Shown one piece after another: positions 1-64,000 of a stretch of DNA of 64,000 nt. Position 1 is the stretch's first letter, and the number at the start of each line of letters is the position of its first letter. A program made the position numbers and the translations under genes. Location: positions 2,248,457 through 2,312,456 of the forward strand of contig OZ316894.1 in NCBI GenBank assembly GCA_973895155.1. The letters run 5' to 3'. Origin of the DNA: Marsupella aquatica. Lineage: Eukaryota; Plantae; Marchantiophyta. The notes beneath the pieces were generated by a model that searched no databases, had not been told where the DNA came from, and worked only from the letters and a program-made list of their open reading frames with translations.

Positions 1-870
1 CCTATATATAAGGCCAACATATATATCGTTCGTCCTACCGTGACGAACGATTGAGGACTGCTATATATGTATGAAGTCGTAGCGATTGGCAGTTGAAGTT
101 CTCCCTTGCCTCTTTGTAAGTGCATATCCATTTGGGGCTGTGGAGCTTCAAGGTCTATTAAGTCGCCGTGACTAACGATGAAGTTGAGGACCCCTATATA
201 TAAGGCCAATGCGCATATGAAGTCGTAGCGATTGGCAGTTGAGGTTCTCCCTAGCTTGCCTCTTTGTAAGTGCATATTCATCTTGGGGCTGTGGAGCTTG
301 AAGGTCTATTAAGTCGGGTTGGAATCCTCCTCTGCGCCGCAATAGATTCTCTATATCTTGGGGCATTGGAGCTCCAAGATCTGTGTTTGTTGAAACCCGC
401 CACTCTATCTCGGGACTTGAAGCTAGATCTGTGTTTGTGGTGTATTATGCTCTGGATATTATTTGTCTCGAGCTGTACATCCGTTTCGTCTAGATCCTCC
501 CCTCCTTACTCGTAGATTGTGGTTGTCCTGCGCGCCTCTCCTCCCGGGCATTCAGCAGTGCAAGGTAGTGTAAAGTCCTGCCGCCGGTTCTCCTCTGTTC
601 GTAATTTGGCAGACTGTTTCTCGACCACTGCAGTTTGGTTTTTGTCTTTGGGAGCAGTGTCTGTTAAGTTTGTTTACTCCGGTTTTCCTCCTTTTGCTTT
701 CATTGTTACTGACTTGACCTTCTCCATCAACGCTGCTGGACATGTTCCCTCCTTTGACTGGACATGTTCCTTTAATTTTATTACGCGCGACTCCGGAGGA
801 AGTCCGTTCGTTAATTGATTTCTCCTCCTTAATTTGCGTGCTCCAATAACTTCTAGAGGTTCCCTCAGCA

Positions 871-1248
871 ATGGTCCATCGAGCTTACGGTGAGCAGCAA
901 CCACATATGAAGGCTCTAACAGTTGGTGGTGTGTTGCATGCAGGCGAGATTGAATGCAGGAATGCACTCACGGACTCTCGACGAAATCCATTTAGGAGAG
1001 CCATGGACCTGGTTTCGACGATGGAGGAACTCAATCCCCCAGCCGCTGAGATGGAGCGACAGATGGACCTGGGTTGGACTGGGGAGGAACTCATTCCCGG
1101 ACTCCCTAACTGGATCACCATCACTAAAATTGCACCGAAGTTGCCATCAAGGGACCTGTGCAGACTCGCCTCACTCAATTCCAGCTGGCGACAGGTGATA
1201 AACAGTCCACGGATTTGGTATGAGAAAGTTGGGCGCTCTCGGAGATAG
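871..1248 (+). pseudogene. F-box-only ORF (kelch-F-box-type motif, no downstream substrate-binding domain)
   Basis: EELIPGLPNWITITKIAPKLPSRDLCRLASLNSSWRQVINS fits the plant F-box pattern LIPGLP..(L/I)...LP......L..V...WR.LI.S. The ORF stops soon after the motif. Confidence 0.6.
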
Positions 1249-1575
1249 AGCTCGTGCGCTCAGAGACTCTATAGCTTTACTCATAAAGCATTTTTGAGAC
1301 TGAGCAAGTTTAGTTATTTGATCGATTGTGGGCTTGATGGCACCAGTGTGCAACCATCCTGAACTTGAGAATACTTAGTGTTTTAATACACGAACTCATA
1401 AACCTTTCTCAATCATGATGGTGTACTGGAAAAAGCTTTTCGAATTGCCTAATTGTGACGTACTCAATTGCCCTTTGTAATTAATTGATAAAGAAAAGTA
1501 TTCCAAAGAGTCAATTTCTCAGTACTCTTCTGCACTTCCAATTGAATTTCAGTTTAGTCCCGGAGCTTCTCTCAC

Positions 1576-1786
1576 GGATCTGAATTAAATTTAGTCAATT
1601 ACATGCAAATAACAAGTGGTCACCACCAAATGTGATATATAACTATATTACACCAATAAAGTGATTAGTGGTAGGGATAGGGATCTGAATTAAATTTAGT
1701 CAATTACATGCAAATAACAAGTGGTCACCACCAAACGCAATATATAACTATATTCCACCAATCCCAAGTGATTAGTGGTAGAGATG
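1576..1786 (+). repeat. Tandem duplication, ~105-bp unit x2
   Basis: GGATCTGAATTAAATTTAGTCAATTACATGCAAATAACAAGTGGTCACCACCAAA starts at 1576 and again at 1681. Confidence 0.9.
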
Positions 1787-3105
1787 GACTTACTAATAAA
1801 TATCAGAATGCATATATAACTAATATGCTTAGCAAGAAAGGCCTCCCATTGTATCTGGCTAGATTGTTAGGGTCTGGATGAGTCTGTTTTGAAGCTATTT
1901 TCAAAAGCCAATTATCCTAGCCAAACATTTTGTGGAAAGCATTATGGCCCTGCCTGAGACCATGCAAAGTTCTTTGTTGTGACCTTACTGGTTTTCCCCT
2001 TCAGCCTGCAATTTTAGAGTTCCTTCCAGGCAAATTAACTACATTTTGTCTGCTCTGCAGCTGCATGCATGAGTATTTATTCCACGCCATAACCTCTCTT
2101 AATATTGCAATTGGATCATATTGTATTTTTCACCTCACACTTTAATCCCTTTGGATGGACATACTAAAATCAAGTGTGTCTAGAGCCTCCAACCCCTGGC
2201 TTGAATACAACCTATATGGAATCTTGCTAGCCAGGATATAATCTTTACAAGTCTGTACATTTCCATAAATTATTGCATTAAAGTTTTAGATGTTATGGAT
2301 TCACCTGTGATTGACTGCTATACTGGAACAAAAAGTTTCTCTTGTAGAACAAACTAAGGTCATTGTTAGAAATTACTCTTAGTTTCCCGTGTAATTAATG
2401 ATCTACTAGCTTGTTGCTCTTTCGTGTCCTCTCTTAGTATCAATCCATGTGCTCATATACTAGGGATGTACGTATACAATTTGATGTTAGGTTTTTTGCC
2501 AATATATGATTACCATGACTCTTCAAATAGTATCTCTGTATCACTTGTATCTTTGTATCACTTGCAATACAATACTGAAGTTGAGTAGTGTATTCCTCAA
2601 TTTCATTATCTGATAAATTTTGTTTGAATTATTCAATTTCTCACATGGTGTCATAGCTTAAGTTTAAAAATTATTTCCTTGGAATTTGGAGCCAGTTGGG
2701 GAGTTGGAAGATTTATCTTTTATAGTGTTTTGGGGAGTCATTAATTTCACACTCTAATTTTCATAGAAAAGTTGTAGCAATTAATTTGAAAATGTCTCAA
2801 ATGGCTTCAGAAATTTTATTGCAGTTCAATTTGTAAAATACTTCTTGGGTGGCCTCTTCCTCCTCCCTTGCGAACTCCAGGTTGTCTGCTCTACAAGCTA
2901 CTAGTCAGAGTACAAAACAACATTCTATATCTTTGACTGTCTTCTACAGAAATTGAAACTGAGTACATGGCTCTACCCCAAGGCCAGTACTGAAGCAATT
3001 TGGCTTAATTAATTCAAAAGCTGCTTACTTTGAAATTAATTGGACGGTCATACAGTAACAGCCATCACTGTAACAAACTCTTCGATCTGTGCTCGCTTGA
3101 ACTGT

Positions 3106-3279
3106 GACAACAAGAATACAACAGGCTTGACAACAAGAATATAACAGGCTCGTCAACAAGAACACAGCAGGCCGTCGCCCCGACCGTCATCATTATTTTG
3201 CTAAACACGTAACATGATAGATCAAAACATATTGACATTTGCTAAACACTTACCATGATAGATCCAAACATGTTGACAT
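3106..3279 (+). repeat. Two short tandem arrays: ~23 bp x3 and ~41 bp x2
   Basis: GACAACAAGAATACAACAGGCTT-like unit occurs three times. TTTGCTAAACACGTAACATGATAGATCAAAACATATTGACA-like unit occurs twice. Confidence 0.8.
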
Positions 3280-4432
3280 GATCCAATATCTATTAATTAA
3301 TGACCAGATCACAAGTTGCAAAATTACAGTTGTATGTCTGACTCAGTGCCTTCAGACTGATCTATCATTGAAGAACAGCATTGATATGTGAGAGTCCTTA
3401 CTAGTATTCTTCCCTTCAGAGATACCATATTTGCATTGATTTCTGTTGTGGTGTGTTTGTAAGTAACTGTGAATTGGTGTTTCAGACATTTTGTCCAAGA
3501 TTTTGTCAAATCAAACAATGTGTATTGAAAGGTGAGGATTTTTATCCACCAAACAATATTAAGTAAAATTGACCAAAACCTCCTCAAAAATTAGTCTCAA
3601 AGTTTGCTAAACTGTTCTGTTTATACAATTGAAACTGACCTAAACTTTGAGAGTTCCCCTGAAGGTACATAATTATATAGAGGAATAGAATTAAGATGAG
3701 AAAAGCTGTCCTTATTTACCTCTCTGTACAGACAAAATCTACCATGAATGCAGAAGTCCAGTTCCTATATAAAACGGGTACTCCCTATTGTCATATAAAA
3801 CGATTGGCTTCTAGAAGAGTCTGTGATTTGGCCTGATGATGTACTCACAGATCTCAAGAAAACCTAATAATTTACTCTCTTCAAATTCCTGGGGAAGACT
3901 TAAGTAGCTCCAACAGAAGCACATGCATCTCCCTTACTATGAGCATCAAGTTGTGTTACTTCAAGATGACACACAATTGAGAGCTCACCATCGATCAACC
4001 ATTACAGCCACCATTACAGCCTGATCACAGCCAAGTCCACGATCTAGATTATAGGGTAGATCATTCAGAAGATGATAGTTCCTTCCATGCCAGCAGGCAC
4101 AAGGCTACGCAACAAATCTATGATTTTCTAATGACATCGATCATACTTTTCATTGCCATCACTGGTAATGCCAGTTTCAGTTCTACAGTCAAAACCAAGT
4201 AAAATTTTCATCAGCCACCTCATTCTATCACCACTCTGCTTAAAGCACCCGTCCAACTAAACATTCAATTGTGTTGTCATGTGACTATGGAAGCTGAGAT
4301 GTATTTTGTTAAACTTCTGTAACACATTATATTTAATGATATCTATCAAGTGTAATCTTTAAATAATAAATTATAGTGTAAACAGTGTACTTATGTAAAA
4401 TAGTGTAATCAAACCAACCAAACGATGGCGAA

Positions 4433-4527
4433 CCAAACGTTCCCAATGCCCATGGCGAACGAAACGTACAATTCTGCAGTGATCGAGAAAGTACGTTTGG
4501 TTCGCCATCGGCATTGGGAACGTTTGG
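4433..4527. repeat. Inverted repeat: 37-bp stem with 2 mismatches, 21-nt loop
   Basis: CCAAACGTTCCCAATGCCCATGGCGAACGAAACGTAC (4433-4469) pairs with GTACGTTTGGTTCGCCATCGGCATTGGGAACGTTTGG (4491-4527). Confidence 0.9.
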
Positions 4528-4907
4528 CAATGCCATGGACCCTAAGCCTTAGCCAAAGTCTCAATCACCTCACTGCTACTACCTTAGCCAACTCAATCGA
4601 TCACTTCGCTGCTGAAGCGATTCTTATCCCCACATACTCTTTGGTGCACCGTGTGATCCACTCATCCAGCCTCCAGCCTTGCCCTAATTGTTTCTAGCTT
4701 CGACACAAGACAGCTCTCGAAAAATATTTACATCTCATCGATCTACCCACGAAGATCCTAGCAGCCAGAATTCGAATCACCCGTGAAATCTATTTCTCTT
4801 CCACCGAATGAGTCACCTACATCTGGCAAATATAGTTACCACACTGACTTGCATACGTGATCCATCCGGAGCCCACCCACCGTCTCTGAATGATGAATGA
4901 TGGAGCG

Positions 4908-6610
4908 GGGGACCCTATAAAGCCAATGCGCAGCATGCAGTCGTAGCATTCGCACTCCAAGTTCTCCCTAAGCTTGCCGCTTTGATAATCGTGCCCATCT
5001 TGGCATGGGGCTGTGGAGCTTGAAAGAGGTCTGTTCCGTCGGGGTTGAGATAGATCCGTTAATTTGCTGACATCCGCCTCTCTATCTGGGGGCTCGAATT
5101 AATGTGTCTCGAGCTACATCGAATCTGTTTAGTTGAGGTCCTCCGCCGATCCTCTCATTCTCAACACTCGTCGACTGCGGTCGTCTGGACTCTCCTCCCG
5201 ATTCAGTAGTCCAAGGTAGTGTAAAATTCTTCTCTGCTTCCAATTTGGCAGTCGACCGGCTTTTAGGCACATATTGATTTTTGTCTTTGGGAGCAGTGGG
5301 CTAATTTCTAAACCAGCTTTTCCTCCTTTTTCTAGATTGTAACAAACTTGACTTTCTTGATCCTCGCTGTTAGTTTGTACATTTCCTCGACAGGTGAAAT
5401 CTGAAATTTGTGTACGCTTGCATGGTGGTCGACCTCATTGTGCCGGCTTTCCTGCCAAGAGGCGTGTTATTTCTGTACTTCCGCGAGGTTGCCCATTTTC
5501 TACTGTAATTTTCTCCTTCGTTGTTTTCGATTGTAATTTTCTCCCTCTTAATTTCTTTTCGACTGTAATCTTTCTTCTTCTTTTTGAAAGGAGCACTTTA
5601 CTTATACTAAAAGTAAAACCCAATGAAGGACTGGGAGTGACAGGCCAGATCAAAAACGATCAGAAAGCCAGCAACCACTCAGGTAATCTTTCCATTACGT
5701 GCTGCTGTTGTGTGGGGTGCGTCAATTAATTCCGTTCAGTCTTCAGTGTTCCAATCTTATCGATAATTTCTAGAGGTTCCCTCAGCAGTTGTCCATCAAG
5801 CTAGATGACGGTGAGGAGCAAGCACATATGAAGGCTCTAAGAGTTGGTAGTGTGTTGCATGCAGGCGAGAACGCAGAAACGCACTCATGGACCCTCCACG
5901 AAATACATTTAGGAAAGCCATGGACCTGATTTCGACTCTGGAGGAACTCATTCCCCCAGCCGCTGAGATGGACCAGCTGGGTTTGACTCTGGAGGAACTT
6001 ATTCCCGGAGTCCCTAACTGCATCAGTATAACTGAAATTGCGTCGAAGTTGTCATCAAGGGATCTGCACAAACTCGCCTTAGTCAGTCGAAGCTGGCGAC
6101 AATTGATAAACAGTCCATTGATTCAGCGTGAGAAAGTTCGTGCTCTCAGAGACTGTCTTGCTCTACTCTCAACGCACATTTGAGAGTGAGTGTATGTGAT
6201 CGAATTTGGGCTTGATGACGATTATGCCTGAGCATGTTTCTTATATAGACCTGACTTAATTTCGCGTACTTAATTGCATGCAAATAATAAGTGATCACTA
6301 CGAAATGATAGAATTGTTTAGATGAGCAATTGTTGTTCCATTTGCAGTCCTGTTGTTGTGGATGTAAGTCAAAGGGCTCCACCAATGCCAATGCAAATGA
6401 TCACCAGTAGAGATGGTCCCAATAAATTTTACACAAGGCCTCAGATTTTATCTGGCTCGATGGTTAACTAAGCGTGAGTGAGTCTGTACGTTCTGAAGCC
6501 CGTTTTGGAGTCAGTACGCAACCTTCGTGGTAGTGTAAGCCTGACCGAGACCCGGCTGCTAAATTATTTGCTTTGACCTGACTGGTTTTTAAATTCAGGC
6601 TGCACTTTTA
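4908..6610 (+). repeat. Copy B of the diverged duplication with ~186-2015
   Basis: Same blocks as copy A in the same order, with indels. Ends are approximate. Confidence 0.7.
5887..6183 (+). pseudogene. F-box-only ORF, paralogue of 871-1248
   Basis: EELIPGVPNCISITEIASKLSSRDLHKLALVSRSWRQLINS aligns directly with the 871-1248 product. Confidence 0.6.
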
Positions 6611-7297
6611 CGGTCTCTTCCGAATCAAGTACATTTTTGCCTGTTCGTATAGATCGATCAGGCACAAGGATCTGTTTCACACTAAAACCTGTGTTATTAC
6701 AACTCATGTTTCGCGTGAAGTTTTGATGATCATTCAAAAGTGCATGTCAAAGCGAATTGATCGACATTTAAGATTAATTCCACAAATTAATGCAACTACC
6801 CGTGACCTCAGCGTACGTACTGGTGCGTAGTCAAATGAGCCCCAGCTGATAGTAAATCCGAACTCCGAAGCTTTTCACAATCAAAGATGTGGCCTCCGGA
6901 AATAGAAGAGATTTCTGTAGATTTGAAATTCAATTGAATCGCAAAAAACTCTTCAGCTCCAGGTTCAGCTCCTATTACGCCACAAACTTTCTGCATCTAG
7001 TGTGGCGTTTGCAGTCAACTAGGATATATCACTCCTTTTGTACACTTGCCCCAGAGGTCTCATACTCTATTGACAAGTCACGTTGTTTATTATTAACAAG
7101 TTATTATTATAAGTCTCAATATTGGATTTTAAAAAAACTAATCTTCTTCCCAGATGATTTTTGAGTTTTCCCTTAGAACTAATCAAATGACATTATGAGA
7201 GCATCCGCACCGGTTTTGCGGTCCGACACTGCAATAGGTAAAAGTTTGTGAGCCGATAACGGCACTAGAAGAATCCGAGGTGAACTGAGACCGCAAT

Positions 7298-7620
7298 ATG
7301 TGACTCATTTTGGCTCATGTGACTTCATTGTGACTCAACGTGACTTGACCCACGCTGTGACCCTTGGAGTTGCAAAAGTTGAGACCAAAAAATGAAAGTC
7401 ACTATTGATACTGGGCTTTGCAACTTGCTTGATACCCATTTGTGACTGATCTATGACTTTATTGTGAAGTCTAGCCTTGTTTCGACGTGACTGCAATATG
7501 ACTTCAGCGAGTCACATCGTAAGTCACATACATGACTTACCCGCATTCAACAACGACTAGCGTGTGACTATTTAGTGTCACAGGAGAGACCAATGGAGAC
7601 CCTGGCTCGCGTCACACAAC
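7298..7620. repeat. CACTA left subterminal repeat region
   Basis: Dense GTGACT/AGTCAC motifs in both orientations next to the TIR, as expected for TnpA-binding subterminal repeats. Confidence 0.75.
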
Positions 7621-8117
7621 AGAACCATTTGGGACTTTATATACTCATGTTTATAACTAATAAGGTTCACATGCAAGTTATAACCATGACTAATGAACAC
7701 AGAGGGACAGTTCATAAGGAGAGAGAGCACTCGACATTACAATACATAGAAACCTGATGTTCTAACTTTAGAAATATAACACATTGAATACAAGAAATGA
7801 ACATAGCATGAATGACATCCACATGAAACAAAGCATCATATAAGCAGATCCTACATAAAACATTCATAAGAATTAAACACAATCACAATCTTGCTAAAAA
7901 ATGAAGATCATTTGAATTCCAATGGAATAGTTTACAATGTGAACAATGTAATTCAGACAAAACAGGAACTCATAATTGATGACTGTAGGATGAGATAACT
8001 GAAAGCACATGCATGATACTATGAATCTCCAAGAGGACATGATTCTTGTACTGCTTCTTGACATCTAAAATCTACATAACATGACTCACACTACAAACAA
8101 ATAATGGCATGACATTG

Positions 8118-11100
8118 TTATGGATCCTCTATGAACTTGCTTGGCCATAATACCAAAGAACCTGCAGCATCTCCAAGTGTCTTTTGAGGAGGATCATCAT
8201 TTGTGTTTGGAATGGGAAGGACAGCTTTAGGTTTCACTAGTAATGTGACTAACACTACTGAATAACCTGGGGGAATCCTCTTGCCATGGAACGTTGTGGA
8301 ACCAACCTACACTCTGCCAAATCCTACTCGTGTTCCACTCTCATCAACAGCTAACAAGCCACTTTGTCCCTCAGCATTAGGTACTTTCCCCACTTCCACC
8401 TTAGATCTTTCTGCCAGCACTGTTCTTGGAGGTTTGTATGAAACCTTTGACGTGGCTCTGCTCCCACCAGCAGACTTGCTTCGTGTGCGCATGCTTCCTC
8501 TCTTCACAGTAGTGAAGCTAGGCTCAGTAGGTTCCTCTGTTAGGACTGTCACGGTAGCAGGTTCATCACCTGGGAGTGTCATACCAACTAACTCTTTGGT
8601 TGGATTTATCTCAACAAGAGGCACACCTGTCATTGAGAATGATACATTCTGCAAATCATTTATCTCTGCAATGGAGTCAAGATCTACATAGCATGAATCT
8701 GGCTCAATGGTATCATTGTCATGCTTGCTGATATCCTCATTTGCCCCAACATTGATATCATCCACTCCCTTGCCAATGTCATCCTCATCCAAACATGGTT
8801 GACTGCCCTCTGTCAAACAAGTTGCTTGTACAGACTGCAACTTTGTTGCCTCTAAATTACAGCGAGTATTTGCCAGGTTCTCATACTTCTTCTCTGTAGC
8901 ACCTGTCTTATTCTCTATGGACACAACAACCACAATATATGTTACTGAAAATAACACATTCAACAAACAATGTCAATTCAAACTATACATTTAATAATCA
9001 TATCCCACACAGTTGTAAAGGCCTTACCTTCAAGCCTACATGTCGTTGGCATGCCAGAAGAGTGCATCGACTTTGCCACCTCAAGTGGTGATGGTGGAAC
9101 TCCTGCAGAATTGGAATCAATTTTATCTCTCACCGACACAACAGCTTCCATTAATGTCTTGAAGTTCACATGGAACAAGTCAGTCAATGAATTCAAACGT
9201 TCATTGATCTCTGGAAGACATGTTTCGACAGCCTTCAAACGACCACTTATCTCTGTAAGTGAAGATCCACCTCCCTACATGACACAGGGGTATAGGTTCA
9301 ATCACTCCATATGAAATGTTGGGCAATATATGCACACAGTGTACACCTGAAATTCAACGCAGGTCATTCAATTACCAATCAGAACTCATATAACTTACAT
9401 GCTTGGAGGATTCAGATGCACCCTCTTGAGCCCGGGTGTTCACAATTTCAGCCCTCAACTCTTCTTTTGAAGGGCTTTGCCCCAATTGGGCTTTCTGCAC
9501 ATGCATGGCAAACACAAGTTATCGATCAATATTCAGGGAACGTACACTAAAAAACAAAGTTTACATGTATGGGTTTACACTAAAAAACAGTACATAGTGT
9601 AGCATAAATTACATAGCTAGGCCATTCATTCTTACCAAACGTTTAGCTGTCGGTGCAGTGCCGGTCCTTCCTGTCAGATTAGGGTTCTGAACACTCAACC
9701 TGGCCTCGGTCATCTGTGAACTCTTCTTTTTTGAAGCATCTGTTACAAAATAAGCTACTAACCTTGCCCACACTTTATCATCACAACTGGCTGGTGGAGG
9801 CATATCTGGCTTCTCCCCACCTTCCTTCCAAGCCTTATGCATTCTCCACCTCTCTTGCTTGATGATTTTACCTGCTGTACTCTCTAGGCAACCTATGTCC
9901 ACGCCATCATCACTGCCCACATAATTCCATTTGGCAGCAACATTTCACATACAGTCTTCCAATCTTTTGGATGCTGTTTTTTAAAATTAATAACACTCAC
10001 ATCTAACCAACGCAATACTTCAGCTTTCAAATCAGCATGCCATCGGTTCTTGCGAGGACACTCAGCATCCACCCATTGTCTCTCATTCAACTTTACGTTC
10101 CCTTTCTTTGTCACCTCCCCTCGTGCACTGCTCTCGGTAGTACTGGGCGTTGTATTGGCCACCCCTTCATTCACCCTACCTGGGGTTCTGAAGCCACCTG
10201 GGAAAATACAATGCCATTCATGCTTGAGAACTACATATAGCAGAATGGATGACGGCAACATTCAATGCTTCACTTCAAGAAAAATTCTTCAAACATACAT
10301 ACCTGTAGCTCTGCCTGTAGATGCCTGTGCAGAGACTGCACTCTGAAATTGTTGCGACCCTGGACCACCTGTCCAGCCTAGTACAGGGGCCAGATGATGT
10401 CACTTTCTAGGTATGTGTGTGCAAACATATGTACTGAAAATTAAGTACAAACTGTAGGAAAACAACTGAACATTCACCGACATACCTGTCCCCCTTCCGT
10501 GCTGCATCTGCATAGGGGCATTAGTGAATACTTGAGTCGATGGTTCGACTGTCCAACCTGCACACATACATTTTCTATCATTATACATGTGCAGAGTCCC
10601 CCCCACGTGAATGGACTCCACATATAATGAGTTCTTCCATTGGTGACAAGATCAGACATTACCTGCCCCTCTTCCAGCGTTTGTAGGTACTGAATTTTGA
10701 TATCCCTGCCAATTACCTTCACCACCTTCCCAACCTTGTTCATTCCACGACCCACCACCATCCTCCCAACCTGGTTCAACCCATGTCTGTCCTTGTGGAC
10801 ATTGGAACTGATCATTACTAGCATTTGCCCAATCAGGTTGGGCAGAATCTGCATGCAATGGCAGGTGGACAGAATTTCATGTTGTCTGAATCCAATACAT
10901 CCCAAACAATGTCAAAAATTGATATGCAGTCTGAAATTCAGGAGTGCCATGCCTTCACAAAGAACTGGCATATAGATATATACTCACATCCCCATGGTTG
11001 AGGTGGACGTCCATACCCACGAGATTGTGGGTTTGGACCTGCTCTGCCTCTACCACGGGCATAACCTAGAGCTTGCCCCCTGCCATAGTATTGGGCACCA

Positions 11101-11809
11101 GCCTGGGATCTACCACTACTACCATCTCGCCAACCTTGATCAGAGGTCAGCCCCCCCTGCTGGTATGGTGCATGCACAGGCTTCGAAGGCAAAACAGAAC
11201 TGGCAGGACGCTGCATCACATCACCAACTACAATGTCAGGAACTAAGCAAGGTACATATGTGTAGTACTGAACATATGAAACCTCTAAACAAGAGTTTTT
11301 AACTCAAAACCTTGTTGGGAAAACTACTTACCTGTTTCTTTTGGGGCTGCTCTACAATGTATTCATCTTCATAACCCCCATCCTCATCCATTTCCTCTGG
11401 AAAATACTCATCATCTGCATCTTCTTGTCTAGTGTCTGCACCGACCTGTGCAGCATCAATGTCATCTTCACATTCTGCCATTGTAGGTACAACCTTCTTG
11501 CTCAACCTGTCACTCCGACGCACAGGCCCAGAGATAGTGCTGGTCACCCTTCTTGCGTACTCCTTTTGTTTCCTTGAAAATGCTGTGGCTCTGCGACATT
11601 CCGATATGAGAATACAGTCACAATTTCAGTGCCACATTGAACTATTCATGTCACACAAACTCAGCGGAGGGGTGTAGTTGAGAATCGTTCCCTTACAATT
11701 CAGCCACATCCTTTTCCAGATCCAGTTCTGCGATTTTGGCTTTCACGTATGCTCGTTGTTCCATAGCTTTCCTTTCATACTCACACATCTCTGTGTCACT
11801 CTGTTCCAT
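8118..11809 (-). pseudogene. CACTA TnpA/ORF2-like multi-exon gene, disrupted
   Basis: Central segment RWHADLKAEVLRWLD...W..V...GKIIKQERWRMHK...CDDKVWARLVAYF...KKSSQMTEAR...PNLTGRTG is Ptta/En-Spm-like. C-terminal ..FHGKRIPPGYS...LPIPN.NDDPP..TLGDAAGSLVLWP is Tnp1/En-Spm-like. In-frame TAG at 8307-8309 and a frameshift near 9900. Exon limits are not fully resolved. Confidence 0.75.
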
Positions 11810-11979
11810 CCTACTGGACCACAAAAACATGTCATCTATGGTCACCCCGTATAACACAATGCAACCCTAAACCCTAAACCACAATCACCAGGCATCCATC
11901 CATACATCTGTGTTGCTTCAGAATTACTTTATTACACATCCTTCCCCTCACTAATGTCCATGCAAACAATTCACATTAC

Positions 11980-14900
11980 TCATGGCACAGGCACACTGTT
12001 GGCATCTGCATCTTTGAATTCGCCTCCTTCAGCAAATGCATCTACCCTTGTCACAGGAATGAAGTCCCCGCTATCATGAACTACAGGCACTTGGTCTGAA
12101 CGCCGACGATCAAAGGCACTATGAGAGTGTAAATGAACTCAAGGTTTGATCCTTCCATCCGACGTTGCCTGGCCTGTTTATGACACACTACACGCCAACC
12201 TGGGGAGTCTTCCACATCCAGGAAGAAAGCTTGCTCCACCTGACTAGGAAACACAAATGGCTCAGACCATTCGGGCAATTTCCCTCTAAAATTGGCCAGC
12301 AAGAAACCGTCGTTGTCTCTCTTCATGGTAGCCCTGTTACCAAGCCAATCCTGCCGCACCCATGAACCTTTCATAAGAATCACAGGACTGGACACCGCCC
12401 CATAGTCCAGAGCCCATATGTCAACTAATTCTCCCACATATCCCATCTCCATCCAGGCCCTGTCGTGATTGTGGCTCTGTTGCTCAAATACAGTGATGAG
12501 CCCGCAGTCATTCGTCACCCTGTAGGCACTGTCACCATCCTTCACTCGGAAGTGATTCCCATATGCTCTCATCCGTTTGTAAGTCTTCACTTTCAGGCTA
12601 GGGGCATTAGACAGTAGGTAAACATCTGCATCCATGTCTGGGTGGGTCTCGTGATGCTCTCTAATTGCCACTCTGATCCACTCCATGAAACCTGGAAAAG
12701 TTGTTCCTGCAATGGGATGGGCCGCCTTCAATGACTCATACTCCCTGAACGAACAACCACACAACATTAGCTTGGGTAAACATGAACACGCTGAAGGAGA
12801 AAACCACACGAACACAATATTTAAGCTCATGAACTGGATTATAGCACATGTATGCACTCACTGTATCCAGGGTTCCATCACCACAGTGTTGTGCAATACA
12901 AAGTCATGTGCCAAGTCTCTCATAGATATGGTCAGGTTCTTTGTGGTTGCAGCCCCTTCCAGTACTTCACCTATCACCCCTTCCTCCTCATCAGAATTCC
13001 ACACCCTGGTCTTCACATGCTCATATTGTGCTATGTATTCGGTCAGAAATCCCAGAGTCTCATCCTTGATGTAACCTTTAGCCATGCTTGCTTCAGGTTT
13101 GTAATATGTTCTCACGTGACCTTTGAGTAGCTTCATGTACCGTTCCAAAGGGTACAACCAACGAGCACTCACAGGCCCAAATTGGTGTAGCTCTTCCACA
13201 ACATGGACAAGTAGGTGGGTCATGACATCAAAAAATGCGGGAGGAAAATAAATCTCCAGGTCACACAGCACCTGAGCGACATCTTCTGTCAGTTGTGGGA
13301 AGTGTGTTTCATCCCAAACCTTCACACAAATACGACGAAGCACATCACTGAGTCGCATGATCACAGTACGAACAGGCTTCTGCAACAGGCCCCTCAGACA
13401 TAAAGGCAACACCTGTTGCATCAACATATGGTAGTCATGGCTTTTCATACTACCAAGCTTTCTAGTCATGATATGCTTCTTGCAAGCACTGCCATAGTTT
13501 GAAGGAACCTTCAAAGAACTCAACCTTTGCACAAATAGTTCCCACTCTGTGTCTGTCAGAACATAGGGCGCTTGGTACTTCAAGAGCACATCAGCTCTGT
13601 GGGCATGTGGCCTCAACCAAAGATGGGGTTTCATTCCCCTCTGTTCAAGATCCAATCTCACTGAACCAGTGTCTTTCTCTCCACACAAGAATCTGAGTAG
13701 ACTCTCACAAATATTCTTTTCAATGTACATAACATCAATGTTATGTTTGCTTGGCTCAAACTCCTGCATCGTTGCAATGCAAAAGCGTCAGGAAATGCCT
13801 CAAGTTTAGTCTCTCTCTTCGAAATGAATGCACATGCTCTGAACCAAAACATGTATCCCAATTAGCATCAACTCCAAGAGGCTTACCCTCCAGTACTTGA
13901 GCTCCAAGTCCAATATGCTCAGTCTTTTTACACCATATCGCTTTATTGGATCACTCACTCCATCTTCCCTGCCCCCTCGTTTGATATAGTCATCCCTCAG
14001 TGCTCCCCACTGCCTGATCTCCTCTTTGGTCACTCGTGTCGGGGGTCCATGTTGCTCAATCTCATTGCCAAAGTGTGCAATCAGTGCCTGTCTTTCTCTG
14101 TAAGGGTGATCTGCCTTCAGAAAACGACGATGGCCCATGTATATCACTTTCTGCAGGGCTCTGGAGTACTCACTGGTGACATTACGCCCACAGATAGTAC
14201 AAGCACAATATCCTTTTGTTGTTTGGCCTGATATCATCCCATGGGCTGGGTAGTCAGCTATAGTCAGAATGACAATGGCTCTAAGGATGAATGGGTTTAA
14301 CCTCCCAAGCCTCTGTAGGACATCATATGTGAGAACTCCTTCCTCCCAAAGCTTTCTCAATTCCTCCACTAGGGGAGCCAGAAACACATCTATGTTGGCA
14401 GATACAGCACTGTCTGGCCCTGGTATCAGTAGGACCATCAGAACAAAAAATCGCTTTGTAGTCATCCAAGGAGGAAGGTTATAATTCAAAATAGTTACAG
14501 GCCAGCACGAAAATTTGTTGTTCTTGTCTCCAAATGGGTTTACCCCATCCAATGACAGCCCAAGTCTGACATTCCTCGGCTCAGCAGCAAATTCGGGATA
14601 CATCTCATCTATGAGTTTCCATTGCCTTGAATCTGCAGCATGTCGTTGTAGCCCATCATCACTTTTCTTGTCAGTTGCCCAAGTCATCATCTCCGAGATG
14701 GCACGGCTTCTGAACATCCGCTGAAGTCTGGGAATGAGTGGAAAATGACGAAGTACCTTGGCGGGAACCATAGACTTTCCTGAGTTCCGATACCTGTGCT
14801 TCCTACACTTAGGGCATGTCAACGATTCTTTATACTCCTTTCTGAAAAGAACATGCCCATCAGGACAGGCATGGATCGAATCATAGTTCAATCCAAGATT

Positions 14901-15710
14901 AGATATGCATCTTTTTGCCTCGTACATGTTCTTGGGCAAAATATTACCATCTGGTAGCACAGTTGTTCGCAAGAATGCCAACAACTCAGAAACCAAAACG
15001 TTGGGGACATTGTGGTTGCCGCAAATGTTCAGGAACATGATGACAAATCCCAGTTTAGAACATTTGCTACCGGGGTACAAAGACTTCCTGCCTTCCTGTA
15101 TTTGCAGGGGAGAGCCAAACATCCCATCATGCCCAGGGGTTTCCTGCCCTATCTCAAACTCATCAAGAGGCTCTTCGACAGGGGGCACACTTGCATCTGC
15201 AGCCGTATCCTCTTCGTTGTCCAGCCCATCATGAAATGCATCCAAGTCTTGGAAGATGTCTCTCACCATCTCTTCCACATGAATTCCTTCGTCACGTGGT
15301 GCTGCCTGAGCACCATCCCGTTGGAGAGCTGACAACCCACAGAGACCAGCTACAACATTTTCAAATGCACCAGGCAGAACCTCACTTGCCCGTCTTGCAG
15401 CATTGGCAGCATCAAATTCTAACCTCCACTCCTCGTCGGAAGAATCTTCCTCTACAGGATCATTCCAAACTCGATGTCGTGGATCTCTTCCATGAACCGC
15501 GATATGCCGCCAAACCTCATTCAAACCCCTGGTACGGGATCCTTGGCAGATTGCACAAGGACATCTCATCCTACTGGCTCCTGAAAGTCTGGTTCGTAAC
15601 CTTTCACGCTGCCAAAGCTTATTATCATGGCGTGATATCCTTGTGGGATGATGCAAAGGCAGTGCCTGTGCCCTGGGCTGGGTCTGGGGAGGGTGGTGAC
15701 CAGGGTGCAT
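11980..15710 (-). CDS. CACTA TnpD/Tnp2-type transposase, at least 3 exons, probable frameshift near 12135
   Basis: Motifs RCPC..C, IHACP.GH.LF...CPKC...RY, KVLRHFPLIPRLQRMF, EPRNVRLGLSLDGVNPF, YNLPPW, TIADYPAHG, HNIDVMYIEKN, MKSHDYH, FPPAFFDVMTHL, RWLYPLERYM, EPFVFPSQVEQAFF. GT-AG introns at about 13764-13885 and 12746-12860. Confidence 0.9.
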
Positions 15711-16143
15711 TGTAACAGGCTGGGAGCTCTGCAGTCATGGACAGCAGTGAACAAGGATGCCTAATGGTGGTATTTGTGTTCCATATATCCCTGACTGTAT
15801 CTGCCAAAAGAGTTAACATAACGTGTACTAAATTCTCACAAACCCTAAACCACCCCAAAAGAAAAAAACAGGTTCGCAAGTAGTGTACCTATTGTCAAGT
15901 GAATGACACAAAATTCCTAAATGTTGGAGGGTGTCACCACCTCCTCCGCTGTCCTCAAATGTACCGCCTCTGCATGTACGTTTACAGTGACACCCCCAGG
16001 CAGCAGGAAACAACAATCCGCCAACAGTAAAATAAGCCCAACTGCCACCAACCATAACAAGGTACATTAGTTCAAAGATCACATTTATTTCAATGATCTG
16101 ATTTATACAAAAAAACTTGTGTCCAAACTGATGCTACTACTCC

Positions 16144-17021
16144 TCACTCTGATTCAGAATCGCTAATGACCCATTCCTCACTTGTTGTCTCATAGTCCTC
16201 TCTATAAGGATCCTGACCCTTCCGTGGCCAGGCCTCAAAAAGATCATAGTCCATTGGGTTTTGACGCTTCCCAGCTGCTACTGATTCCACAAGCCAAGCA
16301 TATGAAACCACAAACACATTATGGGACATGACATAAAAGCGAATGTCTCCCTTCCCAAATTTGCGGCACGCTTTGGGATATGACTTAGTAATGACATGAG
16401 TGGTGTCCTCTGTTATATTCTCCTCCACTGTCCCACCTAGGTCAAGCACTGTGGACTTGTACACTTTGCACTTAACCTCTCCAATTCCCGCTTCCACAAA
16501 TACCATGCTCAGCCCTTTCAGAATTGGGGTTGGTTGCTTCGTCTCCTCAGCCAACATACTCTTCAGCCTTGTAGAGCTCTGTCCTTTGTTGAGTACAGGT
16601 CCATATTGGAGATCAGCAAGCCGTGCCTTTGCTTCCCAGACTTCTTGTCAGCCCAAGCTGATGCAGTAGCTTCTTCATCCTCCCACAACTCATATTGCTC
16701 AGTATCCTGTACAATCTTATGTGCTATGGAATCTGTGATCCAAGAGGCCTCAACTACTTTTAGGCCTTGCTTAGTAATTGCAGAATTCATATAGGACCAT
16801 GACCACTTCTTTATCACTGATAGCCATGTCCCTGCAACAACATGTGTAGTCTTTGGAGTGATGTCCTGAACTACAGTGCCATGGAGCTCAGAGAATCGTT
16901 TCTGTACAGTTGGCCAATGCACTTTGGTCAACCCATGCTGGCCATGGACCAAAATCACTCTGACCCCTGTAAACACTGCTGGGTGGTCACACTTTCTACG
17001 TTTCCCAGGCTCCATGTACAC
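16144..17021 (-). pseudogene. Twin-BRCT cargo gene (ORFs 16563-17021 and 16144-16557, joined by a frameshift near 16640); DNA polymerase lambda-like BRCT
   Basis: Both ORFs fit the BRCT pattern F/L.G....F/L...G.......G(T)V.......TTHV......W(I/L).(D/E)S...K.......Y.L. The second copy (LKGLSMVFVEAG...GGTVEE...THVI...KFGK...YAWLVESVAAGKR...YDL) resembles the plant Pol lambda BRCT as I recall it. Confidence 0.75.
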
Positions 17022-17607
17022 ACACCCTACGTGATGACAGTGAATTTTGGAAGAATGGGTTCACCTGACAATACAAGGACAACAAAATTCCTGCTTTTTG
17101 AGTTGATCTGGCCCACTGGTGCTCAGGTCTGATTTTGATAGGTACAAGGGATATGTGAACAATACGTACTAGGCACCTGCACGGATGCAGGACATTGTTT
17201 GAATATATACTACAAAATCCATATCCGTGGTGAAATGAAGTGCAACCAACTTGTCATGGCACATACATATTTTGTTGTAAAGAAGGATACATTCAATGAC
17301 AAACTTATAGGGCAATTTGATTAATTGCATGCCTGATAATTTATACGCTTACAACTTAGAAGTCCTGTTTTAATTTAGCAGTCTGATGAAAGTGTTTATG
17401 AAAATGACCACTCAGCCTAAATACTTCCAAGAAGGCTTGTAAGGATAAGTTTGTATAGGCATGTACCCAGCCACTGACGCCAGAGCACAAGATAAGTGCT
17501 GCCTATATAAACTCGCCTACCCAACTCCTTTTCAAAATTGGAATCTCTGCAATCTCAAAAAATAGTACATCCACATCAGGTGCACTGTGCATGTACAATG
17601 TTCAGCT

Positions 17608-18289
17608 TCACAGCCAAGATATGTGATCTCTCACAGGAGTGCGCGAGGTAGGATCAATGGCATGGCGATGACAATAAAATATCCATCGATCAACACCATG
17701 TGCAGAGTGATCATAGATTTCTCTGTCACAAGCATAACCCTCTGCTTGATGATCTTTCAGGCAATGATAGTGCCACATAGTGGGACACCTAGCACAGTGG
17801 ACTATGTCAGTCTAGTAGTCATCATCATGCTCACCACATGCCTTGCACCTATGAAGTGGGCAAGCTGTGGCATGAGCAGGCAAACACTCAAAACATAAAA
17901 AATCTCACACAAAAACGGTCTGGACATTTCCTAACATTTGCTGCAGCATCAATAGAGCCCTCATAGGACCCCAACTTCCCACACTGTGCACACTTAGCCT
18001 GCTTCTCCAAACAATCAGTGCACATCCAGTCTCCCTGGTGTGTTGACGGGAGGCCCACCCCTGGACAGTTGTTTTCTGCAGCAAGGTCAGACTCCGGGTT
18101 GAGGTGGAAATGCCTCATGCAAGGGCCCTCACAAATGACCAGGCCCCCACCATCGTCACAAATGGCACAACAATGAGCTGCCTTCTGGAAAATCTGACTT
18201 GCAGAGAAGTTAGTAGCATCTGCCCCAAGTACACCTGTGTTTCTCACCTCTGTCACACGCTTTTTGGCTTGAATTTTAGGCCGTGCCAT
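17608..18289 (-). pseudogene. EDM2-type extended PHD-finger cargo ORF with one frameshift (~17895) and one TAG (17812-17814)
   Basis: The ORF track gives CAICDDGGGLVICEGPCMRHFH...CTDC....CAQCGKLGS...C....C. Reading on in the shifted frame gives CPLHRCKAC...CARCPTMWHYHCL...IFYCHRHAIDPTSRTPVRDHISWL*. This follows the EDM2 PHD module (CPLHKC..C, CRRCP.SYH.KCL, IYC..H.ID....TPVRDH). Confidence 0.85.
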
Positions 18290-18300
18290 GCCTGCGCATG

Positions 18301-18444
18301 AGATAGACTCTACAATTTAGTAGACTACACAGAAAGTAAAATATATTTAGCATTTAAGGTACAAAGGCATTTAGATAGACTCTACAATTTAGCAGACTGC
18401 ACAGAAAGTAAAATATATTTAGCATTTAAGGTACAAAGGCATTT
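18301..18444 (+). repeat. Tandem duplication, 72 bp x2
   Basis: AGATAGACTCTACAATTTAG...GGTACAAAGGCATTT at 18301-18372 and 18373-18444, with 2 mismatches. Confidence 0.95.
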
Positions 18445-19058
18445 GCTACTGCAATGAATTGGAATGGCCACACAAGGATGCAGAGCACACATACTTTGGG
18501 TATGTTGAGCCCACACACAAAACTGATCCCCTAATACAATTTCTTCACCAACACCTCAATTTTAATTGTGGCTATGATTCACCAAAGGAGATCTGCAACA
18601 ACATTTCATGCATTTGAATCACATACAATAGTCGTGACATGTAAAACAAGCATTCTTCGAAGAGGATTGGTATGAAGCAGTGTCATAAGGGTTGAAATTT
18701 ATACATCCTAAATAGGTTATGATAGTGGCTGAGACAAATAAGTGAGGCATAAATCACATTTTGCATATTATCACATGGCCCATTAATTCATTCAACGTTG
18801 CAATGTTCACCAGGTTAAAGCAATATTAAAGTAGTCTTTCAATAGAGACTTTTAAGCGAGTTTGGTAGCCTCTTAAATTAGGATATTTTGCTTAGTGCAG
18901 GCATACTAGGATAAGTTATGTACTGTTGACCCTAAACCCTGGACCCAAAATTGCTCATACATCAAAATTTTAAGTAAATATCCTCTGTGTTGAAGGCAGA
19001 GTGTTAAGCTATAGGTCAATGGTATCTGGTCTATGCATGTGGTGTGACAAGTGGTCCT

Positions 19059-19508
19059 CTAGAGCATGTGATCCAAACATGTGTAGACACCAAAGCCACC
19101 AGTGGTGGGGTCTAGGAGGGCAGGACAAGTGACATCACCAGGCACACTGCAGGATGGCGAGTGGTTCCAGATGATACATTGTGCTCTGTGCAAAAATCGG
19201 CATCCAAGAGAACGGTCATCCAATTCTGGGCCAGAAGCCCTATAGGCAGGACAGTCATATTGGCAACTGTGCACACACCCTTGGCACCTAATTTGTGGCG
19301 GGTCATGTACAAGAGACACAAATACCAAGGATGTCGGGAAGGGTACTGAAGCAGGTACAGGCCGGCTGTAGTTGTTCCTGGAAACAACAGGGTACTCAAA
19401 GTACCATGCAGACTGGGCTGGAAGGATCCCAAGTCTGACATACTCAAGGCGCAACATCTCTGCCTTGCGTGCAAGCCGCACATGTTCAGCGTTGCGGGTC
19501 CTCACCAT
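19059..19508 (-). CDS. 149-aa Cys/His-rich cargo ORF, possible zinc finger
   Basis: Open ATG-started ORF containing CQGC..SC...C.....GCRFLHRAQC...C.....C.......TCLDH. It is co-oriented with the other cargo ORFs. Family not recognised. Confidence 0.4.
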   Translation of the reverse strand: MVRTRNAEHVRLARKAEMLRLEYVRLGILPAQSAWYFEYPVVSRNNYSRPVPASVPFPTSLVFVSLVHDPPQIRCQGCVHSCQYDCPAYRASGPELDDRSLGCRFLHRAQCIIWNHSPSCSVPGDVTCPALLDPTTGGFGVYTCLDHML

Positions 19509-20070
19509 TTAAGTGTTGCTTTCATTGTGACGTCCTCTATTCACGTCCTTTGATGAGCAAGGCGAGCAGGAGGTCGACTTGCCTCACCAACAACAACCAA
19601 CCTAAACTAATCAGTTCCCACTCACTGTCTTGGTTCCAACTACAGGTCATAGTATACACATAGCATGAAACGTGCATAGTACATATTTGATTCTGAGTTT
19701 ATGAGTTTCCTAAGACAAAGAGCTTGGTGATAAACCCATGTTCTCGACGGACATGTATATCAATCATATTAAAATCCTGTTTTTTCATCCAGAAGGACCA
19801 AAAGTCTCACCTTGCAGGTTGCAGCAGAGAGAAAATTCACTGGCTGTCGTGTTGTGCAAGTGAACCTCCACTGATGCCCCCGGTGTAGCCCCTCAGATGC
19901 AGGTGACACTTAGCAACTCCCAAGTTGCCTGGTCTAACAGAAAATGCTTATATCTTCAGAATTTTATAGAGCAAGTACATGATCACATGGCATTGGCCCT
20001 ACCAAACTGTACGTTCACCTGATTGAATGGAGAAGCATTGCTCATTGGGGTGAATACACTAGCAGTACTC

Positions 20071-20850
20071 GATGGCCCAGTTGAAGGCAAAAGAGACTAC
20101 AATATTTAGAAAGAGTCAACTCTACACTTGGTTCATACACATACTTCTAGAACTATTCATATTTGGCCTTATGGAACTCTTGCCAACTACAACTCCTACT
20201 ATGCACAAGCTCACATCAACAGAGAAAGGATACAGAATGCATACTTACTATGGCTCTAAGCACCTTCACTACCTTGTTGAACCCAGTCCTGAAGTCTTTT
20301 CAGCACGTTTGCTGTGCTGTCTCCTTTGGCACCCAACACCTTAGTCCTTGATGTAACAGAATGCGATTTTACAAGTTAGATGCCTTGGAACCTTCTATGG
20401 TCTTAGCTGAATTGATGTCACCGTAAGTGGTGAAAGACAAGGAATACAAAAGCTGGTTGAAGAGCTGTGGACAACACACTAGCAGGAAGTGCTTCAACCA
20501 ATCCACTGCCAAACGGAACTCTTACACAGTCATATTCTTTCAGTAAACAGAAACTCAGTCAAACTTCATAATCAAAGTACAAACTCTGTTCACAATAAGG
20601 ATCTTTCAAGAAAAGTCCCCACCACAAGGGGGTGGCAGAAAGCAGACAAGGCTTCAGGAAGATGGGAATGAAAAAAACTGCCTCCAAGCTCAATTCATCC
20701 ATGGCCCAGTTCAAGGCAAAATAGACTACAACATTCAAAAAGAGTCAACTCTACAATTGGTTCTCCAGATCAAAATGCAGCACACATACTTCTGGAACCA
20801 TTCAGATTCGGCCTTGCCATTTTGTTGCCTCCAAGCTCAATTCATCCATG
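20071..20850 (+). repeat. Dispersed direct repeats inside the CACTA element
   Basis: ATGGCCCAGTT(G/C)AAGGCAAAA.AGACTACAA.ATT...AAAGAGTCAACTCTACA.TTGGTTC at ~20072 and ~20701. GCCTCCAAGCTCAATTCATCCATG at ~20680 and ~20827. Confidence 0.75.
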
Positions 20851-21439
20851 TCCTACTTGAAGGCAAAACAGGCAAAAATAGAGCAAAGCCACTAACCAAG
20901 TAGTGTTTGACCATAGGGACAACAAATTGAAACAGAGAGAAGGCTGGCAGCCCAAGCCAATAGTCTTCCATAGGGGAGAGAGTACGATCAAGAAAGTGAA
21001 GAACATGTAGTTCTTACGCAAAAAACTCAGCAACAATAGACAAATTCACTAGCCAGAGGGAGTGAAAAGCAAATGAGTACCAAGCCAACCAACTAAGACT
21101 GACTATGAAATGCAAGTGACGTCATTACAACCAAAACAATACAACAAAGCACTTAGGCAACATTAATACAAAATTGTAGAGGAATTATATCATGCGATAG
21201 ATAGTACTCGGTTCTACCTGAGGTGTACAGTCATACTCCCCTCAGGTAGAATGTGTATGCAATTACATACACATGACGATCCCCAAGAAAGCAGACAACA
21301 GTTCCTAGCAGACAACAGTTCTTGCTACGTGTCTCAGGCTGATTTTTACTTTCCAGACTTGAGAGTTGTGAAGGTAGTCTTAGTAACTTTCCTCTGACTC
21401 AATTTGGGAGCATTTGACCTATCTGCTAGCTTGTAGTTA

Positions 21440-21575
21440 GCTTCATGATGTCTGTACACTTTGGTGTCCGAGCCGAGCACTGATTCTTCCTCTCCTCTAT
21501 TTTAGCTTCGTGATATCTGTACACGTTGGTGTCCAGGCTCTGATTCTGCCTCTCCTCTGTTTTTGCATCGTGATA
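21440..21575 (+). repeat. Degenerate tandem repeat, ~62 bp x2
   Basis: GCTTC(A/G)TGAT(G/A)TCTGTACAC.TTGGTGTCC...CTGATTCT.CCTCTCCTCT occurs twice. Confidence 0.75.
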
Positions 21576-23006
21576 GGCTTCGATCACAGTAGCGTATTGG
21601 AGCATGGAAATTTGAGGTCCATTTCAAGGCAGCGGGAATAAGTACATTGATCAACTGGAGACCAGAAGTGCGCATATGTGAATGTCATACCTTTCAGGTG
21701 GAAGTCGTAGGTAGCAGGTAGCAGGCGTGAACTTGCAAGCAGCAACTTGCGCTCTGTTGCCCCCTGTAGCTTACTAAAACAACACTCCACTGAGAAGCAA
21801 TGACAACGGATTGGAGCTCCTCCCCAATTAATATAGTCTCCAACCAATCACGTTCATGATCTGAGGTGAGACATGACATACAATAATCGCTAATGCAGAG
21901 ATCTAAGAATTGTCTCAATCCAAGGAACAGAACATCTCACGACATCATGGACATTTTACAGTAATAAAATGCAACACCCACCCTATGCATCTATAACATT
22001 GAGTACAAACATTCATGGATTGCAAAATTACTCTTCATGCGTCACCTTCAGGTCAAGTCGTAGCTCTAGCCGCAACTCATAGGTCGTAGCTCCAAGACGT
22101 AGCTGCAACCACGGCTCACAAGTCCAGCTCCCCTGTCAGCTCACATGAATAGCGCCTCCCTTCGCTGCACTCCATGCATCTGCTGCCAGTTGCAACACAA
22201 ACATTAAGCAGTCAATAAGCAGGGCCACTTTCATTGTACATAATGTCACATAAATCTTACCTGGACGGTTTGCATTGGAATCACTATCATAATCACCCCG
22301 GCCGTAGCCTTCACTGATCAATGTGAAGGGCGTGCACCTCAATGCCAGCATTCAGTGACCGCAGCTCAAACTCTAAACTCTCAGTGACCGCAGCTCAAAC
22401 AGCTCAACTCTCATTGACCGCACCTAAAACTCAATTTGCTGGAACTCAGCAAGTCAAAGTGACTGTAGCACGAGTAAGAACACCCTATACCTCACACACC
22501 CTATACCTCACTGTGCACTGGGGCTGTCACATTTTGCAAGTTATTGTAAACCATGGGATTAGTGAGGACCTCCGCGCACCCAGGTTGTAGCCTCTGTCTC
22601 ACTCAGCATCTGGCAGACTGGCAACCCATGGCAAAAACGCAGAGTAGCAATCGGCCGTAGCGATAGACGAGAGCAGCGATGACAACGATGAAAGATGGTG
22701 AATCCCAAAAGCTACTGACTCTCACCTTAAATTGCACAACTCCTGCCTTGTACCTTGGAGGTTGTGTACGAGCGCAACACAACCTCCAACTCCTCCCCAC
22801 TGACGGTCGCAGCTCCCGGTGAAGCTTCAAGCCTTAACGACAAATGGATACTTGGGAGCGCTTGCGATTAGTACATCAATCACTCTTGCCCGAGCATGTA
22901 ATGAAGAGCACAAATGTCCCCTTCGATCGGTCACTCACTGACTTGAGCTCACTGTCACTCAATGTGGACGATGTCAACAACATAAATTGTTAAGCTTCTC
23001 AGGACA

Positions 23007-26000
23007 TGTGGTGCGTCCCATGGCTCCCTAAACCCAAGAAACCCCCCAGCTCAAGCCGATTCCCGCAGGTTTCGTGCTTGGCGAGGCCGTTTCCGCGGCT
23101 TAGCGGCATGGGACGCTGCTAACCTTCTACTACTACTATTAACATTTTACACACATATACTGGACAGATCCTTCATCGGGTCATGAGATACGTAGCCGGC
23201 CTAATATAGGCCTTCCCCTGTCTTCCCCTGTCTTCCCCTCCGTCTTGTTAGGTATGTTTGGATTCCGCCGCCGAAATGATCCCCAATAGGCTTGGTTAAG
23301 CCGCTAAGACCTCTCTCAGCTCGACACATCCAACTCTCACTCCCCTGCTTACTTTCCTTCCTTCTGTTGATGTGGGCACTCTTCACACAAGTTAATGCGA
23401 CACACAAATAGCAAAATGACTCATTCTGACTGAGTCATACCATGCACTTGCCATACAAACAGTACATCTCATACACAAGTTCTGCGAACTAAGCCGTGAG
23501 GCCAACTCTATTCAGCTCTTAAGCATGAGGAAACATGAATATACACAAGGGTCACTGTATGACTAACCGAGAGCTTCTCGTACTACTTGATCCCAGCCCG
23601 GCTGGTGCAAACTAAAAACTTGCTAAAGAAGAGGCCCTGAGCTCCCCGCTGCCCAGGTACTTATCCTGGTAGTGGATCCGCCATTCTTTGCATCGTAAGC
23701 CTAATCTACCTGACAGTAATCTACTTGCCCGAATCTACCTATGTACAGCAAGGCAGGAGCACAAGTGTTGCTCCTACCAGTGGAACCGCAATCCCACTAA
23801 GCTAAGTGTCAGGGCCGCTCCTGGTTCTGATCCTAATCCTAAACGTGGAGATCCGCGCCCGCCCTGCCCACTCACGCCTCCTCCCTCCACGTCCGCCCTC
23901 CCTAAAAGGAACGGCGCCCTTGCACCGTCACGACACCGGTGGTGGATCCTTAATGGACGCCCCCAACGCTTCCTCCTCAGCCACTGCCGTAGGTTCATTC
24001 TCTAACAGATTACCTGCCCTTGACTGAGTCAACTCTCCATCGGCCTGACTGGGTCCACCTTCGGCTTCAGCCTCGACACCGGCCTCGGCAATACCCACGG
24101 CTTCGGCCTCAGCCACTCCCACGGCTTCGGCTTCAGCCACTCCCTCGGCTTCGGCCTCCCCTTCCCCTAGGGTAGTTGGATCCTTAGCCGTGACCCTGTC
24201 TGGGGTCGGTGCTGGGTCTACCTCCTTGATCACCACGGCCTGTGAAGTCGTATTACTCCTTGACCCTGAAGGTTTCCGCTTCTTCTTCGTTGGTGGCTCG
24301 GCAGCTGGTCCCTTCCCCTTCCCACTTACTTCCGGCACTAGTGCAGGTGGCGCGGCTTGTCCTTCGGCAATTACCACCCCTGGTAACTGGTTTGTCCCAA
24401 CGGGAGATGGACCTGCTGCAGCTAAGCATTTAAATACTGCGGCTTGTTTCTTCAGCCGCTCTGTTTGGTTGTCGGCCCGCCGCTGTAGGTTCTCCATCTT
24501 CCTCGTGATTTCCTCCAACTCCTCTTGGGTTTCATCCAGGTCCTTACGTGCCCCCTCCAGCTCGTTTTTGGCCTCCTCCTGCTCCCTGTGGGCTTCCTCC
24601 AATTCCTTCTTCAAGGTAGCCCTCTCCTCCTGGGTTGCTCTTAGCTCCTTGTCGAGCTCTGCAATGATGACAGACTCCATCTGGTTCATCTTGGCGTAAG
24701 TCTGTTCGAGTATCTCGTCCTTCTCCCTTAGGTCGGCCTTGAAGCTGGCCGTCAGGGACGCAAGCTCCTGCTGCAGCGCCATAATCCCTTGATAGGATTT
24801 CCCTAACTCGACCTCCTTCTGCTCAAGGGCTTCGCGGATTTTCTCGAGCTCCCCTTTCAACGCCCATTCCTTTCTTTGGGTCTCCGCCATGGCCCGGCTG
24901 TTGGCTGTTATGTGGGCCTCCTCTGTATTCTTCAGCTCTTGCTTCCACTTCTCCCTCTCTTTGATCGTGTCGGCCAACTCTTCCTGCGTCTGAGTCAGTT
25001 TATCCTTGATATTCTGATTATCAGCCTGCGCGGTGTCCAACTGCCCTTGCATGATGTTCAGCTCATGTCGTTTAATCCGCAGTTCATCTTGGGCTTTCTT
25101 GGCCGCCCTTAGATCTTCAATCTCGGCTTCCATCCTCCTAAGCCGCCGAATGACCTCGTCCTTCTTGCTTCTCTCTAAAGCCACCGCTTCTTCTAATTGG
25201 TGCTTCTCCAACTGCTCCCTCTGGAAAAAGGGTCCTACCTCCAACTCCTCTCCAAAGATGCCGAGCGCAAGTTCCCCACACATCTCACCATACTCCATGG
25301 CTCTATTCTTAGCGTAGGTGGAGTAAGTAGAAGTGATCGGCATCGCCCATCGTGGCCTCTGCTCCCAAGCCGTCCTGCGGATCTCTTCAATCGTGGCTAG
25401 AGGTTTGCTTCCTTTTTCGGCTAGCCGCCTGATGTCCTCCGGCCAATCTCCTCCTGGTAAATCCTTTTCCTTAGCCAGGGCGGCCTCTTCCTCCTGCTTG
25501 ATTCGCTCCTGAAATTCCTGCACCGTCTGTTTTATGCCGTCGAAGCTCGGGGGAGCAACATCTGGTGGGGGAGACTCAGGGCTACTCTGCTGGTTGGGGT
25601 CCCCTCGCACTACCCTTGGAAGTGTGGGGACAAACCGGCCACAGGTCCTTACTCCTGGAACGTGATGGTCCGACCCATAGCCGGAATTATCATGGCTGCA
25701 GTCCTCCACTGCCTCTTCTACCTCTTGGACGTCCGGCTTCTCCCTCTCCTCTTCGTCGGTAGGAGCTTCAGGCAATTCTGCCTCAGATTCGGAGCTTGAG
25801 GTTCCCACGTACATTCGAACACCTGGCTTGGATTCCGGCCTGATTCTCTCCTTGTCTCCAGCAAAGGGGTTTTCTCTTGTGAGCCGGTGTAGGCCTACCT
25901 CTGTAGTAGTGTCCTGCATTGTTGCCGTTGCCGTTGTTGTTGCCGATGCCGATTTCTTTTCTTTCTCCAGTAGTTTCAGCAGACTCTGCATGCCTGGTTG

Positions 26001-27666
26001 CTGCATCGGCAAGTCTTCCTTCCTGGGCCTAAACACCTGCTCGATCGTAGGACTAACAGGTGGTTGAGGCTTCTCAGCCAACGGCCTCGGCGTTGGAGCT
26101 TCCTCGGGTGCCCTTACCTGCAGGGGAAGTACCGGGGCAAAAGTCTGACCTCTGGCATACCGGCACAACAGCGGCATGTGATAGCCAAGCCGCGACACGC
26201 TCCCCATGCCGATTACCTGCTGCTCCTCCTTTAAGATCTTCTTCAATTGGTTGAGGAGGTACCCGTTGTAGTCCCAGCTTGGGTCTGGCCTTTCTGCCAG
26301 ATAGACCTGTGCCTTGCCGATCTCTGCCCTCGGCAAGTTACAATGCATGGTCACCCGCAAGAAGTCGATCATCTCTCCTATGTGCGGGTTGGTGCAGGTG
26401 TTCCGGAAGAAGCCATTCTTCGTTGATGGCCCGGGGAACGACCGGAACTCTTTGTCAGGCAGGGTCTTCCTGGTATCAACTTTGGTCTTATTGCCTATCG
26501 GCAGGCCAAACACTTCGGCAATTACCTTGGGAGTAAGATAGAAATCCTTCCCATATATCCTCGTGCAATTGGTCTCGGGTTCCCATGACCCCACGAATTC
26601 TAATAGGTCTGACTCCGGTACCTCCGGCTTCAGCCATGGTAATCTTACAAAGGCCTCCAAGCCGGATCCGGCCATGAAGCCTTGGTACTTCTTGGTCTGC
26701 ATGGCCGTAAAGCATGCATCCTCCTCCCGTGCAAAATGTAGTTGCACCTCCACCGGTAGGGTTGCCGCCCAGCCCTTCCAGGTGTCATCCCTGGTTGGAA
26801 TGGCCTTGATGGGATCGACCTCCTCCTCTTCGGCTTCTCCCTGCCTCCTGCTCTGCTGCTCGGCTGGCCTCTTTGGTGCCGCCGACCTCGTTCTTTTTGC
26901 CGGGGTGGCTTCATCGTTGACGGCCCCCTTCCTCTTCATCTCTGCTGCCGTGGAGGTTTCTCCTAGCACCATTGCCTGGGTCCACCTTTCCGTGCTACCC
27001 TTTAATTCCCAGTGTATGTCGTTGCAGTTCTTGATGGCCTCTCGGATGCCGACGACGCTGTCTTTGCAAAACAGAAGATCGTCGAGTTGATTGGAAGTAG
27101 GCGTCCACAGGAACTCGTCCTTGATGAGTTCGCCTCCTAAGAAAGCCGTCTTCTGCTGCTCCCACAATCGAGCGAGCTCCTGCCGTTCTCGAGCTGCCCT
27201 TTCTGATTCCTCGTCCTCGTAAGTCTTGATGTACTCAGTTGCCCGTTCGAACAGGCATCCCCAGAAATATGCCGCTTGATTGACGTTACTCATACCCTCC
27301 TTAGGTTGATCGTCGGTATCTACTCTCTCCCCGAGTGCTTGCCTAAGCAGCTAACAGTAGTTGGCCTCCCGTAGTCGTCTGCCTAGTTCGTGCTCGCAAA
27401 TGAGCCACCATCTCCTGCAAGCGCTCCTTACCCCTCTCCTCTGCCGGTCCTTCTTCCCGTTGATCCTTCCTAGCCGCCGACACTTAACGCGCCCTAACCC
27501 TAATCGGGTTTTCACCCTCAACCTTACCTCCGGCCTCTGCCCGGGTTCCATGGTTGCCCCTAATTGTTTATATTTTCCTTGTTTTGTCCCTATACTAAGG
27601 TGTTCCTAGGGTGCCTTCCTGCTTTACCCACTTAACCGGCCGAGTGATTCCTGTCTAGGCATCACA
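23007..27666 (-). repeat. 3' LTR (4,660 bp)
   Basis: Direct repeat of 33889-38548 at a constant offset of 10,882. No indels seen. Confidence 0.97.
23928..27551 (-). CDS. LTR-encoded PMD-like + coiled-coil protein, 3' LTR copy; CAG>TAG at 27351-27353 leaves 1,121 aa open from the ATG at 27293
   Basis: LLEFVGSWEPETNCTRIYGKDFYLTPKVIAEVFGLPIG resembles the plant mobile domain core (L..RW.PET.TF...GE..ITL.DV..LLGLPI.G). It is followed by a long E/K/Q/L heptad region and basic clusters (KRKG...KRTR, KKKRKP). No transmembrane stretch is visible. Confidence 0.75.
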
Positions 27667-30600
27667 TAGCTCCCCACTTAATTGTGAAGCGTCCTCGCGA
27701 ACAACTTCATCTTCGTCCATATAGTATTTCTTGAGGCGGTCATAATGGATGCGAACTGGATATACCTCTCCCGTAATGTTGGCCAATTGTACGGAGCCAT
27801 TGGGGAACATCATGGTTACTCTAAAGGGTCCTAACCAGCGAGTGTAAAGCTTTCCTGGAAACCTACTATACCTACTGTCATAAAGTAGCACAAGATCACC
27901 GGTATGAATACTAACTACTTTTAACCTTTTATCATACTGCTGCTTCATGATATTCTGTCTATATTCTACTCTCTCGGCTGAAATCATTCTCGCTTCCTCT
28001 AAAGCTTCTAACCTATATTCTCGCTCCTTTAGGCTCTCCTCCGCTGAGGCTCTTTCCTCAATTGTAACTTGAAATGTCGGTATCTCAAGTTGCATGGGTA
28101 CCAGGGCTTCTTGTCCAAAGGTTAAGAAGAAGGGTGTATGACCGGTAGTGGATTTATAGGCAAGATTGTAAGCAAAAACAGCAGCAAACAATTTATCATC
28201 CCAATCGAGTTTGTTCTGAGCTACTGTCTTGTTCAATATCTTTCCTATGATTCCGTTTGCTCGTTCTGTCAACCCGTTTGCCTTTGGATGGTAGGGAGTA
28301 GTAGGCCTATGTTTAACTAAATATTGCTCATTTAAACGACTAATTATATCATTCAAAAAATGGGTTCCTCTATCACTAACTAATTCTAGGGGTGCTCCAT
28401 ACCTGGTGAAGATCTGCTCATACATGAATCTAGCCGTAGTAATTGCATCATCCTTCGTTGTTGGTCTGGCCTCTACCCATTTAGTTGCATAATCCGTAGC
28501 CAGGATTATGTACTTGTTCCGTCGAGGGTGGGTCAGTGGTTTCAGAGGTCCAATGTAATCAATACCCCACTTCTCGAATGGTGCCAGAGGTAGAATAGGG
28601 TGCAGTGGATGCCTGGTGGACGCCCTTGGTCCTCCCGCTCGTTGACAAGGATCGCATTGTTTGATAAACTGATAGACATCTTTGTGCAAGGTGGGCCACC
28701 AGTAACCGGCATTTAATATCTTCTTAGACGTGGTTACTGGGGCAAAATGTCCTCCGGCCTCCTCTCCATGCATGGCCCGTAGGACTCGTTTTACCTCTCT
28801 CTTTTCCAAACATCTTTGAATCGTGCCGTTGATTCCATGCTTGTGCAGTATGCCTTTAATGCACTGATACTGTCTGACCTTCCGCACAAAGACTGCGGCT
28901 TGCTCTCGGCTTAATCCTGGCTGTAATCTGGAAGTGCTGAGAAATTGTAAAATCTCAGGGTACCATGTACCAGCTATTTCCACAACGAATAGCTCCTCGT
29001 CGGGGATCGATCATCGATGCAATCCGTGGCAGGTTTACCTGTGATCCTTGAAAAGAAGTCGGCATTGGCATGTAACTTTCCCGGCTTGATCCTCAGCTCA
29101 TAGTCAAACTCCTGTAATAGCAAAATCCATCTTGCTACTCTGCCTGTAAGGTCCGGCTTATTGACTAGGTACTTCAAACTTTCATGATCAGTATGAAAGA
29201 TTACCTTGTACCCTAGTAAATAATGCCTAAACTTTTTACAAGAATAAATGACTCCTAATGCTTCTCTTTCCGTGGTAGAGTAGTTCCGTTCGGCATCGGC
29301 AAGCTGACGGCTTGCGAAGTATATGGGATGGTCCCTTCCTTTCTCATCCAACTGACTTAGTACTGAGCCAATACAGAAGCCCGAGACATCTACAAAAACA
29401 TGAAAATCTTTGTTCCAGTCCGGTGCTATCATGACTGGGGCCTCTACTAACATCTGCTTCAATTCTACCACCGCTGTGACTCGTTCGGGTGTGGGTTCGA
29501 AGTCTGCTCCTGCCTTGAGCATATTGGTTAATGGTAAAGCCAGCTTGGCAAAATCCTTGATGAACCGGCGATAGTAACCAATGCATCCCAAGAAGGATCT
29601 TACATCCTTTATGTTCTTAGGTTGCATGATATCTAGCCATACTGCTAGCTTACCTTTGTCAATCTCAATGCCCTTCCTTGATACCTTGTGACCTAGTAGC
29701 ACCCCCTCGGTTACTGCAAAAAAACATTTATCTGGGTGTAACTTGAGACCCACCTCTCTACATCTCATGAAGGTTTTCCTGAGGTATTTAGCATGTTTCG
29801 ATGCCTTCCCGAATACTGCAAAGTCATCAATGAAGATTTCCATGAACTTTCTCAAGTAATCATGAAAAATGTTCACCATTAATCGTTGGAACATAGCTGG
29901 TGCGTTGCAGAGTCCAAACGGCATACGATTGAAGACATAGATCCCCCATTCCGTGATGAAGGCCGTCTTGATTTGGTCTTCCTGCCGAATCCTGATTTGG
30001 TTATAACCAGAGTATCCATCCATGAATGAATATAGTTCATGACTGGCTACCATGTCTAGTACCATATCAGTAAACGGTAAAGGAAAATGGTCTTTTAATG
30101 TTGCTTCATTCAGCTTCCTGTAATCCTGACAAACCCGGATCTTGGGTTTTCCATCGGGTCCAGCTTTCTTGGGAACTATCACAATTGGAGACACCCAGTC
30201 TGAATGCAGGACTGGAGTGATGAATCCAGCTTCCACTAGTTTGTCGATTTCTGTTTTGACCAGCAGGGAATACTTCGGGTTCATCCTTCGAATTGGTTGT
30301 CGAAATGATTTGGCTCCTAACATGAGATCAATTCGATGTTCCCCTAGTGTTGGATCTACTCCCTTTAGATCTTGGTGACTCCATGCAAACACATCCTGAA
30401 ATTCAATCAATAAGTCACTGATCTCTTTCTCGAGCTCAGGTGCTAGGTTTCTCCCTAAGTTCAGTTCTCTTCCCTCTCCTAAGTCGAGCTTCCGATATTG
30501 CCGTGCTTGGATCATATTAATCTGCTTCTTCAAATTCGGGTCCAGTTCGGCTTCCAGTCTCTCTAATCTCATACCTCCATAAACTGGGATCTCGGCTGGA

Positions 30601-33600
30601 CTAGCCGAGTCGGTCCCTTCCTTGGTGTCCATAGATTGTCCCCTTACCGGTCTATTCGGTTTTGAATTAGTGGTCGGCTCCCCTTCCTGCCTTGGCTCTG
30701 GATCGTGTCTGTCCATCTCATCCACTTCTTGCTCCTGAGAGTTAGGCCGCTGTGCTCTCTCGGCTTCTAATAGGGCCTCAATTTGTTCTGCCCTCGTAAT
30801 CGGCTTGTATGCCGATCCCTTGGTATTTAATTCCTTGCCGATGATCGATGGCGTTGTGGACCCTGCCGGCTCTGCCACAACGCCTGCAGAAAATTCACTG
30901 TCCCTGCTACTGCTCCCCACTTAGCCGTTTCATCCAATTGGTCTACATCCTTTACTTCCTCCGGAATTGCAGCTAAAAAGGTGGATTCTATTGTAAAGCA
31001 GTCCTCGACCTCTTCGTCTTCTTCTTCCAAGTCACCTTCCATTGGTTCTTGCCATAATCCGCTGGGGGGTACCTCTGGTCCAAAGACACCTTCTTCGGTT
31101 AGGTTAGTGAGGCATTCTAACCAACGTACTTCATCGGCTGACTCCAGTCCACTATCGTACCCATCTACTTCCCTTATGCTTTTCCTCCGGTCATCCTTAG
31201 TGTCCCAGGATACCGTGATAGAGGGGGTCCCGAAAGTGAACTGCTTTTTACCCCAATCTTCTATTACCTCGGCTAGGTACAGCCATGGCCTACCAATCAA
31301 TAGCCGGAATGACGTAGGATTTACCGGCTTCATACTACATAGTTAATGCTAAAGAAGATACCTCCTATCTCTGTCTTGATGCCGGTTAACACTCCCGTCG
31401 GAATGACCTGATATCCATTGGCCATGTTCAACACTCTTCCAGTCATCTCCGGTGTTAGACCCCACCCTTTTGCTGTTGAATCAATCATAATATATACCCC
31501 TGATCCTCCATCGATGGGTACCCGTAGTAATAATTCTCCTTGAATCATTAATGGTAATGCTGGGGCTCCTTGATCTTCTTCTATCATTAGTACGTCGGAT
31601 CTGGTTGCTACCTTGGGTAATCTCGGCTTGCCGAGAATAGCTTTCCTTAATTGCTTTCGGAAGTACGGGCTATTTTTCAATAGTTGACCTACTGTTGCCG
31701 AGACTCTAGATTCTAGTACATCTTTAGCCAGGTCATAGGGAACAATCGGCTTCTCTTCTGGTGGTGTTTCCGTCTTGGATTCGGCCAGTTTTGCCACGCT
31801 AGTCTCCACAGCTGTTGGGTCTTCCGAAGCAAACAATGCTTTTGCTCATTTTACATCCTTGGCAATGGCTTCGGTATTCTCCAGGGTTTCTAATTCTCTT
31901 AGTTGTTCCTTAACACTAGCCGTAACAGAGGGGTAGAACAACTTAGGATGATCTCGATTGAAGTCGCTATCTTGTGAAGGATTGGTTTCACTGGTGGGCT
32001 CATGGCTTACCTGTATTGCCGGAGCCCTCCCTTCTCCTTCTGTTGATGTTGACGAAGAGTCGATCCTTTCCTCCGTAACCTTCCCTTTATTTTTGGCCAG
32101 CCCATCCCACCTTTCCTTCCTTCTGGTAGATCGAGTAGAGACCCGGTAGCAATCATGATCTAAATCCTCCTCTGATAAGGTTGATAGGGCTTCGGCCTCA
32201 TCATCAGATGGTACGAACTCTGCCTCGGCATCCTCTTGCCATCCTAGTTCGATGTGGTTGATTTGAACTCCTCCGGGGGTAGTACCTGGCGGTAAGATCT
32301 TGATCGGCAAAAGCTTATGATTTGCGGCCAGGCCTGCCAACCAAGTAGGACATTGCCCTAGCATATGACCTTCCTGTCAGCATCCCATACATAGCTGAGC
32401 TGGTTGTCCATCACCCTGTTTGCGTGCATTCGGGCATTCTCTAGCAAAATGGCCAGGTTGACCACAATTATAGCACGCCGCAAATCTTTGCACATTCGGC
32501 CTAGGAGGTACTGACGGGTTCTGAATAATCCGAGGATACATCTCTCCTGGATTGTTCCTTAACCCTGACCACAGAGATGCAGGTCTGTTGGATAGGTCTC
32601 GTGCTCCAGTCTCACTGATGCCGAAAACACTATCAGCGGCATCTCCCAAAAAGTACTCTACTTCTCCCTGACATGGTCTGATCTCGGCCACATGCCGAAC
32701 ATGATTAGTATTAAGCTTAGGACACGCATCTTTATGGTGTCCGGTTTTATAACATAAGGCACACCATACAGAGCTATCCTCCTGTACTACCTTCTTCTTT
32801 GGTTTTACCTCTGCAATGATAGCCTTAAGTTGCTCGGTAAGGGCTACGATGTTATCTGGTGGCTTAGCCTCCATCTTGACTTTCGTCTTCCCTCTCCTTC
32901 TGCCCTTCCTTTTCCTAGTTTTTTCTTCTTCAGAACTAGAAGATGACTCACTCTTGCTACTCCCACTATCCGAGCTTGACTTATCACTTCTAGACTTCTT
33001 GGGATGTTTCTTCTTCTTATCTTTTTTCTTATGGGGTGATCCCTCCTCTGATGAGGAACTCTCAGACTTAAGCTGTTTCTTCCGGCTTGTGATATCTGCA
33101 TTAATGTATAATTGAATATCCTTAATTGCTTCGGCTAAAGTCTCCGGGTTCTCCTTCCTAATTGCAAAACTCATCTTCTGTGGCAAAGCATTCACCAACC
33201 ATTGAAGTTGCATACCTTCAGATGCATTGGTCTTTGTACGTCTTACCAGTTTCTGAAAGCGTTGCAAGAACTTCCTGAAGGATTTGTTCTCCTTGAACCG
33301 AAGTTGTCCCAACTTCAGCACTGCTAGTTCTGAAGTTCCAATGGGTCGAAACTCCTTAACAAAGAGTGTTTTGAAGATATCCCAGATGGCTTGATCTTCC
33401 ACATCTAATGCTCTGTACCAAGGCCTAGCCTCACCCTTGAACAGGCCGGGAAGAATCTGCATCTTGATGGCCGATTCTCCATTTGCTGCAGCGGTTCCCT
33501 CGAAATCATCCAACCATTCGTCCGGATCCTCATCTCCTCTCCCATGAAATGCCTTGTAATGTATGCGCGACCGCTGGCTCAATCTGGTCCCTGGCCTCTC

Positions 33601-33819
33601 GTCTGGCCGTGCCTCTGGTTCCCCCATGTCGGTTGGAGACTCACTTCTCCTTACCGACTCTTTTTCTGGTATGTCTTCTTCGACGCCACTTCCAGTTTTG
33701 GAGCTACCAGCTCTTTCTGCCCCTCTCAGTCGCTGTGTATCATGCCACCCGGCGAGCTGCTGCAGTCGAGCTCTCTCCCGTTGAATCACTCTTTCTTCCC
33801 TCGGCGTAAGGTCAGTCAT
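27655..33819 (-). pseudogene. gag-pol polyprotein with 2 nonsense codons and 3 apparent -1 frameshifts
   Basis: Gag F.G...EDPDEWL plus three CCHC knuckles. Protease IDGGSG. RT WVSPIVIVPKK, RVCQDYRKLN, DGYSGYNQI, MPFGLCNAP, FIDDF. RNase H DVSG...ERNYSTTEREAL...TDH. Integrase H...GGHF...CDPCQR, WGIDYIGP, SDRGTHF, GLTERAN, WLGPF. TGA stops at 32377 and 31846. Frame changes near 31333, 30827-30920 and 29005. Confidence 0.93.
27667..27680 (-). other. Polypurine tract (TAAGTGGGGAGCTA) directly before the 3' LTR
   Basis: Purine-rich, G-run-containing tract immediately 5' of the LTR TG on the element strand. Confidence 0.7.
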
Positions 33820-33865
33820 TACCTACGCTTCCGTTCTAACTTCATATCTCACGGCTTAAGAAATG

Positions 33866-33884
33866 CCCCCTCCATCTAGCGCCA
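33866..33884 (-). other. Primer-binding site TGGCGCTAGATGGAGGGGG
   Basis: Begins TGG, 4 nt after the CA end of the 5' LTR. The cognate tRNA was not identified. Confidence 0.75.
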
Positions 33885-33888
33885 AAAA

Positions 33889-36800
33889 TGTGGTGCGTCC
33901 CATGGCTCCCTAAACCCAAGAAACCCCCCAGCTCAAGCTGATTCCCGCAGGTTTCGTGCTTGGCGAGGCCGTTTCCGCGGCTTAGCGGCATGGGACGCTG
34001 CTAACCTTCTACTACTACTATTAACATTTTACACACATATACTGGACAGATCCTTCATCGGGTCATGAGATACGTAGCCGGCCTAATATAGGCCTTCCCC
34101 TGTCTTCCCCTGTCTTCCCCTCCGTCTTGTTAGGTATGTTTGGATTCCGCCGCCGGAATGATCCCCAATAGGCTTGGTTAAGCCGCTAAGACCTCTCTCA
34201 GCTCGACACATCCAACTCTCACTCCCCTGCTTACTTTCCTTCCTTCTGTTGATGTGGGCACTCTTCACACAAGTTAATGCGACACACAAATAGCAAAATG
34301 ACTCATTCTGACTGAGTCATACCATGCACTTGCCATACAAACAGTACATCTCATACACAAGTTCTGCGAACTAAGCCGTGAGGCCAACTCTATTCAGCTC
34401 TTAAGCATGAGGAAACATGAATATACACAAGGGTCACTGTATGACTAACCGAGAGCTTCTCGTACTACTTGATCCTAGCCCGGCTGGTGCAAACTAAAAA
34501 CTTGCTAAAGAAGAGGCCCTGAGCTCCCCGCTGCCCAGGTACTTATCCTGGTAGTGGATCCGCCATTCTTTGCATCGTAAGCCTAATCTACCTGACAGTA
34601 ATCTACTTGCCCGAATCTACCTATGTACAGCAAGGCAGGAGCACAAGTGTTGCTCCTACCAGTGGAACCGCAATCCCACTAAGCTAAGTGTCAGGGCCGC
34701 TCCTGGTTCTGATCCTAATCCTAAACGTGGAGATCCACGCCCGCCCTGCCCACTCACGCCTCCTCCCTCCACGTCCGCCCTCCCTAAAAGGAACGGCGCC
34801 CTTGCACCGTCACGACGCCGGTGGTGGATCCTTAATGGACGCCCCCAACGCTTCCTCCTCAGCCACTGCCGTAGGTTCATTCTCTGACAGATTACCTGCC
34901 CTTGACTGAGTCAACTCTCCATCGGCCTGACTGGGTCCACCTTCGGCTTCAGCCTCGACACCGGCCTCGGCAATACCCACGACTTCGGCCTCAGCCACTC
35001 CCACGGCTTCGGCTTCAGCCACTCCCTCGGCTTCGGCCTCCCCTTCCCCTAGGGTAGTTGGATCCTTAGCCGTGACCCTGTCTGGGGTCGGTGCTGGGTC
35101 TACCTCCTTGATCACCACGGCCTGTGAAGTCGTATTACTCCTTGACCCTGAAGGTTTCCGCTTCTTCTTCGTTGGTGGCTCGGCAGCTGGTCCCTTCCCC
35201 TTCCCACTTACTTCCGGCACTAGTGCAGGTGGCGCGGCTTGTCCTTCGGCAATTACCACCCCTGGTAACTGGTTTGTCCCAACGGGAGATGGACCTGCTG
35301 CAGCTAAGCATTTAAATACTGCGGCTTGTTTCTTCAGCCGCTCTGTTTGGTTGTCGGCCCGCCGCTGTAGGTTCTCCATCTTCCTCGTGATTTCCTCCAA
35401 CTCCTCTTGGGTTTCATCCAGGTCCTTACGTGCCCCCTCCAGCTCGTTTTTGGCCTCCTCCTGCTCCCTGTGGGCTTCCTCCAATTCCTTCTTCAAGGTA
35501 GCCCTCTCCTCCTGGGTTGCTCTTAGCTCCTTGTCGAGCTCTGCAATGATGACAGACTCCATCTGGTTCATCTTGGCGTAAGTCTGTTCGAGTATCTCGT
35601 CCTTCTCCCTTAGGTCGGCCTTGAAGCTGGCCGTCAGGGACGCAAGCTCCTGCTGCAGCGCCATAATCCCTTGATAGGATTTCCCTAACTCGACCTCCTT
35701 CTGCTCAAGGGCTTCGCGGATTTTCTCGAGCTCCCCTTTCAACGCCCATTCCTTTCTTTGGGTCTCCGCCATGGCCCGGCTGTTGGCTGTTATGTGGGCC
35801 TCCTCTGTATTCTTCAGCTCTTGCTTCCACTTCTCCCTCTCTTTGATCGTGTCGGCCAACTCTTCCTGCGTCTGAGTCAGTTTATCCTTGATATTCTGAT
35901 TATCAGCCTGCGCGGTGTCCAACTGCCCCTGCATGATGTTCAGCTCATGTCGTTTAATCCGCAGTTCATCTTGGGCTTTCTTGGCCGCCCTTAGATCTTC
36001 AATCTCGGCTTCCATCCTCCTAAGCCGCCGAATGACCTCGTCCTTCTTGCTTCTCTCTAAAGCCACCGCTTCTTCTAATTGGTGCTTCTCCAACTGCTCC
36101 CTCTGGAAAAAGGGTCCTACCTCCAACTCCTCTCCAAAGATGCCGAGCGCAAGTTCCCCACACATCTCACCATACTCCATGGCTCTATTCTTAGCGTAGG
36201 TGGAGTAAGTAGAAGTGATCGGCATCGCCCATCGTGGCCTCTGCTCCCAAGCCGTCCTGCGGATCTCTTCAATCGTGGCTAGAGGTTTGCTTCCTTTTTC
36301 GGCTAGCCGCCTGATGTCCTCCGGCCAATCTCCTCCTGGTAAATCCTTTTCCTTAGCCAGGGCGGCCTCTTCCTCCTGCTTGATTCGCTCCTGAAATTCC
36401 TGCACCGTCTGTTTTATGCCGTCGAAGCTCGGGGGAGCAACATCTGGTGGGGGAGACTCAGGGCTACTCTGCTAGTTGGGGTCCCCTCGCACTACCCTTG
36501 GAAGTGTGGGGACAAACCGGCCACAGGTCCTTACTCCTGGAACGTGATGGTCCGACCCATAGCCGGAATTATCATGGCTGCAGTCCTCCACTGCCTCCTC
36601 TACCTCTTGGACGTCCGGCTTCTCCCTCTCCTCTTCGTCGGTAGGAGCTTCAGGCAATTCTGCCTCAGATTCGGAGCTTGAGGTTCCCACGTACATTCGA
36701 ACACCTGGCTTGGATTCCGGCCTGATTCTCTCCTTGTCTCCAGCAAAGGGGTTTTCTCTTGTGAGCCGGTGTAGGCCTACCTCTGTAGTAGTGTCCTGCA

Positions 36801-38548
36801 TTGTTGCCGTTGCCGTTGTTGTTGCCGATGCCGATTTCTTTTCTTTCTCCAGTAGTTTCAGCAGACTCTGCATGCCTGGTTGCTGCATCGGCAAGTCTTC
36901 CTTCCTGGGCCTAAACACCTGCTCGATCGTAGGACTAATAGGTGGTTGAGGCTTCTCAGCCAACGGCCTCGGCGTTGGAGCTTCCTCGGGTGCCCTTACC
37001 TGCAGGGGAAGTACCGGGGCAAAAGTCTGACCTCTGGCATACCGGCACAACAGCGGCATGTGATAGCCAAGCCGCGACACGCTCCCCATGCCGATTACCT
37101 GCTGCTCCTCCTTTAAGATCTTCTTCAATTGGTTGAGGAGGTACCCGTTGTAGTCCCAGCTTGGGTCTGGCCTTTCTGCCAGATAGACCTGTGCCTTGCC
37201 GATCTCTGCCCTCGGCAAGTTACAATGCATGGTCACCCGCAAGAAGTCGATCATCTCTCCTATGTGCGGGTTGGTGCAGGTGTTCCGGAAGAAGCCATTC
37301 TTCGTTGATGGCCCGGGGAACGACCGGAACTCTTTGTCAGGCAGGGTCTTCCTGGTATCAACTTTGGTCTTATTGCCTATCGGCAGGCCAAACACTTCGG
37401 CAATTACCTTGGGAGTAAGATAGAAATCCTTCCCATATATCCTCGTGCAATTGGTCTCGGGTTCCCATGACCCCACGAATTCTAATAGGTCTGACTCCGG
37501 TACCTCCGGCTTCAGCCATGGTAATCTTACAAAGGCCTCCAAGCCGGATCCGGCCATGAAGCCTTGGTACTTCTTGGTCTGCATGGCCGTAAAGCATGCA
37601 TCCTCCTCCCGTGCAAAATGTAGTTGCACCTCCACCGGTAGGGTTGCCGCCCAGCCCTTCCAGGTGTCATCCCTGGTTGGAATGGCCTTGATGGGATCGA
37701 CCTCCTCCTCTTCGGCTTCTCCCTGCCTCCTGCTCTGCTGCTCGGCTGGCCTCTTTGGTGCCGCCGACCTCGTTCTTTTTGCCGGGGTGGCTTCATCGTT
37801 GACGGCCCCCTTCCTCTTCATCTCTGCTGCCGTGGAGGTTTCTCCTAGCACCATTGCCTGGGTCCACCTTTCCGTGCTACCCTTTAATTCCCAGTGTATG
37901 TCGTTGCAGTTCTTGATGGCCTCTCGGATGCCAACGACGCTGTCTTTGCAAAACAGAAGATCGTCGAGTTGATTGGAAGTAGGCGTCCACAGGAACTCGT
38001 CCTTGATGAGTTCGCCTCCTAAGAAAGCCGTCTTCTGCTGCTCCCACAATCGAGCGAGCTCCTGCCGTTCTCGAGCTGCCCTTTCTGATTCCTCGTCCTC
38101 GTAAGTCTTGATGTACTCAGTTGCCCGTTCGAACAGGCATCCCCAGAAATGTGCCGCTTGATTGACGTTGCTCATACCCTCCTTAGGTTGATCGTCGGTA
38201 TCTACTCTCTCCCCGAGTGCTTGCCTAAGCAGCTGACAGTAGTTGGCCTCCCGTAGTCGTCTGCCTAGTTCGTGCTCGCAAATGAGCCACCATCTCCTGC
38301 AAGCGCTCCTTACCCCTCTCCTCTGCCGGTCCTTCTTCCCGTTGATCCTTCCTAGCCGCCGACGCTTAACGCGCCCTAACCCTAATCGGGTTTTCACCCT
38401 CAACCTTACCTCCGGCCTCTGCCCGGGTTCCATGGTTGCCCCTAATTGTTTATATTTTCCTTGTTTTGTCCCTATACTAAGGTGTTCCTAGGGTGCCTTC
38501 CTGCTTTACCCACTTAACCGGCCGAGTGATTCCTGTCTAGGCATCACA
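33889..38548 (-). repeat. 5' LTR (4,660 bp)
   Basis: Direct repeat of 23007-27666, followed on the element strand by the PBS and gag. Confidence 0.97.
34810..38433 (-). pseudogene. LTR-encoded PMD-like + coiled-coil protein, 5' LTR copy; CAG>TAG at 36472-36474
   Basis: Same gene as 23928-27551. The 653-aa and 531-aa ORFs are in one frame, separated by a single stop that the other LTR lacks. Confidence 0.8.
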
Positions 38549-40039
38549 GGACACAATCAATCCTCATTCTCTTGTGAGTGGAGAATGAGTTTAAAGACAA
38601 CAAGAGGCCATAACATTGCCTCCACCTACAATGTATGTCATTATTGAGGTGGACTTACCAAATGTGAACTCCAATCTCTGCCCACAAGAACAACTCCTTG
38701 CGACTCTTTCGCGCGTCCACAGATTGTCTTACTGACAATGCCAATGCAAAAAAGGGCCCGATCGCTGTTGCAACCACGATGATCCACCTCACGCTAGATA
38801 GTTGGCCTTCAAGATCACTCCCCACTTTTTCGCAGCTCCTCAGTTCTACGTCGCAGCTCCCCGATCCTCCACAACCCCTTGTCCACGGCAGTGCTGCAAC
38901 AAAATAAGCTCCTGGTCGCAGCTCCTCAGTTATTGGTCACAACTGCAACAACATAAGCTCATAGTAAGTCGGCCTAAACCCACAGCTCAGTCCTCCAATG
39001 ACAAAATACCTAAACCTTGGCCCAAATGCGAGCTCCCGATAGTATTCAGACCTTGCAGCATTCAACTGGAAGCGCACAATGGAGAAGAGCTTGAAGGTCG
39101 CACACCTGACAAAATCAATCACGGATTGATCTACGAGCTGGATATTGGAGTCTGTGTCTCTCGTCCGAGGCTTCCGATCATCTGCTCTAGTCCAAAGCTC
39201 CCAAAAGTATAGAGGGCAGATGTACACTCAAGCACGACAAGCGGGAGTGAAGTCCGTAAAGCTCCTCGCCCTAAACGATGGTTGTTGGTAAGCACAATGG
39301 ACATCCAAGTTTTTCCTTGACAAAAACCTCTGAGTTCCCGCGCACCTTCAACTCCCATTTGCACTCTGCTGGTGTGTTTCCTGTTGAAAAACCCGCGCAC
39401 CCTAAACTCGTATCCAAAGGCAACGCACAATGCATACCTTAACACTTAGTGAGAGAACTTAACCCAGTGACACTCGACCACTTTGCGTTGACATGAGCTG
39501 TAAACCCTAAAGAAAATTTGACACAACACAATATGAGCAAAGATTAAATGAACGCACAGGGCTAGGATTAACCTTACAATAGCCTTGTTGCATGCTCATT
39601 AATTAAGAGCACAAATGATGAGCCTAAAAGAAAACTAATGCTATCTAAGATCAAGCCTTCTTCATATGCATATATATACATATATATATATAGCATGCAA
39701 AAATATAGTAGTTGGACATCCAATGTTCTATGGCTGGTATAGAGGGTAGGACAAGTGGTAAAGATGGAGAAAATTAGAGACTGACTACAAAAAGCATTAA
39801 GTTAGGTTAATAACAAGGTTTGACAAAGCCGGCCTGCTCTCGGTTTGAACGGGGCTGAGGCTTCATTGTGTCTAAATGGGGTCAGGAGTAATTATGGTTT
39901 AGAATGGTATGACTAAACTATTATTAAATTGATGTGGAATGACATATGGTGTATCCAAAATCATATGTATATGGTCGCGGATCCCATACTTTAAGGTTTA
40001 AGGGTTCAAATGTAGTGGTCTCATAAGTTGTACTCTAAT

Positions 40040-40220
40040 GTAGAGTCACTTGTATAACTTCACCCTAATTGCCTTAACTAAGTTATAGTTGCAACTTACC
40101 TAAAAGTTGTAAACATGACTTGGCAAAACTTCACCAAAACTCAGTCAAGAAGGTGTGACTAACATGACACCAACAACCTTGGAGTCGCTATTTCATGAAG
40201 GTCTTGGACAAGTCACACAT
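40040..40220. repeat. CACTA right subterminal repeat region
   Basis: AGTCAC/GTGACT/ATGACT motifs recur next to the right TIR. Confidence 0.55.
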
Positions 40221-40536
40221 CTCCAGGTCTCAAAACGGGCCGGTTTCTTCTAGTGCGGGCCTGCATATATCATTACCTGGTTGGGGGCCACAAGTAGCAT
40301 TGCACTAGTGCTTTGTAAAACAACGCCTAAAAACCCTTAACCTATGTTTGAACCCAAGCAGCTCAGGTTCGAACACCTCCAGAACACGGGAGCGCGCCGC
40401 GGCTCTGCAGACTTTGACGAAAGACAACGGCAAACAAGCGCCAGCATCCTCATCCTCCATAGCTTGTGGCCCTTGAAGCTTTTGTACGCGGTTGCAATCA
40501 AATTATTGTTTCAATTCAATAGCTACGATTTCTCCC

Positions 40537-41861
40537 ATGGACCGTCGTGAAGCATGGGGACAGAATTTGCAGTCGCAAATCGAGGCTGAGCTTAATTTAA
40601 TGGAGGATGAACAGGAATTTTGGGAGAAGGCCATATTGACAGGCCCCTTGTCTCTCAAAGGGCTCGGTACATTAAAGCAAAGGAGCGCAAACGAGGCGGT
40701 GGATCAGTGCCTGGGAAGAGACCCAATAAAGATCGAAAAAGAGAGCGGGGACATCAAGTAATCTGGGACGATTATTTTGCAGAGGATTGTACGTGTGACA
40801 ATAGGGATTTTAGACGTAGGTTTAGGATGACAAGAAGATTGTTTCTGAAAATTCACCAGGCAGTTTGTGCTCATGATGACTTCTTTCAGCAGAGGCGAGA
40901 TGCTGCCAATAAAATTGGGCTATCTGGTCTCCAGAAAATCACAGCTGTTCTCCGGCAATTGGCATTTGGAATTGGTGCAGATGCTATAGACCAGTATTGT
41001 AGACTTGGAGAATCCACAACAAGGAAGTCATTGTATAGGTTTTGCTTGGCAATTCGGCAACTGTACAAGGAGAAGTACTTGAGGAAGCCAGATAGAAGTG
41101 ACTTCCTACGATTGTTGGCTGTTAATGAGAGCAGAGGATTCCTTGGAATGTTTGCCTCGCTAGATTGCATGCACTGTGAGTGGAAAAATTGCCCTGTGGC
41201 TTGGCAAGGGCAATTCATAGACAAAGATGGCAACAAATCAATAGTCCTGGAAGCAATTGCAGATCAAGAACTATGGATTTGACATGCATTCTTTGGCTTG
41301 CCTGGTGGGAACAATGACTTAAATGTACTAGACCGATCTCCTTTGGTGAATGACATATTGCACCAACACTCTGAGCAGCTGAACTATGACATCAATTGCA
41401 CACAGTACAAGAGAGCTTACCTTCTGGTTGATGGCATTTATCCCAAGTGGTCCTGTTTTGTCACAACTTTTCACAAGCCCCAAACACAGAAGAAGTGTTT
41501 TTTTGCCAAGTGCCAAGAGGCTGCCAGAAAAGATGTGGAGAGAGTCTTTGGGGTTCTTCAAGCCAGATGGGGAATCGTGAGGCAACCAGCAAAATCTTGG
41601 CATCTTGAGCGAGTGCATACAATTCTGATGGCTTGCATTGTCCTTCACAACATGATTATTGAGGACGAGAGAGGGGATGAACATGAAGATTTTAGAATTG
41701 AGGCTGGTCCTTTATTGGCTGTGCAGAGAGGAAGAATGTCATGGAGAGACTACCTAGCTGCCACAAGAGACCTCGAGAATGCAGGCAGTTGGAATGCTCT
41801 CAGAAATGACTTGATGGAACATCTGTGGAAGCAAAAGGGTGACATTCGATTGGAGGAGTAG
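40537..41861 (+). pseudogene. Harbinger/Pong DDE transposase with a frameshift (~40650) and a premature TGA (41280-41282)
   Basis: DYF...FRRRFRM, GLSGLQK.TA.LRQLA.G, SLDCMH..WKNCP.AWQGQ, LEAIADQELWI*HAFFG.PG.NNDLNVLD.SP, YLLVDGIYPKW, QEAARKDVERVFGVLQARW, ACIVLHNMIIEDE. Confidence 0.93.
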
Positions 41862-42892
41862 TCAAGAAAAGATTTCAGATAGTACATCCAGAATATACGA
41901 GGGGAACTTCGTGTGTAGAAAATGAGCAATAAAGTGCCACAATTTTATTTCAGCTTTGTGTCCACAAAATTGAGATCTCTGAACCTGAACTTAGTACAAT
42001 GAAAATGTTTCAGAGTCTCAATGCTACCTAGCGATGAAGGCTGAATCCTACAAAGCATATGATTGGCAGTCCATTCGCTCATAGGAAGGGGATCTCTGCA
42101 TGAAACAAACTGAATATAAGCCCACAATGTTCACAGTTTAATGAGATAGTCTTGTACAGAAAAAAATCTTGATACAAATGGTACATACCCTGAAGCTTTG
42201 CTCAAGTGTCAAGCTTATCGTCTTCCTCATTGTCACCCTTGTCTTCCATGCGAAGGAGCGCTTGCTCAAATGAATTGGCTGCCCATTCATTCAACACAAA
42301 ATGTACTCTAGGGGTCTGTTGCCTTGTCTGCTGTGGGGCCTTCCCTTTGGCAATTGGAGTTGTCTTACTCACTCTGGGCTTGACAATGGAGGGGCATGGC
42401 TTCGAATGTGCAGTTGAGCTTTCAGAGCTGGATGTTGACATGCTTCCTTGATGGCTGAATCAGTAGCGCTCCCAACCCAAAAAATGAGTCTACGGCTACA
42501 GAACAAAGACATGCGAGCTTCCAAAATGAGTAGAAGACAATGCAAGCTCCCACAATTTTAGGCAAAATAAGACGTAAGTTGCAGGCCTCGCGAGCTTCCC
42601 AAGACAATAGTGTCCACATCAGGTCACACTAATTTCTGCAGGGTTCACATCAGATCACATGTATGTGCATACAGAGGTTTGTACCGTGGGAGACAAGTCC
42701 ATAAATCCCTGACATTGCAGTACCAAACAGGACCTTGTACACGCGAGTTGAATTGGACACGAATTTTGGACTAGTCCAACAAATGAAGTCACAATTTATG
42801 AAACTATGTCCACTTTATTAAATTCCAAATTTTCAAGAGTACATACACATGAAGCAATGTGACAAGTAAAATACTCTAGCAATTATGTCAAA

Positions 42893-43835
42893 CTACAGGG
42901 GGGATGGAGGGTCAATTTCATCTATAGGTGAAGAGTCTTCATCGTTGGGCAGTGGAGTTTGAAGCGAACTCCTAGACGCCCTGGGTGGCAATGGGGAGGG
43001 TACTGGAATGGTCCCCAGAGAGATCCTATCTCTTAATTTGGTCATCTGGTCCTTCCTCCATAAAGTCAAAAAATCCAACGTCTCACTGTCAAGGTGCTCA
43101 GTTGGCATGGTGAGCATATTCATGAAGGTTTGGCTCTCCAGAACCCTCAAACGCTGCACACCTGTTTCAGCCATCACCTTCTGAGCTTGGGCAGCCATCT
43201 TGAAAGCATCCTCATGAACTTTCATTTTATTGGCATTCTCTTTTGCAAGCTTGCTTCCAAGGGGTCTCTTGCTCGAATTTCCGTGGGAGCTGTCTTGCTC
43301 ATTTTGCTCAATTTCTACTTCAGATTGAACATTGTTTGCCCCCTCGTCTGAGAGACTTGTGTACTTCTCTCCTTGCTCATTGCTTGGTGTCCCCACTGGC
43401 TTCCGTTTGCCATTTCCCTTTGACATCTGGTCTTCTGGCAGCATCCACCTTTGGCAGTCCTTGAGAATGTCGTAGCACACCGAAAAAGAAAACTCCTAAC
43501 TTGCCCTTCGAATGTCGAGTCTTGTACAGTTCTTTCGCCTTGATCAAGGTGTCCTCGTTGTTGGTGCCAGAAATGTCAAGATCTTCAACACTTTTGTGGC
43601 ACCCAATAAAACAAGTTGTGGCCTTCCGCACATCACCCCACTTGCTCTCGAGGGATTTTGCGGTCCTACTCTCAAGACCTCGAGGTTTATTTATGTCGTA
43701 ATGCTCCCCGATGCGTTCCCAGAAATTCTCTCTCTTTTGCCCAGACCCAACACATGGGTCTTGAGAAATCTCCAAGTATGAATAGCAGAGTTGCTTTAAT
43801 TCTGGTGGACTGAAGTTCTTCCCTCGCTGGGCCAT
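42893..43835 (-). pseudogene. Harbinger Myb/SANT-like (NAM-associated-type) accessory protein with a frameshift near 43485
   Basis: RGKNFS..E...LC.SYL.ISQDP.VG.GQK...FWERI...Y......RT.KSL..KW, SG.N.ED...KA..LY, then CYDILKDCQRW and KRPLGSKLAKE. It converges on the transposase gene. Confidence 0.85.
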
Positions 43836-45867
43836 GTCGTCAGATCACACAATGCACGCGATCTCTGTGCACTGTCCCTGTACTTCAGAAATTGGGAGTT
43901 GGGACCACAAGCTTTGTGTTGGCGCAAACCGTGTGTACTCTGCAATGACAATCGCTACAGTGCACCTCGACAAGCTTGGCAGAGGACTGGACTCAAATGT
44001 GCAGACTCTGGCGCGAAGTTCATAAAAGTGGGGGAATGTTGTAGGAGTCCTGGGATGTTGACATGTGGCACAAGCAGCATCGTAGATGACCTTTGCCAGC
44101 ACTGGCAAAAGGAGAATGCAGACCTGGAAAAAAGCCAAGTATTCCGGTCGGCAAAACTTTGCGCGCTGCGAAAGGCAAAAAGTTTAGGCGTGCCTAGCAC
44201 CGGTGCAACCGAAAAACGCTTCGCACCGGCATATGTTGCAAAATGCCAGCCAGAAGCAGGATGGAGAGCACCGATGCGGATGCTCTGAATCATGTGTTGC
44301 ACCTGATATGTTATTTTTGTGTAAGTTAAAGCCCTGAGCAAAGATTGAGATTGTCAATTACCTACTTTCAAAAAAGTGGTGCACTTTAAATTTCATTTTT
44401 CTTTCACAATGACTTTATTTGGTGACAAGTATATCACTCCAAACAATCAACTTAGGAAATTACTTTGTAGACCCCCAAGCTATTTTGTTTGCTAAGGGTC
44501 TACAACGTAGGACAAAGTTCAACGGAGCTTGTTCTTTGCAGGCTCATTGTTGGTAATCCTTTAAACTTTTGTACAATGCAATGTGTCTATTGGTGAGTAA
44601 ATGTAAATTTTAGGAAAATGAATGTGTTGGGATTGATTTTGAGTTCTAGATGTACCTAGTTGACTTGCAATTAACTTTGTGAAGTGTTCTTCATGTGTGC
44701 ATGGTCTGGGCATGTTGGCATGCACAAGGATCACTCACTTGCACAAACATTCCAGTTCCTTTCCCTCGCATATTAAGTTTACTTCCGACACATGCGCAAG
44801 GCAGGATTTAACTACAATAGAACAGGTACTTGATAATTGCTTTGCAGCAGTTGTGCCATTTTTCATCCGTTGCCAAAGGCATTACTAGGAAAACATTACA
44901 ATTCAGCTAGTCATAGAACTTTGGATAACCAGGGTCAATGGTTGTTTTACAACTTCAGAGCAAATTCAAGGTACATTGTGAAAATAAGCTCTCGAGTCAC
45001 CTTAAGAAACTAAAGCAATTTGAAAATTAAAGTACTTGGGAACAATGTGTCAGGCTAATTCTCATTGATCTTTGGCAAAGTCCCAATTGCTTTCAACAAG
45101 TGTTGGAAACCAGTCAACAGTGGCCTAGAGGATAACACAATGCACTACACCAACTGAGAGAAGAAACAGGTGCAGTTGTAACTTCAACTGATTCCATCCA
45201 ATTGCAGGAATACACAACCAAAGCATATTAAGTGCTTGAATCAGGTGCAAAATTCACCGTTAGCCTTCAATACTAATCCAATCATGCTCAATACACACTC
45301 CTGATGATTCTCCTGAGTCCAAGACTCTTATGATCATGCTAAAAAACCACTCATTGCACAGAATTTTCCCTGTTTGGCGCCAAAATGGCGTTCACCCAAG
45401 TTCCATAGAATGTTGACAGAGCTCCATCTATCCAATTGTAAAGAGGGTGTCCGAAGTACTTTGTTCCAAAACTTGCTCTAGTAGGGATGTGCATTAGCTT
45501 TGACTTAGTCAGGTTTGCTATTTGTTTCGTGTAATTGTGACAAACCAAGCGATGGGCATTTACCTTAGCTTTTTCAGGTTTGGTAACTATTTTGACTCGA
45601 TCCAGGGTGTGGCAGCCAATAAACTGTGGGTTGTTGTTTACTGTCAAACACCAACGTATCTTTTTTTCATCTTATTATTATTATTGTAGAAACTCTTTAA
45701 TGTAATAAAATTGAATTATTTTACTTTCCTGAAAATAACAAAAGTAACTAAAGTTACGTCTTAAATAAATTTGTCTTGCCCTCTGTGTTGATTTGTTTTT
45801 ATTTTTATGTCTTGTTTTGATTGTTTCTATGCATTGTTTTGAAGCGTGACGACCAAAAAAGTTCGAA

Positions 45868-45962
45868 GGTAGCAGTTATTTTGATTCCCAATACGAGTAG
45901 TCATGTTTGCTCTGGTAGCAGTTATTTTGATTCCCAATAAGAGTAATCATGTTTGCTCTGGT
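45868..45962 (+). repeat. Tandem duplication, 46 bp x2
   Basis: GGTAGCAGTTATTTTGATTCCCAATA.GAGTA.TCATGTTTGCTCT at 45868 and 45914. Confidence 0.9.
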
Positions 45963-46215
45963 GCCCGGAAGTTTGGAAAGGATCCCTCATGGGGATTGAC
46001 ATTGCAAATTGTAGCTAAAGGGAGAGGCTAGCATTATCTTGATGTTTGTTCTCGCATCCACCCTGTCTAAAACAAATTCAACAGAATAGATATCAAAAAT
46101 ATGAATAAGACAAAGTAACCTCAATAAACTCTCAAACAAGATTATTTACACCAAAAATGATTTACTGATTGAAGTGTGGCGGCTGTGCAATTCGCTCACT
46201 TCCTTGTATTCTGGT

Positions 46216-46410
46216 CTTCAAATATTGATTAGTTTGTGGTCCTTCCACTTAAGATGGAGGTGTTTTTCCTAGTTTACTCCTTTTGTCAGTCTGATTTCTA
46301 ATTTGAAGTACGCTTCAAATATTGATTAGTTTGTGGTCCTTCCACTTAAGATGGAGCCGTTTTTCCTGGTTTTCTCCTCTTGTCAGTCTGATTTCTAATT
46401 TGAAGTACGC
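46216..46410 (+). repeat. Tandem duplication, 97 bp x2
   Basis: CTTCAAATATTGATTAGTTTGTGGTCCTTCCACTTAAGATGGAG... at 46216 and 46313. Confidence 0.9.
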
Positions 46411-47237
46411 CAAAAAGTGTAATGCGAACCACTGTTTTTCTTCAGTCTCCATAATACTGAATCCTCTAAACTTAAAGTACGAACTGTGCGAACGACATTT
46501 TTTATGCAGCCTCCAGAAAACTGAATCGAACAGATTGACCGATTTCAGCTATTGCTAAACCGCGATGTGCTGCCTTGAAATGATTTTGGAGGAAAATCCA
46601 AAGTAACATAAACGGCAGAAGCATTTCATGGCAGACGTTTCGGTTTGAACAATATAGGCAACGTCAGATCGTTGGTGCGGAAGACACTTCGAATTTCTGA
46701 CCATACTTTCGGATTCTAGAAAGGATGGCAACAGGTAGTCCGCTCTGGTCGATCTGTAAAATATACTTTCGTGGTTCCGATGCGGTGATATTCACAGATT
46801 GCAACAAGATTTGGATTGGGTTCTGCACATCACTAATACAAAACTGATACCAACAAAATGGGTGCCGAACTCAATTCCATCACTGCTACTTGAGATGAGA
46901 GATTGAAGAGCCAACAAAGATATAAATCTACCCAGGAAGATGGCTAATGACGAGTTTAACAGAGTCCGAATTAACGTACTTGGAAAGACTGTAGATGCGT
47001 ATAAGATGATCTCTCATGTGCAGTGTTGAGAGCTAGAAGTTTCTCATTTCAAATAATATACAACAATTTGCCGGAAACCCAAAATTGAGTAAAACTGTCA
47101 GTACCATTTACAGTTTTTAAAAACGATGAATCTCGTCCGAGTCAAAAATTGTAGTATCGGTTTCTAAACACTTCTGAAACCAAACTATCAGGTTTCAGAA
47201 CTGCTTAGAAGCCATACTATACACAAGACCCTCTTCT

Positions 47238-50200
47238 TTACACTTTAGACTTAGGTGGTTCGTCCATCTTACCACCTTTGGCTTGTGCCCGGGTCACAGT
47301 AGAAAGGCCTGCCAAAATGCTGTCCAAATCAGATGCTGGCTTGTTCGACTGTTGGGAAGTAGCAGCAGGCATTTTTGAATCTCTCCTTGGCATTCCTAAA
47401 ACTCTAGTTGGCACTCCCGAAGCTGACTCTGCTGGTGCCTTTTTGGCAACAGGTTGTGCAGATTTTGATTTCCCTAACGCTGCTTCAAACTGCGCCCACT
47501 CTTCATTCATATTTTTGTGTTCACCTTTCGGTCTCATCGCTTCTACTTTGGAGTGCCTGGCCCTTTCTCTTTGCTCTGGGCCTGAGAAACTATTTCCAGT
47601 GGTGCTCAACATTTGATCTCGAGGATTCGATGAAACTCCGGATCTCTCTGACAACATAGAAGTGGGAAGTAGACCATCGACCTGTTCACGTTTCCTTTTG
47701 CGTGCGGCTCTCAATTCTTCCTGGCTTGTCCTCCTCATTCTGTTCTCTCTGGGTGAATCTTGGTCCTGCTTGAAGATCCCACTCTCGTGCCTAGCTGGTT
47801 GTTTTCCCTCATTTAAATCCTTTGAATTTATAGAAATATCCCTCTGCCTACCGTGAGTTGGCTCTTGCCCATTATCAGCCCCTTTCTCGTCCAGCTTATG
47901 GTCCCTCGTGTGAGATATTTCTTCTCGACTCCTCCAAGGCCCTTTATCCATGCCATCTCTATTTTCAACGAAAGTTGGATTCTGATCTTCTTTATTTCTA
48001 TTCGAACTTGTTACGGTTGTCTGATCAGTGATACGAGGCTCCATCTCGTGCCTTCTTTTGAAAGCAATGTTCTCCTCCCCTGCTAGCCGATCTTGTTTTC
48101 CCTCCACGTATCTTTCACGTCCACCCAATATTGGTGACTTTAATCTCCCTTCTCTCGTGCCTTCTATCACTACTTCACGGTCATTGCCAAAGGCGTCCTT
48201 CAATACATGGCTCCGTCCTGAAGTCGAACTCCTTTCATTCTGCTTCACCTGAGCAGCAAGTCTTTCAGATGTTGTTGGAACTTTCATTCTGGCCTCCTCG
48301 TCCTTTCCAGAGCCACTGTGTTCCTGTTCTAGCTGTGACCGTAGCTCTAATTTCTCTTTGCTTCCAGAACGTCCATCATCTCGATACAATTTCGTCCCCG
48401 ACTTGTCCCCCAAGCTTCTCTCCCCTTCTGTCACACCTTCTGCTCTTACTCTATCCTGTCCTGTAGTTCGGATTGGCTTTACCTCAGTTATTGACCTCCT
48501 ACCCATATGTCTCTCGCGAGTGCTCTCTCTCGATTGACCCTCCGTTGTATGACTCCTCCTTGAACTCTCTCTCGATGGATCGTCTCCTGAAGGATTCCTC
48601 CTTGACTCAGTTGTTGACCTATCACCCCCCCGTCTGTAACCGGAAGTCTCTCTTGATACGTCTTGTCCTTCATGATATCTCTTCCTTTCGCTAATTGACC
48701 TGCCATGCCTATCACGAGAACGCTCGTTTGATTGATGGGCCCTCTGCCCACTCACCTCACTAGCCCTCCCGTTCTCCGTGGAAGACTTTCCTGTCCATTC
48801 CCTACCAGAGTGATCCGGTGCTCTCCCGTCAACTTTCCTCACCACTGCTCCGCTTGGCTCTTCCCCTTCTCTGTTCTCCTTGAGTCTTCCTGGGGCTCCG
48901 TCAAGAGCAGTTGATTTCCATAAATCAACGTTTGCCTGGTTATCGTCTTCTCTGACCTTCGAGGTCTTGAGAGCTCTACTTGAATGCGAAGATTCAACCA
49001 AAGGTCTACTTTTCTGGAAGAAGGAACCGTACGGCTTTTGCAAGGAATGTATGACTGCTCTCCTTTCGGCGTTTGATAGCAAAGATGCCCACGAAGAATT
49101 GGCCTTCAAGGTGATAGCATTGCCGATGATCCACAAAGAGAACCGAGCACGTGTAAGCGCAACATTCATTCTTCGGACATCTGCCACAAAACCGATACCC
49201 CCTGGTTGTTTCGACTTCTCACTTGAGGATGAGGATGCTCGGACTGTAGTCAATATTAAGATGTCGACCTCCCTACCTTGAAAACCATCCACAGTGTTGA
49301 ACTCTATCTCAGAAGCTCCAGCAGTGCCCAGTGCCCTCCCAAACTCTTCTTGCAGTAGTCTTAGCTGCTGCTTATACGGTGTGATTATTCCAACTCTGCC
49401 GTCCCATAGTTCAGCTGGATATCTCTTCTTCAAAGCTAGGTAGAGATGCACAGCAACTGATACTTCAGCCTGATTACTTAATGATTGTGAAGCCGAACTC
49501 CCCTTCCTGCTTTCTTGACCATCCACTACGTTGAAGAAGACGTAAGGCCCAAAGCTCGGCTCTCTATGAAATATTGCCTTTCTGGCTGCGGTCAAACCTT
49601 CGCCGTCCGTTATGAGATCATCATAAAAATGCGCTGATGGAAATTGGCGAATCTGCGGATGCATTCGGTACTGTGTGCTAAGCATGGTCACTGGAAACCC
49701 GGCCCTTTGCAAGCGCTCAAACATGCTGCATTCATATTGCATCCTGCTGGCCGTCTGGGAGAGAACTGTAGCTGGGAGTTGCTTCGGATCGCCGACCATA
49801 ACACACCGTGCATTCGTCTGGACGAGGAGCTGTAAGGGGATGAGGGTGGCGGGCTCCAGCGCTTGTGCTGCTTCATCTATGACAACAGCATCAAAAAAGC
49901 ACTCTTGCACTGACTTGTTCTTCTTGTTCCCTCCGACTAAAGACTCCATACACACTGAGTAAATATCACCTCCACATCCGCTGAGAGTTGTTACCACAAC
50001 ATCTGCTTGCCTGATAATATCTCTTTTGATTGCCTTGCGCATATTCTTGCTCTCTTCATATGCTTTCTTCCCCTCCTTTTCTGCCGTGGCCACTTCTGCC
50101 GTTAGAGCCCTCCGCTGATTGTACAGCAAATTCAATTTACCTGTCATAAAAACAACAGATTCAAACATTAAAAATTCAAATTTTCACGATTCCCATGATC

Positions 50201-53200
50201 GAGAACTTGGACAATGGAAAAAATGCATTAAGAACAATTTACCTGTTACAGCTGATTCTCCCATAGCTATGACTTTCAACGCCTTTTCCGTCCACACTGA
50301 CTCGGACACTCCAGCCTTTGGTTCATTCTTTTCTCCCCCCACACCCTTTGATTGAGAACGAAGGGACTCTATGACCTGAATGAACTCAATGACTTCTTCT
50401 AGCTTCGACCTGGAAGCCACAAACTTGGTTTGTTCCGCGTCGTCTGGGCCATCGGTGTCATTTTCCTTTTCAGATAATTTTCCAAGACGCTGATCTACAA
50501 GGGTATCGATGTAAACTGGTAGAGACCTAGGGTGGACGGATTTCAAGGTACCAACCCGGACCACAACTGGCTTGAAGAATTTGCCATCAACACCATAAAG
50601 CCCATTCTTGCAGATCCTTGCAACGATTTCATCAACTGCTGCATTAGACTGGGCACACACTAATACCCTCTGTTTTTGGCCCTGGAGATCTGCGGCGTAC
50701 TTCCCACTCTCTTTCATCATCTCCTGGGCCCTAGCAGCATCTTGCCAGGCTCTACTCACTGCAGCAGCGTCACGGCTTGACGATTTTATTGCATTGTTAA
50801 AACCACCGGTGCCCATATTGCTTCTAGATATCGGAGGTTGGTTTTCCATTCCAGCTATGGTGAAGGTCCTCTTGGAGGACCGTAATGCAAGAAGGACGCT
50901 TAGAATGGCCACAATTGTTTTAGTTTTTCCGGTCCCTGGCGGACCCTGGACCAAAGTGAGCTGATGGTGATTTGTCATTGTCTCTTTCCCCCCAATTGAA
51001 TCAGCAATAGCTCTGAGTTGACTCTCGTTGTATTCCCCTCTGAGCTTACTTTGCAAGGGCTCTGGCAAACACCTCAACTTGGCAATTGAAGAAACCCTTT
51101 CGGACTTTTTCAATTGGTCGCTCGCCGCAGGGGACAGGAGGACGGGCAAAAGAGGGAGACTTTGTAGACTGGATAGAGCCTGCCATTCCCGAATTTGGGG
51201 TGTAATGTTCATAATCCGTGTCATGTACCATTTACTACGGTCCACTAACAACCGTTTGGCTTTGGAAAGGCGAACATCACCACCAACAGGGACGTATAGC
51301 TTCAAGAGTAAAACCGTAGCCCTACTTTTGCTCTCTTTATCTCTGCTCTCCATCTTTGCAAGTACGTGACAACTTTGGGCTCCAGATTGCAATGATTGCC
51401 TGCTAAGAAGGATCATTTCATTGTCAGCACACGCCCTAGCTGCACCATCTGAACCCGCTTCTGCTACAAAGCGACCCACCTGAAAGTCATCCACTCGTTC
51501 CAATGACATCAACCTCAAGATACCAGTTTTAGTTGCATCTGACAGATTCAGTTCTCCATGGGATTGTTGCAATTGTGACTTGAACTCCTCCAACACCAGT
51601 GGCCGGAAAATGCTCATGTACTGCTCGGGAGACTTGAAGGTCAAAGGAACTTTCTCCAATCGCTCACCTAAATTACTCCCAGGAAAAGAGTTCTCATCTG
51701 ATATTCCAACAATTGATAGGTAGTCCAAGGAGAGAATTTGTTTATACCAATGATCTAGTCGTGGGATCTGACGTGGATTTATGACCAAGCCTGGTTTTGG
51801 CTTTGCAAAAGTACCTCCTCCTCGTCCAATCTCACCTGGCATTTCCAAAGTGATCAACTTTCTCCGTGGTTTGAGCACTGTCTCTGTTAGTCCTAGTCGA
51901 GGTCTACGAACAGTATCCAATGCAGCGTCTAAAGGGTCAACCTCATCATCTTGAACGAGCTCCTTCAACTCAGCATCAATGCCACGAGGAATATCTGAGA
52001 CACCCAACGAGTCAGGTGCTGAAGCATTCATATGATTCTGCTCTACCGTTGTAAATTGTTTAGCACGGGCTTCCCTTTCAACTCTTTCTCTTACTTGACT
52101 TCGCACTATGTCCGCCACTGCCGAGCGCTCGTCTAGGGCCTCCCTATGCTCATTGCGAAGAGAGGAAAGCTTGCCTCCAGCCTTCTGAAACTTACCAGGA
52201 ACACTCTTATATGGAGGAGGTGCCTTGGAAGCGATGCTGCTCCTAACCTCTTCTTGCGCCTGAAATCCTCCCTTTTTGGTTTCTCTTTCTGCCTTCTTCG
52301 TCAAGAACTTGGCCAAATAATCGTCAAGGGTTCCTTTCTGACTTGACGGTCGTTGCAGCTGTGGTCTTTGAGGCCAATCAAATTGCCTTTTCTCAGAGAT
52401 GTTTGTGAGGGAGCCACTCCCTTCATCAGGTAAGTTGCCATACTTTCTATTGAAAGTAGTGTCGACAACATCACTTTCGTCCAGCTGCTTCTTCTGTAAA
52501 GTTGATAAGGGGAAGGGGTCATCTCTATGTAAATCCAACCGATGCACTACTGCGGATGCAGAAGCCTCTGGACTAAGATCAATGACATCGTTGTGTGGTC
52601 CAATTGCCTTCGCAGGAGCATCCCTTTCTAAAGTCGATATGGGATCATCACCATGAAGATTCAACCGATGGACTCTTGCAGATGGAGAGGCCTCTGGAGA
52701 ATCAGTAAGATCAATGACCTCGTTGTGATAATGAGCATTCTCCCTTTTCACAGTGGCCCCGGTCGTTTCTCTATCCAAAAACTGGTGGCTCCGAACTAAA
52801 GTGGGTACGGATTGTAAGAGACTAGTAAGACGAAACCTACGTTGTTGATCAAGCTCTTGTCCTGGTTTGCGCAAGTCCAAAATTAAGTCCTCTAGTTCAA
52901 GGGGAAGGACAAGCTCCCATCCCTTCAAATCTTCAAGTATAGAAGCAACGGCTTCCTTCCACCACCTTTGAATAATGGGTGACGCGACTTCACTCCAGCT
53001 AACAAATGCACGAAACCAGGTCAAGTCACTGCTCTCTTGCAGTGGTGTCGCTTTGCTCCCATCTTTCCCCAAAAAAAAAATCTTCTTCTGGGTTGCATTC
53101 AAATTTCGAAACACACAGGGTAACAGCTGAAGCATACGCGTGAAAGTCATCAACTGACCAGCACCTTCCAAGTGCTCTCTGCCTTCCATGATTGTTTTGA

Positions 53201-55661
53201 CCAATGAAGGCCACAATTGACGAGCTAGTTGTGTGCATAGCTTCCTCCATGCTGCCTCATCTTTCTGCCCCTTGTTCACAGGTGTCGCCTGAGAGTTGTC
53301 CAGGCTCAGACTTCGGAAATTGGGTTGGTTCAGAAAACCACCATCATGAGAGCCTTGCAGTTGTCTTGCATGCCTTTCTGGCTGCTCCTTATCACCAAGA
53401 GTGAGCAATTTCCAAACGTGAAAGTAAAGCTGTTGAAGCCCTCTAGAGCACCGATTCAGAGGCCTGTGCCACAATTGTTTAAGAGCATGGTGTAACCCTC
53501 GAGAGACAGCAGCACAAGATGCTTCATTAGAGCAAAGTAACTCAAGTCCGGCTTCCAGGGTACTATTGTTGCTGACGCGGCGAAGAACTTCTTTGCCAAA
53601 CTCCCTGAAGGTAGCATTTGCATCCAGCGGTATGAGTATGCATGGCTCTGCCATTCTTGCCTCCCACGCCCAATCTCCTTGCTCAAACCCAGTATCTCGA
53701 GCATGACTGACATATTTCTCCGCACACTTTTTGAAAACTCCAACAAGTTCCTCGTGATGAATCGCCGTCTTGACTGCATTTACACAACCTTCTCCCCTTG
53801 CTCCATCCTCACATCCCTTTGGTTTCACCCACATGAAGGCTACAGATAAATCTCTAGCGCAAGCCACCTCGTTTATACAGGTAACCACTGAATCTTTTGG
53901 AGTTGTCACTCCTTCTAAGTCTATGATTGAAAGGCGGCTCAGCGCCCACATTATTGCCTTCAAAAACGATAACGTTAAGTTGCTGGGCGTTATCCCATTG
54001 AGAATATCTACCCAAAGGAGAGGTAGACAAAACCATTGTTCACTGGCTTCCACCGATCGAGTCACGGACAAAAAGGAGAGCCAGCAATTGGAGTCTTGCC
54101 CTTTTCTTCCCTTGTCAGGTGTCTCCTCAGCGGTCTCATCCTCATCATTGTCATTGATATCCAGCGCGTAGTACTTTTCAAAATTTTGTAAATCTGAGGC
54201 TTGCCGTATTGAAACTGCTGCCAGTGCTGCTGCATCTGCTACAATTATGGACTGAATCAGATCCGTAGCAGACTGCTTGACTGACTGTATGAGGCTACTG
54301 TCCTTCAGAGTTGCAACTAAAGGAGGTCCCCAGAAATGAACACATTCTACCGGAGGCAATGGTGGATCCATTGTATATCCACGTCCAATGATTGAGAAAG
54401 CAACCTGACGAGCCTTCTTGGTGATGAATGGCTGGAAGTTGCTACTCAATGGAACTTGTTGCAAAAGGAAATAGAGCAACCGTCTTCGTTGGTTCTCATA
54501 CTCTCCATCCTGAAGAGCTTCCAATGACGTCAAGAAAGGCAGGAACAGATCAAAAATGTGAACATGCAATCGCTCTTCACGAGAATGGAAGCACTGACTA
54601 AGGAGGGTGTTCCGCATTACCCCAGGAGAGAACGTTGTCCCCAGCCACAATTTGTATTTCAGGACCTCCAAAAGTAGTTTGAGACATCGAAGAGCATTCC
54701 AAAAGACAGGTGTCACTTCACTGATATGGTTCAGCACGATGCTGACAAATGTAGGATATTTCTCCATCACACCCTTCAGAAATGCTGGTGGCTCCAGAAA
54801 AGTGAGGAAAGTTGTCAAGCCTATCCAAAGGGCCTCCCTGGTGAAGGAGGCTCTTGGACGACCATGATTTGCATAAAGTGTCGAGCCAAAAGAATCATAC
54901 TCCAGACAATCCATGCACTTCCCCAGCATGTGTTGTATTGACTCCATGTCATGTTCATCCTTGAACTTGGGCAGAGACTGAGCAAGCTTTCCAGCAATCC
55001 GCCTTACTCCTTGATCCTTGTGAAGTAGAAGACTATACACACCTGGGTAACGCTGCCCGGCCGCCAGAGAAAGGTCATGTGTTTCCTCCACATGTAGTAA
55101 GAATGGCCCCACAGATTCATTTACTTCGGCATCATCCAACAAGAACGGAAACATCAGCACCTCGAACATAACACAAATGACTTCTTGTGAATCTTCTTTG
55201 GGATCAAGGGTGTCTGTGTTGAACTTGTCCACAAGCTCCTTCATGTGCTCAGCCACTCGTTCCTCGTCAAGGGCCTGGATAATATCCAGCAAGGGTTTCA
55301 CCACTTCTTCCACGAATTCTGAAGTGTAGAACTCCTTTGCTCTGTGATGTTGCACAACGCACCTTGTGCATCCCCTCATCTCTTTCCTGAGACGACTCCA
55401 CAACACTTTCAATGACGAATTGGGCGAGGTTTCGTGGAAATAGCTGTAGAAGGGCTCCAACAGAGGTTGCATGATCTCTTTGTGTCCGCACCAACAATGG
55501 GACTCTTCAGGGAGATCTCGGAGGAATGAAAATGCCTGCACGAACCACTGCTCTTTCTTGGTCTTGAATTGATCTTCCGCTTCCTCTGCCTCCAGATCCT
55601 CAATTTCCTTCCATTGCTGGATAAGCCGGTCCTCCATTGCCCTTCTCCTAGACTCCGCCAT
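47238..55661 (-). CDS. SEN1/senataxin-like SF1B (Upf1-like) helicase, ~2,773 aa; exons 55661-50243 and 50140-47238
   Basis: YNESQLRAI, LVQGPPGTGKT, VLVCAQSNAAVDE, VIDEAAQA, VGDPKQLPATV, QYRMHP.I..FPS.HFY, GIITPYKQQ, NTVDGFQGRE.D, RRMNVALTRAR. Long helical N-terminal region. The 102-nt GT-AG intron keeps the frame (VTG|KLNLL) and removes the stop between the two large ORFs. Confidence 0.92.
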
Positions 55662-57632
55662 CCTGGTTTCCAATTACTGAGCGGACAATTTTTGTATTCT
55701 GAAAGCCAAATGCATTTATACATCCCCAATTCCTTGACAAGGGACCTTTGGCCTTCTTACATACACCGCCCAAACAGGTTGCCTCCGGAGAACTCTCGAC
55801 CGATACAAGTCCAAGACAAGCAAATCTTCCAGTCGCTTACTAACATAGATCATGTTTGTGAAACAAAGTTCCAAAACTGAAGCAATATAGGACCTCCTGG
55901 CTGTACAGTAATTCCAGCCAGCTGAAGTCCCTAGCAGGAGAATCTGACTGCAAGCTTCCACTCTCCTGGAAAGCCACAGAGACCTTATAGAATTCAGTAG
56001 GGGCTTCCTAATGTTCAACTTTGGAGTCCCCTGTAATCACCGCGGTGGGCATCGCCTTCAATGCTGCCAAAATCAAATCGAAAGCATAACCCGTCACATC
56101 AGCTGGCTTCATTTAGCCACCCACTAAGATATGTTGTTGACCGTGAATTCATTGACGGACACAGCAGGATTGAAGCCTCTCTTTCTTTGAGCTTTCTGCT
56201 GAGACTCCTTCCTATTTGCAAAGCACATTTCTTCTCCTCTTCTCATTCTACTCACCTCTTCCTTAGACTACCTTCGCCGATTCATCCTTGCTATTTTGTC
56301 GTGTGTTCCAGAAGCGATTGGAGGATTGGAGGGGCACTGGGCGGAGCAGGTTTGTCGGGCTTTGGACGAAAAGGACTGGATTCCAAAGGGGCAGGGCAGG
56401 AAAGAGAACACGGTGGAGGAAAAAGTTCACCGTGTTATCAATTTCAACAAAGAGTATTTGCCAAAGCTGTATTCTTCAAGATTTCTCGACGACGTCACTT
56501 TTCTACGGAGGCTACCAATAGCAGAATGCATTAAGAAAAGAATTCTTCATTTTTTTCACTTGAAAGTACGTTTGGGAAGACTGGACAAACACACATCTAA
56601 ATGTACTGGACGCTCACAGACATTCGGCGAATTGCACGAGCTGTTGGAGCTGCTTTCCCCCAGTGGGCTACGTCATTTCCTTCAGCCGATTCGCAAGCAG
56701 CTCCCGGGTGCCGAGCCGAATCAGCCAGTCTGGTAGTACATTTGTGTACAGAGCTCGCATTCCCATTCGCGCCGCGTACTCACTGGACGCTGCCAGTATT
56801 GACTTCGACGAGCCCATTCTCTTGGGGTGAATTGAATTGTCCTCCACCCCACTCCACTCGAATGGAACCCAACTCGACTGAGCTCAACTCGATTGCACTG
56901 CAATCTGCTGGAAAGGCTGATCGATTATAGTTGCACACAGGCAGAAGAAATACGGGAGGGGGAGTACTCCGGTCTGCATTGTTTCTTTCAGTGGGTTTAT
57001 CGTGTGCTGTTGGTCATCTGGATGGAATACTATCTGCTTGCTTGCAGGCAACGGCAGTGCTCCTGCCGTCCGGGAAACTGCAGATCAAAAGGGAGCAGTA
57101 CTTCCCGATTGGTTGCCCCAGAGACATTCAAGTGAACTGCAGGAATCATTGCAGAAATTCGATGCCGTCAAATCAAAGATCACTGAATTCTCGAAAACCA
57201 GTGTGCACAGACAGAGTGTGCTTGTAAAGCTAATATTTCTGTGCTGAGCTTCCACAAGTAGCTTAAACCAAACAATGCAGCGAACTAAAAACCACAGATT
57301 TAGCAGAGCTAAGATTTCTTTGCGGGAGCCTGCAACCAAATTCGACCTACTTGGGAACCACTGCAACGATGGAGCAGAGTGTTAATTAATAAAAGAGCTG
57401 TTAACAAAATGCTTCAACCTAGCTACAGTCTATGGAGTTGGGAACGAATTGACGAATCAAACGAGGGCTCACAAAGATTGACTGCGAGAACGAGAGAGCC
57501 AGCACAACGAGAGGTGGCAACGAGAGCACCAAAACTTCCACTGCACAGAAGAAGTTCACTAGACTGATGACCTCGAGCTCTGATTGCGTTTGTGTGAGCT
57601 GTTTGTTCGCTGCTCCACTTCGTCTCTATTGC

Positions 57633-57980
57633 GGCATGAGAATTCAGATCCCAGCCGTTCCAATACGGTCCCGCTCTAATCCAACGGGCCAGATTCTCTT
57701 TGCCCAACACTTGCAGAACACTTTACTTTGCTGCTCCACTTCGCCTCCTGGTGGCATGAGAGCATTGAGATTTCGGCCGTTCGGATCCGTTCCCGCTCGA
57801 CACCAACGGGCCAGATTCGTTTTGCCAACACCCTTTAATTTGTTGATCCACTTCATCTTCTTGTGGCATGAGACTTCAGATCCCAGCCGTTCCGATCCGT
57901 TCCTGCCCAACTCCAATGGGCCAGATTGGCTTAACTAACACACTTTAATTTGCTTCTCCCACTTCATTTTTTTAGTGGCA
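57633..57980 (+). repeat. Degenerate tandem repeat, ~115-120 bp x3, upstream of the helicase gene
   Basis: GGCATGAGA...GATCCCAGCCGTTCC...CCAA(C/T)GGGCCAGATT...AACAC at ~57633, ~57753 and ~57866. Confidence 0.8.
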
Positions 57981-58218
57981 TGCTAACTGAGAATGGCAAT
58001 TCACATTTCCAGGAAGTTTATGAATAGATTCATGCCTAAATGTAGACTGAGGGTGAAACTCCAAAAAGTCAGGTTAGTTAGGCCCAGAAAAATGTAATTG
58101 TAAAATCCGCTGCAAGACCTCTTAACTCACCCAAAACTGAGGTTGAGTTTTGCTTCTCGAAATTGCAAGTTAAATGAAAACATGGCAGGAGACCTACTAC
58201 TGAGCAGCACCATCTACA

Positions 58219-58325
58219 CCCCATGTTCATCCAAGGAATGTGTGTGAGATGAAGTGAAATCAATTTTCATGGACCCCCATGTTCATTCAAAGAATGTGTG
58301 TGTGATGAAGTGAAATCAATTTTCA
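58219..58325 (+). repeat. Tandem duplication, ~55 bp x2
   Basis: CCCCATGTTCAT.CAA.GAATGTGTGTG.GATGAAGTGAAATCAATTTTCA occurs twice. Confidence 0.85.
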
Positions 58326-58916
58326 GCAAAGTGGTAACCGATGGTTTTGAGTCTCCCGGTGGTCTTGGTTTGCTCTTGTACAAAAGAGAACACTCAAAAG
58401 ATAGAGGAGATCAATCTGGTTGGGACAATCTCTTAGATTTATCAAACGAAAGATTGAATGTGGAGGGATTGAGTTTATTGACAGTTTTTGTGCACATTGG
58501 AGAAATCGTGTTTCTACCATTCCTAACTGATCGTTTGTGAGTTACTTTGAGCACTACCATCACAAGATAGACTGGAGGACAACACTTAGCTGTTGGTGAA
58601 AGAGCGCTTGTCGTTTCGATGGGAAGAATGCACAAAATGGACAAGCCATCACTTCAGATGAAGGTTTTGTAATTTTTTTAATTTAAGAAAGCTATGGTGT
58701 AAGGGGGAGACCAACAATTGTTTCTTCAACATAGAGATTGCATTTGGCGTCCACCTGTGTTCAAAGTGAGCTTCAGTTCAAGATTGGAGGGACACAAACA
58801 ATTCAAGTTAGGAAGCAAGTGTTGCGGACAAGTGATGACAATGTAATAAAAAAATCAATTTGTAGCAGCTAAGTTTGTGACGGTGACGAGATTGTGACAT
58901 CTCTTAATCAAGAAAG

Positions 58917-59392
58917 GGTTTCCAATGAGCCTTTGATTGACAAATTCTGTCAAATTCCAAATGAGTTTTTGAATTTCTTTGCCTTTCCAATGAGTGTGAC
59001 AATAAGAAATTTTGATCACGAGTTCATAAATTCTTTTAGCTCTCCAATATTGAGTCCGACATTGACAACTTTCATGTCAAATTTTGTCACAGTACTAAAG
59101 AGATCATGAGGTTTTTAATCTCTCTAGCTTTCTAATGTATGACATTTGGAGTTTTGTCAAGAATTAAAGAGATCATGAATATTAAAATTTCTCTAACTTT
59201 CCAATGAACCTAATATTGATAGATATTGTCAAGTACTAAGGAGATGATGAGTTTCTAATTTACTCTAGCTTTCCAATGAGTGTGACATTGAGAGATTTTA
59301 TCAAGACACTACTGAAGAGGTCATGAGTATCTAAATTTTGATCTTGAGCTTTCCAATGAATCAAACATTGACAGATTTCATCAAATACTAAA
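58917..59392 (+). repeat. Degenerate AT-rich tandem array, ~70-bp unit, about 6-7 copies
   Basis: Recurrent AGCTTTCCAATGA...ACATTGA...TTTGTCAA.TACTAA.GAGATCATGA. Confidence 0.75.
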
Positions 59393-61482
59393 CAAATTAA
59401 TTATAATTTAGTTTTACAATGTGGAGCCAAAGGGGTTCTAACTATGTACATTTCTGTAGATTGGTTTTGTCAAACTTACAAACAATTAAAAAAATAAAAA
59501 CATTTTGATATAAAACACTGATATGTCATTGACAAACATCATAATGATAACTTTATTTTATTAAATGACATCTCTTCCTTTGTATTCTGGTTTTTTAAGC
59601 TTAATACTTACGACATGGCGCTTCAAACTTACGTTGTTTTTTCCACAAACATGAATGTGCGCTTTTGTTACTATCATATTTAGGATCTTTCCTATTTGTG
59701 GCTGGTTGTGTTGATGTGATGCAACCTCGTGGCAGGGAATTTGCCAAGTGCCTCTCATGGGGGTCCGTAATGAGTGCATAACTAAGTTAATACTGATAAT
59801 TTTCCAGGGCAATAGTCATGGAAACAGCAAGGAGCTCCAGAAATTGTTACACACCAATAACCTTTGTTTTGTGCCAAAGTATGATGAAAAGTGAGTACAA
59901 GAGCCTGGAGGGTAGATCTATTGTTGGCCTAGAAAAATGAACATGGCTACCGTCTTCCCCCAAACACAACGCCGAGGTGCTATATTTGAATAGTGGGCCG
60001 GGGGTTTTGCTAAATAATGTTGATCACATCTGGGCAGCTAAAATCACGCAGAGGATTTGGGAAAAAGTGCAATCCACGTCATACACTCACACCATCCTCT
60101 ATAGTGACAAACTGGTGGGACCTGCATGTGCAAGAACATTCCTTACGTTAGCTGCCCAGATGTGATCAAAGTTCCCAACATTTAGACAAGTGCACTTGGG
60201 CCCTTAAGAGTAGGAAACCTGTTCAAAAAGATCTGGATGTGAACCGGGCTTCAGGAGAAAGCAAAGTAATTTTGCATAACATATAGAACTTTGATCACAA
60301 AAACCACTTAGAAACTATACACCAAACCATTAATGCTGGTGCCAGCTGCTCTATAAAGGGCTCAGGTAGTCACTATTCTTGGTCCTTAGGGCTGCTAGTC
60401 AAATTCCTTTTATGTGGTTTACTCCATAGCTCTCTACCTGCTTTTTCAGTTTATTGCCCAGTAGGGCTCTATTTTAGTTCTAGATCAGTGGCCCTTGGAC
60501 TTTTTGACTCTTTGGCCTTCCAGAATTTTTCCTTTGCTTTTTTTCCCTATACCAGGTTTCTTGCCTATGGGATCTTGTTTTGGGTATTCTCTGATTTTTC
60601 CTTTGTCGTTCGCTTTGGGTCCTGTCTCCCGAAATGCCGCCTTTTCTGCTTTTGCAGTTTTCTATATATTAAATATATTTCAAACTGCCAAAATCAAGGC
60701 ATGAGAATGTGCCCAAATGACCCCCTTTGGTTTGTTGCAGTTTTCTATATATGCCTTCATAAGGAGAATGTGGATATGCTGAGAATGTACGCATTTGGTT
60801 TTCCACTTTTTGTCTTAGACTAGCCATTTCTTTGAGAAATAAAGTAGACAGCTATAAGCTCAAACTTGAAAGTGAAGCTCCAATGGACCATGACGCTGGA
60901 AAAACTGTTCCCGCAGTTCAGCGCAACCCCCATAGACCGCTCTAAAAACTGTGAACCTTCTCAGACAACACACATTACACTCCTGTATTACAATGTATGA
61001 CACTTTATTACACTGTATCGCACTGGTCTGGTTTCGGCCACTTTACATATGGCTCTGCTGCATTACACAGAAATGGCATGTGGGTGTACAGGACTGTATT
61101 GATTGTGGACTGCGGCACATTGGAGGCAGAGCATGGAAGCTCGATCCCCTCGTTGCGTCCCGAGTTCCAATTGAGTCCGTGTTCGGGATTGACTGTTGGC
61201 CCCATTTTTGCCGTCCTTCTCGCCATCGACTCTCTCTCCCTCTTTCCCTCTTTCTCCTTTCAGAGCACGACCAAAATGAAGTTCCTTGAAGCTCCCGTCT
61301 CCACACATTAGCCCTCTCTTCTGTTCTCATCTCATCTCTCCACTTCTCTTCTCTTCTTTTCTCTCTTTCTGCGAGGTTCTCGCTTTTTTAACTGGAGTGC
61401 AACAGCTACTGTTGTTGGAGGATTGGAAGCAGAAGGCAGCTGCAAAGTGCAAACCCATTGCGAGCAGGACGGGAGACCAACC

Positions 61483-62586
61483 ATGGCTGAGGAGTTCGCA
61501 GACGGCGAACCATTCACTGGACAGGTTAGTGCCTATGTCACCTGTCGAGTACAGTAGCCGTGATTGATACTGCCCGAAGGCTGGATGGAGTTTAGCTCGA
61601 GTTCGCTATCGTGCCGACGTCTTTCTGGACAGATTTCAGCTGCGATCGGACGATCGTTTTTCCGTTCCGAGGGACGGTTTTCTCGAGATTTGGAGTCGCT
61701 TGTGCTATTGGAGACATTTCTTCCTGTGTTTAGTTGGTGACGACTGAATCCAGTGCCGGTCATTGCTGCGGCATTGGAATGTCTTTATGCGGAATCCTGC
61801 CAACGGCAACTTTGCGCTTATTTGAAATTAGAAATAAGAATCGTTTTAACCTAAATTTTGTATTGTCCAATTTGGTTATGCACACTTAACTGATCTTCCG
61901 CTTCATGATGGAGGATTCTGTGGTTTCAACCTGGGATTGACAATTGTTGTTCCCAAGCGTAGGTTGAGACGTTCCATTCTCAGGTTTCAATAGGGAAAGA
62001 TTTTTCTAGTTAGGTTTCTAATTCTTGGAATGAAGTCTTTTGACGGTGCAGCATACTAGACGTGCATGATAAATGTTTTTCCCTGGAAACTTAGGTTTTG
62101 CTCTTACTTATTGGTTTGATCCATTCCGTTGATTTTCATTCTAAGGAATATGAAAGATCTGCCTGGTTTTTCTGGATTTCGTGTCATTTACTAGTAAGGA
62201 GTCAGATGATTCCAGTTCCCTTATTTGTCTGCAAGTAGGTGACGTATTTGCCAAAGTTGTTTTAATGTTCATATTTTGTCTAAGCAGTTGTTCAACTCGT
62301 AAACGATCTGGTTGCCAAAGCAATTGTGTAAATTGGTTTCTGATGTGTCCTTAGTATGTATCATATGTAGGGTATATTCTCCGCCAAGGTTGAGCAGCAG
62401 GGATTCAACCCAGCGTTGATAGTATTAATGGTGGTACTCGGGACAGTGCTACTATTTGTGATTGGAAATTATGCTTTGTTCACGTATGCAAACAAGACCA
62501 ATCCGCCAAGGAAGAAGAAGCCAGTGTCCAAGAAAAAGTTGAAGCGAGAGAGACTGAAAGCAGGTGTTGCTCCTGCTGGTGACTAG
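61483..62586 (+). CDS. S1FA: S1FA-family small DNA-binding protein, 85 aa; exons 61483-61524 and 62371-62586
   Basis: Exon 2 reads [71 protein letters not shown], matching the S1FA signature G.NP.LIVL...[27 protein letters not shown]. Phase-0 GT-AG intron after [14 protein letters not shown]. Absent from the ORF track; exon 1 is less certain than exon 2. Confidence 0.9.
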
Positions 62587-64000
62587 GATTCTTACTTCTT
62601 TAATCCATTTCCTTACTGGGTGGATGGTTGGTATGACTATTGTTCGACGTGGAATTCAGCAATTTTCTAGGGAAACAAGCTGGCAGTTGAGAGAATTTTT
62701 TCAGATATTTTGCAGCTTTAGTAAGAGCTTGGTGCTTCCTTCCCCAACGACAGTTAACGTTACCTCCGTGTATATGACAAGTTGGGTCCTCGGTATGAAT
62801 GAGCAACAGCAGTGTCTTCTATGTGCAGCCGAATTGGTTGGCTACCAAGATGAATTCCAGATGATTTCTGTTTTGAGACAAGTTAGACTGCATGTAGTTT
62901 TGTTGTTGTGATGTGGGTACGACTGGTTGAGTTTCCCTCGGTGAAGATTTTGGGAGTTCGGTTCCTTTCCACAGTTGTCGAGCTTCTTAGTTTTCCAGTT
63001 AAATGAGCCCTATTTCTCGGGGTGGACTCCTTCACATTGTAGTTTAGTGATGGTGAACAGAAAACGCGTCGACAAAAGGAACCCAGCGTCAGGACTTCAA
63101 ATGTGATGTCGTAAGTTCACATTGTTGCGTACGGATTAGGGGTCTATTGCCCTGCTTGCACCTTGTCTAACCCCCTGGAGTACAGGTTTCGCACAGCGAC
63201 AGTTTCTGCTGTTCTGCCAGTTGCTCATTCCTCTTTAGTGTTTTCGATGATCGGAACTCCTACAAGCAACAGAGGCTACAGTCTCTGACGCATGACAGGC
63301 TCAGGAGAAGTCGATTGCATCAGCAGATATTACATCGCAATCACTGAATAAATTAAAGATATTGGTAGGTCAAATGCATTGGTACTCCATCAAGTGACCA
63401 AAGTTGTAGATTGTAAGTATAAAAAGTGATTTACTGCTATCCTCAGATCCCAACACCAAATTTCCATCATAAGGTGAAAAGATGGTCTTGAACTTTCTGC
63501 AGATTTGATGAAATGACCAATTGAATTATGGTCTGCTCCACCTGCACTTAGAGATGGATTCCAATACTAGAGTGCACGTAGCATCATCTTTATGTTGTAG
63601 ACCTGATGCCAGGAATTTTCCGCCTTAGGGTTGAGTGGAAGAGATCATGGAAAAATGAAACCAGCTCGATCTTTTCGCGCTGGCTTAATTCATCAAGAAA
63701 TACGTCACTCTCCAGGCTCCGATCAACAATTAATTACCACATAGAAGATGCAAAATGACCCGGGACAAGAGTTTGTGATATGTGCTTCAGAAGAGACTTC
63801 GTTCGACTGATCCAAAAAGTATCAGAGCCAATGCTTAGACGTTGCTCTCAAACTGACTATTCCTGATTTAGGACTTGGAACAACTAGTAGCTCCTCCGAT
63901 GGTAGAAAGCTTTGCCCTCACATCCGGCGTCCTAAGGGATTAGGGTCCTAATTTGAGGCTGGATGTGGGTGATTATTTTTTCGAGGGAGCTCAGAAGGAC

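Follow-up and report, generated by a model that had tools for sequence, protein, structure and literature searches.

The reviews consulted place the extra ORFs of LTR retrotransposons in the internal region. In the Athila clade, the PBS matches tRNA-Asp, -Asn or -Ala. In Athila elements, the 3'F extra ORF (PF03078, ATHILA ORF-1; PF20167, e.g. the aORF(+) of sunflower Athila 14) lies on the sense strand between pol and the 3' LTR, and an NLS is reported for the sunflower protein in the accessible part of its description (PMC11728184). The extra ORFs of Ogre (PMD, PF10536) and Retand (Transposase_28, PF04195) encode accessory proteins, and some proteins of this type carry SMC-like coiled coils (PMC6317226, supplement 4). 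Tat Z1 and Z2, which are non-chromoviruses without an additional RNase H (aRH) and with an intact native RH, have been found in Marchantia according to the available sections of PMC10508981, and Phygy elements (mean 8.6 kb) have a 4-bp NCGN TSD and a pol that fills the internal region. Outside plants, MMTV sag sits mostly within U3 and is copied to both ends. Sag is a membrane-bound protein of about 320 aa. As far as the accessible text of PMC4667437 describes it, sag is preserved in solo LTRs and is under purifying selection across copies.

In this study, a stretch of 64,000 nucleotides from Marsupella aquatica (the window) was analysed, and a Ty3/Gypsy element with an accessory ORF inside each LTR was compared with these systems. 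Like Athila, the element has a 5-bp TSD, neither aRH nor chromodomain, and a sense-strand extra ORF downstream of pol with remote domain kinship to the Athila ORF. However, its ORF fills 78% of the LTR instead of lying between pol and the 3' LTR, with the integrase ending within the 3' LTR; it has about twice the length of the sunflower Athila 14 ORF, its link to Athila-type families lies below the Pfam cut-offs, and the integrase falls in a bryophyte-type grouping, unlike angiosperm sequences. Ogre and Retand belong to the same superclade, yet these elements have aRH and their ORFs lie, for the most part, internally and in antisense, whereas the ORF in the window is sense, lies in the LTR and belongs to an element without aRH. 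The lack of aRH and the intact native RH are shared with Tat Z1/Z2 as portrayed in the sections seen, and the pol-filled internal region with Phygy, from which the element differs in its 5-bp TSD. No LTR-borne ORF is described for Tat Z1/Z2 or Phygy in the literature examined, part of it accessible only in sections, and the literature searched held no earlier report of the ORF-in-LTR layout in plants. The original prediction had likened the arrangement to a retroviral gene in the LTR, and the parallel with MMTV sag holds, the ORF being inside both LTRs, though no sequence relation was found; Sag is the superantigen of an infectious vertebrate retrovirus, whereas the protein studied here has 1,100-1,200 aa, lacks a membrane segment and belongs to a plant retrotransposon. 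Here a known class of accessory ORF occupies a variant position, parallel to that of MMTV sag. Since LTRs are treated as non-coding and extra ORFs are placed internally, annotation pipelines can miss such genes.

The element is oriented on the minus strand, and its two LTRs (4,660 bp each) are 99.66% identical, with 16 mismatches, all of them transitions, and no indels, flanked on both sides by the 5-bp TSD GGACA (Table 1). The domain order is gag-PR-RT-RH-INT, where PR was recognised by motif alone, with no Pfam match; the Pfam scan found one RH, no aRH and no chromodomain. The PBS may resemble tRNA-Asn. The cassette that sets the LTR start was searched for with a DNA profile from which the window sequence had been excluded; it matched once in the element, just ahead of the 3' LTR (E 6e-7). 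Together with the rest of the explanation developed below, we consider it probable that this is a recent insertion of an Athila/Tat-related Ty3/Gypsy element.

Table 1. Positions of the element and its accessory ORF within the window
Feature	Position	Strand	Remarks
5' LTR	33889..38548	-	4,660 bp, TG...CA
3' LTR	23007..27666	-	4,660 bp, TG...CA
TSD GGACA, left	23002..23006		
TSD GGACA, right	38549..38553		
PBS	33867..33884	-	4 nt past 5' LTR
Hairpin and PPT cassette, sets LTR start	27667..27705	-	Abuts 3' LTR, directly at integrase end
gag with CCHC knuckle	32377..33822	-	
gag tail and protease region	30827..32376	-	Disrupted by stops and frame changes in the window copy
RT and RNase H	28974..30920	-	Single RH, catalytic motifs present
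Integrase	27655..29010	-	Stop 10-12 nt into 3' LTR; without chromodomain
Accessory ORF, 5' LTR copy	34810..38433	-	1,207 codons; one stop, codon 654 (36472-36474)
Accessory ORF, 3' LTR copy	23928..27551	-	One stop, codon 67; 1,121 unbroken codons from Met87 (27293)
TATA-like hexamer, LTR position 95	27567..27572	-	Candidate promoter of ORF
Conserved domain, codons 259-465	26157..26777 (3' LTR), 37039-37659 (5' LTR)	-	Remotely Transposase_32/Athila-ORF1-like
Predicted coiled coil, about codons 775-1040	24432..25229	-	Crude heptad scan; weak ATG16 coiled-coil match
Basic cluster, NLS-like, codons 1086-1093	24273..24296	-	

A single sense frame was expected to start 115 bp inside the edge and to take up about 78% of each LTR; we observed an ATG at LTR position 116 and a stop ending at 3739 (3,624 nt, 1,207 codons), which amounts to 77.8% of the LTR length. 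The consensus of the two copies is open as had been stated, for the stops are private to each copy: codon 67 is open in the 5' LTR and codon 654 in the 3' LTR. In 300 shuffles of the LTR, the longest stop-free frame had a mean of 178 aa and a maximum of 335. Translation may start at Met87 instead of Met1. From the protein features originally proposed (a PMD-like segment, a coiled coil and NLS-like clusters), the coiled coil was recovered in a crude scan, as a heptad pattern without proline and rich in E/K/R/Q at about codons 775-1040, and so was one clear basic cluster, while the PMD was not. The absence of any hydrophobic or transmembrane segment was likewise seen, the 19-residue Kyte-Doolittle mean peaking at 0.98, and an env-like ORF was rejected on this ground. 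The product is likely a nuclear accessory protein.

The possibility that this locus is a one-off recombinant or an assembly duplication of an element with a normally internal ORF is most improbable, as it stands against the perfect TSD, the PBS and PPT adjoining the repeats, the 16 transitions between the LTRs, the single LTR-start cassette and the LTR-level depth over the ORF in all four runs. An internal ORF would give a depth ratio near 1 relative to gag-protease; summed contig depth, which is not copy number and in runs X3 and X6 possibly comes from mixed samples, was 4.1, 4.1, 3.1 and 3.2x for the ORF and 3.7, 5.7, 3.9 and 3.1x for the non-coding LTR tail. Family contigs also end exactly at the LTR edges, with three X2 joints at 33889 and one X6 piece reaching 38548. 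These data support an ORF-in-LTR arrangement that holds at the family level and is not a one-off duplication.

Selection on the ORF, a check suggested at the outset, was found in part. Of the 40 variants listed within the domain (37000-37700), out of 98 variant rows, 30 were synonymous, where 11.3 would be expected (P 1e-9; omega roughly 0.13), the sites not being independent; among the sites seen in two deep runs, 20 of 29 were synonymous (P 6e-6). Across the whole-ORF sample the excess was not significant (8/17 synonymous versus 34%, P 0.19), so selection is demonstrated for the domain alone. By its sequence variation, the accessory ORF is a real gene whose domain is under purifying selection. 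A selected gene of 1,100-1,200 aa that fills the LTR means that an in-LTR gene layout like that of MMTV sag exists in plants too.

A protein search with the ORF returned 21 matches, the best of them 41% identical (E 1e-48) and two from Calypogeia fissa. Alignment A1 omits P0130, a protein of 2,214 aa with Ig-like domains that is presumed to be a chance match, as well as P0125, P0128 and P0132, in which the similarity is restricted to the N-terminal part. Neither PF10536 (PMD) nor PF04195 had an HMM match in the ORF, its 21 homologues or 10 ORFs of relatives, and in structure prediction the domain reached a pLDDT of 35 from a single sequence and a mean of 54 from an 18-row alignment, and the latter model had no significant fold match (best E 0.22 in the viral library; best Z 4.6 among 48,161 PDB chains). 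The domain profile from A1 did match the post-integrase ORFs of related elements (alignment A3; hhalign 97.4%, E 1e-11, 162 columns), with no match in reversed-sequence controls. PF20167 (Transposase_32) matches two of the eight A3 members, among them the ORF of L012 over 8-169 of 177 positions (23.7 bits, E 5e-5, below the cut-off of 45 bits); the ORF in the window has itself no HMM match to this family, and Atlas scores for named families were all below 0.9. Through this transitive, sub-cut-off link, the domain appears remotely Transposase_32/Athila-ORF1-like, of the same class as the 3' extra ORFs of the lineage. The unusual feature is the position of the gene, not the protein class. Word-index protein searches gave 0 of 632 candidates with the domain and, with A1, one of its own members as sole match; viral and metagenome contigs scanned with the ORF gave no match, and the PDB sequence search none at useful E-values.

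Two layouts were noticed among the relatives. In four the extra ORF is internal: the LTR-start cassette lies 3' of it in L002, L005 and L012, and L014 has a similar tract there. In L003, L006, L008, L009 and L010 the cassette directly follows the integrase, as in the window, so that the gene is likely inside U3 in these five. This is deduced from the cassette, since none of the relatives could be recovered with its two LTRs; in L003 (9/9 nt) and L006 (12/13 nt), the post-integrase start also forms an inverted repeat with the end of the 5' LTR. For the element studied here, we infer that the accessory gene very probably lies in U3. A plus-strand priming cassette upstream of the gene would let reverse transcription copy it to both ends, and the position of the PPT cassette is a simple suggested cause of the in-LTR gene. 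The gene may have entered the LTR through a template switch or recombination between ORF-bearing and ORF-less relatives, or through the LTR-start cassette taking the place of the purine tract upstream while the former cassette downstream decayed; such a route is moderately likely. In the LTR tail, the cassette profile revealed no clear remnant of such a downstream cassette. A purine motif of 8 nt at LTR position 4020 was not taken as an old PPT relic, because this 8-mer recurs within the ORF and has no score in the cassette profile.

The U3 position might also be a neutral or recent accident of the PPT shift, in which case the element RNA would express the 3' LTR copy alone, like any usual 3' extra ORF, while the copies in 5' and solo LTRs would be passengers; this is a serious possibility that falls just short of probable. 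On genomic RNA a U3 gene is downstream of pol, like the Athila 3'F ORFs, the internal layout persists in the close relative L002, and an ATG at LTR position 116 leaves scant promoter room. However, the TATA-like box and the in-register Met87 give space for a 5' UTR, and the five loci with the in-LTR layout form a separate clade with saturated synonymous divergence, which indicates that the layout has been stable over long times. Single and double origins of this layout were not distinguished (AU p 0.47; a single origin is allowed by 49% of bootstrap trees). In the larger integrase tree, built in quick mode and without curated reference sequences, the element shares a group with sequences from Riccia and metagenomes, separate from those of angiosperms. 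As both internal and in-LTR layouts occur among close relatives, these offer a natural comparison on the role of Athila-type accessory ORFs.

Taken as a whole, the reading of a 3' accessory gene of the lineage that is under selection and sited in the LTR through the cassette position is a likely one. Translation of the protein would probably be from a subgenomic RNA, perhaps one driven by a promoter at the LTR head and with Met87 as the start. The domains of Ogre PMD, Retand Transposase_28, host MAIN/MAIL1 and MuDR VANC probably share a general kinship. Both the Athila domain and VANC are predicted to oligomerise through coiled coils, and VANC resembles MAIN, according to the accessible text of PMC13547354. 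By analogy with VANC for MuDR, we tentatively suggest, as the most likely function, a nuclear protein that would oligomerise by its coiled coil and act in trans on the chromatin of the family, keeping it transcribable.

With the same architecture, the protein could instead serve integration or import as a cofactor, either by anchoring the pre-integration complex to chromatin or by bringing it into the nucleus, which is rather unlikely. The L014 version of the domain shares its reading frame with the integrase C-terminus, the usual place of targeting domains, the basic cluster would fit such a role, and nuclear import has been proposed for additional ORFs (PMC7264820); against this, the fusion is known in one locus and possibly reflects a lost stop, and the ORF is separate from pol in the window and in other loci. 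Still more doubtful is the idea that in bryophyte Gypsy lineages a VANC/MAIN-like chromatin factor moved to U3 with its own promoter, which would turn each insertion or solo LTR into a self-contained, trans-acting anti-silencing gene; if so, deletion of elements to solo LTRs, the main route of the host, would no longer eliminate the gene. The accessory gene also provides a protein marker for solo LTRs.

A real, selected accessory gene lies in the LTRs of a young, high-copy Ty3/Gypsy family, and what is new is its position in the LTR, the ORF class itself being already known. The closest known layout is that of MMTV sag (PMC4667437). No plant retrotransposon with an LTR-borne gene was found in the literature searched, most subscription journals lying outside the search. 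Lentiviral nef is a further parallel to a gene in the LTR.

We observed in the window a complete LTR element of 15,542 bp on the minus strand, with the 5-bp target site duplication (TSD) GGACA on both flanks, a PBS (which we take to resemble tRNA-Asn) adjoining the 5' LTR downstream, and a PPT directly before the 3' LTR. The two LTRs differ by 16 mismatches, all transitions (16/16), without indels, and their divergence (K = 0.0034) gives an insertion age of about 0.13-0.25 million years under two substitution rates. The 6.2-kb interior comprises gag, a protease region, RT-RH and integrase, with coding broken in the window copy, and has no space for an internal extra ORF because the integrase stop falls just within the 3' LTR. 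The gag-pol is broken, yet LTR divergence is only 0.34%, and this copy may have been moved in trans.

Features of the window and their coordinates
Feature	Position	Strand	Remarks
5' LTR	33889-38548	-	4,660 bp, TG...CA ends
3' LTR	23007-27666	-	4,660 bp, TG...CA ends
gag-pol	27655-33822		at least 2 stops, several frame changes
CACTA-type transposase, broken	12081-15734	-	Transposase_21, DUF4218, DUF4216
Two BRCT-domain fragments	16144-17060	-	adjoining the CACTA remnant
Harbinger-like pair	40611-43495	+/-	Plant_tran/DDE_Tnp_4 on +, NAM-associated ORF on -
Senataxin/SEN1-like frame, intronless	47238-55673	-	2,811 codons, single stop at codon 1830; SEN1_N, barrel, AAA_11, AAA_12
Direct repeat	846-1245 / 5763-6152		82% identity, 4.9 kb apart

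Each LTR carries a sense frame at LTR positions 116-3739 (3,624 nt, 1,207 codons), whereas no frame exceeded 335 codons in 300 shuffles of the LTR; together with the boundaries and the TSD, this bears out the original prediction of a long sense ORF inside both LTRs. One stop interrupts each copy, at codon 67 in the 3' LTR and at codon 654 in the 5' LTR, the latter being absent from most aligned contigs. An N-terminal homology match, a single automatic gene call, begins at a Met that aligns with Met87, from which the 3' LTR frame runs uninterrupted for 1,121 codons; this provides a lead that the ORF may start at Met87 and not Met1, in which case the TATA-like box at LTR position 95 would have space to act. 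At window position 34797, right at the ORF end, 34 contigs of sequencing run X2 and seven of run X1 part from the window copy, which suggests a subfamily with a different C-terminus.

The LTR was wholly or partly present in 14 of the 16 listed runs, with at least half of its words in six of these. When contigs of four runs were aligned to the interior and 5' LTR, the median summed contig depth of the ORF relative to gag-protease was 4.1, 4.1, 3.1 and 3.2, against about 1 expected for an internally placed ORF, and that of the non-coding LTR tail was 3.7, 5.7, 3.9 and 3.1 in the same runs, summed contig depth not being copy number and two shallow runs being possibly mixed samples. Contig depth drops steeply in the element flank, and some contigs end precisely at the LTR edges. 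These breaks, and ORF depth near that of the LTR tail in 4/4 runs, support a layout that is not a one-off; the depth ratios support, without settling, the ORF in the LTR as a family trait, and values exceeding 2 would be compatible with numerous solo LTRs.

Among the 40 of 98 domain variants listed (window 37000-37700; runs X1, X2, X7 and X10), 30 were synonymous, whereas the expectation from their substitution types is 11.3 (P 1e-9); 27 fell at third positions, and the rough omega is 0.13. In the two deep runs, 20 of 29 sites from this listed set were synonymous (P 6e-6). The dN/dS check earlier proposed for the ORF thus gave, for the domain and these listed variants, a rough value well below 1. 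A whole-ORF sample of 17 sites held 8 synonymous ones versus 34% expected, no significant excess, so the part of the ORF for which purifying selection is shown is the conserved domain (codons 259-465).

A protein search with codons 88-484 as the query, codons 1-87 lying outside it, returned 21 matches (best 41% identical, E 1e-48), most spanning the domain and three spanning codons 91-245. The plant mobile domain (PMD) that had been read into the protein was not recovered, as Pfam detected no PMD in the window ORF, its 21 matches or 10 ORFs of relatives. A language-model search twice gave Transposase_32 and ATHILA clusters, with scores below 0.9. The domain profile matched post-integrase ORFs in four related loci (L001, L002, L012 and L014), while reversed control sequences gave no match. 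The window-domain alignment and that of the relatives' ORFs gave a 97.4% profile match over 162 columns, the L012 ORF matched nearly the full-length PF20167 (Transposase_32) model (E 5e-5, under the curated cut-off), and PF20167 is described as a relative of Athila ORF1 (PMC11728184). This places the protein, as a distant member, in the Athila-type 3' accessory class. Beyond the domain, the protein has a spacer of low complexity, then a region predicted to form a coiled coil, then a basic cluster, and no membrane segment was found in it; the non-env character given in the original prediction therefore stands, as does a predicted coiled coil, with one clear basic cluster seen in place of several. 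Structure prediction gave a weak model without a fold match.

VANC and MAIN offer an analogy, and coiled-coil oligomers are predicted for the Athila domain (PMC13547354); on these grounds we rank first a nuclear oligomeric factor that would act on its own family's chromatin. An integration or import cofactor ranks second, and is suggested by related locus L014, whose accessory domain shares a reading frame with the C-terminus of integrase (5649-9740).

Among named sequences, the best RT-RH matches come from two liverworts, Calypogeia fissa (68-71%) and Riccia sorocarpa (53-59%), which makes a leafy liverwort the likely host. The single RNase H has intact catalytic motifs, and additional RH and chromodomain are absent, which fits Athila or aRH-less Tat Z1/Z2, the element being filed under neither. 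Phygy membership is ruled out by the TSD.

An integrase-alignment scan fetched 79 loci, of which 18 were inspected downstream of integrase and nine classed. Four (L002, L005, L012, L014) show the usual Athila-like order of integrase, purine tract without TG, ORF, hairpin-PPT-TG cassette (within about 150 nt after the ORF) and LTR; in L014, purine tracts occur both within the fused frame and past its stop. In L003, L006, L008, L009 and L010, which form one separate clade (support 100/100) and whose ORFs have pN well below pS, the cassette is immediately 3' of integrase and the ORF follows it. [quoted passage not shown] A profile of eight relatives' cassettes has one match in the window element, before the 3' LTR, and the LTR-proximal cassette of L002 is nearly identical in sequence to it. 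Because the PPT sets the LTR start and the cassette precedes the ORF, the gene would lie in U3 and be duplicated at both element ends. Judged from sequence, this clade seems to have an ORF of this kind within its LTR, no locus being recovered with both LTRs, and the in-LTR layout is probably common to this further clade. In four clade loci with a clear start codon, the ORF starts about 550-780 nt past the LTR start.

The window element is a long branch beside the five-locus clade and beside L002, and an AU test of a single origin for the in-LTR layout gave p 0.47, a result compatible with one origin or with two. We infer that the layout could have arisen by a single template switch involving two relatives, one with the ORF and one lacking it; ORF-less Athila relatives are known, such as Diaspora (PMC1142308).

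Elsewhere in the window, the senataxin/SEN1-like frame is possibly a retrocopy or an intron-free gene, and the direct repeat perhaps marks the ends of an older element.
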